A DNA stretch of 64,000 nt, from positions 372,001 to 436,000 of the IMG/VR virus record IMGVR_UViG_3300027996_002186; one strand, 5' to 3'. The number at the start of each line of letters is the position of its first letter. The first letter of the stretch is position 1. Made by a program: the position numbers and the translations under genes. The notes beneath the pieces are model-generated. The model made no database searches and was not told the DNA's origin. It worked only from the letters and a program-made list of their open reading frames with translations. This document shows positions 1-64,000 of the stretch, piece by piece.

Positions 1-522
1 TTTGTTAATAAAGTTTTGATAGTTCTCTGGTAAGAATAACTTTTCTTTATTATACATTTCATTAGTCATCATATTAACCCAAAGTGGATCAAAACTATGC
101 TTAACCATTTGTTTAATATCATAATCATTCGATACTATTATAGTAGATCTTCCTTCTTCATTAGCCTTCTCAACTAAATAAGCTATCCAGTCATCACCCT
201 CTATATGTGGTGCTTCTAATATTTTGAAAGTACCCTCCATTGATTCTTTGAATTCACCATAAGCCTCATAAACAAACTTCCAATCAATATCAGTATTTTT
301 CTTTCGGGTGCCTTTATACTCGTCTATGTATTTCTTTCTCCAAGATTTTTCTTTGGAATCAGAAACTAGGTAAACGTTAGCAAACGGATACCATTTCTTA
401 TATTTTAACATAGCATTTTCTAATGCTTTATGTAATGCTCCGTAAAGTAAATTATTTTTGTGTAAAGTGAAAACTAAACGACTAAGAATATAATTTCCAT
501 CGATGATTAAGTCACATCTCAT
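1..522 (-). CDS. rnh: T4 RNase H-like 5'-3' exonuclease (PIN/FEN fold), runs off the window edge
   Basis: Not in ORF track. Manual translation from ATG at 522: MRCDLIIDGNY..LVSDSKEKSWRKKYIDEYKGTRKK..IEGDDWIAY..IVSNDYDIKQ. These are the DG, D..SWR..YKxxR, EADD-like and SxDxD motifs of 5'-3' exonucleases. Confidence 0.9.
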   Translation of the reverse strand, partial: MRCDLIIDGNYILSRLVFTLHKNNLLYGALHKALENAMLKYKKWYPFANVYLVSDSKEKSWRKKYIDEYKGTRKKNTDIDWKFVYEAYGEFKESMEGTFKILEAPHIEGDDWIAYLVEKANEEGRSTIIVSNDYDIKQMVKHSFDPLWVNMMTNEMYNKEKLFLPENYQNFINK

Positions 523-566
523 AGCGTAAAAGTATTATTTAATATATATATGAAAAAAGGTCAATT

Positions 567-2066
567 ATGTTGTTAACTATTGAGATAAAAGTAAAAATGA
601 ACAGAGGTAATCTTGGATATTATAATAAAAAAATGAATAGGAAGTTTAAAATTGATGATGAGGTATTAATACCAATAGATAAAATACCAAAGAGTTCGTA
701 TTTTGATGTTGGTGTAATGTGTGATATTTGCTCAATGGAGAAAGAAACAACATATAGAAATTATAATGATTGTTTGAAATATGGATTTTATTCTTGTCAA
801 AAATGCAAACACATCAAAAGGAGAATGACTAATAAGATTAAATATGATGATGAAAATTTCACAAACATAAAGAAGCGAAAAGAAACTATGATATCCAAAC
901 ATGGTTGTTATTTTAACAATAATGAAAAATCCAAAAAAACCGTTAAGGATAAATATGGTGTTTGTAACATTTCACAATTAGATTCAATTAAATGTAAAAA
1001 GAAAGAAACAACATTATTGAATTGGGGAGTTGATAATCCAACTTATATAAAGGATAATAAGTTTATCTATACACAAGATGGTTATATCGAATATAACAAA
1101 GTAGATAAATATCACAAAATTAAATGTGGAGTTGGTCATGAGTTTAATATAACTACAAATTTATTTTATAGTAGATATTATAGAGGATCAACAATATGCA
1201 CTACATGTAATCATATAAACAAACTAACATCCGAGGGTGAGAATGAAGTATATGATCTAATAAATGATAATTATGATGGGAGAATAATTCAATCATATAG
1301 GGATGTTTTGGAGATAGATATTTATCTACCGGATTTGAATATAGGATTTGAATTCAATGGATTATATTGGCACTCAGAAGAACATAAAAATAAAAATTAT
1401 CACCTACACAAAACCGAACATTTCAAGGAAAGGGGTATCAGGATTATACACATATGGGAAGATGATTGGTTGAAAAGGAGAGAAATAATGAAATCAATTA
1501 TTTTAAATAAAGTAAAAAAATCTAATAGAATATTTGCACGAAAATGTAAAGCATGTGAAATTAATAATATAACAGAAGTTAAAGATTTTTTGAATACCAA
1601 CCATATTCAAGGGTTTAATAATAATATCAAAAAATCAATTGGTTTATATTATAATGGTGAATTGGTATCAATAATGTCATTTAATGATATCGAAGGAAGA
1701 AAAAGAATGAAAAATGGGTTTAATATAACTAGATTTTGTAATAAGTTAAACACATCAGTCATAGGAGGAGCTTCAAAAATAATAAGCTTATTTAAATCCA
1801 AGTACAGATATGACTATATGATAAGTTATGCTGATTATTCACTATCAGATGGTGGTCTTTATAAATCAATTGGATTTGAATTGGTTAATAAAAGCTACCC
1901 GGATTATACTTATATAGTTGGTGGAGTTAGAAAACATAAATCAAATTATAAGAAAGATAAATTAGGTATAAAGGGTAAATCAATCACGGAATCAGAGTTC
2001 ATGAAAAATATTGGTATATATAGAATATATGATTGTGGTAAGCTAAAATTTATTATGAATTTTTAA
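567..2066 (+). CDS. Free-standing homing-endonuclease-like protein (Zn-ribbon/KYGV repeats, Vsr/Hef-like nuclease, C-terminal domain)
   Basis: CxxC pairs, KYGVxN-type repeats, EIDIYLP..GFEFNGLYWHSE..IHIWEDDW Vsr-like core, and RFC..GGASK..SYAD..IYDCG tail typical of huge-phage mobile endonucleases. Confidence 0.75.
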   Translation: MLLTIEIKVKMNRGNLGYYNKKMNRKFKIDDEVLIPIDKIPKSSYFDVGVMCDICSMEKETTYRNYNDCLKYGFYSCQKCKHIKRRMTNKIKYDDENFTNIKKRKETMISKHGCYFNNNEKSKKTVKDKYGVCNISQLDSIKCKKKETTLLNWGVDNPTYIKDNKFIYTQDGYIEYNKVDKYHKIKCGVGHEFNITTNLFYSRYYRGSTICTTCNHINKLTSEGENEVYDLINDNYDGRIIQSYRDVLEIDIYLPDLNIGFEFNGLYWHSEEHKNKNYHLHKTEHFKERGIRIIHIWEDDWLKRREIMKSIILNKVKKSNRIFARKCKACEINNITEVKDFLNTNHIQGFNNNIKKSIGLYYNGELVSIMSFNDIEGRKRMKNGFNITRFCNKLNTSVIGGASKIISLFKSKYRYDYMISYADYSLSDGGLYKSIGFELVNKSYPDYTYIVGGVRKHKSNYKKDKLGIKGKSITESEFMKNIGIYRIYDCGKLKFIMNF

Positions 2067-2436
2067 GTATATCCTCGATCTTCTTGTCTCTCTCTAGTAT
2101 TATGAATCTTTGTTCTAGGAATTCTTCTATTTCAACTGGAAGATGAACATTTTGTTTTTTCAAATCATCATAGAATGGCTTACCCATTATATTTATAGAT
2201 GATATTATAATTGCGGTTGTTGAGTCTTGATATCCATCCACTTCCACTTCTTCGCCTAATATAATATATTTAGCTTTGTGTGAATATAATGTAGCACCAC
2301 CGGATGATGCCAATATTCGTCCTGGTGTAGTGGTTGAGTTTGTGTAAATACCAATTCCCCCATAAATACTAGACGTACCTACGAGGTTGATATTAGATGT
2401 ATGTACTTGCTGACTATTTACATTTATGAATCCCAT
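2053..2436 (-). CDS. Hypothetical protein with C-terminal RxxKI tag
   Basis: 127-aa ORF ending ERDKKIEDILKNS. Confidence 0.75.
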   Translation of the reverse strand: MGFINVNSQQVHTSNINLVGTSSIYGGIGIYTNSTTTPGRILASSGGATLYSHKAKYIILGEEVEVDGYQDSTTAIIISSINIMGKPFYDDLKKQNVHLPVEIEEFLEQRFIILERDKKIEDILKNS

Positions 2437-2465
2437 GTAAATTATAACAATTTTAATAAAAAAGT

Positions 2466-4091
2466 TTATTTAACTACTAAGTGTGGTGCTGACCAAATAG
2501 ATTCTGATTTAGCAAAATCAACTATTTTTGTTATATAATCATCTCTTATTTCTTGTGGTAGATTATATAACCAATCTATGAATACTATTGATTGTAGTCT
2601 TGAATTCTCCGCATTTGACTTTTCTCCATCACCAGATAAATCTTGATTGAATATACCGCTGAGGTAATCATTTTCAACCACAAACATCTCACCAACTAAA
2701 TATTCTCTTATTTCAGATTTATCCTTTTTCTTTCTTATAAACTCCTTGATTTGATACAAATTATCTGGCATTAAATGATTTATCATTGATCCAGCTTTAC
2801 CACTAACATACCCACCCTTACTCTTAAGCTCAAGTGATATGTTTGATGTTTGATTACTATCAAATGTTCTACAATCTATACCTGAACCATCTTTCCAATT
2901 ATTAGCAACATCGGCCTCGTTCTCAAATTTCCAGGAAAAGTCTATATTAGCTGTTTTTCTAGAAGGCTTTACCACTTTATCCAGGTTATCAGCTTTTAAC
3001 TTATTATCTATATCTTTATTACCAGAATTAACTATCATTAATTTTGGAGTATTTATCGTTTGCTTAAGTGATACTCCAACTAATCCTTTTCGATGAATAA
3101 CAGACTCACCTAAGAAATCATTAAGATCATCAATATTATCCATATCATAATATGAATTATAATTAGATAAAGATTCATTTCCCTTAAAAACTATCCAGAA
3201 ATCGCTTGGGTTCCATTTAGCCATATTTGAAAGCTCTGGTATATCATAAAAATTATAATCACCTAATAACTCACCAGCCTCGAGTATTATTCCTTTTTTA
3301 TTTTGTATTTCTTCTTTAAATATAAAATGAGCAAATTTATTAATAAGTAGATCTTTACTATTCTTCACTATATAAGAAATATTACTTATATCATCCTCAC
3401 TAAGGTATCCATCTTTAATTCTATTACCGCTTTTATCATATCCCAGTAGAAAATCACATTGATTTTCCATACCTTCCATGATTTTTTTACCTGTTGTAAA
3501 TATATCATATGAGTTATTAATATCATCCATAGATTTATTATTTGATATACTAGCAAATCTTATATCCTTTCTAGTCTCATACCTCATAAGTATTTTACCA
3601 TGATGTGTTTGTATGTTTAACTTAACACCAGCGTTTAACCAAGCTCTAATAGCTAATGTTATTAGAAAGGCAGTTTCTCTAAAATGGTTACCTCTTTTAG
3701 AAGGACCAACACGATCATATTGTCTAACCATATTGGATATTGATCCTCTCTTGGCTACAGCCCAGTCAATGTTAATATCATCAGAATCGGTATGATATAT
3801 CATTAAATCATCATTTGATTCAACTTCTAATTTTAATTTTAAGTCTGAGAAATTTATTTCAGTAACAGTTGAATTTCTTATCCAAATAACCTTTTCATCA
3901 TCACCTGGGATATCCCCCTTTGATAAATCTAATTTTATATCAAAATTATTAATGTTAGATGTTTCTATCTCATTTACTAATTTTTTCATCGCCACTGATT
4001 TCCCCTTTCTAGAAAGGCTATAAGGCATTTTTTTATCACCACTAAGAGTAGCTTCTTTAATAAACCTATTATACCTTAGTATTTTTTTCAT
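2466..4091 (-). CDS. Large hypothetical protein, possible PD-(D/E)xK-like nuclease, N-terminal capsid-targeting-like motif
   Basis: Start moved to ATG 4091 (MKKILRYNRFIKEA), 5 nt after TAATATATA; KWNPSDFW...LVGVSLK motif. Confidence 0.6.
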   Translation of the reverse strand: MKKILRYNRFIKEATLSGDKKMPYSLSRKGKSVAMKKLVNEIETSNINNFDIKLDLSKGDIPGDDEKVIWIRNSTVTEINFSDLKLKLEVESNDDLMIYHTDSDDINIDWAVAKRGSISNMVRQYDRVGPSKRGNHFRETAFLITLAIRAWLNAGVKLNIQTHHGKILMRYETRKDIRFASISNNKSMDDINNSYDIFTTGKKIMEGMENQCDFLLGYDKSGNRIKDGYLSEDDISNISYIVKNSKDLLINKFAHFIFKEEIQNKKGIILEAGELLGDYNFYDIPELSNMAKWNPSDFWIVFKGNESLSNYNSYYDMDNIDDLNDFLGESVIHRKGLVGVSLKQTINTPKLMIVNSGNKDIDNKLKADNLDKVVKPSRKTANIDFSWKFENEADVANNWKDGSGIDCRTFDSNQTSNISLELKSKGGYVSGKAGSMINHLMPDNLYQIKEFIRKKKDKSEIREYLVGEMFVVENDYLSGIFNQDLSGDGEKSNAENSRLQSIVFIDWLYNLPQEIRDDYITKIVDFAKSESIWSAPHLVVK

Positions 4092-4173
4092 AACATTATA
4101 TATTAATATCATGAAATCAGAATCATGTTATCTCACTCATTATTCAAAATGTATATTTCGAATATGTAATAAT

Positions 4174-5199
4174 TTAATTATTGTTATAAACCCTATTATA
4201 CTCTGTTCTATATTTATATGAAATCACTTGTATGGAATATCCTGTATTTGGTTCATATTTCAATTCTTTACCCAAAATATTATAGTACTTTATGGATATT
4301 GGACTTTCAGAATCTTTGTTTATTGATATTATATTAAAGTATTCGAAATCTCCATTATAATCTATTTGTTTTAATCGGTAATAAACTAAGTCTGTGGTTG
4401 TTTTATTATCATAATAATATGATAGTGTTTCACTAGAGTTACCGGCACCAGCAACCTGACCAACAAAATTCCATTGTTCTCCGTTAATAGATGAATAGAT
4501 TTCAAATCTATCATTGTTAGATTCAGATGCAGTTAACCATTTTAACTCATCAAGGCCGTTATTCTCGTTGTATTCACCAGTAAAAGATAATAATTCAATT
4601 GGTAGAGCAATAGAGCAAGTTGTTTCATAAACAAAGATATCATCAAAGTAATATTCTTCGGTATCAGCTTGATTACCTAATAATACTCTAATTTTCAATA
4701 TAGATCCTGTTCCAATATCTATACAATCTATTTGTGAATAACCATTAACAGCCCCACAGACTGCCATAAAGTTTATCCAAACACCGCCATCAATTTGATA
4801 TTCGGCATTTAGTAGGTCCTCACCAGAACCACAACTATTACACTCCATGTTACCCTCAGCTCTCATTGAGATGGATATAGACATAGTAGTATATCCTATT
4901 ATATTAATATCTTCTGATATCCAAATATTATCAGATTCACCTTGGCTATTAACACAACAAGTTAAACCCTCAATATCCTCACAACAAAATTCTTTATCAC
5001 CAAAGGTTGTTCTTGTTCCCCAATAATTATTACCAACTGTACCGGGAGCTCCATCAGCATCACAATTATTAGCAGATGTAGTCCACTTGGTAGTATTTTG
5101 TGTACCGTCTGTATATGATTCGAAATCTTCTGACCAAATAACTGTTTGTGAATTAAGAATAAATGGTAGTAATAAAACTAAAAATGTAAATATCTTCAT
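4174..5199 (-). CDS. Secreted Bacteroidota-type protein (signal peptide, Cys-rich beta domain, LPIEL Ig-like domain, degenerate T9SS-like tail)
   Basis: MKIFTFLVLLLPFILNSQ signal peptide; LPIELLSFTG..LKWLTASESNNDRFEI..GAGNS..YYRLKQIDYNG; tail YYNILGKEL. Confidence 0.8.
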   Translation of the reverse strand: MKIFTFLVLLLPFILNSQTVIWSEDFESYTDGTQNTTKWTTSANNCDADGAPGTVGNNYWGTRTTFGDKEFCCEDIEGLTCCVNSQGESDNIWISEDINIIGYTTMSISISMRAEGNMECNSCGSGEDLLNAEYQIDGGVWINFMAVCGAVNGYSQIDCIDIGTGSILKIRVLLGNQADTEEYYFDDIFVYETTCSIALPIELLSFTGEYNENNGLDELKWLTASESNNDRFEIYSSINGEQWNFVGQVAGAGNSSETLSYYYDNKTTTDLVYYRLKQIDYNGDFEYFNIISINKDSESPISIKYYNILGKELKYEPNTGYSIQVISYKYRTEYNRVYNNN

Positions 5200-5233
5200 A
5201 TAGAATATATATTAAATATACTTAATTGTTTGA

Positions 5234-7078
5234 TTATTTTAATAACTCTGTTTTTCTTAGATCAGAGTTTTTACCAAACCAAATATTAAGAGAGTCTTTT
5301 GAAACATCATCTTTGGTTATAAGTGTTAACCTAGGTCTGTTTATAATATCTTCATACTCATCATCAACTAGAGCTGCTAAACCTTTCTTATACTTAATAT
5401 CATATTTCTTTAAGTCTTTATTCTTCTCCCATTCATTATATTCACTTTGATTATAGAATAGAATTTTCTTTTCTTTCTTAGCTCTTGGTATAGCTACCAC
5501 GATTGGTGTTTCAACCTTATATAACATACGTCTTTCGAACATATCTGGCCAATACTTATAAAAGAAGTTTATCAATAATGCGGCAATTGCATTTCCATCA
5601 ACATCAGCATCAACATATAAAAGAACTCGGCCATACCTAAGTGATTTTAATTCAATATCATGGCCCAATTTCAACCCAATAGAGGCCATTAAGTTAACCG
5701 CCTCTGTATTCTGAACTAATTTCTGACTTGATATATCAGACACGTTTATAAACTTACCTTTCAATGCAAAGGCTCCCATTGATTGAGAATCTCTATACTT
5801 TCTAAAAGCACCAGCAGCAGAATCTCCCTCAAATAACCCTAGTGAATACTTCCATCTATCCTTACCCTTAGCATCAATAAGTTTTTCAACCTTTATCTTA
5901 GATAACTTTTTATTTAGATTTCTTTGTAATTTATTCTCATCTGCATTTTTCTTTTGTTCTATCCAATCTAATATAGAGTTAACTATTTCGGATTTCAATA
6001 TAGATTGAACCATCTTCTTACTAACTTCAAAGGAAGTTCCAAAATCTTTAATCTCAGTAATTAACTTTTCTTTCGTCTGTGATGAGAATGATGGGTTAAT
6101 AACAGTAGAGTCTAAGAATAAGAACATATGGTTCTTTAATTCTGACGGTTTAACATCAGTCTTATGTTTCTTCAAGAAATAGGCTCTAAGATCTAATATA
6201 ATTTGATTCATAATATAATCTACGTGCGTACCACCATCATAAGTTTCTGTTGAGTTAGCAAAACTAACTTGTTGGAATCCATTTTCTGATAAAGCAATAC
6301 CAACAGACCAACTATTACCCTTTTTAGTTTCAAAGAAAAAGTCATCAACATATAATTTTATATAATCTTCATATGATTTGAAATTAATAACTTTACCATT
6401 GAAATAGATTTTAATCTTAGTGTTACATGCGGCTAAATCATAAACTCTTTTTTCCAATAATTGATAGTGTGATTCATCTAAACCATCCATCGTGAATTTC
6501 TCAAAATCTGGATTGAATGATATTTTAGTATGACTCCTGGTAGCCTTTTTAATCTTAGGAGAAGTTCTTTCTCTCATATTGTTAGTAAATGTCTGACTAA
6601 ATTGATTTTTACCATCACAAGTCTCAATAGTGAACTCATTTGAGTATATGTTTGTTAGTGTAGATCCAACACCATTAGTACCAGCCCAAGATCTTTCTTC
6701 ATCATCATTGAAATTAGAACCAGCTTTAAGGTTTGAGAATATCATCTCCGGAATCCACTCTTTATGTTCTTTGTGTTTAACAACTGGTATACCACCATTA
6801 TCCCAAATAGATATTGAATTCTTATCCTTATCTATTGTTACTTTAATTATATTAAGTTTGGATCCTTTTCTTTTACTCTCATCAACTGAATTAGTAATTA
6901 TCTCATCAAATATTTTTAGAAATCCCGGATTGTATGTTATTTCTTTTTGAATTGCCTTCTCTCCTTCGATTAACCATTTGTTAGATGTGTGTGGTTTTAT
7001 AGAACCGATATACATTCCAGGTCTTAGTATAACGTGGTCTATATCATCTAACTTCTTGAATTTCTTATCTATCGACAT
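5234..7078 (-). CDS. DNA topoisomerase II large subunit (T4 gp39+gp60-like; GyrB/ParE-type ATPase + TOPRIM)
   Basis: HVILRPGMYIGS, EIITNSVDE, DNGGIP, GTNGVG, EGDSA, DADVDG, YKKGL. Confidence 0.97.
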   Translation of the reverse strand: MSIDKKFKKLDDIDHVILRPGMYIGSIKPHTSNKWLIEGEKAIQKEITYNPGFLKIFDEIITNSVDESKRKGSKLNIIKVTIDKDKNSISIWDNGGIPVVKHKEHKEWIPEMIFSNLKAGSNFNDDEERSWAGTNGVGSTLTNIYSNEFTIETCDGKNQFSQTFTNNMRERTSPKIKKATRSHTKISFNPDFEKFTMDGLDESHYQLLEKRVYDLAACNTKIKIYFNGKVINFKSYEDYIKLYVDDFFFETKKGNSWSVGIALSENGFQQVSFANSTETYDGGTHVDYIMNQIILDLRAYFLKKHKTDVKPSELKNHMFLFLDSTVINPSFSSQTKEKLITEIKDFGTSFEVSKKMVQSILKSEIVNSILDWIEQKKNADENKLQRNLNKKLSKIKVEKLIDAKGKDRWKYSLGLFEGDSAAGAFRKYRDSQSMGAFALKGKFINVSDISSQKLVQNTEAVNLMASIGLKLGHDIELKSLRYGRVLLYVDADVDGNAIAALLINFFYKYWPDMFERRMLYKVETPIVVAIPRAKKEKKILFYNQSEYNEWEKNKDLKKYDIKYKKGLAALVDDEYEDIINRPRLTLITKDDVSKDSLNIWFGKNSDLRKTELLK

Positions 7079-7166
7079 TTTTAATTTACTTGAATTTAGT
7101 TTATATATAGTAAAATAAAAACTTTGTTTTGGAAGTTTAGTAATTCGAATGATGTATTTTTAGAAA

Positions 7167-7580
7167 TTACTCACCTTTGATGAAGCTTATTTGATACGAA
7201 GCTTTCCTGTATGTGAATTCAAATTTAATAGGATCCGGATTGCTATTATCGAAACAATTATTCACTTTGAATCCTCTTGAATTCATATATCCGGTTATAT
7301 CTTCTATATTAGAATCGACAAGATATTTTTCGTGGAAATCACCATCTTCAGTTTTATTAATATTTATGTATAACTCTGGTGTTTTTCTTGCTTTAGCCAT
7401 TGTCATTGGTGAGAAACTAGCAATTGTTTCATATCCAATATCATCTAGTTCTGATAATTTATCTTCAATGAATTCAAAACAATCATTCATATCAACAATT
7501 ACATCACCATATACATTATAAAGATTTTTAGGAACTTTATTAAATGATTCAAATATTTTATATGTGTTTATGTGTTTCAT
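7167..7580 (-). CDS. Hypothetical protein, CTS-like N-terminus, dispersed paralog family
   Basis: MKHINTYKIFESF; DKLSELDDIGY. Confidence 0.75.
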   Translation of the reverse strand: MKHINTYKIFESFNKVPKNLYNVYGDVIVDMNDCFEFIEDKLSELDDIGYETIASFSPMTMAKARKTPELYININKTEDGDFHEKYLVDSNIEDITGYMNSRGFKVNNCFDNSNPDPIKFEFTYRKASYQISFIKGE

Positions 7581-7590
7581 TCAACATACT

Positions 7591-8256
7591 TTAGATATTC
7601 ATCAATGGAATTTTAGGCTTGATTTCAAATCTTTCATTTAAATACATTTTCAATTCATTCTCGATATAATGTTCTGGAACCTCCATAGATGGATCCATAT
7701 GTTCCATTCTATCTGATAATTCTATTGAGAACTCGTGGAGTACAGTAGGTTTTATAGCTTGTACTAATCTATCAGAAACAACAAAAGCTCTAGTAAATCT
7801 ATCCTTTGGTGATATTTCACCTTCTGCCAATTTCATTGAACTCTTTATAACCTTTTTCAAAAAGGAATTGTAATTGTTACCTGGATCTTCTAAGATTGGT
7901 TTCATAATTTTATTAAATGCTCTAGTTGATCCGAATAAAAACCCTGCGATTGCTATTATTGGGAAGAAAGGAGCTAAAGCCATGGGTGTAATTCTATGCA
8001 CCATTTTAATAACACCAACTTTCATAGCTGATCTTTTCTTGGCTACTTGAGCATCTTTGAATAATGCATTCAACATACCAAATGTGAAAGATGTTCCATT
8101 CTCATTTAAATACTGACCAAGATTACCTCTATGAGCGTGATATAAATGTGTTTTTATATCTTTCTTAGTAACACCTAACCTTTTTAATTCGGCCTTAATG
8201 TTCTTATCATATTTTTCTTGAATTAAAAATTCATCATATTTCTTAATACTCTTCAT
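7591..8256 (-). CDS. Hypothetical protein with hydrophobic segment, CTS-like N-terminus
   Basis: Track start 8400 overlaps the gp52-like gene; the likely start is ATG 8256 (MKSIKKYDEFLIQE). Hydrophobic stretch ALAPFFPIIAIAGFLFG. Confidence 0.7.
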   Translation of the reverse strand: MKSIKKYDEFLIQEKYDKNIKAELKRLGVTKKDIKTHLYHAHRGNLGQYLNENGTSFTFGMLNALFKDAQVAKKRSAMKVGVIKMVHRITPMALAPFFPIIAIAGFLFGSTRAFNKIMKPILEDPGNNYNSFLKKVIKSSMKLAEGEISPKDRFTRAFVVSDRLVQAIKPTVLHEFSIELSDRMEHMDPSMEVPEHYIENELKMYLNERFEIKPKIPLMNI

Positions 8257-8293
8257 ACAAAAACAAAATATACTTTTTACTATATATAAAACT

Positions 8294-9637
8294 ATGATGA
8301 CAGAAAAATCGATCTCAGAATTTTTATCTGATGAATACAAAGAGTTTGCGATGTACTCTATTGAGGGGAGGGCGATGCCTTCCGTCATTGATGGATTCAA
8401 ACCAACTCAACGAAAAGTAATACACATATCTAACCAAATATGGAAAACAGGAGGCGAGAAAACACTAAAAGTCTTTCAATTAGCTGGTAAAGTAGCATCT
8501 GATGCTTTTTATCATCATGGTAATACATCACTTGAGAATTCTATTGTAACGATGGCTCAAAAATTCAAGAACAACGCAGCTTTATTAGAAGAAGATGGTC
8601 AATATGGCTCACTTAGATCTCCTCAACCAGGAGCTCCTAGATACATTGGTACTAAATTAAACGAAAACTTTAGATTAATTTATAAAGATTTTGAACTTCT
8701 AAATTATAAAGAGGAAGAAGGAGAAACAATTGAACCAGAATTCTTTTTACCAATAATACCAACTGTTTTATTAAATGGATCATCAGGTATTGCTGTTGGA
8801 TTTGCATCAAACGTATTAAACAGAAACGTAGAACAACTAATAAACTCTTGTGTTAAGGTGTTAGATGGTAAGAAAATAAAGTCTATAAAACCTTCATACG
8901 CTGAATTTACTGGTGAGTTCATACAAGATGAAGAGAATAATAAGAGATGGATAATAAGAGGTGAATTCGAAAGAGTTAACACATCAACAGTAAGGATAAC
9001 TGAATTACCACCATCAATGACTTATGAGAAATATGAAGATCATTTAGATAAAATATCTGATAATAAAGACATTGTTTCTTATGATGATAATTGTAAAGAT
9101 AATATAGATTATACTATTAAATTCAACAGAAGTGTATTAGCCGATTTGGATGATACAAAACTAAGAAAGTTATTAAAATTAGAAGAATCATCTACTGAGA
9201 TATTCTCCACACTCGATGAGTTTGGTAAATTAAAAATATTTGAAACCTGTGAAGAGATAGTTGAATATTTTGTCAATTTCAGACTTACTTATTATCACAC
9301 CAGAAAAGAATTTCTACTAGAAAAGTTAAATAGAGAATTAAAAATACTTTCTAATAGAGGAAGGTTCATAAAAGCTATACTTGATGAAAAGTTAAAGATA
9401 AATAATGTTGCTAAATCCGAAATAATTTCACAAATTGTGGATATGGGGTTAGAACAAATTGATGATTCATATGATTACCTTTTAAGGATGCCTATATATT
9501 CACTAACAAAAGAATTATTTGAAAAATTAAAAATGGATTTCTCTGCTAAGAAAGAAGAGATTCAAATTTTAGAGAATACCGATCCAAAAGATATGTATCG
9601 ATTGGATTTGAGTGATCTAAAAAAGAAATTCAAATAA
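8294..9637 (+). CDS. DNA topoisomerase II medium subunit (T4 gp52-like; GyrA/ParC-type)
   Basis: RAMPSVIDGFKPTQRK, YHHG, GQYGS, GAPRYI (catalytic Tyr), LLNGSSGIAVGFA, ITELP. Confidence 0.97.
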   Translation: MMTEKSISEFLSDEYKEFAMYSIEGRAMPSVIDGFKPTQRKVIHISNQIWKTGGEKTLKVFQLAGKVASDAFYHHGNTSLENSIVTMAQKFKNNAALLEEDGQYGSLRSPQPGAPRYIGTKLNENFRLIYKDFELLNYKEEEGETIEPEFFLPIIPTVLLNGSSGIAVGFASNVLNRNVEQLINSCVKVLDGKKIKSIKPSYAEFTGEFIQDEENNKRWIIRGEFERVNTSTVRITELPPSMTYEKYEDHLDKISDNKDIVSYDDNCKDNIDYTIKFNRSVLADLDDTKLRKLLKLEESSTEIFSTLDEFGKLKIFETCEEIVEYFVNFRLTYYHTRKEFLLEKLNRELKILSNRGRFIKAILDEKLKINNVAKSEIISQIVDMGLEQIDDSYDYLLRMPIYSLTKELFEKLKMDFSAKKEEIQILENTDPKDMYRLDLSDLKKKFK

Positions 9638-9758
9638 TTCAAATATTATTCTTATATTTGTGACAATGATAAAATACATTTCTAAGAATATGAAGTTAGA
9701 TTAATCTAAATCAAAAAATCAGAAAGTAAGTTTACAAATTAAATAAATAATAACACAT

Positions 9759-10388
9759 ATGGGTATTTTTCAAATTATAATGGTATTTTTCAGCGGTATT
9801 ACACTTGGTGGTATAATACATAAATATATTAGTGATTGGTCAGAGAAGAATAAGAAAGATCATTTATTATCAAGCATTACTAAACAATTCAAACAAATAC
9901 AACTGAATATAACAAGAGGAAAATCTTCATTTAAAAACCGAGTGAATAATACGGTTTTTATAAAATCTTCATTAGAAGATCACGGTGATGTTGATATTGT
10001 TTATATAATGGATAGTAATATCAGTAATAGAATATCTATATTTCAAGAATCCAAATGTATCTACACATCAGACTCTATTGAAAAAGATATTATTGATGAA
10101 ATTTCATTCATAATCGAAAAGAGATATAAGAAACAAATTGAAGATGTTGTTGATATATTAGGTTTGAAATTTTATAGACCAGATTTTGAAAAAACGTTTG
10201 ATTTTGAAAAAGCGTTTAAGGACTCCGGTATTGATGAACATGATTCTGATATAGAAAAGATACAAATGGATAATGATTCTCGGTTTGATATCGATGATGT
10301 ATTAGATAAGATTAGTAAAGAAGGAATGGAAAGTCTTTCTGATAGTGAAAAGTTATTTCTAGAAGATTATAGTAGAAATAATGGATAA
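9759..10388 (+). CDS. Membrane-anchored protein with C-terminal DUF6576-like helical module
   Basis: N-terminal TM helix; C-terminus FDIDDVLDKISKEGMESLSDSEKLFL. Confidence 0.7.
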   Translation: MGIFQIIMVFFSGITLGGIIHKYISDWSEKNKKDHLLSSITKQFKQIQLNITRGKSSFKNRVNNTVFIKSSLEDHGDVDIVYIMDSNISNRISIFQESKCIYTSDSIEKDIIDEISFIIEKRYKKQIEDVVDILGLKFYRPDFEKTFDFEKAFKDSGIDEHDSDIEKIQMDNDSRFDIDDVLDKISKEGMESLSDSEKLFLEDYSRNNG

Positions 10389-10734
10389 TATAGAAATAAA
10401 TATTGAACCATGGGTAATAATTTCACAGGTAGGTGAGTATGAACACCACACACTAATAATGATGTTGACACTCATTGTTGAGTTTAATGGTAATTATTTT
10501 TATATCAAAGATGATGATCAAAAACTCAAAGATGTTTCTAATATGCCAAATTATATAAAGGAAGATTGGTTAAACTACAATAAGAAAGAATTGGGTATAT
10601 CTGTTATTAATAAACAGATAAGGAACCTAGAAATGATTTTAGAGAAAAAAAGTCCTTATGATCCAAAAGATGAAGAATCTCTCACACAACTAATATCAAT
10701 ACGTAGAGATTTAATTATCAACGGTATCATTTAA
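10381..10734 (+). CDS. Hypothetical protein, C-terminal tag variant
   Basis: Overlaps upstream stop; ends IRRDLIINGII. Confidence 0.7.
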   Translation: MDNIEINIEPWVIISQVGEYEHHTLIMMLTLIVEFNGNYFYIKDDDQKLKDVSNMPNYIKEDWLNYNKKELGISVINKQIRNLEMILEKKSPYDPKDEESLTQLISIRRDLIINGII

Positions 10735-11178
10735 TTCAAAAGCTATATCAATAGAAGAAATCCAACTAAGTGCTGCTTCTGACATAGATTCAATATATTT
10801 CTTGAAGTTATCAACATTACTTACCCACACAACATTATTTTTCACTAGATAAATATTAGATAACTTACAATTATATCTACTCTCAAAGTGATCAATTGTT
10901 AATTTTAATTCTTCATAAAAATCATTACTAAAATTAAATTCCGAGTTTTTATGTGCTTCTCTAATCATAATTAGATCTATCATCAGACCGCGTTTTATAT
11001 TAGTCATATCTAATTCATTGTGGTCCTCAATAATGTCTTTGCCGCCCATTGATGCTATATTTACAAGATTAACATCGTGAAATCTCATACCAAAATCACA
11101 GACATTACCAAATATATCTTTAATATCATGAAAATTCATATCATCAGTAAAGTCCTCGAATAATTTAATATACTTCAT
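10711..11178 (-). CDS. Hypothetical protein, CTS-like N-terminus, dispersed paralog family
   Basis: MKYIKLFEDF; DIKDIFGNVCDFG; TAATATATA 4 nt upstream. Confidence 0.8.
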   Translation of the reverse strand: MKYIKLFEDFTDDMNFHDIKDIFGNVCDFGMRFHDVNLVNIASMGGKDIIEDHNELDMTNIKRGLMIDLIMIREAHKNSEFNFSNDFYEELKLTIDHFESRYNCKLSNIYLVKNNVVWVSNVDNFKKYIESMSEAALSWISSIDIAFELNDTVDN

Positions 11179-11215
11179 ATTGTATATATTAATATAATTT
11201 CGTATATTTGTTTAA

Positions 11216-11380
11216 ATGGAAAAAATAAGAACTAAAAGAAAAGGACCCACTGATGGTTATACTCCTATTGGAGAAGCATTATGTCAGGGTAAATGTGATA
11301 CAGAAGCTAGAAGAACTAAATCTGGTATTGTAGTAGTTTGTGATGCTTGTAAAAGAGTTGTTATTGATAATAGAGACTAG
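11216..11380 (+). CDS. Small zinc-ribbon-like protein (54 aa), not in ORF track
   Basis: MEKIRTKRKGPTDGYTPIGEALCQGKCDTEARRTKSGIVVVCDACKRVVIDNRD*; 5 nt after TATATTTG; stop abuts next ATG at 11381. Confidence 0.75.
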   Translation: MEKIRTKRKGPTDGYTPIGEALCQGKCDTEARRTKSGIVVVCDACKRVVIDNRD

Positions 11381-11647
11381 ATGAAATGTAGATGTATTGA
11401 ATCGTTTAAGATAAATGATTTTATTTGGGAAGTTGGTCAGGTATATGAATATACAACCAACACACATGAAGAAACTGGATTTATTATTTATTCTGTACAT
11501 AGTGACTCTCTCTACTTAAATCGTATGCAGCTTACTGATAGTTTACCAATGATGGAAGATAAATTCCGAAAAAGATTTGATGATAGAGAAGAATTAAGAG
11601 AAAAAAAACTAAAACAATTATTTAATGAAACTAACGAAAATAGTTAA
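11381..11647 (+). CDS. Hypothetical protein with C-terminal RxxKL tag
   Basis: Ends LREKKLKQLFNE; N-terminus resembles the 15673 and 17614 proteins. Confidence 0.75.
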   Translation: MKCRCIESFKINDFIWEVGQVYEYTTNTHEETGFIIYSVHSDSLYLNRMQLTDSLPMMEDKFRKRFDDREELREKKLKQLFNETNENS

Positions 11648-12191
11648 ACAGATTGCATTATTAAATGTGATAATTTTTATCATATCATATTCTATGGAGT
11701 TTTCATTTTATGATCAATTCGCTCTTTTCCCAAATGGTAGCGAATTATTCCAAACACACCAATATATAACACATATGTTTCTACATGCATCACCAACACA
11801 TATAATTTTTAATATGTTGGCTTTTTTATCCTTTGGATCTAATGTTGAGAATTTCTTTGGTAGTAATAAATTTATAGTATTCTACTTACTATCAGGACTA
11901 GGAGCAGCCTTTCTGCATATAATCATAACCGGGAGTCAATCTCCGGTGGTTGGTGCGTCAGGTGCAATCTTTGGTGTACTATTAATCGCCGCTATTCTTA
12001 ACCCAGAACAGAAATTTTACTTATTCTTTATACTACCAATAAAAGCAAAAATAATTATACCATTAATACTAATATCTGAATTATATTTCGGATTAATGTA
12101 TCCTACTGACCATATAGCACACTTTGCTCATATAGGTGGATCACTAACTGGAGGGTTATTTTACTTAGGAAATAAATTCATAAAAAAATGA
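11625..12191 (+). CDS. Rhomboid family intramembrane serine protease
   Basis: THMFLH..HIIFNM, GASGA (catalytic Ser), AHFAHIGG (catalytic His), about 6 TM helices. Confidence 0.95.
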   Translation: MKLTKIVKQIALLNVIIFIISYSMEFSFYDQFALFPNGSELFQTHQYITHMFLHASPTHIIFNMLAFLSFGSNVENFFGSNKFIVFYLLSGLGAAFLHIIITGSQSPVVGASGAIFGVLLIAAILNPEQKFYLFFILPIKAKIIIPLILISELYFGLMYPTDHIAHFAHIGGSLTGGLFYLGNKFIKK

Positions 12192-12754
12192 AAAACAAAT
12201 TATTAATACTAGACCTAGACGAATGTTTATTTCACTCAGTTTATAAAAGTGAATTTAGTACTCAAAGTTACGACTTCATAAAAAACTCATTTGAGGTTTT
12301 AGATGGTGTGTATAGAACTATGTTTCGGCCTCACTTACTAGAATTCCTAGAATTCGCATTTGAAAACTTTAATGTTGCTGTTTGGACAGCGGCTGGGAAA
12401 GAATATGCTGAATTCATTTTAAACGAAATGGAACTTGATACAACAAAATTAGAATTCTTTTACACTGAGAAAAACTGTACTCCGAAATATGATTATGGTG
12501 AAGGATGGGGAATGGGTCACTATGTATATAAGAAAAACATTACTAAGCTAAGTAAGAAGGGATATGATATGAATAAAGTATTGATGGTTGATGATAAACC
12601 AGAACATATTGATTCGTATGGTAACGTTATTAAAATACCTCCTTTTTATGGAGACACTAATGATACTTACTTATTGAAGTTAAAGGAATACTTAAAGGAA
12701 ATAAAAGATGAACCCAATTATCGAAAAATCGAAAAAAGAGGGTGGTCTAATTAA
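12188..12754 (+). CDS. HAD-superfamily phosphatase, FCP1/NIF-like
   Basis: LILDLDECL, RPHLLEFL, VWTAA, MVDDKP. Confidence 0.9.
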   Translation: MKNKLLILDLDECLFHSVYKSEFSTQSYDFIKNSFEVLDGVYRTMFRPHLLEFLEFAFENFNVAVWTAAGKEYAEFILNEMELDTTKLEFFYTEKNCTPKYDYGEGWGMGHYVYKKNITKLSKKGYDMNKVLMVDDKPEHIDSYGNVIKIPPFYGDTNDTYLLKLKEYLKEIKDEPNYRKIEKRGWSN

Positions 12755-12792
12755 CTCTAATTAGGAAATATTTTTATTATGGATTGTATATT

Positions 12793-12801
12793 TAATATAT
12801 A
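12793..12801 (+). promoter_or_regulatory. Putative late promoter TAATATATA (representative of about 17 copies)
   Basis: 4 nt before ATG 12806. Confidence 0.65.
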
Positions 12802-12805
12802 ATTT

Positions 12806-13210
12806 ATGAATCATTTAAAAAAATATGATGAATTTGTAAACGAGAATTTTTCAGATAGTATTAAGAAAGCTTATAATAGTACTAAACAGAAAGTAAAAGA
12901 CTTTAGTATTAAAGGATTATATAGAGATAGTGTTGATTTTACTAAGAGTTTTTGGGAAGCTACTAAACGTGAAGGTAAAGAAACTAGTCAAGCAATTGGT
13001 ATTTTAAGAAAAATGATTAAAGGACAAGAGGTTAGTGACCAAGAGAAATCATTCTTTAAAAAACAAGCTGGTGATGTTGCTAAGATATTCCCACTTATTG
13101 CAATACAAGGAATACCAGGTGGGTCGGTTGCTATAACTCCATTATTGAAAATTATCGGTAATAAATATAACTTTAATCCATTCCCATCCAAGACTGAGTT
13201 AGGTGAGTAA
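12806..13210 (+). CDS. LETM1-like domain protein with CTS-like N-terminus
   Basis: MNHLKKYDEFVNE; EGKET..EK..FKKQAGDVAK..PLIAIQGIPGG..PFPS. Confidence 0.55.
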   Translation: MNHLKKYDEFVNENFSDSIKKAYNSTKQKVKDFSIKGLYRDSVDFTKSFWEATKREGKETSQAIGILRKMIKGQEVSDQEKSFFKKQAGDVAKIFPLIAIQGIPGGSVAITPLLKIIGNKYNFNPFPSKTELGE

Positions 13211-13301
13211 AATTCTTGACAATATATCCTTATCTTAAATTTATCTTATAATTTTACCAGATAAGTATCAATACTAAATAATATTTCCTTACTTTTATAC
13301 T

Positions 13302-13673
13302 ATGAATCCAAGTAGAATAGAAAAATTTATAGACCAAAAAATAAAAAAGCTTTTAGTTGAAGGTGAATCATACTCTGTTGTGATTAATAATCTTAAAGAT
13401 AGTATTGATAGATTCCAAAAAAGACCGGATTTTATAAGAGTAAGTAAAAAATACTTATTAAAAAACTGGATTCAAATTAATTTCAAAAAAAGATATACAA
13501 CTTATTATGTTATATACTCAACTAAGAGGTTGCATGATATGGAATGGATTATTAAAAATACAAGTAAGTTCCCAACTTATCAAAGATCTAAGATGTTTGG
13601 TCTTGTTAATTTGAAAGATAAGTTATCAGAAAAGAAATTATCCTCGAATATTTTCATTGAGGTTACTGTCTAA
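13302..13673 (+). CDS. Hypothetical basic protein
   Basis: 123-aa ORF after TACTTTTA promoter variant. Confidence 0.65.
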   Translation: MNPSRIEKFIDQKIKKLLVEGESYSVVINNLKDSIDRFQKRPDFIRVSKKYLLKNWIQINFKKRYTTYYVIYSTKRLHDMEWIIKNTSKFPTYQRSKMFGLVNLKDKLSEKKLSSNIFIEVTV

Positions 13674-13712
13674 ATCCTTTGATAATTCAATAGTTTTCCT
13701 TATCTTTATAGT

Positions 13713-13937
13713 ATGAAAGATAGAAAGGAAATATTATGGTCAGTACTCGAAAAATATGATGGTATCTCGAAGTTAAATAAATTTTGTGACTCTATCTCTA
13801 AATTCATACAAGATAAGCAAAATGGTGACGATATAATTAACGTGTACCAATCTTTTGATAATATCGAAAAATCAGATCTTAGAAAAATAAAAAATACAAT
13901 TGGTGTAGATATAGACTATTTTTTATTTTCTATCTAA
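13713..13937 (+). CDS. Hypothetical protein
   Basis: 74-aa ORF after TTTG-N19-TATCTTTA. Confidence 0.65.
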   Translation: MKDRKEILWSVLEKYDGISKLNKFCDSISKFIQDKQNGDDIINVYQSFDNIEKSDLRKIKNTIGVDIDYFLFSI

Positions 13938-14010
13938 ACTTCATGTAACATCATGATACCCTATACTATAATATTACTCGGTTTTTTACTGTTTATCACA
14001 TATGGATTTT

Positions 14011-14844
14011 TTATGGAACACCTCTTCTTCCCGCATGATTTCTTGGTACTGGTGTTGTTTTAATTCTTAATTCTTCTTCTTTTATTTCTATATCCCTAAG
14101 GGCATCTTTAATTTCTTCTTCTTTATACAAAAGTATATCTTCTCTATTCTTAATATCTTTTATATTAATTTCTAAATTCTTTTCTTTTTCTGTTACAATT
14201 TTCAAATCTTTATCAATTTTTGATTTTAACTCTATATACTTTCCATCAATGTCTTTTGATGATTCTAGTATAGTTCTATCAAGGTTTCTTTCCTTTTCGT
14301 TTATATCTTGTAGTTTATCTTGAACATCTAATTCTCTATCTTTTACTTCTTTATATTTATTTCTTAAATCATCTTCTTTTTTATCTAATGATTTGATATC
14401 CTCTTTATATTCATTCTCTCTCTTTTCAACTCTATTGAGTCTAATATCAATTTCTTCTTCTTTACTCTCAATCACTTTTTCTCTACTATTTAATTCAGAT
14501 TCTTTATTTTCTATTTCCTTTAAACGATATTCATCGACTTGTATACCATCATCTTTACTCATAGATGATAATATCATATCCTCCATGAATGGAATCAATT
14601 TATTAGCCAAGGTCTTTGGTGATGGTAACTTATTTATTTTTATAAGTGAGTGTAGTTCTGCCTTCCAATCGACCAATTCAAAAAAGTCAGGGTTGTTGTC
14701 GATTATATCTCTATCTATCTTTACATCTTCTCCTTTTACGTTATAAACGTATTCGTTTAATATAGTACCTAACTTCAATATAAAAATTTTCTTATCAGGG
14801 CTCAAGTATTGAAACTCTTTTATACATTTATGTTTGATTTTCAT
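14011..14844 (-). CDS. Coiled-coil protein
   Basis: Long heptad-like K/E/R-rich repeats (KEEE/RE) in the C-terminal half. Confidence 0.75.
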   Translation of the reverse strand: MKIKHKCIKEFQYLSPDKKIFILKLGTILNEYVYNVKGEDVKIDRDIIDNNPDFFELVDWKAELHSLIKINKLPSPKTLANKLIPFMEDMILSSMSKDDGIQVDEYRLKEIENKESELNSREKVIESKEEEIDIRLNRVEKRENEYKEDIKSLDKKEDDLRNKYKEVKDRELDVQDKLQDINEKERNLDRTILESSKDIDGKYIELKSKIDKDLKIVTEKEKNLEINIKDIKNREDILLYKEEEIKDALRDIEIKEEELRIKTTPVPRNHAGRRGVP

Positions 14845-14881
14845 AATAAATTTTTCAAATTTTAATTATATATAAAAAACC

Positions 14882-14912
14882 TTTGTTTTTCTTTCAATTT
14901 TGACTATATTTG
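14882..14912 (+). promoter_or_regulatory. Bacteroidota housekeeping-sigma promoter (-33/-7); probably also drives the RNase P RNA
   Basis: TTTG(14882)-N19-TATATTTG(14905). Confidence 0.8.
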
Positions 14913-14918
14913 TTAGAT

Positions 14919-15419
14919 ATGACAAAAGAGCAATTAGATAATCTTATTTACTTCACATTTCATTTCCACCAAACTATGGATATAAAAGTGTTTGAGTGTG
15001 ATAGAGATTATCTAATTGAAAAATGGAATAAATATATTGGTGTAAAACCAAAATCAGTAAATTTATCATTTGAGTTTTTTTCTGAAAATATGATTTATTT
15101 TCATTTAAATATAAGAAGATGGTTTACAAAATGGGATAAAAAAGGAGAACACTGGAATGAAATATTACCAGTTATTAACTTCATCAATGAAATTAACCTT
15201 TTAGACCCAGTTGGTAGACGATACCATCTCCATGAGCAGCAATTTACAAAGCAAATGACACCAGAAGATTTGGTTATGTTATTTAATAAACATATTGGTG
15301 ACGAAAAAGAAATTAATAAAAAAGAATACAATTCACTACATCAGTTAATTAGAAACAAAGTAACGAATTGGAAAACTAAATTACAAAGAGAATATAATCT
15401 GATGTTAGTGTTGGATTAA
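14919..15419 (+). CDS. Hypothetical protein, C-terminal tag variant
   Basis: Start moved to ATG 14919 (the track's TTG lies inside the promoter); ends LQREYNLMLVLD. Confidence 0.7.
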   Translation: MTKEQLDNLIYFTFHFHQTMDIKVFECDRDYLIEKWNKYIGVKPKSVNLSFEFFSENMIYFHLNIRRWFTKWDKKGEHWNEILPVINFINEINLLDPVGRRYHLHEQQFTKQMTPEDLVMLFNKHIGDEKEINKKEYNSLHQLIRNKVTNWKTKLQREYNLMLVLD

Positions 15420-15423
15420 AAAG

Positions 15424-15655
15424 ATTAGTATAAGTCAGAGAAGCTATCGCCGGTCCCGAAAGGGTGGAATATACTGGAGAAACCTCGACACTACTGAACC
15501 TAACGTGGGAGACAGTCTTCGGATAGTCGTTTTTACCACGGAAGTAGCGACACGTACAGACCTAGGGTATCGGTTCCCCTTTGATGGTCGGGTTTGTGGC
15601 AATAGATAGATGATAGCATAAAGCAAAATGTTGGGTAAGCTCAACTTATACTAAT
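15424..15655 (+). ncRNA. rnpB: RNase P RNA, minimal bacterial type A-like (catalytic domain only)
   Basis: P1 15424-35/15644-55 (12 bp perfect). P2 GCUAUCG/UGAUAGC. P3 CCGGU/ACUGG. P4 ACC-U-CGACA/UGUUG-GGU with bulged U15485. P5 CUAC/GUAG. P6 GAACC/GGUUC pseudoknot. P7 CGUGG/CCACG. P15 CACG/UGUG, P16 GACC/GGUC, P17 AGGG/CCCU. L15 GGGUU. CR-I GAGAAACCUC, CR-IV AGAUAGAU, CR-V GCAAAAUGUUGGGUA. Confidence 0.93.
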
Positions 15656-15672
15656 TTTTTAATAAAAAATAT

Positions 15673-15879
15673 ATGAAGAAAGGTGATAAATTAATCTGTA
15701 TTAATGAAGTAAATAACTTTTTAAAACAACCTCTTTTTGAAAAGAGTAAAACATATGATGTACTTTATGTAGATAATGAGGATGTTGAAGTTATGGTTTG
15801 TTTAAATCATAACTTATACGCGAATGAATATAATTCCTTCCCATTAGATTGGGTTAATAAAAACTTTAAACATGTATGA
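15673..15879 (+). CDS. Small hypothetical protein (SH3-like MKKGDKLIC start)
   Basis: 68-aa ORF directly after the RNA gene. Confidence 0.7.
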   Translation: MKKGDKLICINEVNNFLKQPLFEKSKTYDVLYVDNEDVEVMVCLNHNLYANEYNSFPLDWVNKNFKHV

Positions 15880-15943
15880 TAGAGAAACTAAATAAGGTTT
15901 AGACAATATAAGATAATATAGGATAAAAAAATATAAGAATAAT

Positions 15944-16531
15944 ATGTTTATAATTGACACAAATAGAGAAGATGTACTAAAAGATTTCCCATTCGTACAA
16001 GAATGGATAGACACTGCTCAGAAAGTTTTTATTAAAAAAGAAATCGATGAATCAAAAATAGAGTTTTATTACTCCTATGGGTTTTTTGTACCTAAGGTTG
16101 ATGATAAACAAGAACTATATGAAGATATGTATGAAAAGAGTTCTAAGATGTTATTTGAAGACAGATTAACTTTTGAGTTATCTAAGGTACGAGTTAATAT
16201 AACTATGAAGATCGGTAAATTTATACTATCTAATAGATTAGAGAAAGGAAGTATACCAGAAATAATTAATAGTATTGTTAAGGAAATAACTAAAGTTAAA
16301 ATGACAATAGAGTCAGAATATCATGACAACCAAGATGTGGTTGATTCTATTCCAGAAATTGATCCAGAGATAATAAAATTCGAATCGGTTAAAGAAATTG
16401 TGAGTAGTGATTACTCCGAGACTCCTGATTTTGATATTGATTTAATACTTGATAAAATCAATAAAAAGGGATTGGATGCATTATCTGATGAAGAAAAAGA
16501 ATACTTAGATAAGAAAAGCAAAGACCTTTAA
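15944..16531 (+). CDS. Hypothetical protein with C-terminal DUF6576-like module
   Basis: C-terminus FDIDLILDKINKKGLDALSDEEKEYL. Confidence 0.7.
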   Translation: MFIIDTNREDVLKDFPFVQEWIDTAQKVFIKKEIDESKIEFYYSYGFFVPKVDDKQELYEDMYEKSSKMLFEDRLTFELSKVRVNITMKIGKFILSNRLEKGSIPEIINSIVKEITKVKMTIESEYHDNQDVVDSIPEIDPEIIKFESVKEIVSSDYSETPDFDIDLILDKINKKGLDALSDEEKEYLDKKSKDL

Positions 16532-17343
16532 TGGATAGTAATAAAATATACAAAGGTGATTCTTTACAATTATTAAAGAGTATGTCTGATAATTCGGTAG
16601 ATCTAATTATCACATCGCCACCTTATGCTGATTTAAAAACTTATATTGATTTTAAGGGAATACTTGCTGATGATTATGTAGAGTGGTTTTTACCTTATTG
16701 TAGTGAAATATGTAGAGTTATGAAACCCACTGGTTCTTTTATTTTAAATATAAACGATAAAGTAGAAAAAAGATTTAGACACCCTTATGTTTTTGATTTA
16801 ATATCAGAGTTACATAAGAGAACAGACTTAAAATTATTCGAGAGGTTGTTTTGGAATAAAATGAAAGGTCTTCCTAATAGATATAGGTTTGGTGATAGAG
16901 TTGAATATTTATTCTGGTTTGCTAAAGATAAAAGTTTCTATTTCAATATAGATGAAATGAGAACAGAATATTCTGAAACTTCTATCAAAAGGATGAAGAA
17001 ACCACTAAAGAAGAGATATGCTAGGGATGGAGATTGTGATGAATATAAATCTTGGGCACCAAATCCAAAAGGAGCATTACCAACAACACTTATAAATATA
17101 TCATCAGAGTCTAAAAAGATTGCTGATAGTCACGTTGCGGTTTATCCCATCGAGTTGGTCAAGTATTTTATAAATGGATCAACCAAAGAAGGTGATGTTG
17201 TTTTGGATCCATTTATGGGAACTGGTACAACAGCTATAGCCGCAAAAGAATTGAATAGGAATTATATTGGATTTGAATTACAACCTAATTATATAACTAT
17301 TGCTGAAAAAAGAATAAAAGATTATGATAAGAATATCAAATAA
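16531..17343 (+). CDS. Orphan beta-class DNA methyltransferase (probably m4C)
   Basis: Catalytic TSPPY precedes SAM-binding LDPFMGTGTT. Confidence 0.92.
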   Translation: MDSNKIYKGDSLQLLKSMSDNSVDLIITSPPYADLKTYIDFKGILADDYVEWFLPYCSEICRVMKPTGSFILNINDKVEKRFRHPYVFDLISELHKRTDLKLFERLFWNKMKGLPNRYRFGDRVEYLFWFAKDKSFYFNIDEMRTEYSETSIKRMKKPLKKRYARDGDCDEYKSWAPNPKGALPTTLINISSESKKIADSHVAVYPIELVKYFINGSTKEGDVVLDPFMGTGTTAIAAKELNRNYIGFELQPNYITIAEKRIKDYDKNIK

Positions 17344-17617
17344 TACTAGTAAAGTAATATCAATTAAAAGGTATTATAAAGAAACTGATGATAGTACTGA
17401 TGTTGATAGCTTCGTAATAATACCTGGTGTTACTATTTATAGTAGTATCTACCAAAGAAAAAATACGCTTGTTTTTGTAGAACAAACAGGAAATTCTTTA
17501 ATTGTTGAGTTTCTTTCAGAAGGTGATCTTGAAAGATTTTTTATACAACTAATGAGAGATACTAAATTAAATCAACTAATGTATAATGTTGATCCAAAAA
17601 ATAATATCAATGGTTGA
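17324..17617 (+). CDS. Hypothetical protein with RxxKL tag
   Basis: LMRDTKLNQLM near C-terminus. Confidence 0.7.
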   Translation: MIRISNNTSKVISIKRYYKETDDSTDVDSFVIIPGVTIYSSIYQRKNTLVFVEQTGNSLIVEFLSEGDLERFFIQLMRDTKLNQLMYNVDPKNNING

Positions 17618-17850
17618 AAGCTTATTGTAAAAGGACATTTATAAACAATGATGAAATTAGGTGGGGTAGAGATAAGTATTATCAAACAATAACACCAGAA
17701 GATTATGAGGTGGAAAATGGTATTCATATTTATATATTGATGGAAAACCATATTCAAAAGTTTTATCCCTTATCGAAAAAGGATTTCGATAAGTATTTTA
17801 TCGGAATTGATGAAATTAGAAGTAGTAAAATTGAGAAAATATTAAAATGA
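17614..17850 (+). CDS. Hypothetical protein with RxxKI tag
   Basis: TTG start overlapping upstream stop; ends EIRSSKIEKILK. Confidence 0.7.
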   Translation: MKAYCKRTFINNDEIRWGRDKYYQTITPEDYEVENGIHIYILMENHIQKFYPLSKKDFDKYFIGIDEIRSSKIEKILK

Positions 17851-18602
17851 AAAAATTCTTAACTGATAAAGAAATAATGAAATGGAATGATATTGTGAAA
17901 AATTATATCATAAAATCATACGATGGTCGTTATTCATCTGTTCCTGATATACTAATATTTAAAGATGTAAGTGATCCTTGGGGTGGTCAGTCTATGGAAC
18001 AAGTACCAGAACCAAACATTAAATATAACTTAACATTCTCTGTTAGTTCTAACAGAACTGAATCTTTTTTTGATATTCTTGAAAAGACTTTAAGTGCTGA
18101 ATTCTTGACAAATTTATCTATTACGAATAATGATAATTCATCGGACAAAATGACTAATGAGACAAGGAAATTAATTAAACCTGATGTCGGTGTCTTGGTA
18201 AGTAAAAAATCAGAACAACATGAAGTTATAAATAGAACATTCACCAGATATACTTATAAGTTCTCTGGTGAGTTAACTAGTATAATGGCTTATGTTTCTT
18301 GTATAACGGATACTATAAACTATTTCCAAATGATATGGGGATATGATGATAATAAAGAACATTGCTTATTACAATACCCTATTGGATCAATTGTTTCAAA
18401 AATAAAAGATAAATCAAAAGATTATTTAATATTAGAATATGATTTTTCAAAAAACACAAATGATATATTTGAGATAAAATATTATGTTTCTGAAATGTTA
18501 AATACTAACTCAAGTATTATACAATATGGAGAATCTATATTGTGTGATGAAGATGAATTATGCCATAGTCGAAATAATAGAATTGATGATATTTTAAATT
18601 GA
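17847..18602 (+). CDS. Hypothetical protein with RxxRI tag
   Basis: ATGA overlap; ends SRNNRIDDILN. Confidence 0.75.
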   Translation: MKKFLTDKEIMKWNDIVKNYIIKSYDGRYSSVPDILIFKDVSDPWGGQSMEQVPEPNIKYNLTFSVSSNRTESFFDILEKTLSAEFLTNLSITNNDNSSDKMTNETRKLIKPDVGVLVSKKSEQHEVINRTFTRYTYKFSGELTSIMAYVSCITDTINYFQMIWGYDDNKEHCLLQYPIGSIVSKIKDKSKDYLILEYDFSKNTNDIFEIKYYVSEMLNTNSSIIQYGESILCDEDELCHSRNNRIDDILN

Positions 18603-18633
18603 TTTGTTTAATTGATTTTTATCCTTATATTTG
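18603..18633 (+). promoter_or_regulatory. Bacteroidota -33/-7 promoter
   Basis: TTTG-N19-TATATTTG. Confidence 0.8.
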
Positions 18634-18656
18634 TTCAATAACTTAAATTATTAATA

Positions 18657-18974
18657 ATGAAAAAGGGTGAATGGAACGGTCAAACTAAGACCGAATTTAA
18701 TAAGAACTCAAAAAGAGTTAAAGATATCGTTACTAAGAGTAACGGTAATAAAGATAAGGCTATTGCTTTATCAACGACACAAGCAAATAGAATAACTGAT
18801 GAATGGAAAGCTATCAACAGAGCTATGGCTGCTAAACAAGCACCTTACTTAGATGATAAAGAATATGGAATGTATGAAAGTGTATTTGAGGTATTCTTCC
18901 AAAGAGCTTTTGAATTAGGATCGGTTTCAAAACAAGATTATCGAAATTACAAACTTGAGAAATTAGGAATATAG
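18657..18974 (+). CDS. Hypothetical early protein with RxxKL tag
   Basis: Perfect host-type promoter upstream; ends YRNYKLEKLGI. Confidence 0.8.
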   Translation: MKKGEWNGQTKTEFNKNSKRVKDIVTKSNGNKDKAIALSTTQANRITDEWKAINRAMAAKQAPYLDDKEYGMYESVFEVFFQRAFELGSVSKQDYRNYKLEKLGI

Positions 18975-19023
18975 CATGTGTGAATTTAGAGACAAATTAG
19001 AAACAAAAACAAAAAAGTAAATT

Positions 19024-19419
19024 ATGGATAGTAAAGAAGTGCAAAAAATAAAAGTATCAAATGAATTCGTTGATATTTATACAAATTTTAATGTTGTGAC
19101 TCAAGTAGAGAACATGAAAAGATTATCAAAAAGAGAACAATATCTTTTGTTATTAGTTTGTTTGGATAAACATTCAGATGAAGACCCTGTTGTTGTACAC
19201 AACTTCATAGATTTCAAAGATCAGTGTATGCAAATATTTGATATACAAGATGATAAAGAAACAGAAGATGAAGTTCTAAAAGAATTAATAAAAGAAACTG
19301 GTGATAAATATATCGAAACTGATAACTTAATTTGTCAAAATGGTGATTCATTACCATCACCTTTCAGTAAAGAAGAAGTAAGAGATGCTAAAATTGATAT
19401 CATTAATAGTGTCGTATAA
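19024..19419 (+). CDS. Hypothetical protein with RxxKI tag
   Basis: Ends VRDAKIDIINSVV. Confidence 0.75.
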   Translation: MDSKEVQKIKVSNEFVDIYTNFNVVTQVENMKRLSKREQYLLLLVCLDKHSDEDPVVVHNFIDFKDQCMQIFDIQDDKETEDEVLKELIKETGDKYIETDNLICQNGDSLPSPFSKEEVRDAKIDIINSVV

Positions 19420-19451
19420 TTTGGTATTTTAATATAAATTGAGTATATTTG
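19420..19451 (+). promoter_or_regulatory. Bacteroidota -33/-7 promoter
   Basis: TTTG-N20-TATATTTG. Confidence 0.8.
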
Positions 19452-19470
19452 TATAATTATAAATTATAAC

Positions 19471-20742
19471 ATGGAAGAAAATAAACAAAATAGTGAGAAA
19501 GAAACACCAATAGTGATTGGTGAATTTAAACCAAAGAGAAAATTCTTAACTTTCGTATCAGCAATTAATGGAGCGAGAGTTCGTTTAATTCGTGATATTG
19601 CCTTTCTAAAAGGAGAGAAACTCTCAGGAGTTTTAGAAGGAGTTATTTTCAAATTAACGATTTGTGATGAAGGTACTATAAAATTTGAAGAAGAAGGTAC
19701 TAAACAAACAGACGCAGCTCAGCGTCAAAGATTACTTGATGATATTGATGTAATAGATGTAACAGGATACGCACAGAAGTTCGTTGTTAATGGTCTAGAA
19801 TTTGCTGATGTTGATGGTAATCTTTGTTACTTAGAAGTAGAACACCAAAAACCAATTGATAAACTAAAATCATTTTTTGAAGATATGGATAAAGAAACAG
19901 AGGAAGTAATACTTTCCAATAAGGGTCTTAGTGCTCTTGATGCACTACTTAACATGACTAAAGATGTTGAGGAAGATGTTGAAGAATTTGACGAAGAACA
20001 CACAACAGACATGGTTATGAACTCAATGGTTGAGGATATGACTGATGAAGAAGTAAATGAAATTGATGAAGAAGTAAATGAAATTGTTGAAGAAGTAAAA
20101 CCTAAGAGTTATATGGAAGAGCAATTCGAAAGAATGAATGATGAAAAAGTAACTGAATTAAAAACTAGAGTATCTGATAAACAAGATGATGTTAGAAAAT
20201 ATCAAAAAGAGATTTCATTCTCTGAGTCTAAGTTAAAAGAAACACAAGATGCACTTGGTATACTTGAGACAAGACTCGATAGTATGTCTGGTGGAGAAGA
20301 TTCAAATGGATTTGTATTCTTTGTATCAGAAGAACAAAAGAATGAAACTGGCCTTGACGAAAACACAAAAGAAATAGCTGATAAGATTGCTGATTTAATG
20401 AATCTTAAAAAAGATGTTTTGTTTAAGTATTTAACCGGTGGATTCTATAAAATAAGAATTAATACAAAGGATGATTTTGAAAACAATGAATCTGAATTTA
20501 GTAAAGAAATTTTATCAAATGTTATTGATATCGACTCGTCTGGTAAATTCACATTAATTGGGAATGGAGAATTTGAATATAGAGGTGAATTAAATTGGCA
20601 TCAACTTGTTGGTAAAATGATACGTACCGGTTTTGAACAAGAGCCAGATTTTGATAAATTCTGCAATTCGAATTCTTATGACACATCAGTCTTAAATGAT
20701 TTATCCGAAGATGATATTGGTAAAGATGATATCACAACTTAA
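19471..20742 (+). CDS. Acidic hypothetical protein with coiled coil
   Basis: 423 aa; host-type promoter; acidic linker. Confidence 0.8.
   Translation: MEENKQNSEKETPIVIGEFKPKRKFLTFVSAINGARVRLIRDIAFLKGEKLSGVLEGVIFKLTICDEGTIKFEEEGTKQTDAAQRQRLLDDIDVIDVTGYAQKFVVNGLEFADVDGNLCYLEVEHQKPIDKLKSFFEDMDKETEEVILSNKGLSALDALLNMTKDVEEDVEEFDEEHTTDMVMNSMVEDMTDEEVNEIDEEVNEIVEEVKPKSYMEEQFERMNDEKVTELKTRVSDKQDDVRKYQKEISFSESKLKETQDALGILETRLDSMSGGEDSNGFVFFVSEEQKNETGLDENTKEIADKIADLMNLKKDVLFKYLTGGFYKIRINTKDDFENNESEFSKEILSNVIDIDSSGKFTLIGNGEFEYRGELNWHQLVGKMIRTGFEQEPDFDKFCNSNSYDTSVLNDLSEDDIGKDDITT
20044..20099 (+). repeat. In-frame 21-bp tandem repeat (2 full copies plus a partial)
   Basis: gatgaagaagtaaatgaaatt x2 + gttgaagaagtaaa, encoding DEEVNEI repeats. 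Confidence 0.85.
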
Positions 20743-20819
20743 AACTTGAAAAGATATTAACTTAAACCTAGATTATTAGAATAATATTTGTATATTTGTA
20801 AAAACAATAAATAGTTAAG

Positions 20820-22304
20820 ATGATTATAAAAAACATACACGAAAAACTTTTAAATGGTATCCAAACAATGTTAATTGATACTAAAGTAAATTTACCATAC
20901 TACGGTGAGTTTAACTTACATATCAATTTTGTTGAACAAGATTCTATCGGTACTTGCGCCGTAAACGTATCTTCAAAAGGTATGAACTTCTTTTATTCTC
21001 CTAAATTCTTAGAGGATATGTCACAAAAAGAAGTAAACTTCATTACTATACATGAGGATTTCCACTTATTATTCAATCACCCACAACGTACTGTTAGTGG
21101 TCAATACGACCACAAGATGTCTAACATCGCACAAGATATGATTATTAATCACGTTATTTGGGAAGATATTCCACACTCATTTGTTGAGATTCCTAAGTCG
21201 AAAGATGGTAAGAATATGGCACTTTTTGTACCTAAAGATTACCCTGGTAAACTTATCTTTGAAGAGTTATACGAATGGTTGAAAGACGAGAAAGAGAAAT
21301 GGGATAAAGAAAAGAAAGAACAAGACAAGTGTAAATCTTGTGATGGATCTGGAAAGAAAGAAGATAAAGACGAAAAAGGAGAAAAGTCTAAAGAAAAAGG
21401 CGAAGGTCAGAAGCCTGGTGAAGGTGACGGAGAAGGTGAGTCTAAAGAAAAGGGTCAAGACGAAGGTCAAGGTGACGGAGAAGGAGAATCTTGTCCTGAT
21501 TGTGATGGAACTGGAAACAAGGGTGGTAAAGATTCTGGTGGTAAAGACGCTTACGGACCTTATGGACAAAACCCATCAAAAGATTCTGAGTCATTAGATA
21601 CTTGGTCTAAAGAACAAATTTTCCAAGATATGGAAGATGGGAATGGTGAGTATATGGATAAACACATTGCTGATGATGTCCCGGAAGAAATGAGAGAAGG
21701 AATGGTTAAAGACGTTATGGAAAGACTTGCGGCTCGTGGGTTATCAGCGGGTAACGTTGAACAAACACTTAACAAACTTCGTAAGAGAAGAAAAGATTAC
21801 TTAAAAGATATAAAGAGAGCAGTTTCTAATGTGATTTTCGGTACTAAGAAACAAAAGACGATTGTTAAACCAAACAGACGACAGATTAAGGGTCTTAAAG
21901 GAAATCGTAAAGTTAAGACTAAGATAAACTGTATCCTTGATACCTCTGGTTCAATGGGTGGTACGTTTGAGAAAGTTCTTTCTTATGTATATAGAAATGA
22001 TATTGAAATCAACTTAATTGAGGCTGATACCGAAGTTAAGTGGGTTGAAACCATAAAGAAGAAAAGAGGGTTAGAAACACTTAAAATTAAAGGACTTGGT
22101 GGAACAATACTACAACCAGCAATTGATATGGTGGCGGCAGACTTCAACGACTTCAACACTGTTGTATTAACAGATGGTTATTGTGATTCACTTGACCTAA
22201 CAAGAATTAAAGGTAAAGTACTACTGATTTCAATTGGAGTTAAAGTACCTATCACGAGATCTAATGGAAAAGTAAAACAAATACTTGTCGAAAGAAACGA
22301 CTAA
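20820..22304 (+). CDS. DUF2201-type HExxH metallopeptidase-like + VWA domain protein
   Basis: IHEDFH, NIAQDMIIN, two CxxCxGxG motifs flanking a G/E/K linker, MIDAS DTSGSM, GGT, LTDGY. Confidence 0.88.
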   Translation: MIIKNIHEKLLNGIQTMLIDTKVNLPYYGEFNLHINFVEQDSIGTCAVNVSSKGMNFFYSPKFLEDMSQKEVNFITIHEDFHLLFNHPQRTVSGQYDHKMSNIAQDMIINHVIWEDIPHSFVEIPKSKDGKNMALFVPKDYPGKLIFEELYEWLKDEKEKWDKEKKEQDKCKSCDGSGKKEDKDEKGEKSKEKGEGQKPGEGDGEGESKEKGQDEGQGDGEGESCPDCDGTGNKGGKDSGGKDAYGPYGQNPSKDSESLDTWSKEQIFQDMEDGNGEYMDKHIADDVPEEMREGMVKDVMERLAARGLSAGNVEQTLNKLRKRRKDYLKDIKRAVSNVIFGTKKQKTIVKPNRRQIKGLKGNRKVKTKINCILDTSGSMGGTFEKVLSYVYRNDIEINLIEADTEVKWVETIKKKRGLETLKIKGLGGTILQPAIDMVAADFNDFNTVVLTDGYCDSLDLTRIKGKVLLISIGVKVPITRSNGKVKQILVERND

Positions 22305-22364
22305 AATAAAATTAAAAATATCCAGGTATAAATCTGTATAAACATAAATTAAATTAAAATAAAA

Positions 22365-22763
22365 ATGAGTGAATTTAAATGGTTTTTATCAGTATCAACA
22401 ATGATAATAGTGATAATAATTGGACTAATGATTGGGTTACCCAAGTATAACGTATGGAGATCATCAATTTCGATTGAAAAGGCCCAAAACTACGGTAAGG
22501 CTGCTATGGCTGAAGCTGAAGAAAATAGAAAGATTGCCATCGAGGAAGGTAAAGCAGACCTAGAAGTACAGAAGCTTAAATCACAAGCAGAGGTTATACG
22601 AGCAACTGGTATGGCTGAAGCTATCGAAATAGAGAATGGAAAATTAACAGCGATGTATATTCATTACCTTTGGGTAAGGAATATTGACAAGATGGACGGT
22701 GAAAAAATCTATATCCCAACAGAAGCTGGTCTACCTATATTAGAAGCTAGTCATTCTAAGTAG
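22365..22763 (+). CDS. Membrane protein related to the Band-7/SPFH coiled-coil region
   Basis: N-terminal TM, PKYNVW, GKAAMAEAE, AEVIRATG, IYIPTEAGLPILEA. Confidence 0.65.
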   Translation: MSEFKWFLSVSTMIIVIIIGLMIGLPKYNVWRSSISIEKAQNYGKAAMAEAEENRKIAIEEGKADLEVQKLKSQAEVIRATGMAEAIEIENGKLTAMYIHYLWVRNIDKMDGEKIYIPTEAGLPILEASHSK

Positions 22764-22783
22764 ATTTTAAAATTAATGTGAAA

Positions 22784-22813
22784 AAAAAGACCTAGATTTC
22801 TCTAGGTCTTTTT
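22784..22813. terminator. Bidirectional intrinsic terminator
   Basis: aaaaagacctaga-tttc-tctaggtcttttt between convergent genes. Confidence 0.85.
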
Positions 22814-22840
22814 ATATACAAATTTTTAATTTATTTCATC

Positions 22841-23095
22841 TTAAAACTCAATCTTCTTGATATTACGTAAGTCTATCCCATATTCATTATTATCATATTC
22901 TATGGTGACTAATCCATCCTCATCTACACTAACAGCTCTCAAAGGATCCTCTTCTTCTATACCAGGTAAATCCTTAATAGCTGTTGCATAAACAACACCT
23001 TCTCCTTTAATACATTTTATGATATCATCTTGTGTTATCAAAGATCCTTCTTCGTTATTTTGCTTAAAATCCTCAAATAATTTAATCCATTTCAT
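22841..23095 (-). CDS. Small hypothetical protein, CTS-like N-terminus
   Basis: MKWIKLFEDF. Confidence 0.75.
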   Translation of the reverse strand: MKWIKLFEDFKQNNEEGSLITQDDIIKCIKGEGVVYATAIKDLPGIEEEDPLRAVSVDEDGLVTIEYDNNEYGIDLRNIKKIEF

Positions 23096-23235
23096 GTTTG
23101 AATTTAATATTTTTTATTCACTTTTCTACAAACGTGTTGTATATTTTTGTTTATGAAACATATTGAGTTACATAACTTCACCACATTTATTGCACTTTTT
23201 CATCTTTCTATATATAAAAAATAATATATAATGTT

Positions 23236-24063
23236 ATGGAATGGATTAAAAGATTTGAAGAATTAAACTCAAATACATATAGATCAGCTGGAGATCATCT
23301 TATAAATATCAATAAGATATCAAGAGGTCAAAAACTAATTGATTATGCTGATGAAAAAGATTTCGGATTCTATAATGTTTGGTGGGGAAACACAAATAGT
23401 GCCATTAGTAAAAAACCTTTAGTGTTTACTAATCCAAAGTCTGATTTTATTTACAACGTTTTTAAGATAACTCGAGGAGGACCGAAAGCTAATGACATTA
23501 AACATAAACTTTCCAATAAGGGTCCAGAAGAATTAGTTAAAGATTGGTATGATGGAGTTTCTTCTTTATCATTCACCATAAATTTCACATTCAAAACCGC
23601 AGGTGAATCTTTAAAAGTACATGATAGATTAAAAAGATGGAAAGTTCCATTATTTTCTATAAACTTTCAAATAGCTGAGTGGGTAGAAAAAGAAGATTTT
23701 GAAGGTGTAGATGACGATCCGATAGTAAAAAATGCTCTTGATTTATATCAACACATGGATGGTTATCATTATCCACAGATTTCTATACAAAGACCTTTAG
23801 ATGATCACTACTTTGGTATATTTAGTGATAGAAAATCAGCCAATAAATTTAAAAGAGATGTACTTGGTCCTGCTATAGAAGAACATCATGATAAAATATT
23901 TGAGATATTCTCTATCATAGGAGCTTCTGCAAAAGATTTTGAAAAAGCAATTAAAGCATTTAAAAATATCAGAACCAACTATCTATATGATGAATCAATA
24001 GGAAGATCAAACCCAGAGCAATTATGGTATAATAATTATGGTTGGGATAATGAGATGCATTGA
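23236..24063 (+). CDS. Tandem paralog 1 of 4, CTS-like N-terminus
   Basis: MEWIKRFEELNSNTYRSAG; FSDRKSANKF; IRTNYLY. Confidence 0.8.
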   Translation: MEWIKRFEELNSNTYRSAGDHLININKISRGQKLIDYADEKDFGFYNVWWGNTNSAISKKPLVFTNPKSDFIYNVFKITRGGPKANDIKHKLSNKGPEELVKDWYDGVSSLSFTINFTFKTAGESLKVHDRLKRWKVPLFSINFQIAEWVEKEDFEGVDDDPIVKNALDLYQHMDGYHYPQISIQRPLDDHYFGIFSDRKSANKFKRDVLGPAIEEHHDKIFEIFSIIGASAKDFEKAIKAFKNIRTNYLYDESIGRSNPEQLWYNNYGWDNEMH

Positions 24064-24090
24064 TATGGTAATAAATAAAGATATAAAGAT

Positions 24091-24834
24091 ATGAAATACT
24101 TAAAACGATTTAACGAAGAGTTAAAACCTCAAACATATAGAAGAGCGGCTCATAAACTTGATAAAATGGGTCATACTGGTAGAGCTAAGGAATTAAAGGA
24201 TTGGTCTTATAAAATAGAAGATGATGTCAATATCACTAAATGGAAAAATAACTTAGAAGAATATAGTAAATTTGGAACATATAAATTGAATATTAAAACA
24301 GAGAAAGGTGACATAAGTGGTGATTTTTTCTTAGATATTATTTTTGATGGTGATAGTTTTGTGGATTCATTATATGACAATGAAGAAACCTCTAATAAAT
24401 CTGGTGGTATATGGTTCTTTGTTGGTATTATTCCAACAACAGAAGAACTTTTAAAAGAATGTAAAGATAAATTTCCGGATAATGATATGGGTAATGGTTT
24501 TTTCTGGGGATTGTCTGTTGGTTTAGATTATGAAATAGAAGATGATAAAGTTAATTTCAAGAAATTTGAAATTCATAATTATGACAAACACATATCAGGT
24601 GATATTTCTTTAGGTGATAGAGGAACCGCAAATAGATTTAGAAATATCTTAAAGAAGATGTTTACTGATCCATCATTCAATTATCCAAGTGGTAGAAATG
24701 ATGTTGAATATGTGTATCAAGCATTTGAACAAGTTATTTTAAGCGAAGCTGGATTCTCATCAGATTATGGATTTAAATTAGAAGATGTTGCTGAGTTTAT
24801 AAATACTATATCAATAAATACACTATATAAATAA
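24091..24834 (+). CDS. Tandem paralog 2 of 4
   Basis: MKYLKRFNEELKPQTYRRAAHKLDKMGH; DRGTANRF; ISINTLY. Confidence 0.8.
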   Translation: MKYLKRFNEELKPQTYRRAAHKLDKMGHTGRAKELKDWSYKIEDDVNITKWKNNLEEYSKFGTYKLNIKTEKGDISGDFFLDIIFDGDSFVDSLYDNEETSNKSGGIWFFVGIIPTTEELLKECKDKFPDNDMGNGFFWGLSVGLDYEIEDDKVNFKKFEIHNYDKHISGDISLGDRGTANRFRNILKKMFTDPSFNYPSGRNDVEYVYQAFEQVILSEAGFSSDYGFKLEDVAEFINTISINTLYK

Positions 24835-25736
24835 TGAAATACTTAAAACGATTTAACGAAGAATTAAACTCTTATACTTATACTAAAGCGGCGAATGCTC
24901 TTAAAAAAATGGGTCATAATAGAAGATCTAGTGTTTTAACAAAATGGGGAGAAGAAACCAAGAAAAGAGAAAAAATAAAAGCTGCGAATGAATTAAGAGC
25001 TAAGCTTGAAAAGACACCACCATTTAGTATGAAAATTTTCAGAGATAAGTGGAATAGTGCCACGAAAAGTAGAGATTTCTCACAAGGTCCTTATCTTGAA
25101 GGTAATTTTTACTTAGGAGCTTATTTTGAAGAAGACTGGGCTTATGATGGTGAATATTTTATGGAATATGAACAGGATAATAAATCAACGATGCAATTTT
25201 CATTTGGTTTATCACTTTTTCCAGCTGATGAAGAAACACAATTAAAGTTTGATAAAGAAGAATGGGAAAATGAATGGAATAATCAAATCTGGCCAGTTAT
25301 TTTCACAATTAGATTAAATAATGATAAAACTACTTTAGATCAAGAAAAATCAGCATTCTTTTGGGAAGAAAGAGAGGATGGTAATTTTTTATTTTCAAGT
25401 AGGTCTGAAGCTATGAAATTCAAAAGATACTTAATATACTCATTGAGTGGTGTTGATAATGATTTTAGTAAAGCATTTAGTGGTGTTAAATCAATAATTA
25501 GTGATATGATTAAACGTTATAATGATAAAGATGGTTATTACTTGACTAGGGTTCCAAAAAACGTTGTTGGGAACGGTATTGTTTTCGATAGAGATGATTA
25601 TGAAATAATAAAAAAAGGTAATTTTGAATATTATTGGCCATTTGGTGATAAAGAATGTAATCTAAAGGAAAGTGATTATAATTATTTTGAGAAAGCGATT
25701 AAACGTATGGGTCTAAATAATTTATATAGAGATTAA
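24834..25736 (+). CDS. Tandem paralog 3 of 4
   Basis: MKYLKRFNEELNSYTYTKAANALKKMGH; FSSRSEAMKF; MGLNNLYRD. Confidence 0.8.
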   Translation: MKYLKRFNEELNSYTYTKAANALKKMGHNRRSSVLTKWGEETKKREKIKAANELRAKLEKTPPFSMKIFRDKWNSATKSRDFSQGPYLEGNFYLGAYFEEDWAYDGEYFMEYEQDNKSTMQFSFGLSLFPADEETQLKFDKEEWENEWNNQIWPVIFTIRLNNDKTTLDQEKSAFFWEEREDGNFLFSSRSEAMKFKRYLIYSLSGVDNDFSKAFSGVKSIISDMIKRYNDKDGYYLTRVPKNVVGNGIVFDRDDYEIIKKGNFEYYWPFGDKECNLKESDYNYFEKAIKRMGLNNLYRD

Positions 25737-26524
25737 TGAGATATTTAAGAAAATATAATGAAGAGTTAGATGGTAAGACTTACTTAGATGCCGCTCGTAA
25801 GCTAGGTAAACTAGGTCATAAAAATAGAGTATCTAAATTAAAAGACTGGGCCAAAAAAAGTGCATACAATTCTCTTAGGAAAGGAATTGAAAGTTTAGGA
25901 ACCTTTGAGTTAACTATTGATAGCAATTATGGCTCAACATATACTGGTGAGTTTTATATAGATTTACAATTCGATGAGGATCAATTCAATGATAGATATT
26001 ACAACTGGATTTGTGGTGATGTTATTGATCTTTGGCTTTATTTTAATATTAGTATTTTACCAGTAGATGATTCTTTCAAAAAACATGATTCTGCTAGTTC
26101 TGGAGAGATTAATGAAAAACTTAATGGATCCTATGGAATAGGTGAGATATCAATACATTTGGGTAATATTCCTGAGGATTTGGATGTGCATGATATGGAA
26201 AAAGTTTATCAAATATACCAAAAGGATAAGTACTCATCTAAAATACCACATGTGGTTAACCCCTTAGGTAAGGTTTCTATGGATTATTTTGATGTTCCTT
26301 TCTACTTTACTGATAGAAAATCAGCATCTAGGTTTAGAAAGGGTTTAATAGATATATTTAAGGGTAATATCGTTTATAAAGAAACTAGTAAACAACCTGG
26401 CGGATTAAAGGAAGAAATTATTGACTTTCTAATATCAGATAATAACTATCTTGATTTTGATGAATTCCAAATTTGGCTAGAAAGGTTAGGAAGAATAAAT
26501 ATTAATAGATTATATAAAGATTAA
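25736..26524 (+). CDS. Tandem paralog 4 of 4
   Basis: MRYLRKYNEELDGKTYLDAARKLGKLGH; FTDRKSASRF; ININRLYKD. Confidence 0.8.
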   Translation: MRYLRKYNEELDGKTYLDAARKLGKLGHKNRVSKLKDWAKKSAYNSLRKGIESLGTFELTIDSNYGSTYTGEFYIDLQFDEDQFNDRYYNWICGDVIDLWLYFNISILPVDDSFKKHDSASSGEINEKLNGSYGIGEISIHLGNIPEDLDVHDMEKVYQIYQKDKYSSKIPHVVNPLGKVSMDYFDVPFYFTDRKSASRFRKGLIDIFKGNIVYKETSKQPGGLKEEIIDFLISDNNYLDFDEFQIWLERLGRININRLYKD

Positions 26525-26539
26525 AACTTATATTTACAA

Positions 26540-27742
26540 ATGATAATCAAAAAATACAAAAAATTTTTAGAATCAACTAAAACAGAACAAGATATGTGGA
26601 ACATAATTCCAGATTCAGTTAAAGATTTGCATAAACTTTTCCAATCAAGTGGTAAGAAATTATACCTTGTTGGAGGATCAGTTCGTGATTTTTTAACAAA
26701 TGACACCCCAAAAGATTTTGATTTAGCAACTGATGCACTTCCGGATGAAGTGTTAGAGATTGTTAAAGGTAAATACAGAACTAACTTACAAGGTAAGGCA
26801 TTTGGTGTTGTAGTTGTTTATACAGATGAAATTCCAGAAGGAATGGAAGTGGCTACATTCAGAGAAGATATAAGTAAAGGTAGAAATCCTGAGGTTAAAC
26901 TTGGTGTTACTATTGAAGATGATGTTAAGCGTAGAGATATAACTTACAACGCTCTTTTCTATGACTTAGATAAGAAAGAAATTATAGATTTAACTGGCGG
27001 TAAGGCAGATTTAGAATCTGGTATCACTAGAATGGTTGGTGAGCCAATAGAGAGGTTTGATGAAGATTCGCTTCGTATTCTTCGAGCATTTAGATTTGCA
27101 TCTAGATATGAACATCCATTACACAAAGATACAGAACGTGCAATAGAGAAGAGAAAACAACTTGAGAACATCGATCCTGAGACAGGAGACATGAAAAGAA
27201 TATCACAAGAAAGAGTTTGGGAAGAAATGACTAAAGCTTGGAAGCAAGCTAAAGATTACAGATACTACTTAAACTTCTTTACTAAGTTTGATATGTGGGA
27301 TCAAGTATTTCCTGGAGCTAACATCAACACAGAGTTGGTTGATAGTAAAAACTTTGCTGTTGTTATATCTAACCTATTTAAGAACGAATCTACTAGTGGT
27401 TTGGCTACTAAATTGATACAAGAGTATAAAATGGATTCTTGTTCAGATGTTACTGGTGTAGATAACTTAGTATCTAAGATAATATTCTTAATTGACTTCT
27501 TAAAATTCGATACTGATAAGGTATTTGAAACTTTCAAAAAGAAACAACAATGCGCTATTGATGATACAACCATTTTAGAGTGGTTAGATGTTAATAACAT
27601 AACAGATGATTATTTTATCAAGTTTGTTGAATACAAACCATCTGTCTCTGCAAAAGATTTGATGTTACAAGGGTTCAAGGGATCTAACTTGGGTAAGGAA
27701 ATCAAGAGATTGGAGATTGAAAAATTCAAGAATATTCTATAA
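26540..27742 (+). CDS. cca: Class II tRNA nucleotidyltransferase (CCA-adding enzyme family)
   Basis: LVGGSVRD, DFDLAT, EVATFR, RRDITYNA, EDSLRILRAFRF, ERVWEE. Confidence 0.93.
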   Translation: MIIKKYKKFLESTKTEQDMWNIIPDSVKDLHKLFQSSGKKLYLVGGSVRDFLTNDTPKDFDLATDALPDEVLEIVKGKYRTNLQGKAFGVVVVYTDEIPEGMEVATFREDISKGRNPEVKLGVTIEDDVKRRDITYNALFYDLDKKEIIDLTGGKADLESGITRMVGEPIERFDEDSLRILRAFRFASRYEHPLHKDTERAIEKRKQLENIDPETGDMKRISQERVWEEMTKAWKQAKDYRYYLNFFTKFDMWDQVFPGANINTELVDSKNFAVVISNLFKNESTSGLATKLIQEYKMDSCSDVTGVDNLVSKIIFLIDFLKFDTDKVFETFKKKQQCAIDDTTILEWLDVNNITDDYFIKFVEYKPSVSAKDLMLQGFKGSNLGKEIKRLEIEKFKNIL

Positions 27743-27788
27743 TTTCAAATTAATATTTTTTTAATAATTTTTTACAATATATACTCAT

Positions 27789-28526
27789 ATGATAAACTTC
27801 GTTACATATGTAAAAGATGTCGTTGGTAATAACTACCTGGCTATCAAATTCGATAAAGGAACAATAGAAACATACTTAAACCAATTAAAAGAAATTATTG
27901 GTTCTGATTTCGAAAACTTTACAGAGAACCAACAAAAAAGAGATGGTGGATCACATCACATGACCGTTATTAACGTAATGGATTATAATAAACTTTCTAA
28001 AGAAGTTGGTATGGATAAGTTTGTATCATCACTTGACTCAGTTTTCAACTATGAGATAGATGATTTGAAATTCATGGGTATTGGTACCGCTGAACGAAAT
28101 ACAAACAGAGCTTATTTTATTGTTTGTAAAAGTGATAAATTAGATGCTATTAGAACTAGATATGGGTTAAAAGATCACGACTTTCATATAACTTTAGGAT
28201 TTAAACACAAAGATGTTTTTGGTGTTAGAAAAAATGAGATAGTAAAAAAAGAGGGTAAGTTTCTGAAACTTTTGAAGCAGGAATTTTATAAGAGTGATAA
28301 TTGGAATTTTATAAGAAAGATTGAAAACTACCAACTCGACCCAAAATCAGAGATTATTCCTGTGTCTATAAGTGATTCACACTTGAAAGTAAAATGTTCT
28401 GGGTATTATATAGATATAACTTATATGGATGATGGTGAGAAATTTTGGATAGTTACAAAATATCCAATCGAAGAGGAATTACCTCGTATGTCAGAGACAG
28501 AAATTGCTAAAAAATTGAATAAATAA
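27789..28526 (+). CDS. 2H phosphoesterase (two HxT motifs)
   Basis: HHMTVI and DFHITLGF. Confidence 0.8.
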   Translation: MINFVTYVKDVVGNNYLAIKFDKGTIETYLNQLKEIIGSDFENFTENQQKRDGGSHHMTVINVMDYNKLSKEVGMDKFVSSLDSVFNYEIDDLKFMGIGTAERNTNRAYFIVCKSDKLDAIRTRYGLKDHDFHITLGFKHKDVFGVRKNEIVKKEGKFLKLLKQEFYKSDNWNFIRKIENYQLDPKSEIIPVSISDSHLKVKCSGYYIDITYMDDGEKFWIVTKYPIEEELPRMSETEIAKKLNK

Positions 28527-28527
28527 T

Positions 28528-28776
28528 ATGGAGTTACTTTACAGCTTAGATGAGTGCATAGATAGAGAAAGAGTAGTAGGTAGGTTAGAACTACTTAAAT
28601 TAGCAGGAAAATTATATTATGATATAGAATATGATATACTAGAAATAGAAGATTTAGATTTATCTGATGATGAGTTAGATAAGTTATTAAAGCTTCTAGA
28701 TAAAAACGATGTTATTGAATACACTGAAAGAGAGAATGATATTGATAAAGATGATTTTCTTAATGAAGATTATTAA
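28528..28776 (+). CDS. Small acidic hypothetical protein
   Basis: 82-aa ORF, D/E-rich. Confidence 0.65.
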   Translation: MELLYSLDECIDRERVVGRLELLKLAGKLYYDIEYDILEIEDLDLSDDELDKLLKLLDKNDVIEYTERENDIDKDDFLNEDY

Positions 28777-28836
28777 ACATCAACAAGTCTGATATTGGTG
28801 ATCAAATATCGAGTTGAATAAACTAATATATAGTAT

Positions 28837-29205
28837 ATGAAAAAGTTCACCGACATAACAGATAAAGATTCTTCAATGGAATTCAATAAAGATAAGGAGT
28901 CAGATTTATCAAATGATATAACAGAATTGAATGACCAAGTATCGGATGAAGTTAAGAATACTATTCTTGATGGTGAGTGGGAGATTTGTAATGTGATTGA
29001 TGTATCAGCTAACAAACCAACAAACGAAGCTATTATAATCAATGCTGAGTTGGGTGATAAACAAGTTAAAAGAGGAGAGTTTCTTTATGTAACAGCACTT
29101 ATAAATAAAAAAGGTCGACCATATCACCAGAGTCAAATGGGTGTTTTAAAGGTTAGAGTAGTGGAGATATATAACACACTATTAGTCCTAAATTCATTAA
29201 GATAA
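28837..29205 (+). CDS. Hypothetical late protein
   Basis: TAATATATA 4 nt upstream of ATG. Confidence 0.7.
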   Translation: MKKFTDITDKDSSMEFNKDKESDLSNDITELNDQVSDEVKNTILDGEWEICNVIDVSANKPTNEAIIINAELGDKQVKRGEFLYVTALINKKGRPYHQSQMGVLKVRVVEIYNTLLVLNSLR

Positions 29206-29276
29206 CATGAAATGTGTTAAAATACACATAAAATATTAACAACTAAATCAATATTTATATCTAAACACCACATCAC

Positions 29277-30248
29277 ATGAAAAATCTATTAATAACCATA
29301 TTACTATCAATAACAAATACTATACCAGCTATGTGCACACTGGTTGTAGATAATGGTAATTGGAGTAGTGCTTCATCTTGGGATTGTGGGTATATACCTG
29401 CATCGGATGGGGATACTATGGTTATCCCTTCTTCTATGACTGTTGTAGTTGATTTAAACAGCCCTACCTATGTTGATATGAGGATTGAAGTTTATGGAAC
29501 AATGCAGTTCAGTAATGGAAAGAAAATCAACATGGATAGTGATGGTATTGTTGAAATTTATACTGGAGGAACATTAACCGGTGGTAATTCTGGTTCTAGA
29601 TTAACGATAGGTGGAACTACTTGGTGGAGTGGAACAGATCCTCCCTTAATAGGCCCAACCATTGTTAGTAATAGCGGGTTTTTACCAATTGAATTAGTAG
29701 AATTTAATGCTATTGTAAATGAAGATAGAGTAGAAATATCATGGACAACTGCATCCGAAATAAACAATGACTATTTTATTGTTGAGAAAAGTAAAGATAC
29801 ATTTATATGGAGTAAGGTAATTGAAGCCAAGGGAGCAGGTAATAGTAATATCATAATCAATTATTTTGAAATTGATAACAACCCACTAATGGGGCTATTT
29901 TACTATCGCCTCACTCAAGTCGATTTTGATGGTAAGCAAGAGACATTTAATATTATTCCTGTTGAAAACGCTATAAAAGGTGAGGGTATTATGAACATCT
30001 ACCCCAACCCAGTAAATAAAGGAGAATGTATTAGTCTTTCATTTGAAAGTTTACATCGAGATAAGCAGGGAATTCTAGTTGTTCTTAGAGACATAAGAGG
30101 TAATGAAGCATATTCTATAATAAAATTTGTTGATTGTAAAGATGGGTTGGTTGTTATTGATATTCCTCATCACCTTACATCAGGCACATATTTAGTAGTT
30201 GCTACTTCTGAAAATTTATTATACAGTAAAAAAATAATCATAAAATAA
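29277..30248 (+). CDS. Secreted protein with type IX secretion (type A) C-terminal sorting domain
   Basis: Signal peptide; GNWSSASSW G8-like beta region; LPIELVEFNA..WTTASEINNDYF..YYRLTQVDFDG; CTD IYPNPV..GTYLVV..KKIIIK. Confidence 0.88.
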   Translation: MKNLLITILLSITNTIPAMCTLVVDNGNWSSASSWDCGYIPASDGDTMVIPSSMTVVVDLNSPTYVDMRIEVYGTMQFSNGKKINMDSDGIVEIYTGGTLTGGNSGSRLTIGGTTWWSGTDPPLIGPTIVSNSGFLPIELVEFNAIVNEDRVEISWTTASEINNDYFIVEKSKDTFIWSKVIEAKGAGNSNIIINYFEIDNNPLMGLFYYRLTQVDFDGKQETFNIIPVENAIKGEGIMNIYPNPVNKGECISLSFESLHRDKQGILVVLRDIRGNEAYSIIKFVDCKDGLVVIDIPHHLTSGTYLVVATSENLLYSKKIIIK

Positions 30249-30628
30249 TGATAATCAAGGGCGATCAAAGTACTCCATACGTAAAGTTAGATAAAGAAAA
30301 CTGTACACTTACTATTATAGGTAAATCTTACCCAGAACACCCATCATTATTTTATGATCCGATAGTGGAAGAGATTGATAAATGTAAAAGTGATTTGGGA
30401 AAATCTAAAATCACAATCAGAATAGCATTAGAAATATTAAATTCAGTTTCAACTAAATACCTTTTCCATTTGGTAAAAGAGTTATATGAATCAGCTATGG
30501 AGACGGAGGTTAATTGGTATTATGAAGAAGATGATGAAAGTATGTTAGAAGAAGGTAATTATTTAAAATCATCCCTCCCTAAATCAAATTTTAATTTAAT
30601 AGGTGTGTTGGATCTTAGATCAATCTAA
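30248..30628 (+). CDS. SiaC family (DUF1987) regulatory phosphoprotein
   Basis: STPYV, GKSYPE..FYDPI, NSVSTK, VNWYYEEDDESMLEEG. Confidence 0.85.
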   Translation: MIIKGDQSTPYVKLDKENCTLTIIGKSYPEHPSLFYDPIVEEIDKCKSDLGKSKITIRIALEILNSVSTKYLFHLVKELYESAMETEVNWYYEEDDESMLEEGNYLKSSLPKSNFNLIGVLDLRSI

Positions 30629-30710
30629 TAGTCTTGTAATATTCTAACCATTCTTCACTTTGACCAGAAATGAACTCCGGTGTTAAACAAGTTGGTATTT
30701 TTAATCATTT

Positions 30711-31085
30711 TTATCTCTTCTTGTCTAACAGAAGTCGAACAGATCGAAGAATATCTGTGTGATCAAATGGTTTAAATATGTAATCAGCGGCTCCTAAATT
30801 CATTCCTTTTTGAAGGTCCAAAGTATCTACTTTTGCTGTTACAAATAGGAAAGGAGGAATTACTTCCGTTGTCCAAATCAATTGTAACTCCCAGAGTAAT
30901 TCAAACCCGTCTAATTCAGGCATAGCAACGTCACAAATAACCAAGTCTGGACAATCTTTCATAATTGCATCATAACCTAATCTACCATTAGTAGCAGTTG
31001 AAACTTTGTATCCTGATAATTCAAATATTTCTTGTAATGTTTCTCGGATGTTTATATCATCTTCAACAATTAGTATGTGATCCAT
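30711..31085 (-). CDS. Single-domain response regulator receiver
   Basis: ILIVEDD, ICDVAMPELDG, VTAK, YIFKPF. Confidence 0.93.
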   Translation of the reverse strand: MDHILIVEDDINIRETLQEIFELSGYKVSTATNGRLGYDAIMKDCPDLVICDVAMPELDGFELLWELQLIWTTEVIPPFLFVTAKVDTLDLQKGMNLGAADYIFKPFDHTDILRSVRLLLDKKR

Positions 31086-31217
31086 AGTTACATCTTTCTT
31101 TTCTTCCTCTTCATATCACCCTCTATTATATGAGTCTCATACATATCTATATATTAATTTGGTAGTTTAATAAATAATGTGTATATTGTATTATTAATCA
31201 CTATAAAAGAAATAACT

Positions 31218-31508
31218 ATGGAATTTAAAATTGACGGAATAACACTCTATACTTGTGATAAGTATGGTAATAAAGGAAGAAAGATTGCTGATAATACATC
31301 ATTTGCATCATTTGATGAGTCTAGAAATATATTTATTGTTACTGATTTAGATGGTATCGTACAAACAAGAGATGGATATGGAAATCCTATTCGAAAAATC
31401 TGCGAAAATGCTATTGAGGCTAGATTTGTTGATAAAGATATCATTGTTCGTACTAGAAATGGAAATGAGCAACGTGATGAATACGGGAATTTAATTAGAA
31501 AAATATAA
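31218..31508 (+). CDS. Small protein with three DxYGNxxRKI repeats
   Basis: DKYGNKGRKI / DGYGNPIRKI / DEYGNLIRKI; start moved to ATG 31218. Confidence 0.7.
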   Translation: MEFKIDGITLYTCDKYGNKGRKIADNTSFASFDESRNIFIVTDLDGIVQTRDGYGNPIRKICENAIEARFVDKDIIVRTRNGNEQRDEYGNLIRKI

Positions 31509-31617
31509 CCATTTAATTAGGTGTGTTATAATATTATGATTATATTTGTAATAACAATATGAGGGATATATCATTTGTCAAAATCAGAATAAAAAAGTTA
31601 AAATAACTTAAAAAAGG

Positions 31618-31649
31618 TTTGGTAGAAGAGATAAAGTTCCGTATATTTG
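31618..31649 (+). promoter_or_regulatory. Bacteroidota -33/-7 promoter
   Basis: TTTG-N20-TATATTTG. Confidence 0.8.
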
Positions 31650-31699
31650 TAAGACAAGAAACAATATTATTAATCACTACATAAAAAAAAACAAAAACT

Positions 31700-32317
31700 A
31701 TGTCATTATTTACAAAAGCAAAGAAATCACCAGCTAAAACTACTAAAGCAAAAGCTGAAAAAGTAAGAATTACTATCGAGGATACAACATTCTTCGATAA
31801 AGTTACAAAACTAGAGGCACTTCAATCAACTATGAAATCATCTAAGGCGAAAGCAGATATGATTTCTGATGAACTAAAAGACCTTGGAAAAGAAAAATGG
31901 GCTGAACTTTACACCGAAACGGGTAAAAACCCAGGATCTGTGATGTTAGAACAAATTAATGATTCTGACGATGTTGCACAAGTAATGTTCCTTCCTACTG
32001 ATAAGTATATCACTATCAATGAGGAAAGATCTGAAGAGTTACGTGAGACTTACGGAGAAGAAATTGTTAACGAAGATACTACTTTCTCTTTCGATTCAAA
32101 AATGATTGAGAAGTATGGAGAAGTTCTTTCTCAGTTGATTATGGATTCTGTGGAAATTGCAGATAAAGACAAAGAAAAAATCATCAAAGCAACTACTAAA
32201 TTCTCTGTGGCTAAGGGAACCATCGATAACTTCAAAACTTACGGAGAAATTGGTGAAGTAATGGAGTCAGTTAGACCAGTAATCGCTTTGAAAAACGTAG
32301 AAGTAATTAAAGGATAA
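31700..32317 (+). CDS. Hypothetical early protein, probably highly expressed
   Basis: Perfect host-type promoter, own terminator, codon bias (aac/ttc/atc). Confidence 0.8.
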   Translation: MSLFTKAKKSPAKTTKAKAEKVRITIEDTTFFDKVTKLEALQSTMKSSKAKADMISDELKDLGKEKWAELYTETGKNPGSVMLEQINDSDDVAQVMFLPTDKYITINEERSEELRETYGEEIVNEDTTFSFDSKMIEKYGEVLSQLIMDSVEIADKDKEKIIKATTKFSVAKGTIDNFKTYGEIGEVMESVRPVIALKNVEVIKG

Positions 32318-32321
32318 AACT

Positions 32322-32353
32322 AAGAGAGTGTTATAATATATAACACTCTCTTT
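32322..32353 (+). terminator. Intrinsic terminator-like hairpin
   Basis: aagagagtgttata-ata-tataacactctctt, 14-bp stem after stop at 32317. Confidence 0.75.
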
Positions 32354-32367
32354 AAAAATAAAATAAA

Positions 32368-32544
32368 ATGAATTTATTTAAAAATACACATATATTGAAA
32401 CAATTTGCTAAATCGTATCCAAATGATGAGGATTTAGGTAATATAGTTAGGAAATCTTTTCCTATTGATGAATTTGTTAAGAGTATTCCTAATGACCGAA
32501 CTTTGGGAACAGAAATTAGAAAAAAATTAATTCAAATTAATTAG
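32368..32544 (+). CDS. 58-aa protein with duplicated PNDxxLGxxxRK motif, not in ORF track
   Basis: MNLFKNTHILKQFAKSYPNDEDLGNIVRKSFPIDEFVKSIPNDRTLGTEIRKKLIQIN*. Confidence 0.75.
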   Translation: MNLFKNTHILKQFAKSYPNDEDLGNIVRKSFPIDEFVKSIPNDRTLGTEIRKKLIQIN

Positions 32545-32602
32545 GTAGTATAAATTAATAATTAGTATATTCGTAAAAGTTAAAATTAAAAATAATAAAA
32601 AT

Positions 32603-33739
32603 ATGTCGAAAATTTCAAAATCAAAACAAGTAAGTCCAGAATTACAAGAGAAATTATCTCTTTTAACTCCTAAAGAAAGAAAATACTTCTCTGTTATGTG
32701 GGCCAAGTATGGTGTTCTTAACATCATTTCTAAACCAGGAGTTGCGAAGTCTGCGATTGGTCGTTCAATCTGTGATAAATTAGGTTTCCGATATATGGAT
32801 ATCAGATTATCAATGGTTGATGAAACTGATGTAGGACTTTATCCAGATGTCTCAGAGATTGAGGTTGATGGTAAAAAAGTTAAATGTTTGGACTTCGTTG
32901 TTCCTAGATGGGCAATTGAATCTAACAAACAACCAACGATTATTCACTTTGAAGAGTTGAACAGAGCTTCTCAACAAGTTCGAAACGCGGCTCTACAAAT
33001 CTTACTTGAGCGTCAGATTGGAACAGAGTTTGAATTTAATGATAATGTCCTTATGATGTCTTCTGGTAACCTTGGAGACGAAGATGGGACAGATGTTGAA
33101 GAGTTCGATGCGGCACTTAACAACCGTTTAGTTCATATCAACCACGTACTTGGTGTTGACGAGTGGATTGAAAATTTCGCTGAAGAGAATGTTCACCGTT
33201 TAATTACGTCATTCATCAAAGCACACCCTGAGCAAATGTATAAAACTAGTGATAACGCTAAAGCATACGCTACTCCCCGTTCTTGGACGATGTTGTCTGA
33301 GTTCATCATTACCAACTTTGGTGAAGATGCTTCTCCTAAAGATTTCCTTCCATTAGTGAAAGAAGTCGCAACTGGTTACCTTGGTAACTCGTCTATGAAG
33401 TTCGTACAGTACTGTGAGGATATGTTAAATATCTCTATTGAAGATGTTCTTAACAACTATGATGGTATTAAGAAAGACTTGGCTAAATACAACCGTGATA
33501 AAAACTCCGAATTAATTCAATCATTAAAAGAGATCGAAATCACTAAATTAACTAATAAACAACTTAAAAACATTGTTAAGTTTCTTGAGAATGTTGGTGA
33601 TGATGAAAAAACGGCTTACTTACTTTACATCTTGGATAACGTAGCTGATGTTACAAATCCAAAATTAAAGAACTTCCTTTTAGAGTTCGAGGAATTGTTG
33701 AGAACTATTAAGAAAATCAACAAACCGGGTAGTAAATAA
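32603..33739 (+). CDS. MoxR-like AAA+ ATPase (partner type of DUF2201/VWA proteins)
   Basis: Walker A variant SKPGVAKS, DIRLS, Walker B variant IHFEELNRA, SGN, ALNNR, ATPRSW. Confidence 0.88.
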   Translation: MSKISKSKQVSPELQEKLSLLTPKERKYFSVMWAKYGVLNIISKPGVAKSAIGRSICDKLGFRYMDIRLSMVDETDVGLYPDVSEIEVDGKKVKCLDFVVPRWAIESNKQPTIIHFEELNRASQQVRNAALQILLERQIGTEFEFNDNVLMMSSGNLGDEDGTDVEEFDAALNNRLVHINHVLGVDEWIENFAEENVHRLITSFIKAHPEQMYKTSDNAKAYATPRSWTMLSEFIITNFGEDASPKDFLPLVKEVATGYLGNSSMKFVQYCEDMLNISIEDVLNNYDGIKKDLAKYNRDKNSELIQSLKEIEITKLTNKQLKNIVKFLENVGDDEKTAYLLYILDNVADVTNPKLKNFLLEFEELLRTIKKINKPGSK

Positions 33740-33761
33740 TCTTAGTAATAAGATTCACAAC

Positions 33762-33794
33762 AGGGGGGTATCGGTTGGATATCCCCTTTTTTTT
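33762..33794 (+). terminator. Intrinsic terminator
   Basis: gggggtatc-ggttg-gatatcccc followed by T8. Confidence 0.85.
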
Positions 33795-33829
33795 GCTCAA
33801 ACAAATAAAAATAAAATGATATATAATAT

Positions 33830-34063
33830 ATGAATGATGATAAAGTCGAGATACAAATAGTTTTAAAGAATCACTTTGGTGAATTTCTTGGTAAGAAATC
33901 AGTTCTTAGTGAAGATCAGTACAAAAATCTATTACAGATGTCTAAGAGTTTTTATAATGGATCAGGGTTTGAATTAACGTGTGAGGATGGATCATTTGTT
34001 GTTTTCCCACCAGAGATAGTTCGGCAGTCTATATTACTAGTAAAAAAAATAAAGAATGTTTAA
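33830..34063 (+). CDS. Small hypothetical protein
   Basis: 77-aa ORF, overlaps next start. Confidence 0.7.
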   Translation: MNDDKVEIQIVLKNHFGEFLGKKSVLSEDQYKNLLQMSKSFYNGSGFELTCEDGSFVVFPPEIVRQSILLVKKIKNV

Positions 34064-34706
34064 AAATAGATTCAAGAGATTTGGTGGTGATTATATACCT
34101 GATATAATAGAATATCTTAGAGAGATCGTTAAAAACGATCCTACATCAACTATAACAGTTGGTTGTGACTCAATACAAAAGCGTAGAAAGACAGTCTATG
34201 CAAATACTATAATGATTTACAATTCGGATATTAAAAGGGGAGCACACGTTGTTTTCTTTAGAGAGGAATGTAGTAAGATTAGGGATAATCAAGAAAGGTT
34301 ATATAAAGAAGCTCAATGGTTACATGATATTGGAACTTATCTTGATAAGGAATTATCTGATTTTTATATTAGAAAAGATTTAACCGATAATGAGATAAAG
34401 AGATATAAGTATCACTTATTAAAATGTGTTGGTGAGTATTCTAATGTTGAAACACATCATGAAGATGGAGTTATGACTAACCTTGTTATAACCCCACTTG
34501 ATAGATTACAACCTAGATTAGTTGACTTACACGTTGACTTCAATCCATTTGAGGGTAATATGAATGAAAAGGGAGTTCGTAAGAATAAATCATATGCTGC
34601 TTATAAGGCTTACGTTCCTTGGTTGAGAGGTATGGGTTTTAGAACTTGGAGTAAACCGCAAGCATTCGCTGCAACTTCAGCAGCAGATTTATTATTAAAA
34701 GATTGA
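34056..34706 (+). CDS. RNase H-like YkuK (DUF458) family protein
   Basis: ITVGCDS, GAHV, ERLYKEA, LHVDFN, KPQAFAATSAAD. Confidence 0.8.
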   Translation: MFKNRFKRFGGDYIPDIIEYLREIVKNDPTSTITVGCDSIQKRRKTVYANTIMIYNSDIKRGAHVVFFREECSKIRDNQERLYKEAQWLHDIGTYLDKELSDFYIRKDLTDNEIKRYKYHLLKCVGEYSNVETHHEDGVMTNLVITPLDRLQPRLVDLHVDFNPFEGNMNEKGVRKNKSYAAYKAYVPWLRGMGFRTWSKPQAFAATSAADLLLKD

Positions 34707-35086
34707 TGTTTGAGATAAATAAATACCTTTTAAGAAAGATGGGATGGGTTGACTATTGCCGATCAACGGGAATCGGACTGTACATAACTTGTATTAATAA
34801 CAATAAGATATTGAATTTATTTGAGGATGATGATTTGATAAAGTTTTTTATTGATATAAAGGATAGAAAATTTTGCTATTTAATAAAAGAACTTTCGGAT
34901 TTCGAAAAACAAAAATCAAAAAATACATATAAATTTATAATAACTGATTATATAGATCAATTACCCGTTATTGATTATGTTGAGTTTAACTCAAATGAGA
35001 GTCTATTTAAGATGATAATTATTAACGAAGCTTGTAACGATGAATATGAAAGACATTTTAAAATAAATAAACTATTAAATAGATGA
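34706..35086 (+). CDS. Hypothetical protein with RxxKI tag
   Basis: Ends ERHFKINKLLNR. Confidence 0.7.
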   Translation: MFEINKYLLRKMGWVDYCRSTGIGLYITCINNNKILNLFEDDDLIKFFIDIKDRKFCYLIKELSDFEKQKSKNTYKFIITDYIDQLPVIDYVEFNSNESLFKMIIINEACNDEYERHFKINKLLNR

Positions 35087-35694
35087 AGAGAAGAGAATTA
35101 AAAATATTAGGATTATCATATAGTCAGAGCCAAGTTGGATCTTATGTTTTGGTACTTTCTGATAAAAATGGTAGTCGAAAATTACCATTGATAATTAAAC
35201 CACTAGAAGCTCAGAGAATAGCTCTTGAGTTAGAGGGTATTAAATCACCTAGACCATTAACACATGATTTGATAAAATCAATGAGTGATTCATATGGTAT
35301 TGATATACAAGAGGTTTATATACATTCTTTATTAGAGGGTGTTTTTTATACTAAACTTGTTACATCAAATGGTATAGAGGAATTTGAGATTGAATGTACT
35401 GCTGGTGATGCTATGGCTTTATCCGTAATTTACAAGTGTCCTATTTTTGTAACAACTGATATATTAGAATCTGCGGGTATAGTTATATCAAGTGAGGATG
35501 AAGAAGGCAGTATTTATGAATTTGGGGATGATGAAATTGACTCAGAACTTAATGATATTTTTGAACCGAAGCCAGAGAGAATTGTATCTATTGAGGACCT
35601 TGAAATAATGATGAATAGCGCTATTGATAATGAAGAGTATGAGATAGCAGCAGAGATTCGAGATAGGATCAATGAATTAAAAGAGGGTGAGTAA
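35083..35694 (+). CDS. Bifunctional nuclease (DUF151) with C-terminal UVR domain, Bacteroidota-type
   Basis: LSYSQSQVGSYVLVL, LPLII..EAQRIA, RPLTHDL, EGVFY, EEYEIAAEIRD. Confidence 0.9.
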   Translation: MKRRELKILGLSYSQSQVGSYVLVLSDKNGSRKLPLIIKPLEAQRIALELEGIKSPRPLTHDLIKSMSDSYGIDIQEVYIHSLLEGVFYTKLVTSNGIEEFEIECTAGDAMALSVIYKCPIFVTTDILESAGIVISSEDEEGSIYEFGDDEIDSELNDIFEPKPERIVSIEDLEIMMNSAIDNEEYEIAAEIRDRINELKEGE

Positions 35695-35723
35695 TTCAAC
35701 ATTATAAAAATAAATAAAAAGTT

Positions 35724-36599
35724 ATGGCATTAAGTTATATTGGCGGAAAGAGTCGCATTGGTACATGGATAAGGAATTACATTCCAAATGACGTAGAGAC
35801 TTACGTAGAACCCTTTTCGGGTATGTTTTGGGTATTCTTTAAGTTAGATGTTCCACAATTCAAAAATTTAAAGAGAGTTGTTTATAATGACTTTAATCCA
35901 TTAAATGTTAACCTATTTAATTGTATTGTAAACTATGATGATTTTTATGATGTGATTAAAGATTATAAATCACAGGATAAGGAATTATTCAATAGATGTC
36001 AGAGTGAAATATTTCATCCCGATTTCCAAGTTGATTTATCTGAACCTGATTATCATACAGCTGCAAAATATGCGTATGTTCTTAGTCAAGTTTGGTCTGG
36101 TACTAATCCAGAGAAAGGTAAGTTTATTGACTTAAAGGGTAAATATAAATCTAAGTTTGATTCATTCAAAGGTAAGTTAACCAATGATAAGTGGAAAGGT
36201 TATTTTGATAAGATTACTGTTTGTGAGAATATGGACTTCCAAGATGTTATTGAGAAGTATGATTCACCATCAACATATTTTTATTGTGACCCACCTTACT
36301 ATAAAACAGAAAAGTATTATGCTAATCATGATTTCGGTTTAGATACACATGAAAGATTAGCTGATTCATTAAAAGCAACAACTGGTAAATTCTCATTGAG
36401 TTACTACCACTTTGATCAATTAGAAGAATGGTTCGTGAGAGGTGATTATAGATGGGAGCAGAAAGACTTTCATAAAGCTTCTATGGCAAAGTCTGGTAAG
36501 GCACAAACAAAGGGAACAGAAATTCTGATAATGAATTATGGTATACCTAAAGATGATTTGGAATCCTCAGAAGAGGAAGAAGAAACATTTGAGATATAA
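35724..36599 (+). CDS. dam: Dam-like (D12 class) DNA adenine methyltransferase
   Basis: YIGGKS, YVEPFSG, YNDFN, YCDPPY, EILIMNY. Confidence 0.9.
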   Translation: MALSYIGGKSRIGTWIRNYIPNDVETYVEPFSGMFWVFFKLDVPQFKNLKRVVYNDFNPLNVNLFNCIVNYDDFYDVIKDYKSQDKELFNRCQSEIFHPDFQVDLSEPDYHTAAKYAYVLSQVWSGTNPEKGKFIDLKGKYKSKFDSFKGKLTNDKWKGYFDKITVCENMDFQDVIEKYDSPSTYFYCDPPYYKTEKYYANHDFGLDTHERLADSLKATTGKFSLSYYHFDQLEEWFVRGDYRWEQKDFHKASMAKSGKAQTKGTEILIMNYGIPKDDLESSEEEEETFEI

Positions 36600-37013
36600 A
36601 TGAAAAGGATTCTTAAATCCAAGACTTATCCAGATGAGGGATCGTTTGCACCAATTATCTATATAATGTATTATGATGAAGACTTTGTTATATATGATAC
36701 TAGGATAAAATTAAGTGCTGAATTTATACAAGAACTTAATTCGATGGGTGTCCCATGTTTTGCCACGCGAGGAGATCAAGAAAGTAAATTACTTAATGAT
36801 ATGATTGAATTTTATCAAGTTCTTGAAAAAAATGAATTAGATATCAATGATATAGATATCAATGAAATTGAAAAAGAATATTTAGATGAGCTTTTAAAAA
36901 TTGAAATTAATTCTGTAAATGCAATCGCTAGATATGATGAAATGTATCTATTGAGATTAGATAACGTTAAACAATTAAGAAGGTTAAAAAATCTTAGTGA
37001 TTTGGGAGTATGA
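36600..37013 (+). CDS. Hypothetical protein, C-terminal tag variant
   Basis: Ends LRRLKNLSDLGV. Confidence 0.7.
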   Translation: MKRILKSKTYPDEGSFAPIIYIMYYDEDFVIYDTRIKLSAEFIQELNSMGVPCFATRGDQESKLLNDMIEFYQVLEKNELDINDIDINEIEKEYLDELLKIEINSVNAIARYDEMYLLRLDNVKQLRRLKNLSDLGV

Positions 37014-37076
37014 ACGTGATAAAAAATAGATGAGGTACTTAGTTAATTAATAAATAATAAAATAACATTTTATTTT

Positions 37077-37289
37077 ATGAAATATAAATCAGGAGACTTA
37101 GTTATAAAAACAACCGGTGGGAATAAAATGTCGGTTTTTAGTATTAGTGACGGAATTTATAAGTGTATTTGGTGTGTTGGTAGTAAAATGAATGAATCAT
37201 TATTTAATGAAGACGAGATAATACCAATAGAAGATTATAAAATACTTGAGGAAAGACAATACAAGATAAGTCAGATATTAGATAACTGA
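37077..37289 (+). CDS. YodC/DUF2158-like small protein with RxxKI tag
   Basis: GDLVIKTTGGNKMSV..CIW..FNEDEI; ends ERQYKISQILDN. Confidence 0.7.
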   Translation: MKYKSGDLVIKTTGGNKMSVFSISDGIYKCIWCVGSKMNESLFNEDEIIPIEDYKILEERQYKISQILDN

Positions 37290-37307
37290 TTCTAACGAAC
37301 TTCCCTA

Positions 37308-37940
37308 TCAATCTCCGTTGAGATGATTATTGAAGTCATCTGAGTTTTTTATCACTTCACCAGAAGATGTTATAAAGGTTCCCCAAGTACAATCCATTTT
37401 AAAATAAACTCTAATCTCTAATGGATCTACCTCTCGTAAGGCTGTATCGAACTTTGTTTGCCAAAAACAAATTTTCATTTCATAACCCATTAATTTCAAT
37501 CTATTCTTAGCTTCAATTATATCATCAATCGAATCTATACCATTTTCATTTAACCAACCACCATGTGTACCATCATAAGTAAAATCAACACCGATTGATA
37601 TAAAAGTATTTTCAAACTCAGCATAGTATTTAGGTACAAAAAATTCAGATATCGATTCTAAATCTTTCTTTGATGGTTCTCTGTGAAATTTATTTCCAGA
37701 TATTGATGGTGAATAATTTATATTTAAATCTCTAGGTGTATCTTTCTTTGGGTTATAAATACCACCAAATTTATAACCATTTATAATACCTTTATCCTCA
37801 AATGATATAAAACAATTTCTAACATCATCAATAACTTTTTTAATCTGAGGTGTATTTTCAGCAGCTAATCTATCTTTCATATCTAAATATGATGGTATCT
37901 CATCATTATTTTCATTGAATTTGCTCCAGCCTTGAATCAT
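37308..37940 (-). CDS. Hypothetical protein, CTS-like N-terminus, dispersed paralog family
   Basis: MIQGWSKFNEN; DVRNCFISFEDKG; KNRLKLMGY. Confidence 0.75.
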   Translation of the reverse strand: MIQGWSKFNENNDEIPSYLDMKDRLAAENTPQIKKVIDDVRNCFISFEDKGIINGYKFGGIYNPKKDTPRDLNINYSPSISGNKFHREPSKKDLESISEFFVPKYYAEFENTFISIGVDFTYDGTHGGWLNENGIDSIDDIIEAKNRLKLMGYEMKICFWQTKFDTALREVDPLEIRVYFKMDCTWGTFITSSGEVIKNSDDFNNHLNGD

Positions 37941-37942
37941 AA

Positions 37943-37954
37943 TAATATATATTA
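37943..37954. promoter_or_regulatory. Palindromic bidirectional late-type promoter TAATATATATTA
   Basis: Perfect 12-bp palindrome in the 17-bp gap between divergent ATGs at 37940 and 37958. Confidence 0.65.
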
Positions 37955-37957
37955 AAT

Positions 37958-38302
37958 ATGAAACTGGATATTAATGAAATATATCATCAATACATAATTA
38001 GAGTTATAATATTCTCACTTTTTCTTTATAAAAGGCAAATTAGACAACCATCGGTTTATAGACAATCTGTATTATCATTTGTTAATAAAAGATTGCCTTG
38101 GAAAATAAATCTGTATGTTGATACAGGTCTTAAATTAGGGAAAGAGGATGAGAGAGATATTATATTAGATGAGTTATTAAATGGTATTGAATCGGAACAA
38201 ATATCACTTGTCACAATAACATTTACTTCACCACTGAAGGAAGTTACAATGGAGATTGATCTAAAGAGCGAAGAAAAATATCAAAAGTTTTTATATAAAT
38301 AA
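37958..38302 (+). CDS. Hypothetical protein
   Basis: 114-aa ORF. Confidence 0.6.
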   Translation: MKLDINEIYHQYIIRVIIFSLFLYKRQIRQPSVYRQSVLSFVNKRLPWKINLYVDTGLKLGKEDERDIILDELLNGIESEQISLVTITFTSPLKEVTMEIDLKSEEKYQKFLYK

Positions 38303-38304
38303 TT

Positions 38305-38913
38305 CTAAATAATATGTTTATGAAGAACACTACTTTCTGTCCATATTTGTAAATTACTTTCTCCTTTTTTTGATAAATCTAAAAGCTCATCATACGTTAA
38401 ATTACCAACAACACCACCTTTTATTAATAGGTTCTGATAATTAGAAATTTCTTTTAAAAAATCAGATTTATTTTCCTCCATGTCAGGAAAATCCCAATAA
38501 CCACTCCAAAGTGGGTTATCTATATCCAAAAATTCCTCTATTGTTCTTTCTACAAACCACCAAGTAGATCCCAACCCACCATTTCTTAATTCCCTACTAA
38601 ATGAGAATTTAGCATCCTTATTTGGAATTGGTTTGTATGGATTTCCATACCAAGATAAGTATTTTGTTTGGCTTTCTGTTGGATTTAAATAAAAATGAAT
38701 AGATTTTGTAGGATTTTGTAAACCAAGGTTTTTATAATTATTAAGAAAAGAAACATAGTCTTCATCCATAGATTGACCTGTTGATACATTCCTTAATTTA
38801 GGATCATCAATATATTCTTCTTTATCAACTTTAACTCCCCTGAGTAATGAATTTCCGAAAATATCCGGGAATTCATCTTCATAGAATTTTTCAAATAATC
38901 TTATATGTTTCAT
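38305..38913 (-). CDS. Hypothetical protein, CTS-like N-terminus, possible ADP-ribosyltransferase-like fold
   Basis: MKHIRLFEKFYE; LLRGV..KSIHF..YGNPY. Confidence 0.6.
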   Translation of the reverse strand: MKHIRLFEKFYEDEFPDIFGNSLLRGVKVDKEEYIDDPKLRNVSTGQSMDEDYVSFLNNYKNLGLQNPTKSIHFYLNPTESQTKYLSWYGNPYKPIPNKDAKFSFSRELRNGGLGSTWWFVERTIEEFLDIDNPLWSGYWDFPDMEENKSDFLKEISNYQNLLIKGGVVGNLTYDELLDLSKKGESNLQIWTESSVLHKHII

Positions 38914-38961
38914 CAAGTTATATATTAAAATAAGTAATAAGGATTTTTAATATATACTTTG

Positions 38962-39648
38962 ATGGAACATTTAGATAAATATAAATCTTTTAGTATAAAC
39001 GAAGCTGATGAAAAGGAAGTTGAATCGAAAGAGCAACCAAAACGATCAGAGAGAGTTTTGAACCAAGCTCAAAAAGAATGGGATGATGAACAAGAATCCG
39101 GTATAGAAAAAACTGAAAACATGCCAACTATGCTATTTAGTGATGTTGTTGGTTCTTCTAAGATGTGGTCTGATGATCCACTAAGTATGTCAAAGCAATT
39201 ATTAGATCATCATGAACTTGTAAATAATTTATCTGAAAAATATGGTGGATGGGTTGTTAAAACAATCGGTGACGCTTTTATGGTATACTTTGAAAGTAGT
39301 GATAAATCTTTAGTAAATGCTCTTAAATTCTCAAAAGATTTAACTAAATTAGAGAAAAAATATAAACTAAGAATAGGTGTTTGTTCTGGTAATATGGAAG
39401 CCAGATCTTATAGATTACAAAAGGTTGACTTAAAAGATTTCTTCGGGAATGCTGTTAATACCGCTTCTAGAATGGAATCTAAAGTATCTGATGCTAGAGG
39501 AGTAGCTTTCACATCAGTTAAACCAATTTCAAAAAAATTATTAAGTATAATAAAAAAGGAAGTTGGTAACTTAGATAAGGCTGATTTATCCAAGATTGAT
39601 TTAAAAGGTGTTACTGTTGATGCTGCTTATAAAATGAAATTTAGATAA
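38962..39648 (+). CDS. Class III nucleotidyl (probably adenylate) cyclase with CTS-like N-terminus
   Basis: FSDVVGSS, VVKTIGDAFMV, LRIGV, DFFGNAVNTASRMES; N-terminus MEHLDKYKSFSINE. Confidence 0.9.
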   Translation: MEHLDKYKSFSINEADEKEVESKEQPKRSERVLNQAQKEWDDEQESGIEKTENMPTMLFSDVVGSSKMWSDDPLSMSKQLLDHHELVNNLSEKYGGWVVKTIGDAFMVYFESSDKSLVNALKFSKDLTKLEKKYKLRIGVCSGNMEARSYRLQKVDLKDFFGNAVNTASRMESKVSDARGVAFTSVKPISKKLLSIIKKEVGNLDKADLSKIDLKGVTVDAAYKMKFR

Positions 39649-39649
39649 A

Positions 39650-40378
39650 TTATTCTGGATTTGGATCTGGGTTTATCCAGAACTTAACACTTAACCAATC
39701 AGTTCCGGTTAATTCATGTTCGTAATAATCAAATCCAAGTACTTCTATCATTCTATCTAATTTATCTTCGATATCATCTGGTATACTACCATCATATTCA
39801 AATGATTCAGCACCAACGTGACACATATTATCATCAACTTCATACTCAATATCTTCAGCATTTAATCCAAAGTTAGCGAACTTAGCCTTTATCTCTTCCA
39901 CACTTGGTAATTCATCATCGGTTACTTCATCTGGTTTATTAAATGAATATTTTATATTAGTAAATCTAAAATTTGTATTATCTTTGTTTGATGATCTAGG
40001 TGTTGATACATTAAAATTATCAAATATCCACCCAATATCAGCTAGTCTATCAATGGCGGTTGTCATTTCACTTACTATATCACCAAACTCTTCATTACCC
40101 ATATGTTTACTAGCAGAATTTGAATTTATAACTATATTTAATTTATTTTTAATTTTATTACCAGCTTTGAATGTTGGTTTGAAGTCAGATACATCACCAT
40201 TATCAATATAATCACTTATTGATATTTTACCATTAGGTGATTCAAACCAAATAAGATATCCCTTATCAGCAATATCTTGGACTATATCAACCAAGTCAGG
40301 TAATAATTGATTTATATTTTCTTCCTCGAATTTGCTCTCATTTAAGGAAAATTTGTTATATTTGTTCAAATACTTCAT
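39650..40378 (-). CDS. Hypothetical protein, CTS-like N-terminus, dispersed paralog family
   Basis: MKYLNKYNKFSLNES; DLVDIVQDIADKGY; AIDRLADIGW. Confidence 0.75.
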   Translation of the reverse strand: MKYLNKYNKFSLNESKFEEENINQLLPDLVDIVQDIADKGYLIWFESPNGKISISDYIDNGDVSDFKPTFKAGNKIKNKLNIVINSNSASKHMGNEEFGDIVSEMTTAIDRLADIGWIFDNFNVSTPRSSNKDNTNFRFTNIKYSFNKPDEVTDDELPSVEEIKAKFANFGLNAEDIEYEVDDNMCHVGAESFEYDGSIPDDIEDKLDRMIEVLGFDYYEHELTGTDWLSVKFWINPDPNPE

Positions 40379-40401
40379 TGTTATTATATATTAAATTAAA
40401 T

Positions 40402-40432
40402 TTTGAAAAACGAATAATAATATGTATATTTG
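40402..40432 (+). promoter_or_regulatory. Bacteroidota -33/-7 promoter
   Basis: TTTG-N19-TATATTTG. Confidence 0.8.
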
Positions 40433-40447
40433 TTAAAACGAAAAAAT

Positions 40448-41314
40448 ATGAGAGGATTTAGAAGCTACAATAAAAAAGAATTATTTAACCAGATAGACCA
40501 GTTATCTATTGAAAGGATTAATAATCAGATAATTACCAAGTATGGTGGTCGCGTGATCAAAACTGCTAATGTGTCTAACCGATATGAGATATTTGATATT
40601 GTTAAATATCTTAAAGATAAGATTAATGATATTGAGAATAATTTTACCATCACGAATTACCAACTATCAATTAAGGGTGGTCAACAATACCTTAAGCTAA
40701 TTTCTGATAAGATTGATGTTGGTGGTGTTGAATTTTATAAATCATTTTATATACTAAACTCAAGTGATAAATCAAGAAGATTGAGCTTCAACGTAGGACT
40801 TTACTCAGAAACATCTAAGTTCCATGTAGTTAACAGTTCAAAAAACATTGGTCTAACTAAAAAACATCTTAAAGGTGTTACACAAGCGGCTGAAGAAGCA
40901 ACGCTTGGGTTGAATGATGAAACATTCGATGAACAAATAAAATCATTAAAATCATTAGTCGGTCATAGAATATCATTCTCTAAATTAAGAGAAGTTATTT
41001 TAGGAGACAAAGAAGATATACCAAGAATCAACCACCTTAAATTTGACGCATTTAAGAACTCTGTGAGAACTACTCCATTTACGGGGGTTAGTATAACAAA
41101 AGAACAGAGAACGATGTTATATACACATTCTGAGGATTTATCAGAGGTGCCAAATGATAAAGATTTTTACCTTGATGCTTTTTGGTCATTCCAAGTTTAT
41201 CTTAGAATTTTCAATAAACAAGATTCTCATATAATAAAGAATGAAACTGATAGAATTATGAAAATGACTCAATGGTCAGTTAGAAATGCAGTTTTAGAAT
41301 CATTAGGAATTTAA
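40448..41314 (+). CDS. DUF932/DUF945-like protein, C-terminal tag variant
   Basis: VSNRYEI, ILNSSDKS..FNVGLY, KKHLKG; ends VRNAVLESLGI; start moved to ATG 40448. Confidence 0.55.
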   Translation: MRGFRSYNKKELFNQIDQLSIERINNQIITKYGGRVIKTANVSNRYEIFDIVKYLKDKINDIENNFTITNYQLSIKGGQQYLKLISDKIDVGGVEFYKSFYILNSSDKSRRLSFNVGLYSETSKFHVVNSSKNIGLTKKHLKGVTQAAEEATLGLNDETFDEQIKSLKSLVGHRISFSKLREVILGDKEDIPRINHLKFDAFKNSVRTTPFTGVSITKEQRTMLYTHSEDLSEVPNDKDFYLDAFWSFQVYLRIFNKQDSHIIKNETDRIMKMTQWSVRNAVLESLGI

Positions 41315-41317
41315 TTT

Positions 41318-41779
41318 ATGTTAAGAGAAGATAATAGTGGTTTTGTGACCTTTCCGATAGAAGGTAAATATTTCAGTAGATCCAATGGTAAAACATTTAT
41401 TTACTTGGTAGCTTTTGATTCAGAAGATTTCCTCAATAAAGGATATGATTTATCTAATATTAACCTTAACCTTAGAGGAAATTTTGTATCGGATGATGTA
41501 TCAATGAGAAGTAAAGATTTTTCAAAATCTTTGATTGATACCGGTAGATATTTCCCAAACACCTTCATTAAAAATGAGAAAGATTTTGTATCTTCAATAC
41601 CACTAACAGCATGTATTTGTGTAGGGTGGGACACATCAACATTTGATTTTAGGGAGGAAGATATTCCTTGGTGTGCTACTTTTAGAGACTTAACAAGCGA
41701 AGGTAGAAGATTATACTATTCAATAAAAAAATTACACAACACAAAAGAAGTTCGAATTTTGACCTTCAATAATATATAA
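41318..41779 (+). CDS. Hypothetical protein
   Basis: 153-aa ORF. Confidence 0.7.
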   Translation: MLREDNSGFVTFPIEGKYFSRSNGKTFIYLVAFDSEDFLNKGYDLSNINLNLRGNFVSDDVSMRSKDFSKSLIDTGRYFPNTFIKNEKDFVSSIPLTACICVGWDTSTFDFREEDIPWCATFRDLTSEGRRLYYSIKKLHNTKEVRILTFNNI

Positions 41780-41815
41780 AATAAGAATTAATTAATTATA
41801 TTTGTAAAAAAAATT

Positions 41816-43099
41816 ATGCCATACGAAAGAAAAACAGTTGATATTTATATCTCAAATAATTTGAAAAAAGTTTTACAAGAAATCGAGCACGATTCATTAG
41901 TAGCTCAACTTTTATTGAAAAAAAGACATGATAAGGTTGATGTAGCGGAGGATTTCGTGAATTACATATCTCTATCATCACAAGATAAACGTAGAATATC
42001 TTATCTAACAACAGATAGAATTGAATCATTATCCGAAGGTGAATATTGGAGTTCTTCTCGTAGATATCACGCAAAACCTGGATCTTTTATCACCAAGATA
42101 TTCAAAAATATACCATCAAAGGAGGTTGAGAAATTCTCTAACCTTTTCAAAGCGGAAGTTTCAAAACCAGCATTTAAATTCGAGGTGGTGACTGGACACC
42201 GAATAAAAGACCTTTATTACTGGGAATCTTATGCTTCTGATAGAGGACCACTTGGTATCTCTTGTATGAAACATGAGCATTGTCAGAAATTTCTTGATAT
42301 ATATGTTGATAATAAGGAAGTTTCTATGGTGGCAATGTTTAATCCAGAAGGTAAACTTATCGGTAGAGCTTTATTGTGGAGTTTCGAATCTTATAAATTG
42401 ATGGATAGAATCTATACAATTTGTGATGAAAAATACTCTTCTTATTTTAAGCAGTGGGCGGTTAAAAATGATTTCTTACATAAGAAAGAACAAAATTGGT
42501 ATAACACAATTTTGTTCGAACAATTTGGACAAAAACGAGTTGAGTTGAAGTTAGAATTGAAATTAAGATACAGCTCATATGACTATTACCCATATATGGA
42601 TACATTTAAGTTCTTAGGAACTAATGGTACTTTATATAATTATCAACCAACGTGTGTTGATTATAGAACACTTTGTTCTACTGATGGTTATAAACAAGAA
42701 AGTGATTATCTGAGATATGATGCAATCTCTAAGGTATTTAGATATCCTGGTGATACTGTTTGGTTAGAATATCAATCAATTTACACACACCACGATAACT
42801 GTAACTACTCAGAATCTAATGATAAATATATCTTAAATGTTGATGCAATATACTGCGAAGACGCCCAAGATTATATATTCAACAGAGAAAATGAGTATAA
42901 TAATAATAGAGAAAGAATTGATGATAGAATATCATACAACAAACAAAGATTAGAAGAAAGAAATAGATATCTGGCTCGCAAAAAGAAACGTGACAGCGGG
43001 TTGGTCAGAAGTGATCTGTTAACAGGAGGGGAAATTATGGAAATTATCGAAGGTAGATCTGATAGTGATCAGATTGACACACTTAGAATTCGATGTTGA
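41816..43099 (+). CDS. Conserved-type phage hypothetical protein (SCM..GRALLW..MDRIY..YPYMDT)
   Basis: 427-aa ORF after TATATTTG; motif set recognised from large-phage proteins, function unknown. Confidence 0.7.
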   Translation: MPYERKTVDIYISNNLKKVLQEIEHDSLVAQLLLKKRHDKVDVAEDFVNYISLSSQDKRRISYLTTDRIESLSEGEYWSSSRRYHAKPGSFITKIFKNIPSKEVEKFSNLFKAEVSKPAFKFEVVTGHRIKDLYYWESYASDRGPLGISCMKHEHCQKFLDIYVDNKEVSMVAMFNPEGKLIGRALLWSFESYKLMDRIYTICDEKYSSYFKQWAVKNDFLHKKEQNWYNTILFEQFGQKRVELKLELKLRYSSYDYYPYMDTFKFLGTNGTLYNYQPTCVDYRTLCSTDGYKQESDYLRYDAISKVFRYPGDTVWLEYQSIYTHHDNCNYSESNDKYILNVDAIYCEDAQDYIFNRENEYNNNRERIDDRISYNKQRLEERNRYLARKKKRDSGLVRSDLLTGGEIMEIIEGRSDSDQIDTLRIRC

Positions 43100-43213
43100 G
43101 CCGGCGGATAGACTAACCGACAGAGAGGGTTTTGTACCTCCACCTATATTTGAAGGATTTTAATACACCTTAACGTTTCAAACAACTTTGATTATTATCT
43201 GTATATAATACAT

Positions 43214-44047
43214 ATGGATATATTTTCATCAATACCCGATATAAATGGTGATGTTCCGGAAGAAATAATCTTACCGGAACAAACGGATTCTATCAGAAGG
43301 GTAAATATCAATGGTAAAAGACATTATGAAGTAACAACAAAAGATGGTGTTATAATTGGTGCTTTCCCAAGTATAACAACAATTTTATCAGAGACACAAG
43401 ATAAAACTTTTTTAAAAAAGTGGAAAGATCGTGTTGGGGATGCCGAAGCTTATAAGATAAGTGTTGACGCTACAGAACGTGGTAATGTTATGCACAGACT
43501 TTGTGAGCTATATTGTGAGCTACCAGATATGGATAAACACAAGAGATTGCAATTGATGTTGGAGACAGCTCGGACTGACGGTGAGGTTAATCAACATGAT
43601 ACTAGAGCAATCATAGTAGGAACACAATTATTTTTCAACTTCTACCACACTGGATTCTTTGATAATATCAAAAAGGGAATATTCCAAGAGAAATTCTTAT
43701 GGAACTATTTTATATACAAAGGTGAGGATTTATCTTATGCTGGTACTGTTGATAATTTTAGTGTTGTTATTGAAAACGGACATAAGAAAGTTATTGATTT
43801 CAAAACGTCTAAGAAAAGAAAACCAGATAAATGGATAATATCTTATAAAAAGCAATGTGCTGCTTATTCATATGCTATAAAAGCAAGGTATGATATCATG
43901 CCTGATGGTTGTGAGATATGGATTAGTAATGAGATGGATAATGATCCACAATGTTTCAAGATGAATTCGGATGATATAAAATATTATTTCAAGGAATTTA
44001 TGAAAGACAGGAGAAAACTTAATCAAATAAAAAAAGAGACTGTTTAA
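43214..44047 (+). CDS. PD-(D/E)xK exonuclease
   Basis: PSITTIL, RGNVMH, YAGTVD, IDFKTS, YKKQCAAY. Confidence 0.9.
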   Translation: MDIFSSIPDINGDVPEEIILPEQTDSIRRVNINGKRHYEVTTKDGVIIGAFPSITTILSETQDKTFLKKWKDRVGDAEAYKISVDATERGNVMHRLCELYCELPDMDKHKRLQLMLETARTDGEVNQHDTRAIIVGTQLFFNFYHTGFFDNIKKGIFQEKFLWNYFIYKGEDLSYAGTVDNFSVVIENGHKKVIDFKTSKKRKPDKWIISYKKQCAAYSYAIKARYDIMPDGCEIWISNEMDNDPQCFKMNSDDIKYYFKEFMKDRRKLNQIKKETV

Positions 44048-44058
44048 GTCTCTTTTTT
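44030..44058. terminator. Bidirectional intrinsic terminator
   Basis: aaaaaagagact-gttta-agtctctttttt between convergent genes. Confidence 0.85.
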
Positions 44059-44076
44059 ATTTGATGTTTTAATTAA

Positions 44077-44538
44077 TTAAACAGTCTCTAACATTTCAAT
44101 AAATAATTCCTTCTTCTTTAGTAAAGTTAATATATTATCAGTAACCTCAAATTTAGGATTTGAATAAACAACTTCCATTTTACCAGTAATTAAATCAATT
44201 TTGTTATTACTACCCCATTCTGATATAATTACGGATAATTCTTCATATATTTTAGTGTTAAGATCATCACGTAATTTTTTCATCGAATTTTTGAATTCTC
44301 CATCAATTTCAACAGCTTCTTCTTGTAATTGTTGAAACCTTTCAGCTCTTGTTTTTTGTGTTTTTTGATCGACAACCACTCCACTATTAGAGGTTCTGAT
44401 AATTGATTCCATTTCTGTTTTTAATGGTGTCATTTTATCTACAAATCTTTCTCTTTCGGTATTTATTTCTTTAACACCGTCTTGGTAGTTTATGTAATGT
44501 TTTGTTAAGATTTCGAAATCTACTATTCTGGTTTCCAT
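44077..44538 (-). CDS. OmpH/Skp-like chaperone lacking a signal peptide
   Basis: IVDFEIL start, long coiled-coil hairpin, IDLI..VVYSNPKFEVTDNILTLL C-terminus. Confidence 0.7.
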   Translation of the reverse strand: METRIVDFEILTKHYINYQDGVKEINTERERFVDKMTPLKTEMESIIRTSNSGVVVDQKTQKTRAERFQQLQEEAVEIDGEFKNSMKKLRDDLNTKIYEELSVIISEWGSNNKIDLITGKMEVVYSNPKFEVTDNILTLLKKKELFIEMLETV

Positions 44539-44576
44539 AATTTAAAATTTTATTTACATATTATAGTATAATAATC

Positions 44577-45455
44577 TTAAATGTTGGGTATTAAAATATC
44601 TAAAGCTGTCTTATACCTATTTAATAGGTTTTGATCGAATGATAATGATGTATTATTTGCATCTATTAATGTTGTTTCTCCATTTAGTTCTGTTACTTCT
44701 AAGTAATAAATAACCTCACCAACTATTCTAGCATATTGTTGGTTCTCTAAATAATATTTAGCATTTGCTGTATATGTATCAATCTCTCTTATTTGACCAA
44801 TGATATTGTTTTTAACAACATCTAATTTATAATTTAATTCTAAGAAACTAGATCTTTCGTATGTTTTTATCAGGTATTCTCTAGAGTGTGTTGTTGGTAT
44901 TTGAGTTTCTATTGATGATTGAGTACCAATATTTATATTTTGTAATATTTCAATATTCGTTGGTAAATCATCCACCCATTCAGCTCTTGATATTTGAATA
45001 AGATAAGTATCCGAATTTAAAACATTAATACTAACTACATCCTCTTGTCGTGTAAATGATATTGATTGTGTGTATCCAGTTTGTGAGAATGTGCTTGATA
45101 ATGGATTAGATAAATTCATCTGTATAGCATTTGCATCAGATGTTAGTATATCAAATGAGCTTTGATAAACATTATTTTTGTTATAAAGGTTAGATAATTT
45201 TTTTAGAAATGAGGATGTTGTTTGGAATAAAATAGGATCCCAAGTTTTCTTTTTAACAACATCTACATCAGCAGCATCGATTATATCAATATAATAATAA
45301 TCATATAAAACTTGTTCAAGTTCAGCATAATCACCATTCGATACCAACTCATCAATATATTTAGTGTATTCAAAAACATTATCTCTACCTTTAGTAGCGA
45401 TACTATCAATTTTTTTATAAATTTTTTCTTGTTTTCTTCTGTATAAAGTGCTCAT
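44577..45455 (-). CDS. Hypothetical late (probably virion) protein
   Basis: TAATATATA 4 nt upstream; T/S/N-rich beta-type composition. Confidence 0.7.
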   Translation of the reverse strand: MSTLYRRKQEKIYKKIDSIATKGRDNVFEYTKYIDELVSNGDYAELEQVLYDYYYIDIIDAADVDVVKKKTWDPILFQTTSSFLKKLSNLYNKNNVYQSSFDILTSDANAIQMNLSNPLSSTFSQTGYTQSISFTRQEDVVSINVLNSDTYLIQISRAEWVDDLPTNIEILQNINIGTQSSIETQIPTTHSREYLIKTYERSSFLELNYKLDVVKNNIIGQIREIDTYTANAKYYLENQQYARIVGEVIYYLEVTELNGETTLIDANNTSLSFDQNLLNRYKTALDILIPNI

Positions 45456-45516
45456 AACTTATATATTAAGAAACTAAATATACATTAGTCATTACTGATA
45501 CATATAGCGAATGAAA

Positions 45517-45942
45517 TCACCAAAATTGCCGTCTGTTCTGACTATCTAATGTGGTATCAACATCTGAAATATATTGCATATGGCACACAAAGTATAACAT
45601 TGGTCCTAATCCGAAATTGAATTCAAATTCAAACCCAATTTTATATCCTATGGATTCTAACCTTTGTTTAATTTCTTCGATTGTTTTTAGAAAATTCATT
45701 TGATTTGTTATCTCACTTATATTTGTTATTCCATAAGCACTACCAACATCAATCGGATCAAGTATCGATTCTTCTAAATTTTTTCTAAATTCAAAGAAAT
45801 AAGATCCATGTGAAGCAGTATCAAAAAATTTTATATCGAATCCATCATCAATAATTTCAATGAATAAATCATTAACATCATCATTACTTAGATAATTGTG
45901 GCTCGACTCAAATACTTTGAATTTCTTAACCTTCTTCCTCAC
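45517..45942 (-). CDS. Hypothetical protein, CTS-like N-terminus, dispersed paralog family
   Basis: GTG start, MRKKVKKFKVFES; DVNDLFIEIIDDGF; KQRLESIGY. Confidence 0.7.
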   Translation of the reverse strand: MRKKVKKFKVFESSHNYLSNDDVNDLFIEIIDDGFDIKFFDTASHGSYFFEFRKNLEESILDPIDVGSAYGITNISEITNQMNFLKTIEEIKQRLESIGYKIGFEFEFNFGLGPMLYFVCHMQYISDVDTTLDSQNRRQFW

Positions 45943-47038
45943 CTGTTATTATCTTTTTGATTTCTTCTACTTGGTCTTTTTTAGAATCATCTTGTAACAT
46001 ATCAGCTAAATCAGCGACAGTTTTCATTTTATCAGCATCATCCTTTATATTACCCAAAGATTCTGCTGCTTTTTTAGCTTCTTCACTTTGGTCAACCTCA
46101 ATTTTCATTAAGATATCTTCCTTTGTCTTTTTAAAATCAGCATCTTCGAAAGATATATCATCACCAGAAACATCTTTAACCTTTTTAACACCAATCATTT
46201 CCTTATCTTGTAAGTCTTGCATTGGTCCTTCATCAGTTTTTTTCTTATCATCATCACTTAACTTTTCCCACTCATCCGCACTGAATTTATCTCTTTTATA
46301 AACAATTGTATCTCCAGATTTAAGTTCACCTGGTCCTTCTGATGATGCTTCTATACCTTTAGAATCCAAGTATTCTTCAACTTTTGAAGAATCAACTTCC
46401 TCTACGTATTTTAATAATGTCGGTGTTAGTGTTTTATTAACCCATCCAAGAGCTGCTTCTTTTCTTTTCACACCATCTTCTCCCGCGCTTTGTAAAACCT
46501 TCTTAAAATCTGGTAAATGTGTTGTGTCAGCCATATCCATCTTCTTAGAAGCCGGGTCAATCTTAGCTTCTCCAATTTTCAAGTCTGGTCCCCCAGCATA
46601 TTTAAATTGTTTTATTGCTCTGTTTCTAGCTGTTTCAAAATAATATTTAATAGTTTCTAATGGTGCTAAATTATCACCATAAACCTTTTTAAGACTTTCG
46701 TATAATGGTTCAAGTCCTTGTGTACCAAGAGCTCCTGTTTCAGGATCTAGAATATTATCAACCAAGGTTAAGCAATCTTCATTGTTTGCTTCTGGTTTCT
46801 TTTCAAACTCTTCAATAACAGATTTGAATAAATAAGTACCATCTGATGGGTTAAATATCTTAGTTTCTATCCAAGTGTCTATATCTTCTGTTTTTGGGTT
46901 ATCTCCTCCCATTTTTTCTAGATCTTGTACAGCCTTACCCCACATTTTCTTAAAAAAATCAATTAAACCACCAAACAATTCCTCATTAACGGGAGCATTT
47001 CTAAACGATTCAAATGTTTTTATGTAATTCTTTTTCAT
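45926..47038 (-). CDS. Putative internal virion protein, paralog of 47050-48114
   Basis: MKKNYIKTFESF..VNEE|LFGGLIDFFKKMWGKA; shared domain IVYKRDKF..EWEKLSDDDK. Confidence 0.75.
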   Translation of the reverse strand: MKKNYIKTFESFRNAPVNEELFGGLIDFFKKMWGKAVQDLEKMGGDNPKTEDIDTWIETKIFNPSDGTYLFKSVIEEFEKKPEANNEDCLTLVDNILDPETGALGTQGLEPLYESLKKVYGDNLAPLETIKYYFETARNRAIKQFKYAGGPDLKIGEAKIDPASKKMDMADTTHLPDFKKVLQSAGEDGVKRKEAALGWVNKTLTPTLLKYVEEVDSSKVEEYLDSKGIEASSEGPGELKSGDTIVYKRDKFSADEWEKLSDDDKKKTDEGPMQDLQDKEMIGVKKVKDVSGDDISFEDADFKKTKEDILMKIEVDQSEEAKKAAESLGNIKDDADKMKTVADLADMLQDDSKKDQVEEIKKIITGEEEG

Positions 47039-47049
47039 ATTATTTATAT

Positions 47050-48114
47050 TTATTTTTTAGAATCTTCCGATGCTCTATCAGCTTTTGCTTTTACACCAGC
47101 AGCTTTAGCGTCTTCTTGCTCCTTATCCATTAACTTATTAGCCTTATCCTCAGTTGTTTCTTCTGTGGATTCATCAGTTTCCTCTTTAGGTTCTTCCTTA
47201 ACCTTAACTTTAAGTAAAATATCAGTAAGAGGTTTTGTTATATCTTTATCATCTTTATTCTTGAATGTGAAATTATCACCATCAATTTTAGTAATTGATT
47301 TACTACCAACTTGAACATCATCCCACTTATCCTCATCTGTTTTTTCTTCATCTGAAAGTTTATTCCATTCCTCTTCTTTGAAATCCTTTCTTTTATAAAT
47401 AACAACATCATCTTCTTTATACTCAACTGGTTTTCCAGTTTTTTCAAATTTAACCCAGTCTTCTCTTTGTTTCTCTCCAAGTGTTTTAGCTTCTATTTGT
47501 TTAGCTGCGGCTAGTTTCTTAGATTCTGGATCCTCTGATTTTTCTAAAGATGATATTTCAGCATTCAATAAATCCAATGTGAATTGATCCTTTTTAATAT
47601 TAATTATTATTTGTAATTGTGGGTTCTTAGAACCACCACCCTGTTTTACTAATACAGCATCCATCTCTTTAATAGCCATACCTTTCATTTGTACAATTAT
47701 CTTTTTTAAGATATCTTGCTTTTGTTTTAATATCTTAGGATCTACAGCTGGTTTCTTTTCGGCCTCTCCTGGTTTTTTATCAGTAGTTTCCTCTGCTCCT
47801 TCTTCTGCTACTGCTCCTTCTTCTCCTTCTTCTGCTACTGCTTCTTCTGCTTCGAATACTTTAGACTCTTTGACAGAAACTTTACCTAATTCTAAGTTTA
47901 AACCAGTTTGTTTAACAATAGCATCATTTATCAACTTCAGATATTTTTTATAAATAACCTCAATCTCATTACCACCCTGCGTCTTTCTTATATTTTCTCC
48001 AGCTTTTTTAAACATTTTTCCGAAGAATTTACCAATAGCACCAAGAAATTCTTCATTGACTGGTTTATTATTATTATTATTCTTGAAAGATTCAAAGGTT
48101 CTTACATATTTCAT
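47050..48114 (-). CDS. Putative internal virion protein, paralog of 45926-47038
   Basis: MKYVRTFESF..VNEE|FLGAIGKFFGKMFKKA; VIYKRKDF..EWNKLSDEEK. Confidence 0.75.
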   Translation of the reverse strand: MKYVRTFESFKNNNNNKPVNEEFLGAIGKFFGKMFKKAGENIRKTQGGNEIEVIYKKYLKLINDAIVKQTGLNLELGKVSVKESKVFEAEEAVAEEGEEGAVAEEGAEETTDKKPGEAEKKPAVDPKILKQKQDILKKIIVQMKGMAIKEMDAVLVKQGGGSKNPQLQIIINIKKDQFTLDLLNAEISSLEKSEDPESKKLAAAKQIEAKTLGEKQREDWVKFEKTGKPVEYKEDDVVIYKRKDFKEEEWNKLSDEEKTDEDKWDDVQVGSKSITKIDGDNFTFKNKDDKDITKPLTDILLKVKVKEEPKEETDESTEETTEDKANKLMDKEQEDAKAAGVKAKADRASEDSKK

Positions 48115-48202
48115 AATTTTATAATATTTTTATATAATCTATATATTAGTTTTCTAAACTATAATTTAATTTAAACATATAAACAAAAAGTATTATATAA
48201 TT

Positions 48203-48673
48203 ATGGAAAAGATAGATTCTTTAAATCAAGTGGCTGAATTCCACAAAACTTTCAAAGCTCCCATTTTAGATACCCCACAAATACCAGGTGAGGATAGATG
48301 TGAACTACGTGTAAACCTTCTACAAGAAGAATTAGATGAGTTATCACAAGCAATAAAAGAAAACGACCTTGTTGAGGTAGCTGATGCTCTTTGTGACTTA
48401 CAATATGTATTGTCTGGTGCAGTTCTTGAATTTGGTTTAGGTGATAAATTTGTTGAGTTATTCGATGAGGTACAAAGAAGTAATATGTCAAAGGCATGTG
48501 ATACAATGAAAGAAGCTTTGGCTACATTATCACACTACAAAAAGAAAGATGGTACAGAGGGTAATTATAAAGAAGTAAATGGTAAATATGTTGTTTACAG
48601 AAACTCTGATAATAAAGTATTGAAGTCAATTAACTACTCACCTACTAGTTTAAAAAACATAATAGAAGGATGA
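48203..48673 (+). CDS. MazG-like/PRA-PH nucleoside triphosphate pyrophosphohydrolase
   Basis: VAEFHKTF, LLQEELDEL, EVADALCDLQYV, EVQRSNMSK, KVLKS. Confidence 0.9.
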   Translation: MEKIDSLNQVAEFHKTFKAPILDTPQIPGEDRCELRVNLLQEELDELSQAIKENDLVEVADALCDLQYVLSGAVLEFGLGDKFVELFDEVQRSNMSKACDTMKEALATLSHYKKKDGTEGNYKEVNGKYVVYRNSDNKVLKSINYSPTSLKNIIEG

Positions 48674-49671
48674 AAACAATTTTAGTCACTGGTGGTGCTG
48701 GGTATATTGGATCACACACAATTTTAGAATTATTGAAAGAAGGAAGTGAAGAATGTGAAGTTTTAATACTTGATGACTTTTCTAATTCAAACCCTTTGAT
48801 TATTAATAAACTTAATAAGATGGTTAATAATGTAAAAGTGTATGCTAGAGATTGTAGAGATACAATAGATGATATATTAACTAATCATAAGATTGATGGT
48901 GTTATACATTTTGCAGCATCTAAAGCAGTTGGTGAATCGGTTAATAACCCATTAGAATATTATGATAATAACATTAATTCTTTATTAAATATTTTGGATG
49001 CTTGTAAAAGATTTGATATTAGAAGTTTAGTATTTTCATCTTCTTGTTCTCTTTATGGTGATGTTGATAAATTACCAGTAAATGAAGATACTGAGTTATC
49101 TGATCCACAATCACCATACGCTTATACTAAGTTGGTTGGTGAGAGAATAATATCAGATTTTTGTAATTCAAATTCGAATATTAGTGTTGTATCACTTAGA
49201 TACTTTAATCCTGTTGGTGCTCACGAAAGTGGAGAGATAGGAGAATATCCAATAACAAAACCAAATAATATACTTCCGGTTATATGTAACTCTGCTGATA
49301 CAGGAGAAGAAATGGTGGTGTTTGGTGATACTTATGATACTCGTGATGGTTCTTGTATAAGGGATTATGTTCATGTCTCAGATATAGCTAGAGCTCATGT
49401 TGACTCTCTTAATTATATGTCATCAAATGTTGGTATTTGTGATGTTATTAATTTAGGATCAGGTGATGGTGTTTCTGTTTTAGAGTTGATTAAAACATTT
49501 GAAGAGGTAAATGGTGTTAATATAAACTATAAAATAAGTGATGCGAGAGAAGGTGATATAGTTCAAATATACTCTGATTCATCAAAAGCTAAAAAACTTT
49601 TGGGATGGGAAACTAAATATGATATTAAAGATATGGTATCATCTGCTTGGAAATGGCATAAAAACTTGTAA
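48670..49671 (+). CDS. galE: UDP-glucose 4-epimerase
   Basis: TGGAGYIGSH, HFAASKAVGES, SSS, YAYTK, LRYFNPVGAH, RDYVHVSD. Confidence 0.95.
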   Translation: MKTILVTGGAGYIGSHTILELLKEGSEECEVLILDDFSNSNPLIINKLNKMVNNVKVYARDCRDTIDDILTNHKIDGVIHFAASKAVGESVNNPLEYYDNNINSLLNILDACKRFDIRSLVFSSSCSLYGDVDKLPVNEDTELSDPQSPYAYTKLVGERIISDFCNSNSNISVVSLRYFNPVGAHESGEIGEYPITKPNNILPVICNSADTGEEMVVFGDTYDTRDGSCIRDYVHVSDIARAHVDSLNYMSSNVGICDVINLGSGDGVSVLELIKTFEEVNGVNINYKISDAREGDIVQIYSDSSKAKKLLGWETKYDIKDMVSSAWKWHKNL

Positions 49672-49695
49672 TAACTAATAATTTTAATTACCTTT

Positions 49696-50076
49696 ATGTA
49701 TATGATTTCAAATAAATCGAAAAAAAGAAAACAACATCAAAAAGAATTAAACTCTCTTAGAAATAGGATGGGTTCTAATATCGTTTGGTTTAATTCTCTT
49801 TCTGAAAAAAACCAGTGTGATATATTATTTCAATGGAAAAAAGAAAAATATCATAATAAATTAACACAACCAGAAAAGGTTATAGATAAACTATTCCTAC
49901 CAAGAAATAGAAAACCACTAAGATATGGATATGGTAATAAAAGGTTCAAATGGGTTGAGCGAATAAATTACCCACCAAATATAAAACATTTCATCAATAG
50001 TGTGAAGTTACGTTACAAACCAAATGTGGTTCAGTTACGTGAATCTGCTATTGACTTACTTTTAAAAAATAAATAA
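49696..50076 (+). CDS. Basic hypothetical protein, C-terminal tag variant
   Basis: Ends LRESAIDLLLKNK; start may be 49702. Confidence 0.7.
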   Translation: MYMISNKSKKRKQHQKELNSLRNRMGSNIVWFNSLSEKNQCDILFQWKKEKYHNKLTQPEKVIDKLFLPRNRKPLRYGYGNKRFKWVERINYPPNIKHFINSVKLRYKPNVVQLRESAIDLLLKNK

Positions 50077-50081
50077 ATAAT

Positions 50082-51065
50082 ATGAAAATTTTCAACGGAT
50101 CAACTAGTGAGAAATTAGCAAATAGTATTTGTAATATACTATGTGTAGAGTTTGACATCGATATCAAACCAGGCAAACTAAAGATAGACAAGTTCTTAGA
50201 TGGTGAGATATTGCCATTATTCGAAGAGACTGTTAGAGATGAAGATGTTTTCTTTATTCAATCAACAATGTCTTCTGATACAATTATGGAAACTCTATTA
50301 ATAATAGATGCTGCTAAGAGAGCAGGGTGTAAATCATTTACGTTAGTTTCTCCGTTTCAAGGATATTCAAGACAAGATAAAACAGACCATTTGAGATCAT
50401 CTATTGGTTCTAAACTATTAGCCGATATATTAGAGAAAGCTGGTATGACGAGAATTATCACTATTGACTTACACGCATCTGCTATTCAGGGATTTTATAA
50501 TGTTCCGGTTGTTCACCTTAATGGTAACAAGATATTCATTGAACATATCAAAAATAACCAAATTGATGATTTAACTATTATTGCACCTGATCAAGGAGCT
50601 GTTAAGAGAGCAACAGATTTCTGTAAAGCTTTCCCTGAAGCAACATTTGCAATGATTAATAAGAAAAGAATTAAACCAAATGAAATTCACTCTATGGAAT
50701 TGGTTGGTGATGTTGAGGGTAGAAATGTTGTTATCGTTGATGATATGGCTGATACACTTGGTACATTAAAAAAAGCTAGTGAATTGGTTATGAAGATGGG
50801 AGCTAAGAGTGTTAGAGCAATAGCTACACATGGAGTATTGAGTGGTAAAGCACTTGATAATTTAGAAACATCTATGTTAACTGAGTTAATGGTTTCTGAT
50901 AGTATCTCAACAGTTGTTGATAAAAAGTTTAATGAGTCATTGAAAAACAGAGAAGGTGTTATGGGTGGTCAAAAATTAAACATCATTTCTTGTGATAGAA
51001 TTTTAGCTAAGTCTATTAATTTTATCTCAAAGAAAAAGAGTATTCATGAATTGAATATAGTGTAA
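50082..51065 (+). CDS. prs: Ribose-phosphate pyrophosphokinase
   Basis: FLDGE, YSRQDK, DLHASAIQGFY, APDQGAVKRA, VDDMADTLGTL, ATHGVLSG. Confidence 0.95.
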   Translation: MKIFNGSTSEKLANSICNILCVEFDIDIKPGKLKIDKFLDGEILPLFEETVRDEDVFFIQSTMSSDTIMETLLIIDAAKRAGCKSFTLVSPFQGYSRQDKTDHLRSSIGSKLLADILEKAGMTRIITIDLHASAIQGFYNVPVVHLNGNKIFIEHIKNNQIDDLTIIAPDQGAVKRATDFCKAFPEATFAMINKKRIKPNEIHSMELVGDVEGRNVVIVDDMADTLGTLKKASELVMKMGAKSVRAIATHGVLSGKALDNLETSMLTELMVSDSISTVVDKKFNESLKNREGVMGGQKLNIISCDRILAKSINFISKKKSIHELNIV

Positions 51066-51080
51066 AAAATAATAATTAGT

Positions 51081-51446
51081 ATGAAAGTATTTTTAGTAGA
51101 TATAGATGGAACCTGTTGTGATGATATTAGTAATGAAGATTCACACTTATATGCAACTGCAAAAGTTATTGAGGGTTCATTAGAACAAATTAATAAGTGG
51201 TATGATGATGGACATCATATTACATTTTTCACGGCTCGTGAATCAAAAGATAGAGATGTTACAATAAAATGGTTAGATGATAATGGGTTTAAATATAATG
51301 GCCTAATAACAGATAAACCAAGGTGTAAAGGTGAGGATGATGAATATATCTGGATAGATAATCGTAAAGTACGCGGGATAACATATAGTGAAGTGTGGGG
51401 AGATTTGAAGAAAGTGAATAAAGAAATTTTAACATTCGGAGACTAA
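51081..51446 (+). CDS. Small HAD-superfamily phosphatase
   Basis: LVDIDGT, FFTAR, KP, WIDN. Confidence 0.85.
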   Translation: MKVFLVDIDGTCCDDISNEDSHLYATAKVIEGSLEQINKWYDDGHHITFFTARESKDRDVTIKWLDDNGFKYNGLITDKPRCKGEDDEYIWIDNRKVRGITYSEVWGDLKKVNKEILTFGD

Positions 51447-51460
51447 AAATAACCTTTGTA

Positions 51461-51754
51461 ATGAATGAGTGGGTAATAAAAGATATGATAAAACGAGGAA
51501 TAATCTCCTTTAGTAAGGGAGATGAGGTCGTTCTATTGAAGAGAAAAAAAAATGGTTATCCAAAATCTGTTAAGGGAGATGAGGTTTATATAATCACTCA
51601 TATAGAAAATGATAATATAACTATTGCTCAACATTCCACTGATGGTGTTGGTTGGGTAAACCATAATAAAGTAAATAAAATATATCTAATAAATAAATCA
51701 AAATTAAGAGATATCAAAATAAACTCTATACTGAATGAAACAAATCGGTTATAG
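51461..51754 (+). CDS. Hypothetical protein with RxxKI tag
   Basis: Ends LRDIKINSILNE. Confidence 0.7.
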   Translation: MNEWVIKDMIKRGIISFSKGDEVVLLKRKKNGYPKSVKGDEVYIITHIENDNITIAQHSTDGVGWVNHNKVNKIYLINKSKLRDIKINSILNETNRL

Positions 51755-51784
51755 TAGATATAAATAAAAAATAATAATATTTAA

Positions 51785-52963
51785 ATGGGGAAATTAGCGC
51801 TTAATTTCATATGTAAGGACGAATCACATGTGATAGGAAAGATGTTAGAAAGTGCAAAATCATTCACTGATCTAATTGTCGTAACAGATACCGGATCTAC
51901 TGATGGTACACAGGATATAATAAGAAAGTTCGGAGAAGATAACAACATACCAACGTATGTTTATGATAGACCGTTTGATAACTTTGAAAATAGTAGAAAC
52001 CATTCAATGGAGAAGCTAAGAGAGGTTGTTAAAGAATTGGATTGGAATGCAGATAAAACATACGGGTATTGGTTTGATTGTGATGAAACTGTAATCATAC
52101 AGCCAAAATTCGATAAGAGACAATTCACAAAAGATTTATATATGATGAATACGTATATCGGTCAAATGAAATATACTAGAAATACTTTCTTTAGAGTGTC
52201 TAAGCCATTTAAGTGGTATGGTCCTGTTCATGAATTTATCATATGTGAAGATAAGAATATTACCTCGGCACTTGCTGAGAATATTCATGTTGATGTTAAG
52301 ATGACTGGTAACTCTTGGCAAGGTGATATACCAGCTAAATATAAATCTCATGCTCACGTATTAGAAAATTATATTGATAATGATAGAAAAGATCCAAGGT
52401 GGATTTTCTATACAGCTCAATCATATCATGATTCAGCATCTTTACCAAATAACAAAGACGAGAATGAAGAAAGGTTAAGAAGATCTCTTAAATATTATAG
52501 AGAAAGAACTTCTAGGCCTGATGGTTATGCTGAAGAAATTTACTATTCACAATTTAGAATAGGAACAGTTATGAGACTTCTTGAAGAACCTTGGTCTTTA
52601 ACACATCAAGAGTGTTTGAAAGCTTATTCTATGGATCCAATGAGAGGTGAGTCTATAAAAACAATAATAGATTATTACTTACAAGTTGGTGAATGGCATA
52701 TGGCTTATCTTTATACGAAGTTCTGTAAGGTTAATTTCCACGGTAAAAATCCTTATCCTAAGAGATTATTATTTGTTGATGAGGCTCTTTATACTTGGAA
52801 GTTTGCTGAGGCACACGCCGCGGCTAGTTTTTATACTGGTAGAATGGATGAAGCTAAGGCTAATTTTCAAGAGATAGTCAATTTAGTTAAAACACAACCA
52901 CAATCTTTTACTCCGGATGATTTGAAGAAGATTGAAACAAATGGTCAATTCTTTAATAAATAA
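51785..52963 (+). CDS. GT2-like glycosyltransferase with TPR-like C-terminal region
   Basis: ICKDES, DTGSTDGT, NFENSRN, FDCDE, GPVHE; helical FYTAQSY.. repeats. Confidence 0.85.
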   Translation: MGKLALNFICKDESHVIGKMLESAKSFTDLIVVTDTGSTDGTQDIIRKFGEDNNIPTYVYDRPFDNFENSRNHSMEKLREVVKELDWNADKTYGYWFDCDETVIIQPKFDKRQFTKDLYMMNTYIGQMKYTRNTFFRVSKPFKWYGPVHEFIICEDKNITSALAENIHVDVKMTGNSWQGDIPAKYKSHAHVLENYIDNDRKDPRWIFYTAQSYHDSASLPNNKDENEERLRRSLKYYRERTSRPDGYAEEIYYSQFRIGTVMRLLEEPWSLTHQECLKAYSMDPMRGESIKTIIDYYLQVGEWHMAYLYTKFCKVNFHGKNPYPKRLLFVDEALYTWKFAEAHAAASFYTGRMDEAKANFQEIVNLVKTQPQSFTPDDLKKIETNGQFFNK

Positions 52964-53006
52964 TATATCATATACTGGTAAATTATGTTAGTAACAATAA
53001 GTAGAT

Positions 53007-53486
53007 ATGATTAAGATAATTGTAGCAACTTCGAAAAATAGAGTCATTGGTAATGATAACTCTTTGATATGGAATTTACCATCAGATTTGAAGCACTTCA
53101 AGAAACTAACAACTGATAATTCAATTGTTATGGGTAGGAAGACTTATGAATCAATTGGTAGACCTTTACCAAATAGAAGAAATATAATAATAACAAGACA
53201 AGAAGATTATGAGGTGGATGATTGTGAGGTTGTTGGTTCATTAGAAGAAGCTTTATTATTATGTGGTTCTAATTGTTTTATAATTGGTGGAGGTGAGATA
53301 TATAAACAGTCAATTAATATAGCTGATAAAATATATCTCACCCTTATTGATGAGGAGTTTGAAGGAGATACTTATTTTCCTGAGATTGATGAGGATTGGG
53401 TAGAAGTGATAAGAGAGAATAAAGAACAGGATGATAAAAACGAGTATAATTATTCATTTATAGAATATGAAAGATATAAATTTTAA
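53007..53486 (+). CDS. folA: Dihydrofolate reductase
   Basis: VIGNDNSLIW, DLKHFK, VMGRKTYESI, PLPNR, IIGGGEIY, GDTYFP. Confidence 0.97.
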   Translation: MIKIIVATSKNRVIGNDNSLIWNLPSDLKHFKKLTTDNSIVMGRKTYESIGRPLPNRRNIIITRQEDYEVDDCEVVGSLEEALLLCGSNCFIIGGGEIYKQSINIADKIYLTLIDEEFEGDTYFPEIDEDWVEVIRENKEQDDKNEYNYSFIEYERYKF

Positions 53487-54042
53487 GGGTAAATTAATAA
53501 TGATAATGGGTCCTCCTGCTAGTGGTAAATCAACATTAGCTTCTGAGGTACACACTGAATTGAAAAAGAGAAATATTAATTCTGTTTTTGTAGGTGAATC
53601 TGCAACTGATTATATTGCTGAGTATGGTATTCCAGATTCACCTAATGATCAAATGGTTATCTTTTATAAACAATTGAATAAGGAATTAATGTTTTTAGAT
53701 AGTAAGGATTATATAATATGTGATTCTAGTTCGATTCTAAATTATTTCTATTTCAGAAATTTATTCGATTCTAAACTATCTAATAAAGATATAGCATCAA
53801 TAAATCATTTACAGAAGGAAATATTAAAACACATAAATACGATTGATGAAATATTTTATGTACCAGCTATGTCAGTTAATGATAGTGATGATGGTATTAG
53901 ATTTCATGATAAAGGTGAGATTGAGAAGTTAGGAACTTGGATAAAGTCTTATTTAGAAATAGAAAATATAAAACATATTGATTTATCTAATGAGAATATG
54001 GATAATAGAGTTGATTTTATAATAAAAAGTTTAATAAAATAA
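53467..54042 (+). CDS. P-loop kinase/ATPase, AAA_28/NadR-like
   Basis: GPPASGKST, ESA, ICDSS, DDGIR. Confidence 0.75.
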   Translation: MKDINFKGKLIMIMGPPASGKSTLASEVHTELKKRNINSVFVGESATDYIAEYGIPDSPNDQMVIFYKQLNKELMFLDSKDYIICDSSSILNYFYFRNLFDSKLSNKDIASINHLQKEILKHINTIDEIFYVPAMSVNDSDDGIRFHDKGEIEKLGTWIKSYLEIENIKHIDLSNENMDNRVDFIIKSLIK

Positions 54043-54044
54043 AT

Positions 54045-54239
54045 ATGATAATAATTAAAACAGAAAAGAAAATTGGTGAATTTTTAGATAACTCATCCGT
54101 TGATAATATTCCTTTAAGAAGAATCAATTCTTTGGATGAATTAAAAGAATTTGAAGATGACGATTACCAAATAATAAAAATGCCATCGACACCGATTATA
54201 GATATAGAAAAGGCTAAAGGAAATTCTTTTAGAAGGTAG
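54045..54239 (+). CDS. Small hypothetical protein
   Basis: 64-aa ORF at end of operon. Confidence 0.55.
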   Translation: MIIIKTEKKIGEFLDNSSVDNIPLRRINSLDELKEFEDDDYQIIKMPSTPIIDIEKAKGNSFRR

Positions 54240-54240
54240 A

Positions 54241-54672
54241 TTATTTATAAACCTTAAATGGAAGACTTTTAGATTTATAACCTTTAAAATCCTCTCTAAA
54301 CTCTTCAAGTCTAGGTTCTATCTCGTCAGATTTTATTATCCAAAATTGAGCACCAGCTGCTATTGCTTTCGCTTTTTCGGATTCCTCGTTGGATGAGGAT
54401 ATTATTCCGACAACCACCTCATTTCCGTATTCAAAATTTATCTTTCTAATCAATTCTATACCATCGAAAGAACTACCTAATATATTTAAATCTATAAAGG
54501 CACAACTAGGTTTTCCTTTACCACTCTCAAACCATTCTTTAAACATATTACTAGCATCATCTGAACTAGACACACTTGTAAGGCTTAATGTTATATCTAA
54601 AAGACTGCAAGCGTCTTCGAAGACTAGGTGGAATAAGTCTTCATCATCTACTAATAATATTGAATCAATCAT
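54241..54672 (-). CDS. Single-domain response regulator receiver
   Basis: LLVDDED, FIDLNI (phospho-Asp), ISSS, IIKS; start overlaps the kinase stop. Confidence 0.9.
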   Translation of the reverse strand: MIDSILLVDDEDLFHLVFEDACSLLDITLSLTSVSSSDDASNMFKEWFESGKGKPSCAFIDLNILGSSFDGIELIRKINFEYGNEVVVGIISSSNEESEKAKAIAAGAQFWIIKSDEIEPRLEEFREDFKGYKSKSLPFKVYK

Positions 54673-55925
54673 AATGGTATTTCTATTTTTATTTTAGTTC
54701 CTATTTTTATTTTTTCACTACTAACACCAAAACCATGTTCTTTCATTATCGCTAAACATATGTTTAACCCTAATCCCGTTCCAGACTCTTGTTGTTTATT
54801 TTTTCTTATATATGGTTTAGATAAGTCTTCAAATTCCTTTTGCGACATCCCTCTTCCATTGTCTTCTATTATTAGTAAATTTCTATACGAACCTCTATCT
54901 TTATTGTATTTCGCTTCATCCATATATATCTTAACTAACTTTGAATCACTGTCATTATATTTTAACCCATTTCTTATTAGGTTATCTACAGCAGTACAAA
55001 ATAAAGATTCATTAACGTTACATTCTATTAAATTTTCTATAATAACTTGTTTTGAGTATGCGGTAGTACTTAGGTGTGATTTTAATATATCCTTTAAATT
55101 AAAAATTTCTCTTTCTAATGTAGCATCTTTTTTAACAAGATTTGTAAATTCTTTAACACCAGTATATACTTTTTGTGAGTGTTTTAACCCTTCCTCTATT
55201 AACTTTAAAGAGGATTCTAGTTTTAATTTTTTAATAATTTCGGGAGACATCTTTCTTTTTAAAGAACGTAAACCTCTTGGCATATAGGTGTTTATCCCAC
55301 TATGCATATCGTGTCTTAATATTTTTGCAGCATGTTCTAGGTAGGAGTTGGTTTTTTCTATCTCAGCTTTTTGTTCTACCATTTCTGTTATATTGTTTAC
55401 TACTTTTAGTATCTTATAACATTTACCATTACCATCTAGAATAGGGTTGTAATTACCATTGATGTGAACCTCATCACCTTCACTATCTATTCTCACAAAT
55501 TCACCACTTTTAAATTCACCATCTCTTAAATCTTTCCAAAACTTTTTATATTTAAGTGTGTTTTTATATTCATGTTTAACGAACATACTATGATGTTTAC
55601 CTTTAACCTCTTCTATTGTATAACCAAATATGTCTAGGAAATTTTGGTTTGCTTTAATTACGTGTCCATCAGGACAAAATTCTATTACAGAATTAGATTT
55701 GTTAATAGCGTCTAACATGTTGGAATTGAAATTGGAGTTATTACCTATATTTTCTTTTAGTATAATACAAAAAGGTGGTAAAAATAATAACAAACTAATA
55801 AACTCATACCAATCTGTATATACCGAAGAATTAATAAATCCAGATAACAACATAACTTTAACTACAAAAAAAGTAATTATAATAAGGAAAGATGTGTAAA
55901 TTGATATGTGGAAACTTTTGTTCAT
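54669..55925 (-). CDS. Membrane PAS/PAC sensor histidine kinase
   Basis: Two TM helices; PAS AINKSNSVIEF..ANQNFL..GKHHSMFV..FWKDL..YNPILD; H-box LRHDMH, N-box NLIRNGLKY, DNGRGM, GTGLGL. Confidence 0.92.
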   Translation of the reverse strand: MNKSFHISIYTSFLIIITFFVVKVMLLSGFINSSVYTDWYEFISLLLFLPPFCIILKENIGNNSNFNSNMLDAINKSNSVIEFCPDGHVIKANQNFLDIFGYTIEEVKGKHHSMFVKHEYKNTLKYKKFWKDLRDGEFKSGEFVRIDSEGDEVHINGNYNPILDGNGKCYKILKVVNNITEMVEQKAEIEKTNSYLEHAAKILRHDMHSGINTYMPRGLRSLKRKMSPEIIKKLKLESSLKLIEEGLKHSQKVYTGVKEFTNLVKKDATLEREIFNLKDILKSHLSTTAYSKQVIIENLIECNVNESLFCTAVDNLIRNGLKYNDSDSKLVKIYMDEAKYNKDRGSYRNLLIIEDNGRGMSQKEFEDLSKPYIRKNKQQESGTGLGLNICLAIMKEHGFGVSSEKIKIGTKIKIEIPL

Positions 55926-55998
55926 AACTTATTAATTTTATTTAATCGATGAACAGGTTTGAGTTATATCGGAAATCTATCCCAAACCATCTCGAACA

Positions 55999-56277
55999 TC
56001 ACATTTGGTCAAGATTATCATCGGTATATTCACCCGGATAGTCGTCTTCGTCCTCACCAAGTATAGTATTGATTACTTCTCTAGTATATTTATCTGTCAG
56101 AAATGAGACAAAATTATCTAAGGTTGTATGACAAGATGAGTGTACATCATTTTCTTTATGAAAATCATCTAAGTCTGTGAAAAAATCTAAGGTTTTCCAT
56201 GGTCCTTCTTCCTCTTCTTGCATCTCTAAAATTCGATTGACTTTAGTATTTTCATTAAACCTATTTATATGTTTCAT
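55999..56277 (-). CDS. Small acidic protein, CTS-like N-terminus
   Basis: MKHINRFNEN. Confidence 0.7.
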   Translation of the reverse strand: MKHINRFNENTKVNRILEMQEEEEGPWKTLDFFTDLDDFHKENDVHSSCHTTLDNFVSFLTDKYTREVINTILGEDEDDYPGEYTDDNLDQM

Positions 56278-56289
56278 AATCTTTTATTT

Positions 56290-56949
56290 TTATTTTGAAA
56301 GTAATCTAATTAAATCCTCAGTTATTATAGTTATAAGCTTTTTACCTTCAACTGTAACAAGTGGTATATTTTTAACCATTGAATACTTATCATTACCATC
56401 AACATAAACAGATTCTAGTAATTTTTTAAGTTTAGGTTCATTTTTATATTTATCAATATAATAAGATTTTAATTCAGTTACAAATTTACCTAAATCAACA
56501 CCTTCTTTATAGTTATATTTAACCATTTGAAGTTCGTTATCTTGTTTCTCAACCATTATATACCAGATTGATTTCTTAGGTACTTTAACATTTTCAAGGA
56601 AGTTATAAGCTTTAGAAGCTTTAATATTCTTAGGGAATTTAGCAATTTTACCAAAAGTCTCAACCTCTTTATTTTCATTCTCCTCTTCAAACTCATATCC
56701 GAAATCTTCGTTTTCATCATCATTAGATAAATTAATATCTTGATCTTCTGGCATCAGATTCTTTCTAGATGCTGGTTTCTCAATCTTTTTAGAGTCAAGT
56801 GGTAAATTTGGATTCATAGGAATATCAGAATCTTTAAATCCATTAAAGGGTAATGATGGATCTATTTCCTTAATCTTTTTAGATTCGGTTTTAATATCAG
56901 AGAATTTTCTGAAACCTACTATTTTCTTATTGTTTGACTTATCTGACAT
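56290..56949 (-). CDS. Hypothetical late protein
   Basis: TAATATATA upstream; 219 aa. Confidence 0.7.
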   Translation of the reverse strand: MSDKSNNKKIVGFRKFSDIKTESKKIKEIDPSLPFNGFKDSDIPMNPNLPLDSKKIEKPASRKNLMPEDQDINLSNDDENEDFGYEFEEENENKEVETFGKIAKFPKNIKASKAYNFLENVKVPKKSIWYIMVEKQDNELQMVKYNYKEGVDLGKFVTELKSYYIDKYKNEPKLKKLLESVYVDGNDKYSMVKNIPLVTVEGKKLITIITEDLIRLLSK

Positions 56950-56998
56950 TCGTTTAAATTACTTTTGTTTATTATATATTAAAATTTGAAATGGTTTT

Positions 56999-57253
56999 TT
57001 ATCCTTGTTGTTTATAGTAATATTTATCCACCATGTAGTTCTTAAAATTCTTCATAACATTCATATGGTCGAAATTTATAGAAACTAAGGGTTGTAATTT
57101 TTTAAGGAAAGTATTCATGACATCATTCTCATACATATAAGGTGATAATGATTTATCAAGTAAATTATTTTCATAATCAAAATTTGAATCATCATCATCA
57201 TGTCTGTGTTTCATGTAATTAAGTTCACTAAGTTGTTGTCTATCGTATAACAT
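56999..57253 (-). CDS. Small protein coupled to baseplate gene (possible baseplate component)
   Basis: Start overlaps stop of the gp6-like gene. Confidence 0.55.
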   Translation of the reverse strand: MLYDRQQLSELNYMKHRHDDDDSNFDYENNLLDKSLSPYMYENDVMNTFLKKLQPLVSINFDHMNVMKNFKNYMVDKYYYKQQG

Positions 57254-58980
57254 TATATACCCGCTCTATTTTTTGAATCAACAATACCCTTTTTAATAAT
57301 ATTTACTGATTTTAAACCACCACCATCTATATTATCAGAATAATATAGACCGTTTCTATCATACCAACCACCTCTAATAACCGGTATTTCATCTGCTTCA
57401 AATATTATATCATCAAGAACCGGATCTAAACCAATAACTTTATTTGAAATATAATTTGGATCAGCTTTTGGTGTTGATATATCAACATTTATCTTAGAAT
57501 CAAAATTTGATAATTTGTTTTCAACATTTATTTTATTTTCTTTGTGGTAATCCTCATTCTTTTTACACATGAATTGAAGATCAATAGAGTGTACATCATT
57601 TATTGTTGATAGTTCTCTTATTATATCAAGCTTTGGTATTCTATCTATTCTTTTTAAGTCTAAAAAGTATTCTGATATCTTATCTAATATTTGTGCATTA
57701 ACCGAATCGTCAGTTGCATCCGAATAATTCATAACGAATATATTCATTATATAATATGATATTTTTGGTGAATCTACTCTATATTTTCTTGTTAATTGTA
57801 ACTGTCCTCCTGTCCTAAGATATTTATCTATCTTAGATTTCTCATATCTATCAAGCTCAAAAGCTTTTATATCAATTGTGAAATAATCAGCATTTCGATT
57901 CTTAAATAATCTTATATTTGGTGTAGCGACAATAAATATTGTTCCGAATCTCTCATAAGCATTTACATGTGAGAAAACTCCTAACTTCTTAATCTCATAC
58001 GCATATTGTTGTGGTAATCCTAAAACAAAGTTATTACTCGATATTGGTAATATATTTTTTGTAAATAATAGATTTTCAGCATCAGCACCAAAGTTTATAT
58101 CTGTATAAATATCTATGTTGAATACATCAGCGACATCCATGGTTTCACCATTTCCATCTAATACATTTCCAACAAACTCCCAATCATCTCTTGTTCTTCT
58201 AAATATGTTACCAGTCGATCCATCAGATACTAAATAATTTACCTCTATTGAGGAACCAATTGGTGGTTTCAATCCGAACCCACCATTACCAAAAACAATA
58301 TCTACACCACCGTTAAATCCAGTTCTAACAACACAAGCTTGTTCATCAGGCAACATTTCATAAATATGCTTTTTTAATGACCAAAAATCACCATTAACCA
58401 ATATTTCAACGTTGAAGTTCTCGATATCTTTTTGGCTTATTTCTGATAATGATAATGTTTGTAATTGTGTTCCATCACCTGTATAAGTTTTTCTCATCCA
58501 TTTACCTTGTATTATTGGTACGAAGAATTTATAATTAGGAGTTATTTTGTGTGTTACTTTTTCAGTTCCAATACTAAATGAGTAATCAAGAGCGTTTGTT
58601 TTATTCTTAATCAATAATCTATTATTAAATGTCAATCTTGATCCAGGTATTTGATCGGCCACATCAAGATTTGATTTTAAGGTAAACTTCAAAGTACCAG
58701 TAGCACTTATTGATCTACCCGGGATATGTCCAGCAAAAATTGCCGCATTTCTTATAACTTTCCTATTTAAAGCATTTGGGTTACTTAAATCAAATTGGTC
58801 AATTGAATTCTTCAAATATAAGATTGACATTTGGTGTAAATTTTCAATAACAGATAATATCTGACCATATGGAGAAGCAGGACTAAAAAGAAGACCCGCT
58901 TTGTTATGTTCTTTTTTTAAATACCTTTCTATCTCAGCCTTAATACCGGTAAAAGTTATTGATGAAAAATTAGTAGCCAT
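57253..58980 (-). CDS. Baseplate wedge subunit (T4 gp6-like / baseplate J family)
   Basis: ASPYGQILSV, AIFAGHIPGRSISATG, IVFGNGGFG..P, YLVSDGSTGN, FGADAE. Confidence 0.8.
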   Translation of the reverse strand: MATNFSSITFTGIKAEIERYLKKEHNKAGLLFSPASPYGQILSVIENLHQMSILYLKNSIDQFDLSNPNALNRKVIRNAAIFAGHIPGRSISATGTLKFTLKSNLDVADQIPGSRLTFNNRLLIKNKTNALDYSFSIGTEKVTHKITPNYKFFVPIIQGKWMRKTYTGDGTQLQTLSLSEISQKDIENFNVEILVNGDFWSLKKHIYEMLPDEQACVVRTGFNGGVDIVFGNGGFGLKPPIGSSIEVNYLVSDGSTGNIFRRTRDDWEFVGNVLDGNGETMDVADVFNIDIYTDINFGADAENLLFTKNILPISSNNFVLGLPQQYAYEIKKLGVFSHVNAYERFGTIFIVATPNIRLFKNRNADYFTIDIKAFELDRYEKSKIDKYLRTGGQLQLTRKYRVDSPKISYYIMNIFVMNYSDATDDSVNAQILDKISEYFLDLKRIDRIPKLDIIRELSTINDVHSIDLQFMCKKNEDYHKENKINVENKLSNFDSKINVDISTPKADPNYISNKVIGLDPVLDDIIFEADEIPVIRGGWYDRNGLYYSDNIDGGGLKSVNIIKKGIVDSKNRAGI

Positions 58981-59041
58981 TTTAATTTATTAATTTATTT
59001 TAGTTGTAATTTAGTTATCCTTTATCACTCGATTTATTTTA

Positions 59042-59782
59042 TTATAGTAATGATAATAAATCATCTATATTACTATTTAACCAAGTAGTTAATTGTTTAG
59101 CAATAATTGTTTTAGCTTCATCATCATTAACATTTATCCAGTCCCCAACCTTTTTAGTGAATAAACCATGAGTATCACCTAAGTACAACCCATCAGTTCT
59201 GTTTCTACCATAGTCATTAACACCAACATTAGACTTAATTTTTTTAACTAAATCTAATTTATCAATTTTATTAAAATGTTTTATAAGTTTTTCATTGGAT
59301 AATATATCATCTAGTACTGTGTTAAGTTGATTAAGAACATTGATAGATACATCAGCCATATCCCAAGTAATTTGACCATCACTAATTTTATCCATTTCTA
59401 TCTTCATATTACTAACTAAGTCTCGTGACTTATCAATCATTTCTCCTGTTCTATTGAATATAGATAGTTCATTTATATATTCTGAGTTAAATCTATTTTT
59501 TTCAAAAATATCTTTAACATCTTCTATGAATAAACTAATTGAAGAGTTTCTATTCACTAAATCTGAATTCTCATTCAATGGGTTGGTAAAATATTTCCAA
59601 TTGAAATTATCACCTTCTAAATCGGTTTTAGAAACAATTAATTTTAGATTCTTATCACCTTCTAAAATAGACAATTCAATATAGTTTCCTAGTTTTATGT
59701 CACTTTTCTCGAATATAATAACTTCATCGAAGTTATTCGATAACTCAATGTGTATCCTGTTTATATTTTGTTTAAGGTTCAT
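59042..59782 (-). CDS. Hypothetical late protein
   Basis: First gene of the late unit that contains the baseplate gene. Confidence 0.7.
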   Translation of the reverse strand: MNLKQNINRIHIELSNNFDEVIIFEKSDIKLGNYIELSILEGDKNLKLIVSKTDLEGDNFNWKYFTNPLNENSDLVNRNSSISLFIEDVKDIFEKNRFNSEYINELSIFNRTGEMIDKSRDLVSNMKIEMDKISDGQITWDMADVSINVLNQLNTVLDDILSNEKLIKHFNKIDKLDLVKKIKSNVGVNDYGRNRTDGLYLGDTHGLFTKKVGDWINVNDDEAKTIIAKQLTTWLNSNIDDLLSLL

Positions 59783-59798
59783 GTGAAACTTTTTCTTT

Positions 59799-59807
59799 TA
59801 TATATTA
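59799..59807 (-). promoter_or_regulatory. Putative late promoter TAATATATA heading the baseplate operon
   Basis: Upstream of 59782 > 58980 (gp6-like) > 57253. Confidence 0.65.
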
Positions 59808-59907
59808 AAAAATTCTTACTCTTAATGTGTTTTTTGAATTATGAGTACATTTCAAAAATTTTTGAAAAACCATATTAAATATATATATAACAAGAAAATA
59901 CAAATAT

Positions 59908-60624
59908 ATGGGAATAAACGATATAACATCATTAATAGACAAGTATGGTATTAAAGGAGCAATTTTTGTGATATTCCTATTTTTACTTATTGCGATTTTT
60001 AAAAGTAAATGGTTTAGTATGGCATTATCTAAGCTATCAGATAAGTTCATAGAAAGGTTTATGAAAAATAAAACAAAGGATTTAGATAAAGTTAGAAATA
60101 TAAATGTTTCAGATATATCAAATCATGATATATTTAACTACATTGATTTCTGGATGTATTCAAAGATACCAACATTTCAATTCTCTACTGAGTATAGAAC
60201 AATAGTATTTAGAAAATATTTAACACTATATCTTAAAAGTTATAAATCAAATATATCAAAATTTGTTACCAATAAAGATTATCAAGATATGGATGATCCA
60301 AAGGTTTGGAAAGCTTTATTAGATTTAATAAACACAATTGTTTATGATTATGAAAGAGAAATGGTAGAAGCAGGTATACCTAAGGTTGTTATAGAAAAGA
60401 TGAAAGCTAGAAATAATGATACTATAACATTAACAATTGATTTAATACAAGGTGTTTGTAATTCACAATTTTATTCATCTGATAAGAATTATTTGAAAGT
60501 TTATTCGGTGGTAAATATATTACTATCTGTGTTAGAAAACACAATAAGTAATTCCGAAAATATTTGTAATAGTATAAATGGCCAATTAAAAGGACTAGAA
60601 TTTGGTGGTAAAAAAGAGCCTTAA
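59908..60624 (+). CDS. Membrane protein with one N-terminal TM helix (possible T4 gpT-like holin topology)
   Basis: GAIFVIFLFLLIAIF followed by a soluble domain; holin call is inferred from topology only. Confidence 0.5.
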   Translation: MGINDITSLIDKYGIKGAIFVIFLFLLIAIFKSKWFSMALSKLSDKFIERFMKNKTKDLDKVRNINVSDISNHDIFNYIDFWMYSKIPTFQFSTEYRTIVFRKYLTLYLKSYKSNISKFVTNKDYQDMDDPKVWKALLDLINTIVYDYEREMVEAGIPKVVIEKMKARNNDTITLTIDLIQGVCNSQFYSSDKNYLKVYSVVNILLSVLENTISNSENICNSINGQLKGLEFGGKKEP

Positions 60625-60626
60625 TT

Positions 60627-61055
60627 ATGAAACACATTAAAAAGTTTAATGAAGAATTAGTACCAAGATTTCCCACTCATAATAAGGGGGAGGTTATTGT
60701 TTATGCTAAGGATTTAGATTATAGAAATGTTCAAGTATTTGCTAAGAAGCTTGGTTATGAAGTAGTTGGTGAGGTTAGAGATGATGGTTATTTAGTGAAG
60801 ACACCAGTTGGTCAAGAAGAACAAGCCGGTGCTGATTTTGTTGATAACTATCCAGAATTTTTCTATAACCACGAAAGAGAAGATATCAAAGATACTATGG
60901 CTTATGAAGAGTTAGATGATATCAAAAATGATGTTGAAAATTTAAGAGATTCTCTTGGTAGTCTAAATAAGTTTGGAAAAAGTATGTTACCTGATGGTTG
61001 GAATGAGGACATCGACAAAATTATTAATAGATTACAAAATGCCAAACACGAATAA
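60627..61055 (+). CDS. Hypothetical protein, CTS-like N-terminus
   Basis: MKHIKKFNEE. Confidence 0.75.
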   Translation: MKHIKKFNEELVPRFPTHNKGEVIVYAKDLDYRNVQVFAKKLGYEVVGEVRDDGYLVKTPVGQEEQAGADFVDNYPEFFYNHEREDIKDTMAYEELDDIKNDVENLRDSLGSLNKFGKSMLPDGWNEDIDKIINRLQNAKHE

Positions 61056-61407
61056 ATACATAAAATCATTTATATTGTTTGAATCTGATAACATAAATTC
61101 GGATGAAATACCTTGGGAGGTCTTTTGGGAATTTATACAAGATTCTCAAGACGTTTTTATGGAAATAATGGATGATGATTTATTATTAAGTGATTATGGT
61201 AAATACTCTTTTGATTATCAAGATGATTTTATTTTCTTAAAGTTTAAAAAGCCAACAGATTTAGAAACAATTTCTTTTTTATGGGAAGATATTAAAATAG
61301 CAATTAATAGATTGAGTGATAAATATAATATTACTCATAAAGTATCCGATTTACCTGGTATAATTAAGTTAGTTGTTACGTTGGAGAATCAATCCATTAA
61401 ACCATAA
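61039..61407 (+). CDS. Hypothetical protein, CTS-like N-terminus, dispersed paralog family
   Basis: Start moved to ATG 61039 (MPNTNKYIKSFILFES); DSQDVFMEIMDD; AINRL. Confidence 0.7.
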   Translation: MPNTNKYIKSFILFESDNINSDEIPWEVFWEFIQDSQDVFMEIMDDDLLLSDYGKYSFDYQDDFIFLKFKKPTDLETISFLWEDIKIAINRLSDKYNITHKVSDLPGIIKLVVTLENQSIKP

Positions 61408-61928
61408 ACATCATCAGCATTAAACTCTGGGTCGGTTATTTTCAAATCACAATCGATGAAATTGTTAAAATCTATTTCATCCGAATCTAATCTACGTTTG
61501 ATAGAATCATTCTTATCTTCTCTTGTATGTAATCTAGATTCTCTTATATTTCTATCAATATCTAAATAAACAACAAAACAACACTTTCTTTGTTCTTCTG
61601 TGATGTCTTTGAATTCACCAGGAGTCATTATCATAACTTGTGATGAGTTAAACTCATCTTTAGTTAATCCATAATACCACTTTTCTTTATCAGAATCTTC
61701 TGGTGTAACCTCAAATTCTTGGTGTGTTAGGAATTTATTTTCATTGATTGATTGTAAAAATTCAGAATCATCTACGAAGTTATAAGTAGAACCTTGTTCT
61801 TCAAATTTTCTTTTTGGTCTTGTTGTCCACTTTAGACAGGGTTTTAGACCTTTATCAGATAATTTTCTTAATAGAAAGTCTTTCCCCGATCCACTAGGTC
61901 CCATTATTATACATTTTTCATTTTTCAT
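61389..61928 (-). CDS. gmk: Guanylate kinase-like protein
   Basis: GPSGSGKD, TTRPKRKFE, YNFV, WYYG, IKRRL. Confidence 0.88.
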   Translation of the reverse strand: MKNEKCIIMGPSGSGKDFLLRKLSDKGLKPCLKWTTRPKRKFEEQGSTYNFVDDSEFLQSINENKFLTHQEFEVTPEDSDKEKWYYGLTKDEFNSSQVMIMTPGEFKDITEEQRKCCFVVYLDIDRNIRESRLHTREDKNDSIKRRLDSDEIDFNNFIDCDLKITDPEFNADDVYGLMD

Positions 61929-61939
61929 TTCTAATTATA

Positions 61940-62749
61940 TTATCTTTTATCAATTTGTTCATATCTCCAATAGAATCCACGAGATTTCCTATTAATATTC
62001 TTACAACAAAATGAAATATTAGAAGAGTTACTACCTACATGATTTGCAGCTTCTTTGATAGATTTAAATTCCCCAACTAGTTGATTATCATTATCATATT
62101 GATATACTTTCTTACCTATTTTTTCTTTCCTAGTCATATCCACTTTCACCAATTCACTACCGTCATCATATTTCCAAATGAACTTTCTGTGGTGCTTTCT
62201 TATACCGGTTAAACAAGCTGATATTTTACCTGTGCTAAAAAAACCATCACTTTCAACAACAGCGTCTTTAATACACTTATACTTCTTTATTATGTTATAG
62301 TTTATATCATATTGTATTATTGATTTATAACTATTGATATTAGGAATCCCAATTAATTTATTTTTAATTTTCTGCTTGGTTTCTTCACTACAAGGAACTC
62401 CTTTGTTATGTGGTGTATTTCCTTTCTTAAAGGATCCTTTATTACCAAAGGTAGATCCATCACCACCTGATGTATAATTAACTAATGAAAATCCCCATGT
62501 TTTGAATAATGATATATAGAACATTTCCCAATATTGCCATTCAGATACCGGAACCTCATCTATAATAATTAACTCAGGTCTAAATCCATCCTTTCTAACG
62601 TTGTTAATCCAATTTCTTTTATGTGTATTCTTATCCCTAGCAGAATTAAAGTGATTTGTGTATCTATCTTTCGGATTGTTGGCTTTCCCAATATACCTAA
62701 TTTGGTTATTTCTGGGATCAGATAGAGCATATATAAAAACATTTTTCAT
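61940..62749 (-). mobile_element. Free-standing GIY-YIG homing endonuclease with NUMOD3/NUMOD1-type DNA-binding repeats
   Basis: FIYAL..RYIGKA, WEMFYI, NYTSGGDG, SEETKQKI, two QYD..SIKEAA..FxW HTH-type modules. Confidence 0.9.
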
Positions 62750-62801
62750 TTCTTATATATAAAAACACCCAGTACCTCTTTTACCTAAAATTATAACATT
62801 T

Positions 62802-63185
62802 TTAATTTGGTATGAATTGAAGGCTTATTGATTGTAGGATCCATTCTGGGAATTCTTCAATCCTCTTGATATTTATAAATCTAGCACTGCCATTAGATAA
62901 TACAATGTGTATATTTTTAATCTTACAATCCTCTGATATTATAATATCGTTAATTCGTTTAAGATATTCATTGACATCATTCAAACTAAATAAATACTTA
63001 TCTGGATAAACTCCTATTTGGTTGGTTGATTTATCAATATCTATTGTTATTCTTTCTAATGAATCGGATCTCTTTGTAACACTAGTTTTGAAATTTATAT
63101 CATCTAATTCAAGTAATACATCTCTTATATTATTCATCAGAGAATCTTCGTCATTAAATGACTCAAACATCTTTAGATAATTCAT
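62802..63185 (-). CDS. Hypothetical protein, CTS-like N-terminus, dispersed paralog family
   Basis: MNYLKMFESFN; NIRDVLLELDDINF. Confidence 0.75.
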   Translation of the reverse strand: MNYLKMFESFNDEDSLMNNIRDVLLELDDINFKTSVTKRSDSLERITIDIDKSTNQIGVYPDKYLFSLNDVNEYLKRINDIIISEDCKIKNIHIVLSNGSARFINIKRIEEFPEWILQSISLQFIPN

Positions 63186-63448
63186 TATAATGGTTTATAA
63201 TTTGGGATAGCTCCTTTGTAATTCTTATTACCACTCTTTAGTTGTTCTCTTTCTGCTTCAGATGCAGCTCCATATTCTGGATCTTTCTTTTCTTTATCTT
63301 TACAATCCATACAGATTATATCTTCATTGAACATACTCATTGTGGTCATATTATTAGTTGATTCACCACATCTATCACAATTATCTCTTCTCATGTCGAA
63401 GGAACCATGTCGTGCTGAATAATCTTCAAATGTTTTTAAGTTTTTCAT
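63185..63448 (-). CDS. Small CxxC..CxxC zinc-binding protein, CTS-like N-terminus
   Basis: MKNLKTFEDY; CDRC..MSMFNEDIICMDC. Confidence 0.75.
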   Translation of the reverse strand: MKNLKTFEDYSARHGSFDMRRDNCDRCGESTNNMTTMSMFNEDIICMDCKDKEKKDPEYGAASEAEREQLKSGNKNYKGAIPNYKPL

Positions 63449-63804
63449 TCACCTAATTTAGTTTTTAATTCTTCTATGAATGGTTGAAAATTATGTTTAC
63501 CATAATCATCTTTAAGTACTGTTGCAACAGCATCTGCGAAATCTTTATATGACATACTATCATCAATTTGATTGATTGATTTACTTATATCACTTGATAA
63601 TAAATCTGATTCATTTGATTCATTGAATCTTTTAAATTTTTTAATTTCATTCACATCATCACTGACTGTTAATTTTTTAACAACCTTTAAGAGAAAATCT
63701 ACATCTTCTATAGCAGCACTTGGATTATCATAGTAATAATCATCACCCCTTTCTTGTAAATGGGTAAATATATATTCTCTTTCCCAATCAGTTAGTTTAT
63801 CCAT
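63445..63804 (-). CDS. Hypothetical protein with internal CTS-like motif
   Basis: Internal EIKKFKRFNESNE. Confidence 0.65.
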   Translation of the reverse strand: MDKLTDWEREYIFTHLQERGDDYYYDNPSAAIEDVDFLLKVVKKLTVSDDVNEIKKFKRFNESNESDLLSSDISKSINQIDDSMSYKDFADAVATVLKDDYGKHNFQPFIEELKTKLGE

Positions 63805-64000
63805 TATCTAAAACCTTTATTTTTAATGAATCTAACCATTGTTTAGCATCTTCTTCTGAATCAAAATATATCTCACCACCATCTACTGGATGGTTTTGAA
63901 ATTCATAATGATATCCTTCTGTTCCAAAGGATTCTTTTGGTAAAGATATGTAGTGTGTTGGTTCACTAACTTCTGGTTCAATTTCTTTAATTATAGCCAT
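63797..64000 (-). CDS. Hypothetical protein, probably truncated by window edge
   Basis: Open frame reaching position 64000. Confidence 0.55.
   Translation of the reverse strand: MAIIKEIEPEVSEPTHYISLPKESFGTEGYHYEFQNHPVDGGEIYFDSEEDAKQWLDSLKIKVLDNG

Follow-up and report, generated by a model that had tools for sequence, protein, structure and literature searches.

A gene of a marine megaphage encodes a stand-alone class III nucleotide cyclase that begins with a leader resembling the capsid-targeting sequence (CTS) of phage T4. The gene (38962..39648 on the plus strand, with the ATG at 38962 and the stop codon ending at 39648) is located in a stretch of 64,000 nucleotides, referred to here as the window, and is an intact open reading frame (ORF) for a precursor of 228 amino acids. 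As judged from the alignment of 75 homologues, the enzyme has a complete adenine-type active site that is under strong purifying selection, and its predicted product is cAMP, given the adenine-type Lys and Asp residues at both base-specifying positions. The leader, together with a promoter motif that is shared with head genes of the phage, suggests that the cyclase is loaded into the capsid, from which it would enter the next host by injection. The reading that we tentatively prefer is that of a sensor-less adenylate cyclase that would be packed into the capsid by means of its leader, cleaved, injected, and would then make cAMP in the host, whereby we infer packaging, cleavage, injection and the product of the enzyme from the genes.

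The catalytic domain spans residues 55-228 (39124..39645, plus strand), as indicated by Pfam, Foldseek and residue invariance. The ORF matched the Pfam family Guanylate_cyc (PF00211) with an E-value of 5.3e-19 and 68.9 bits (cut-off 21.9) over residues 55-177, and the same family was recovered in a whole-genome profile search. This alignment ends at profile position 142 of 183, and the C-terminal third of the cyclase has diverged too much for the Pfam model. A sequence search of the PDB returned catalytic domains of adenylate and guanylate cyclases of class III as top matches, and the AF2 model (pLDDT 80) matched class III cyclase domains in Foldseek with an E-value of 4e-12 and a TM by target of approximately 0.76, with about 188 columns aligned to RhGC, sGC, CyaB and Rv1625c. 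No sensor domain was matched by Pfam in residues 1-54. Both metal-binding aspartates, D61 (F59-S60-D61; 39142-39144) and D104 (G103-D104-A105; 39271-39273), the adenine-type pair K100 (KTIGD; 39259-39261) and D159 (DFFG; 39436-39438), and the transition-state residues N166 (39457-39459) and R170 (39469-39471) of the VNTASR motif, all on the plus strand, are invariant in the 75 homologues. The key residues further include K215 (39604-39606, plus strand), and the Lys/Arg of a C-terminal L-K/R-G motif is kept in the 75 sequences. Thus, the stand-alone class III cyclase that had been proposed from the letters of the DNA, in what we call the sequence-only reading, is supported by the profile match, the fold and the lack of a sensor domain, and every catalytic residue named there is present and conserved.

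The specificity residues were compared with those of cyclases of known structure. In the PDB sequence alignment, K100 and D159 correspond to Glu and Cys at the base-specifying positions of the guanylate cyclase 3et6 (sGC beta). The K/D-converted rhodopsin cyclase 5oyh, in which adenine is contacted by the Lys/Asp pair (preprint 10.64898/2026.08.12.744502), was among the top Foldseek matches, and K100 and D159 correspond to this pair. The phage cyclase is expected to be of the homodimer type and to form a head-to-tail homodimer, a feature that it would share with the minimal class III adenylate cyclases Ma1120 of M. avium, Rv1625c of M. tuberculosis (catalytic domain) and CyaB of P. aeruginosa, and with 5oyh, along with the fold, the metal-binding Asp residues, and the Lys/Asp and Asn/Arg pairs. 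However, the identity to these proteins is only 20-25%, and the enzyme differs from the minimal cyclases in being phage-encoded and in its additional leader and N-terminal R-S-E-R-L-L block.

This block is part of an acidic N-terminal extension (residues 15-54; 39004..39123, plus strand), which contains 13 acidic versus 7 basic residues and has a pI of 4.45. Both sequence and length of the extension vary among homologues, with the exception of residues 27-38 (P-K-R-S-E-R-V-L-N-Q-A-Q; 39040..39075, plus strand), for which the homologue alignment gives the general pattern P-K-R-S-E-R-x-L-x-Q-A-Q. R28, S29, R31 and Q37 are invariant, and the mean column identity of the block is 0.85, compared to 0.81 for the catalytic core. 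In 37 of 112 more distant mini-cyclases, R-S-x-R-L-L is found near the C-terminus instead. The extension had been described before as an acidic linker, which is correct for its charge, but with this conserved block it is not a plain linker. Because the block is so strongly conserved, the earlier suggestion of an 'unregulated' enzyme is not established; the R-S-E-R block may be a regulatory element, in which case the cyclase is perhaps not constitutive.

The leader comprises residues 1-14 (MEHLDKYKSFSINE; 38962..39003, plus strand) and ends in I-N-E|A, a [L/I]-x-E site of the T4 gp21 type. E14 is found in 75 of the 75 homologues, P3 is I, L, V or F, P1' is Ala in 58 of the 75, and the leader residues are disordered in the AF2 model. 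Leaders of this kind, 9-14 residues long, are found on about 15% of the ORFs of the phage (about 90); similar leaders open about 18% of 622 ORFs, compared to 3.6% of internal-Met controls, and a strict leader position-specific scoring matrix (PSSM) recovered 19 N-termini versus 2-3 of 88,294 internal positions. They come in two flavours, M-[IL]-K-K-Y-x-x-F-[IL]-K-E-S and M-K-[YH]-L-K-K-[FY]-N-E, and their conservation is physico-chemical: Y, F and W interchange, P3 is I, L or V, and the Glu is invariant. The proteins that carry them are unrelated and include, besides the cyclase, an Acb1-like 2H phosphodiesterase plus DEDD exonuclease, an Rnl1 RNA ligase, a PolyA_pol/CCA-type nucleotidyltransferase and a protein with an NFACT-R domain, and cyclase homologues without a leader exist. 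This shows that the leader is a modular, recurrent N-terminal element. It is not an artefact of AT-rich codon bias, since the jumbo phage PTm1, used as a control with 30% GC and a Bacteroidota host, showed no leader excess (10 of 299 ORFs). In the T4 record, MKTYQEFIAE|A is present on IPII and IPIII, and this CTS scored only 3.3 with the megaphage leader PSSM, around the 99.9th percentile of internal positions. The CTS-like leader that had been noticed earlier is indeed present and recurs on unrelated ORFs. With about 90 ORFs that carry a leader, RNA-repair enzymes among them, the packaged toolkit would have to be very large, or else the tag serves another purpose.

A promoter-like motif, P1 (TTAATATATA; 38947..38956, plus strand), is located 5 nt upstream of the cyclase ATG, and a leaderless or near-leaderless mRNA is therefore predicted. 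The window contains 13 copies of TTAATATATA, versus 2.55 ± 1.53 expected, and none of 100 shuffles reached 13. The P1 core, AATATATA, is the top enriched upstream 8-mer of the genome (before 90 genes, 7.9x) and occurs in two strict classes of spacing to the start codon, 4-6 nt (45 genes) and 19-29 nt (51 genes); motif and spacing are kept before cyclase orthologues at 46-60% identity. P1 precedes 60 of 112 leader genes versus 147 of 510 other genes (p 1e-6). In the complete genome, P1 is found before the genes for portal, protease-scaffold and capsid protein as well, and it is likely a late promoter, albeit not a strict one, since the genes for ribonucleotide reductase (RNR) alpha and beta are likewise preceded by P1. 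The motif is TTAATATATA and not TATAAATA, the -10 element of T4-type late promoters that a gp55-type sigma factor reads. The 'late-type promoter' of the sequence-only reading is supported in that the motif is of the type that precedes head genes. A single-sequence search with T4 gp55 as query found no homologue in G000, G001 (the complete record, see below) or PTm1, and a sigma-70 promoter scan gave fewer sites than were found in shuffles, and none before the cyclase gene. RNA evidence on the cyclase gene consists of one internal 230-nt metatranscriptome contig, too little for a claim on transcription or the 5' end.

The window's own record is a 312-kb fragment, and Pfam searches of this record found no gp21 protease, Gp20 portal, HK97 protease or HK97 capsid, because the head module is located in the extra 179 kb of the complete record G001 (483 kb), which is 99.999% identical to the window's genome. 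G001 encodes a portal (Gp20; PF07230, E-value 2e-56) and a Gp23 capsid protein (PF07068, E-value 3e-26), and between the two genes, in an order that is syntenic in three relatives, lies the gene for an S77 protease. The latter reached 18.8 bits in Pfam, which is under the cut-off of 27, and its protease domain is 29% identical to T4 gp21 over 112 amino acids (E-value 4e-5), and His85 and Ser140 are conserved in the alignment. No match to this domain was obtained in a PDB sequence search, and the equivalent gene of Tenacibaculum phage PTm1 is annotated as protease plus scaffold. In G001, the protease domain makes up approximately the first 215 residues of an ORF of 713 amino acids and is fused to a scaffold that is rich in Y-[IL]-A-E repeats, with a density of [LIV]-x-E in the scaffold of 5.0 per 100 amino acids versus 1.8 genome-wide. 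When scored with the leader PSSM, the scaffold repeats rank beyond the 99.9th percentile, and the leader resembles one unit of the repeat K-N-I-A-Y-S-E-Y-[IL]-A-E. T4 gp23 is cleaved at L-T-E|A; at the homologous position, the G001 capsid protein reads ...F-H-S-I-N-E|N, the gp24-like protein begins with ...D-I-F-E|S, and the S-I-N-E end of the capsid propeptide is the same type of site as the I-N-E end of the leader. At the level of gene content, these comparisons show a T4-type head-maturation module (S77 protease, scaffold, and Gp23 with propeptide) in the genome of the cyclase. Three hallmarks of a T4-type capsid-targeted internal protein, namely leader, [L/I]-x-E end, and S77 protease with scaffold, are found together.

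The phage itself is an uncultured 483-kb marine megaphage of the T4-related 'Mahaphage'/Lak lineage, whose kinship with T4 is distant, and it probably infects a member of the Bacteroidota. Alternative genetic codes were ruled out, as code 11 already results in 90% coding. Among ten large ORFs, PHROGs recognised solely tail-fibre-like proteins and one 'virion structural' protein. Upstream of the cyclase gene lies a divergent gene (38305..38913, minus strand) for a 202-aa protein with the leader MKHIRLFE... and its own P1 (38919-38928, minus strand), 5 nt before the ATG. A related strain lacks this gene, and an X26 contig joins 38302 to 38962 via 15 nt, ATTAATATATACATT. The 202-aa protein as an ADP-ribosyltransferase, a weak Atlas lead, was unsupported, as its confident AF2 model (pLDDT 86) gave no PDB fold match. 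The convergent gene downstream (39650..40378, minus strand) encodes 242 amino acids that start with the leader MKYLNKYNKFSLNE|S, has P1 (40385-40394, minus strand) 6 nt before the ATG, and showed no Pfam or PHROG match. Another leader-bearing gene (37308..37940, minus strand; 210 aa, MIQGWSKFNE...) has P1 (37946-37955, minus strand) 5 nt before the ATG. Full-length homologues of the cyclase (218-229 aa) form more than 432 clusters, on contigs of up to 630 kb, and none was found in the genomes of 185,579 species. Several related megaphage genomes do not have the cyclase, which makes it an accessory gene. A literature search on phage-encoded adenylate or nucleotide cyclases, class III included, found no paper, and class III cyclases go unmentioned in PMC7824862, an overview of jumbo-phage genomics.

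If the cyclase is indeed capsid-loaded, its gene would be transcribed together with the head genes, and the leader, like a unit of the scaffold repeat, would carry the precursor into the prohead scaffolding core. The S77 protease would then cleave after Glu14, leaving a 214-residue enzyme within the head, which would enter the next host alongside the DNA, dimerise, and convert ATP to 3',5'-cAMP without an external signal and ahead of any phage gene expression. This cAMP would perturb the cAMP-dependent regulation of the host; the target would be a host protein, since the phage itself encodes no cNMP receptor, and the cNMP-binding domain PF00027 was found neither in the 483-kb genome nor in three relatives.

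In T4, the CTS takes the internal proteins IPI-III into the prohead scaffolding core, and the gp21 prohead protease processes them. Like the megaphage leader, their CTS (MKTYQEFIAE) is short, amphipathic and N-terminal, with aromatics 3 apart, and both end in [I/L]-x-E, with Ala or Ser as the next residue. In both phages the leader is modular, the cargo genes that bear it are unrelated, evolve fast and lie in variable gene islands, expression is from the head-gene type of promoter, and a gp21-family protease, a site-rich scaffold and Gp23 with a cleavable propeptide are encoded. However, T4 has three to five leader proteins and the megaphage about 90 leader ORFs, leaders of 9-14 residues in two flavours, the protease-scaffold fusion and recognisable enzymes as cargo are megaphage features, and packaging and cleavage of the megaphage proteins are predictions. 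A capsid-loaded enzyme is also known from T4: Alt, an ADP-ribosyltransferase, is packaged in the head, injected with the DNA, and modifies RNA polymerase. The concept of an enzyme that reaches the host ready to act, ahead of phage gene expression, would be the same, but enzyme class and target differ, and the cyclase would make a diffusible second messenger. Bacterial adenylate-cyclase toxins, which are secreted class II cyclases with eukaryotic targets and activation by host cofactors, provide a functional analogy only, that of a cyclase delivered to another cell, which it floods with cAMP; their fold and class are unrelated to the phage cyclase, and they are secreted rather than delivered by a virion.

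Only somewhat less likely is an ordinary accessory function of the cyclase inside the infected cell, in which the enzyme would be made and never packaged, and another role of the leader; it could stabilise leaderless mRNAs or tune their translation, act as a recognition tag for the DnaK/DnaJ chaperones of the phage, or be a removable propeptide unrelated to capsid entry. Leaders on approximately 15% of the ORFs, including Rnl1 and the CCA-type nucleotidyltransferase, which are expected to be cytoplasmic enzymes, would fit this explanation, as would the DnaK and DnaJ homologues that the phage encodes according to ORF N-termini, the presence of P1 before RNR genes as well, and the setting of the cyclase in L006, where it shares a same-strand block with genes for a D12 methylase, an RNase H-like protein and a nuclease. 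Likewise in its favour, among genes with P1 the 4-6-nt spacing, for which leaderless mRNAs are predicted, is enriched in leader genes (24 of 36, compared to 31 of 82 others). However, 31 of the 55 short-spacing genes start without a leader, and roughly half of the leader genes are operon-internal and have no promoter immediately upstream, so the leader is not required for leaderless translation. The physico-chemical conservation with an invariant Glu, the end site shared with the capsid propeptide and the resemblance to the scaffold repeat also argue against a role unrelated to the capsid, as does the Bacteroidota-like TAnnTTTG motif, a host-type promoter motif found before just 1 of 112 leader genes versus 39 of 510 others (p 0.005).

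A product other than cAMP appears improbable. The cyclase would then make cGMP, cCMP or cUMP and act on Pycsar/Pucsar-type immunity, for instance by desensitising or mis-triggering effectors. Class III catalytic motifs are common to Pycsar-family cyclases (PMC11224242), cGMP-based relatives exist (preprint 10.64898/2026.08.12.744502), and PycC and PucC share a class III-like core with the phage cyclase and, in some clades, its small size. Moreover, the phage carries an Acb1-like protein that is also leader-bearing, so cyclic-nucleotide warfare is on its agenda. However, the PADLOC PycC models matched only within residues 52-124, with 14-20 bits compared to 69 bits for the general Pfam model (best E-value 9e-5, residues 52-117), the top 50 Foldseek matches contain no PycC structure, and the base-specifying pair is of the invariant, adenine-type Lys/Asp kind. 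Besides, the gene is virus-encoded and not part of a host defence island, and synthesis of an immune signal would normally damage the phage. The link to Pycsar immunity in the sequence-only reading thus proved weak, with a match over the N-terminal half of the cyclase only and no cNMP-binding effector in the phage. Least credible by far is a silent nucleotide-binding or structural module, or a bacterial gene placed in a viral contig by mis-binning, for which nothing specific speaks apart from the early end of the Pfam match. The conservation of the six catalytic and specificity residues and the C-terminal Lys/Arg, the location within a phage genome that carries T4-type head genes, and the lack of a close cellular homologue all contradict this.

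Degradation or sequestration of cyclic-nucleotide signals is known from phages. In the literature searched, a conserved phage enzyme for the synthesis of such a signal is undescribed, let alone one that may be delivered ready-made with the DNA. The lineage might have expanded T4 capsid targeting into a general loading tag that mimics the repeat of the protease-scaffold protein and by which dozens of enzymes are carried, which we consider an attractive but rather unlikely scenario; the cargo may then include the cyclase, the Acb1-like phosphodiesterase with exonuclease, enzymes of tRNA repair and many proteins without an assigned function, and no phage synthase of a second messenger would have been delivered by a virion before this cyclase. 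In such a scenario, the cyclase might be held silent in the producing cell by its leader and R-S-E-R extension until the cut by the prohead protease. Should the leader serve to load the capsid, a location and a timing would be gained for about 90 genes, most of them without a known function, and the large capsids of megaphages might serve as carriers of a protein toolkit.

The cyclase gene is an uninterrupted open reading frame (ORF) of 228 codons (window 38962-39648, + strand), of which residues 55-177 match the Pfam Guanylate_cyc domain PF00211 (E = 5.3e-19; score 68.9 bits, cut-off 21.9). An AlphaFold2 model, for which an alignment of 75 homologues served as input, reached a mean pLDDT of 80, and about 90 in the core, with residues 1-23 disordered. 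A Foldseek search with this model returned class III cyclase domains (E = 4e-12, TM-score by target ~0.76), including 5oyh, a rhodopsin cyclase made ATP-using by a Lys/Asp pair, and no Pycsar cyclase among the top 50 matches. The active-site residues named in the sequence-only reading (D61, K100, D104, D159, N166, and R170) are all present and invariant in the 75 homologues, and a sensor domain is indeed absent. The protein is very probably a class III cyclase of a phage. When aligned to a guanylate cyclase, K100 lies over Glu and D159 over Cys, the guanine-specifying positions. As the adenine-contacting pair is Lys/Asp (preprint 10.64898/2026.08.12.744502), these residues predict an adenylate cyclase, with cAMP as its likely product. 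The automatic annotation of JGI labels homologues 'class 3 adenylate cyclase'.

Residues 15-54 had been described as an acidic linker. The segment is acidic (pI 4.45), but it is not a plain spacer, since residues 27-38 (window 39040-39075) match the catalytic core in conservation, and R28, S29, R31, and Q37 do not vary in the homologue alignment. The invariant motif R-S-x-R-L-L precedes the catalytic domain in the clade of the window cyclase (compared with proteins P0126-P0151). Of 112 more distant mini-cyclases, 37 have it near the C-terminus, ~15 residues before the L-K-G strand. Being conserved yet differently placed, it is therefore a functional element of this cyclase family, and it looks relocated or circularly permuted. 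Because this conserved element may be regulatory, the earlier description of the enzyme as 'unregulated' is not established.

No full-length homologue was found in the cellular genomes of 185,579 species. The best cellular matches, many of which come from Bacteroidota, cover only the catalytic domain with at most 35% identity, two short MAG contigs excepted. More distant mini-cyclases lack the N-terminal leader described below, and two such leaderless proteins (36-38% identity) are encoded on giant-virus MAG contigs (L050 and L051); either eukaryotic giant viruses also have this family, or the two contigs are phage sequence that was mis-binned. LR745206 is the only deposited phage genome with the cyclase, although its capsid protein also occurs in five further relatives; the cyclase is an accessory gene. 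At least 20 metagenome runs, from marine, seawater, and brine samples, contain the locus, and metatranscriptome data contributed one 230-nt contig inside the cyclase gene, which is weak evidence.

The IMG/VR record of the window (G000; 312,709 bp, 29% GC, standard code) is at positions 8837-312686 99.999% identical to part of G001, a 483,262-bp record of the same phage, and is thus a fragment. CheckV rated G000 as 91% complete, though it covers only 63% of the 483-kb record. The presence of an identical neighbour protein (P0271) on a 551-kb contig indicates that the true genome may exceed 483 kb.

The first 14 residues of the cyclase are MEHLDKYKSFSINE, followed by Ala. Glu14 is invariant in the 75 homologues, the residue two positions before it is I/L/V/F, and the residue after it is Ala in 58 of the 75, with Ser or Asp in most of the remainder. 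The clearest examples of this leader were used to build a PSSM, which retrieved 19 N-termini, compared with 2-3 hits among 88,294 internal positions. A looser pattern occurs in 112 of the 622 ORFs (18%) of the complete genome and at 3.6% of internal Met positions, an excess over this control of ~90 genes. The consensus is M-[IL]-K-K-Y-x-x-F-[IL]-K-E-S or M-K-[YH]-L-K-K-[FY]-N-E. The Tenacibaculum phage PTm1, with similar GC content and host phylum, showed no leader excess (10/299), which rules out codon bias as the origin of the leader. The leader was also seen in related loci on other megaphage contigs, and it is modular: besides the cyclase, it is carried by an NFACT-R domain protein and dozens of matchless proteins. 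Another bearer is a 436-aa protein that joins a 2H phosphoesterase (2_5_RNA_ligase2 and anti-CBASS Acb1 matches) to an RNase T/DEDD exonuclease (G000 146746-148056, + strand), a candidate counter-defence enzyme degrading cyclic oligonucleotides. A T4 Rnl1-type RNA ligase (G000 132705-133970, - strand) and a PolyA_pol/CCA-type nucleotidyltransferase (92357-93559, - strand) carry the leader as well, and the two resemble a tRNA-repair pair.

Among upstream words of the genome, AATATATA is the most enriched; it precedes 90 genes (7.9-fold) and is the core of TTAATATATA, the promoter-like motif P1. This motif occurs 13 times in the window against 2.55 expected, and its distances to the ATG fall into two fixed classes, 4-6 nt (45 genes) and 19-29 nt (51 genes), the shorter leaving no room for a 5' UTR. 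It lies 5 nt upstream of the cyclase, the three leader-bearing neighbours of the cyclase each have their own copy with like spacing, and motif and spacing are conserved before cyclase orthologues of 46-60% identity. In G001, P1 is also found ahead of the genes for portal, protease-scaffold, and capsid, and in G000 ahead of the large structural genes, the tail-fibre cluster, and both ribonucleotide reductase genes. Leader genes have P1 more often than other genes (60/112 versus 147/510, p = 1e-6) and hardly ever the host-type motif described below (1/112 versus 39/510, p = 0.005). The cyclase is thus apparently co-regulated with the head genes, for which reason the proposed 'late-type promoter' was right in substance, although P1 differs from the T4 late consensus. 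A single-sequence search did not yield a gp55 homologue. Upstream of other genes, which encode ligases, an aminoacyl-tRNA synthetase, a CoaE-like kinase, and peptidases, lies a second motif, TAnnTTTG, that matches the -7 box of Bacteroidota; the phage therefore probably infects a marine bacterium of this phylum. Examples precede G000 220461 (NAD-dependent ligase) and 191952 (aminoacyl-tRNA synthetase). This gene class comprises enzymes and no structural genes, and TAnnTTTG is also the top upstream word in PTm1; these genes are probably read by the host RNA polymerase early in infection.

A leader-bearing neighbour of 202 aa (window 38305-38913, - strand) gave a confident AlphaFold2 model (pLDDT 86) that found no fold match in the PDB by Foldseek (best E = 0.1), and this model may represent a new fold. 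Most of its homologues are ~70 residues longer at the C-terminus. In a related strain (a contig from run X26) the gene, at 38305-38916, is absent, and window position 38302 is joined to 38962 by 15 nt, ATTAATATATACATT, exactly a promoter cassette ahead of the cyclase ATG, indicating that gene cassettes come and go at promoter motifs. It is reminiscent of T4-type phages, in which internal-protein genes form variable islands. A D12-class N6-adenine DNA methyltransferase (window 35724-36599, + strand) is encoded three genes upstream of the cyclase, and a 302-kb relative (L006) has a methylase upstream of its cyclase at a similarly short distance.

G001 encodes a T4-type head module with a Gp20 portal (E = 2e-56) and an intact Gp23 capsid protein of 576 residues (137993-139723; E = 3e-26). 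The nearest relatives of the capsid protein are in uncultured phages of 634-735 kb (LR745206, LR756501-4; 52-78% identity), followed by Lak megaphages of Prevotella (30%) and PTm1 (28%). A 713-residue ORF (G001 135766-137907; L063 7766-9907) is a protease-scaffold fusion. Its first ~140 residues form a gp21-type S77 protease, which scores only 18.8 bits with Pfam and shares 29% identity with T4 gp21 over 112 residues (E = 4e-5), with catalytic His85 (G-E-x-x-H-P) and Ser140 (V-S-S-R) aligned. The middle consists of some twelve repeats of 14 residues, N-L-D-K-N-I-A-Y-S-E-Y-[IL]-A-E, after which comes an acidic tail. The head-gene order recurs in two further relatives and in cultured PTm1, whose depositors labelled the fusion 'prohead core scaffolding protein and protease'. 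Separately, stand-alone ORFs of 59-78 codons match different pieces of the Gp23 profile (E = 6e-9 to 3e-5; G000 293142-293345, + strand, 156340-156546, - strand, and ~122290-122481, + strand; G001 161226-161333), and may be mini-genes derived from the capsid gene, perhaps acting as decoys or left as remnants.

In T4, gp21 cleaves after [L/I]-x-E, in gp23 at L-T-E|A, and the IPII and IPIII N-termini in the T4 record read MKTYQEFIAE followed by Ala, MKTYQEFIAE being the capsid-targeting sequence (CTS; 10.1101/2021.01.19.427310). The G001 capsid protein has a homologous N-terminal propeptide ending in F-H-S-I-N-E|N, and S-I-N-E is also present in the cyclase leader; a gp24-like protein starts with M-S-N-V-N-F-K-I-V-D-I-F-E|S. 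The scaffold contains 36 [LIV]-x-E sites, a density of 5.0 per 100 residues versus 1.8 genome-wide, and its repeats K-N-I-A-Y-S-E-Y-[IL]-A-E-N exceed the 99.9th percentile when scored with the leader PSSM. With this PSSM the T4 CTS reaches 3.3 (~99.9th percentile), a real but modest likeness. Judged by these motifs, the leader looks like one scaffold-repeat unit including its cleavage site, from which we infer that it would join the scaffold during assembly and then be cut off by the scaffold-linked protease. Capsid loading via the leader comes close to an even call without reaching it: leader genes are far more numerous than those of T4, and the RNA ligase and CCA-type enzyme would fit the cytoplasm equally well. 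These same two points suit the main rival, that the enzyme works in the producing cell and the leader serves another role, which we consider somewhat less probable, the scaffold likeness and the promoter shared with head genes being what speaks for loading. The whole chain of phage cyclase, cAMP, and capsid loading, taken together, is held slightly more tentatively than loading itself.

No cNMP-binding protein was found in the phage genome, so the receiver of the signal would have to be a host protein. In our literature search no paper reported a class III cyclase encoded by a phage. What is new is that cyclase, leader, and head-gene promoter occur in combination, as well as the scale of the leader system.

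What the first reader, a model, noticed from the sequence alone, without database searches (positions are those of the whole stretch)
54241..55925. Complete two-component system (membrane PAS kinase + receiver) in a phage late region
Seen: a kinase with intact H, N, G1 and G2 boxes and a PAS/PAC domain of the type found in BdlA/Aer-like sensors. It overlaps a receiver-only regulator by ATGA and is co-oriented downstream of late genes. There is no DNA-binding output domain. Inference: the phage senses host redox or energy state and signals by protein contact, for example to time lysis. With the second receiver, SiaC, the cyclase and the phosphatases, this is an unusually rich signalling set.
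Basis: partly seen in the sequence, partly recalled or inferred. Interest (0 to 1): 0.6.

Follow-up and report, generated by a model that had tools for sequence, protein, structure and literature searches.

The report
Phage-borne two-component signalling module
A very large marine phage carries an intact sensor kinase and partner receiver protein from a signalling family found almost only in uncultured phages, where it is usually wired to a small membrane protein, so these viruses seem to run their own sense-and-respond circuit inside the host.

Summary
Window 54669-55925(-) encodes a 418-aa kinase with a 2-helix membrane hairpin, one PAS domain, a DHp helix carrying H205, and a CA domain with N, G1, F and G2 boxes. 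It overlaps by ATGA a 143-aa receiver-only regulator at 54241-54672(-).

The pair is not a sporadic host-derived insert. It belongs to a family found in at least 478 IMG/VR viral contigs. The family is missing from all 50,697 GenBank phage records, and turned up in only five MAG loci among 185,579 species genomes. Its usual form is a three-gene operon: kinase, 143-aa receiver, then a coiled-coil protein with two C-terminal membrane helices. That third protein is itself virus-specific.

Here the module is split. The window holds kinase plus receiver. A more complete 483-kb record of the same phage holds a paralogous receiver plus the membrane protein about 400 kb away, with no kinase beside it.

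Selection is purifying (dN/dS 0.27 and 0.05). Evidence for expression is weak. The closest complete relative (LR745206.1) lacks the module.

The signal (redox?) and the output (lysis timing?) remain inference. SiaC, a second receiver and a class III cyclase are real. No PP2C, SpoIIE or GGDEF match was found.

The parts
54669..55925 (-). Sensor histidine kinase, 418 aa. Layout: 2-helix membrane hairpin, PAS, DHp, CA.
   Evidence: ORF. Pfam PAS_9/PAS_3/HATPase_c. AF2 model with pLDDT 82.5. Foldseek top hits are WalK, YF1 and VicK.
55743..55925 (-). Residues 1-61: two hydrophobic helices (3-27, 35-61) joined by a loop of about 7 residues. This is a membrane anchor with no extracytoplasmic sensor domain.
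   Evidence: The Kyte-Doolittle peak is above 1.6 over residues 13-26 and marginal (1.74) at 51. AF2 places helices here at pLDDT 80-90. The segment is conserved in the 94%- and 91%-identical proteins P0001 and P0002 and in L027.
55392..55736 (-). PAS domain, residues 64-178.
   Evidence: Pfam PAS_9 E 1.2e-12. TIGR00229 at 55.8 bits. Nearest solved structures are MmoS PAS (E 4e-7) and Aer PAS (E 6.5e-7).
55137..55388 (-). DHp helical hairpin, residues 180-263. The phospho-acceptor H205 is encoded by codon 55311-55313, within 'ILRHDMHSG'.
   Evidence: H205, D206 and S209 are invariant in 22 homologues. 64 of 67 related kinases carry RHD[ML]HSG. The phmmer alignment to HK853 starts at residue 236. 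Pfam HisKA gave no hit.
54672..55109 (-). Catalytic ATP-binding (CA) domain, residues 273-418, with N, G1, F and G2 boxes.
   Evidence: HATPase_c at 50.1 bits. The box residues are invariant. Match to HK853 at E 7e-10.
54669..54672 (-). ATGA overlap: the kinase stop codon (TGA) overlaps the receiver start codon (ATG).
   Evidence: Read directly from the sequence.
54241..54672 (-). Stand-alone response regulator, 143 aa. The phospho-acceptor D61 is encoded by codon 54490-54492. It has a conserved C-terminal tail, EIEPRLEEF..D...YK....FKVYK.
   Evidence: Pfam Response_reg at 34.2 bits. Invariant D9, D10, D61, S92-94 and K114. AF2 model with pLDDT 90.6. Foldseek hits single-domain regulators such as 6xvu, 1i3c and 3ilh.
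54043..56289 (.). Variable island relative to the closest complete phage, LR745206.1. It holds a 64-aa ORF (+), the receiver, the kinase and a 92-aa ORF. LR745206.1 has an unrelated 672 bp here.
   Evidence: The blastn synteny breaks at these points. tblastn finds no homologues of these four ORFs in that stretch. LR745206.1 has no kinase match anywhere.
55926..58980 (-). Co-oriented upstream genes: a 92-aa ORF (55999-56277), a 219-aa ORF (56290-56949), an 84-aa ORF (56999-57253) and the baseplate wedge gp6-like gene (57253-58980).
   Evidence: ORFs. phrog_219 at E 3e-26. The same order is seen in L027 at 96% nucleotide identity.
30711..31085 (-). Second, unrelated CheY-like receiver, 124 aa. 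This is context only and is not a member of the 143-aa family.
   Evidence: Response_reg at 90 bits. Only 24% identity to the family over 67 residues.
30248..30628 (+). SiaC/DUF1987 phosphoprotein homologue (context).
   Evidence: PF09345 at 100 bits. NF038265 scores 50.5 bits, below its cut-off of 150.
38959..39648 (+). Class III adenylate/guanylate cyclase domain protein (context).
   Evidence: PF00211 at 69 bits.

Best explanation
The two genes are a working, phage-resident two-component pair. They form the kinase-plus-receiver half of a phage-specific signalling module.

Proposed mechanism:
1. The kinase is held at the inner membrane by a hairpin with no outside domain. Its single cytoplasmic PAS domain senses an intracellular cue.
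2. The kinase autophosphorylates on H205 and passes the phosphate to D61 of the 143-aa receiver.
3. It probably also serves the paralogous 144-aa receiver encoded about 400 kb away in the same phage. Both receivers have the same alpha-1 helix, the usual kinase-docking surface.
4. The receivers have no output domain and act by contact. The most likely target is the family's third member, a protein with a small N-terminal cytoplasmic domain, a coiled coil of variable length and two C-terminal membrane helices. In most phages it is translationally coupled to the receiver. In this phage it sits next to the second receiver.
5. The circuit therefore converts a state of the infected cell into a change at the cell membrane.

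Shown here: the gene anatomy, conservation of the catalytic residues, the phage-specific distribution, the three-gene synteny, purifying selection, and the split arrangement.

Inferred: phosphotransfer, the cross-feed to the second receiver, binding to the membrane protein, the nature of the signal, and the physiological output.
For: Intact motifs and folds.

Kinase followed by a 143-aa receiver: seen in every homologous locus examined, at kinase identities of 45-94% and GC contents of 0.28-0.66.

Distribution:
- At least 478 IMG/VR viral contigs carry the receiver family. In the best 80, all have the third gene directly downstream, and 64 have the PAS kinase directly upstream.
- 64 of 67 complete upstream ORFs carry the H-box.
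- The third protein's ESM Atlas look-alike clusters are 94-100% viral.
- Only 5 MAG loci appeared in the scan of 185,579 species genomes.
- 0 of 300 other genomes of the phylum of G002 had a match.
- No GenBank phage record has the receiver or the third protein.

Selection: dN/dS against the 95.5%-identical cassette in L028 is 0.27 for the kinase and 0.05 for the receiver.

Split arrangement: the 483-kb record G001 is 100% identical to the window over 13,254 nt. It holds the second receiver (76% identical) and the third protein (L032), with no kinase beside them, and only one kinase of this family in the whole record.

Binding: co-folding the second receiver with residues 1-100 of the third protein gave ipSAE 0.51 against a best control of 0.01, rated 'weak support'. 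That mark was reached by 58 of 80 solved complexes and 2 of 110 mismatched pairs, but scores of 0.60 or less were seen in only 7 of those 80 solved complexes and in both mismatches that passed. The runs agreed in at least 97% of contacts and the partner's pLDDT was at least 84.

Expression: two metatranscriptome runs hold short contigs identical to parts of the kinase gene.
Against: - No biochemical data exist for any member of the family.
- Pfam HisKA does not recognise the DHp domain.
- The third gene is missing next to this pair and from the whole 312-kb record. The window's copy could therefore be a remnant.
- The closest complete relative, LR745206.1, has no such kinase at all, so the module is dispensable.
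- The RNA evidence is four small contigs from one study, and DNA carry-over cannot be excluded.
- The co-fold pass is in the weak range.
- The PAS cofactor is unknown. Aer's FAD-contact residues are not conserved.
- The sample of 80 loci was ranked by likeness to the second receiver, which is the third-gene-linked paralogue. This biases the synteny count.
Confidence: 0.55

Rival explanations
1. Host-interference reading. The phage kinase or receiver does not run a private circuit but plugs into host two-component pathways. The kinase could phosphorylate or dephosphorylate host regulators, or the receiver could act as a phosphate sink for host kinases, to reprogramme the Bacteroidota host.
For: The receiver has no output domain. 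The window's pair lacks the third gene. The host is probably a member of Bacteroidota, a phylum rich in two-component systems; the host call rests on T9SS sorting domains in phage proteins. The receiver's best PDB sequence match is 3ilh, a stand-alone two-component response regulator from Cytophaga hutchinsonii.
Against: Kinase and receiver stay adjacent, and the receiver's alpha-1 helix stays invariant, across very diverged phages with GC from 0.28 to 0.66 and presumably different hosts. That pattern fits a closed pair. Close cellular relatives that could be cross-talk partners were not found in 300 other genomes of the phylum of G002.
Confidence: 0.15
2. Lysis-timing reading. The circuit gates a holin-like membrane protein so that lysis is timed to the energy or redox state of the host.
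For: The usual third gene encodes a protein with two conserved C-terminal membrane helices rich in polar residues (TWSN..GILLTN..S..GT). The PAS domain resembles FAD-binding PAS sensors. In L016 a phage holin gene lies about 6 kb from the module.
Against: The third protein matches no holin family. Phage_holin_9 scored E 0.13, which is not significant. The module has no fixed position near endolysin or holin genes and lies in different neighbourhoods in different phages. In this window there is no lysis gene nearby.
Confidence: 0.12
3. Decaying or hitch-hiking cassette. The window's pair is a truncated copy of the three-gene module, acquired by recombination into a variable island, and has no function of its own in this phage.
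For: Nucleotide homology to L028 ends exactly at the borders of the two genes, and the third gene present in L028 is missing here. The pair sits in a 2.2-kb island that is absent from LR745206.1. The module is absent from that complete relative.
Against: Both ORFs are intact with all catalytic residues. dN/dS is 0.27 and 0.05. The same arrangement is kept in L027 at 96% identity. The short 2TM-PAS form of the kinase is itself conserved in other lineages at 57-59% identity (P0103, P0109, P0119). The phage keeps a kinase-less receiver plus third-protein locus that would need this kinase.
Confidence: 0.1
4. Competition or exclusion reading. The sensor-to-membrane-effector circuit detects a second infection or envelope damage and alters the membrane, to exclude rival phages or to protect the infected cell.
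For: About 10 of the 80 related loci add a second kinase that has a signal peptide and an extracytoplasmic part of roughly 350 aa in front of the same receiver. This points to envelope cues. The output protein is membrane-embedded.
Against: None of the three proteins matches any PADLOC defence model. There is no experimental hint. The window's kinase has no outside domain.
Confidence: 0.08

Closest known systems
Class I (HK853/EnvZ-like) PAS sensor histidine kinases, e.g. Thermotoga HK853-RR468, ThkA-TrrA, WalK/VicK, the engineered YF1
   Same: The PAS, signalling helix, DHp and CA layout is the same. It has the H, N, G1, F and G2 boxes. The partner is a receiver encoded immediately downstream. 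HK853 matches at E 7e-10, and Foldseek top hits are 9a5d, 4gcz, 4i5s and 3a0r.
   Different: DHp helix 1 is too divergent for Pfam HisKA, and no NCBIfam equivalog reaches its cut-off. The family is almost confined to uncultured phages.
Aer / MmoS / NifL FAD-binding PAS sensors
   Same: These are the best solved matches to the PAS domain: MmoS at E 4e-7 and Aer at E 6.5e-7. The tryptophan equivalent to Aer W70 is conserved as W130, as is the GxxH motif (H112).
   Different: The Aer positions R57 and D60 (numbering recalled from memory, consistent with the offset in the 8dik alignment) align to K117 and Y120 and are not conserved in the family. The output here is a kinase, not an HAMP/MCP module. 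No cofactor has been shown.
Single-domain response regulators of the Rcp1/RcpB/bacteriophytochrome-RR type, and Cytophaga hutchinsonii 3ilh
   Same: They are stand-alone receivers of about 140-150 aa with a C-terminal extension, encoded next to a PAS-family kinase. Foldseek gives TM 0.76-0.77 to 6xvu and 3ilh. 3ilh is the best sequence match, at E 2e-7.
   Different: Sequence identity is only 17-27%. The family-specific tail EIEPRLEEF...FKVYK and the DLNIIGSSFDG loop are not seen in those proteins. The presumed partner is a virus-specific membrane protein.
Three-component systems with a small membrane protein in the operon (e.g. LiaFSR; own knowledge)
   Same: A kinase with a minimal membrane anchor, a regulator, and a small membrane protein are encoded together.
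   Different: No sequence relation was found. The gene order differs. The regulator here has no DNA-binding domain. It is unknown whether the membrane protein acts as an input or as an output.
Pseudomonas SiaABCD partner-switch
   Same: A SiaC/DUF1987 protein is present at 30248-30628 (PF09345, 100 bits).
   Different: No SiaA-type PP2C and no SiaD-type GGDEF cyclase was found in the record. NCBIfam SiaC scores 50.5 bits against a cut-off of 150. It is not linked to the kinase/receiver pair.

Membership tests
Sensor histidine kinase (class I, HisKA/HATPase_c type) | Bergerat-fold ATP-binding domain with N, G1, F and G2 boxes | tested here: met
   HATPase_c scores 50.1 bits against a cut-off of 26.4. 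N315/N319, D355-G359, F365 and G382-G386 are invariant in 22 homologues.
Sensor histidine kinase (class I, HisKA/HATPase_c type) | Phospho-acceptor His followed by an acidic residue on DHp helix 1 (H-box) | tested here: met
   H205-D206 in 'LRHDMHSG' is invariant and lies on modelled helix 180-225. 64 of 67 family members keep it.
Sensor histidine kinase (class I, HisKA/HATPase_c type) | Match to the Pfam HisKA (PF00512) profile | tested here: not met
   No HisKA family appeared at E <= 0.01. The alignment to HK853 begins only at DHp helix 2, residue 236. This is a divergent DHp domain, not an absent one.
Sensor histidine kinase (class I, HisKA/HATPase_c type) | Autophosphorylation and phosphotransfer activity | not testable with these tools
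   Needs a biochemical assay.
PAS domain, Aer/MmoS-like FAD-binding subgroup | PAS fold | tested here: met
   PAS_9 scores 48.4 bits against a cut-off of 27. The model has a five-stranded sheet over 79-178 at pLDDT above 90.
PAS domain, Aer/MmoS-like FAD-binding subgroup | Flavin-contact residues and bound FAD | tested here: inconclusive
   The nearest solved structures are FAD-binding PAS domains. W130, equivalent to Aer W70, is kept. The Aer R57/D60 equivalents are K117/Y120 and vary in the family. The cofactor cannot be tested here.
Response regulator receiver (CheY-like), stand-alone | Acidic pocket, phospho-acceptor Asp, Ser/Thr after beta-4, Lys after beta-5 | tested here: met
   D9, D10, D61, S92-94 and K114 are invariant in 21 sequences. 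Response_reg scores 34.2 bits against a cut-off of 30.2.
Response regulator receiver (CheY-like), stand-alone | (beta-alpha)5 fold and absence of an output domain | tested here: met
   The AF2 model has pLDDT 90.6 and pTM 0.86, with five beta-alpha units plus one short C-terminal strand. The protein is 143 aa in total.
Phage HK-RR-membrane protein module (defined here) | Kinase with RHD[ML]HSG H-box directly upstream of a 143-145-aa receiver with the GAQFWI(I/V)K and EPRLE tail motifs | tested here: met
Phage HK-RR-membrane protein module (defined here) | Coiled-coil/2-TM 'third' gene directly downstream of the receiver | tested here: not met
   It is absent downstream of the window's receiver and from the 312-kb record. 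It is present elsewhere in the same phage, next to a paralogous receiver (G001, L032).
SiaABCD partner-switch system | SiaC together with a PP2C phosphatase (SiaA), a kinase (SiaB) and a GGDEF cyclase (SiaD) | tested here: not met
   SiaC is present. GGDEF, SpoIIE and PP2C_2 were not found in the record.
Known anti-phage defence systems (PADLOC) | Match of any component to a defence model | tested here: not met
   No hit for the kinase, either receiver or the third protein.

The most novel reading that the evidence does not exclude
Huge phages of Bacteroidota carry a virus-specific signalling circuit of their own: interchangeable sensor kinases, a dedicated 143-aa receiver, and a dedicated membrane protein. 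The phage uses it, independently of host regulators, to read the state of the infected cell or its envelope and to act on the cell membrane. In this phage the circuit has been split into two loci 400 kb apart that share one kinase. That would be a branched one-kinase, two-receiver network encoded by a virus.
Probability: 0.35. Interest if true: 0.8.

Novelty: new variant of a known kind. Interest (0 to 1): 0.62.

Why it matters
Two-component systems are the main sensing devices of bacteria. Phages are generally thought to read host state through host regulators or small peptide/quorum systems. This is a conserved kinase-receiver-membrane protein module that is almost confined to viruses. It occurs in at least 478 viral contigs, and this phage itself in marine and seawater metagenomes from at least 15 studies. 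It diversifies its sensor domains while keeping the transmitter and receiver constant. Large phages would then make environment-dependent decisions with their own hardware. The module offers a tractable three-protein system for asking what a phage needs to sense during infection. It is absent from every cultured or GenBank-deposited phage and from the reviews searched, so it appears to be undescribed.

Tried and rejected
- Sigma-70 promoter and terminator scan of 53800-59200: no more sites than in shuffles, and nothing informative around the pair.
- Pfam HisKA: no hit.
- NCBIfam: only generic domain-level similarity, no equivalog above cut-off.
- PADLOC: nothing for the kinase, the receivers or the third protein.
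- Pfam and PHROGs on the third protein: only insignificant coiled-coil or TM noise, e.g. Phage_holin_9 at E 0.13.
- GenBank phage records: tblastn of the kinase found only a PAS-only hit in MT836939.1. The receiver and the third protein found nothing.
- GGDEF, SpoIIE and PP2C_2 in the phage record: none. The one Metallophos hit lies outside the window.
- Remnant of the third gene downstream of the receiver (window 53401-54400): none, even at E 100.
- Literature: six searches and four papers read found no description of two-component systems in huge or jumbo phages.
- 'Host-derived sporadic insert' was considered and rejected as the main reading, because the family is phage-resident.
- The word search and family scans had already settled the protein's identity.
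- No phylogeny was built, so the direction of transfer between phages and the few MAG copies is open.
Full report
**What is there.** The window is part of a 312.7-kb IMG/VR virus record. They overlap by ATGA.

Pfam finds one PAS domain (PAS_9 48.4 bits, PAS_3 42.9 bits, residues 80-181) and HATPase_c (50.1 bits, residues 308-418) in the kinase. It finds Response_reg (34.2 bits against a cut-off of 30.2) in the receiver. HisKA is not recognised. An alignment of 22 homologues nevertheless shows an invariant H-box 'ILRHDMHSGINTY' (H205, D206), along with invariant N, G1, F and G2 boxes.

The AlphaFold2 model of the kinase (pLDDT 82.5) has these parts:
- a two-helix hairpin at residues 3-27 and 35-61;
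- a PAS domain at 64-178;
- a long helix running into the DHp domain, 180-263;
- a CA domain at 273-417.

Foldseek returns full-length PAS kinases: WalK, YF1, VicK and ThkA. The first N-terminal helix is strongly hydrophobic and the second only marginally so.

The receiver keeps D9, D10, D61, S92-94 and K114 in all 21 aligned sequences. It models as a (beta-alpha)5 receiver with one extra C-terminal strand (pLDDT 90.6). Its closest structures are single-domain regulators: 6xvu, 1i3c and 3ilh. It has no output domain.

**Where it sits.** The phage is a relative of the 634-kb Mahaphage LR745206.1, at about 81% nucleotide identity over syntenic stretches. That clade is predicted to infect Bacteroidetes (PMC7162821). 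T9SS sorting domains in phage proteins agree with that host.

Upstream on the same strand lie three small ORFs and a gp6-like baseplate wedge gene. That is the only recognisable structural gene in the area. The neighbours are a PRPP synthetase-like gene (my reading of the translation; not scanned against any family library), DHFR, a thymidylate-kinase-like ATPase, a glycosyltransferase, guanylate kinase, a sugar epimerase and a GIY-YIG endonuclease. 'Late region' is therefore only loosely true, and timing of expression is unknown.

Compared with LR745206.1, the stretch 54043-56289 is a replaced island. It holds a 64-aa ORF, the receiver, the kinase and a 92-aa ORF. The complete LR745206.1 genome has no such kinase anywhere.

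**The pair belongs to a phage family.** The word search returned thousands of hits, and the best 120 all scored E < 1e-131. Every genomic context I opened has a 143-aa receiver immediately after the kinase. These contexts look like phage DNA: mostly ORFs without Pfam families, a holin, a phage metallopeptidase, NUMOD endonucleases, and contigs up to 591 kb.

Across these loci the kinase is 45-94% identical and the receiver 58-98% identical, while GC ranges from 0.28 to 0.66.

Sensor architecture varies while the transmitter and receiver stay constant:
- 2TM-PAS, 397-419 aa, as here and in L008-L010;
- PAS-PAS, 474-550 aa;
- GAF-PAS-PAS, 656-717 aa.

By contrast:
- a pattern scan of 185,579 species genomes found only five close loci, all in MAGs with inconsistent taxonomy;
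- 0 of 300 other genomes of the phylum of G002 matched the DHp-CA core at E <= 1e-30;
- none of 50,697 GenBank phage records has the receiver or the third protein.

One MAG copy, on a 967-kb contig, has clearly cellular neighbours. The family is therefore not strictly viral.

**A third gene.** In most loci a gene follows the receiver directly, often overlapping it. Its product is 180-230 aa and consists of:
- a small conserved N-terminal domain;
- a coiled coil of variable length;
- two C-terminal membrane helices, the second nearly invariant (TWSNxFGILLTNAFSIVGTIMGVKY).

All 80 best IMG/VR loci have this gene, and 64 have the PAS kinase directly upstream of the receiver. That sample was ranked by likeness to the third-gene-linked receiver paralogue, so the count is biased. 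In about ten loci something else sits between the PAS kinase and the receiver: a second kinase with a signal peptide and a large extracytoplasmic part, a YceI protein, or a homing endonuclease.

The third protein matches no Pfam, PHROG, NCBIfam or PADLOC family. Its ESM Atlas look-alike clusters are 94-100% viral.

**The split arrangement in this phage.** The window's pair has no third gene. None is found in the 312-kb record, and there is no remnant downstream of the receiver.

A 3.5-kb contig, L028, carries the same kinase and receiver at 95.5% nucleotide identity, followed by the third gene. Homology to the window stops exactly at the borders of the two genes, so the pair behaves as a recombining cassette.

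The 483-kb IMG/VR record G001 is 100% identical to the window over 13,254 nt and is evidently the same phage, assembled more completely. It holds a second locus about 400 kb away (L032). That locus encodes a 144-aa receiver, 76% identical to the window's and with the same alpha-1 helix, followed by the third protein. No kinase lies beside it. Only one kinase of this family is present in G001.

The simplest reading is one kinase serving two paralogous receivers, one of which is coupled to the membrane protein. Co-folding that receiver with residues 1-100 of the third protein gave ipSAE 0.51 (three runs: 0.44-0.54) against a best control of 0.01, rated 'weak support'. The mark was reached by 58 of 80 solved complexes and 2 of 110 mismatched pairs, but scores of 0.60 or less were seen in only 7 of those 80 and in both mismatches that passed. 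The runs agreed in at least 97% of contacts and the partner's pLDDT was at least 84.

**Is it used?** Against L028, dN/dS is 0.27 for the kinase and 0.05 for the receiver. L027, at 96% identity, keeps the same arrangement and the full N-terminal hairpin.

The DNA occurs in marine and seawater metagenomes from at least 15 studies. Two metatranscriptome runs from one study hold short contigs identical to kinase positions 54895-55086 and 55561-55713, and two more nearby. These are assembled contigs and DNA carry-over cannot be excluded, so this is weak evidence of transcription.

**What it senses and does.** The PAS domain's nearest solved relatives are the FAD-binding PAS domains of MmoS and Aer. 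W130 matches Aer W70. The Aer R57 and D60 positions (recalled from memory; the numbering offset is consistent with the 8dik alignment) are K117 and Y120 here and vary in the family. Redox sensing is possible but not shown.

The output is unknown. Lysis timing, envelope remodelling, exclusion of rival phages and interference with host signalling are all open. No holin or defence family match supports any of them.

**The rest of the 'signalling set'.** The following are real:
- a conventional CheY-like receiver at 30711-31085(-), 90 bits;
- SiaC/DUF1987 at 30248-30628(+);
- a class III cyclase at 38959-39648(+).

The second HATPase_c hit in the record is a type II topoisomerase. No GGDEF, SpoIIE or PP2C_2 match was found, and the only Metallophos hit is outside the window. 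This is therefore not a SiaABCD system.

**Literature.** Six searches and four papers read gave no description of two-component systems in huge phages. These included the huge-phage clades paper, the marine megaphage paper, a jumbo-phage comparative genomics paper and a 2026 jumbo-phage review.

**Verdict.** The new points are the phage-specific family, its three-gene canonical form and its split arrangement in this phage. It is a new variant of a known kind of system. The mechanism downstream of the receiver is inferred.

**Constraints.** Read laying was given 5,901 letters.

Noticed in passing
window 29277-31085: A SiaC/DUF1987 gene (30248-30628, +) starts at the last base of a G8 plus T9SS-sorting-domain protein (29277-30248). 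It faces a conventional 124-aa CheY-like receiver (30711-31085, -). This may be a second, unrelated signalling unit. The T9SS domain points to a Bacteroidota host.
   Followed up: partly
window 38959-39648: A class III nucleotide cyclase domain protein of 229 aa (PF00211, 69 bits). It has weak likeness to the Pycsar cyclase PycC (PADLOC E 9e-5) and to phrog_29613. Neither flanking ORF has a family hit.
   Followed up: partly
L032:65-943 (G001, same phage, outside the window): Directly upstream of the kinase-less receiver/third-protein locus lies a 292-aa protein whose C-terminal half is a long run of CxxCxGxG-type cysteine repeats. Pfam gives a BSD2/DnaJ zinc-finger-like hit at 27.7 bits.
   Followed up: no
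L048:1560-2999, L064:1595-2986, L084:1667-2986, L094:1550-3004: In about ten related viral loci a second histidine kinase lies between the PAS kinase and the shared receiver. It has a signal peptide and an uncharacterised extracytoplasmic part of roughly 350 aa. This gives two sensors for one receiver.
   Followed up: partly
L070:2468-2992; L083:2531-2998: Other insertions occur inside the operon: a YceI-like protein (155 bits) in L070 and a NUMOD3 homing-endonuclease-like ORF in L083, both between kinase and receiver.
   Followed up: no
L008:9679-10205: In one of three near-identical contigs the third gene is split into 64-aa and 99-aa ORFs. Only residues 61-183 still align. The sister contigs L009 and L010 have it intact.
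   Followed up: no
window 51056-51460 versus L001:435-6001: LR745206.1 carries about 5.5 kb here that the window lacks. This is a second indel in the same 10 kb, so the region is a hot spot of gene turnover.
   Followed up: no
window 61940-62749: A GIY-YIG/HNH-type homing endonuclease gene lies next to a guanylate kinase gene (61389-61928).
   Followed up: no
whole record G000 versus G001: CheckV rates the 312.7-kb record 91% complete. Yet a 483-kb record is 100% identical over the 13 kb compared and holds genes missing from the shorter one. The completeness estimate is unreliable for this phage group.
   Followed up: partly
L023 (VGMW01000001.1, 967-kb MAG contig): This is the only copy with clearly cellular neighbours (TauE, SoxA-type cytochrome c, TetR, ABC1 kinase). 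The PAS-rich sensor region and the kinase core lie in two separate ORFs (3813-5360 and 5502-6779). There is no third gene. A Peptidase_M15_3 gene lies nearby, as it does next to the phage copy in L011.
   Followed up: partly
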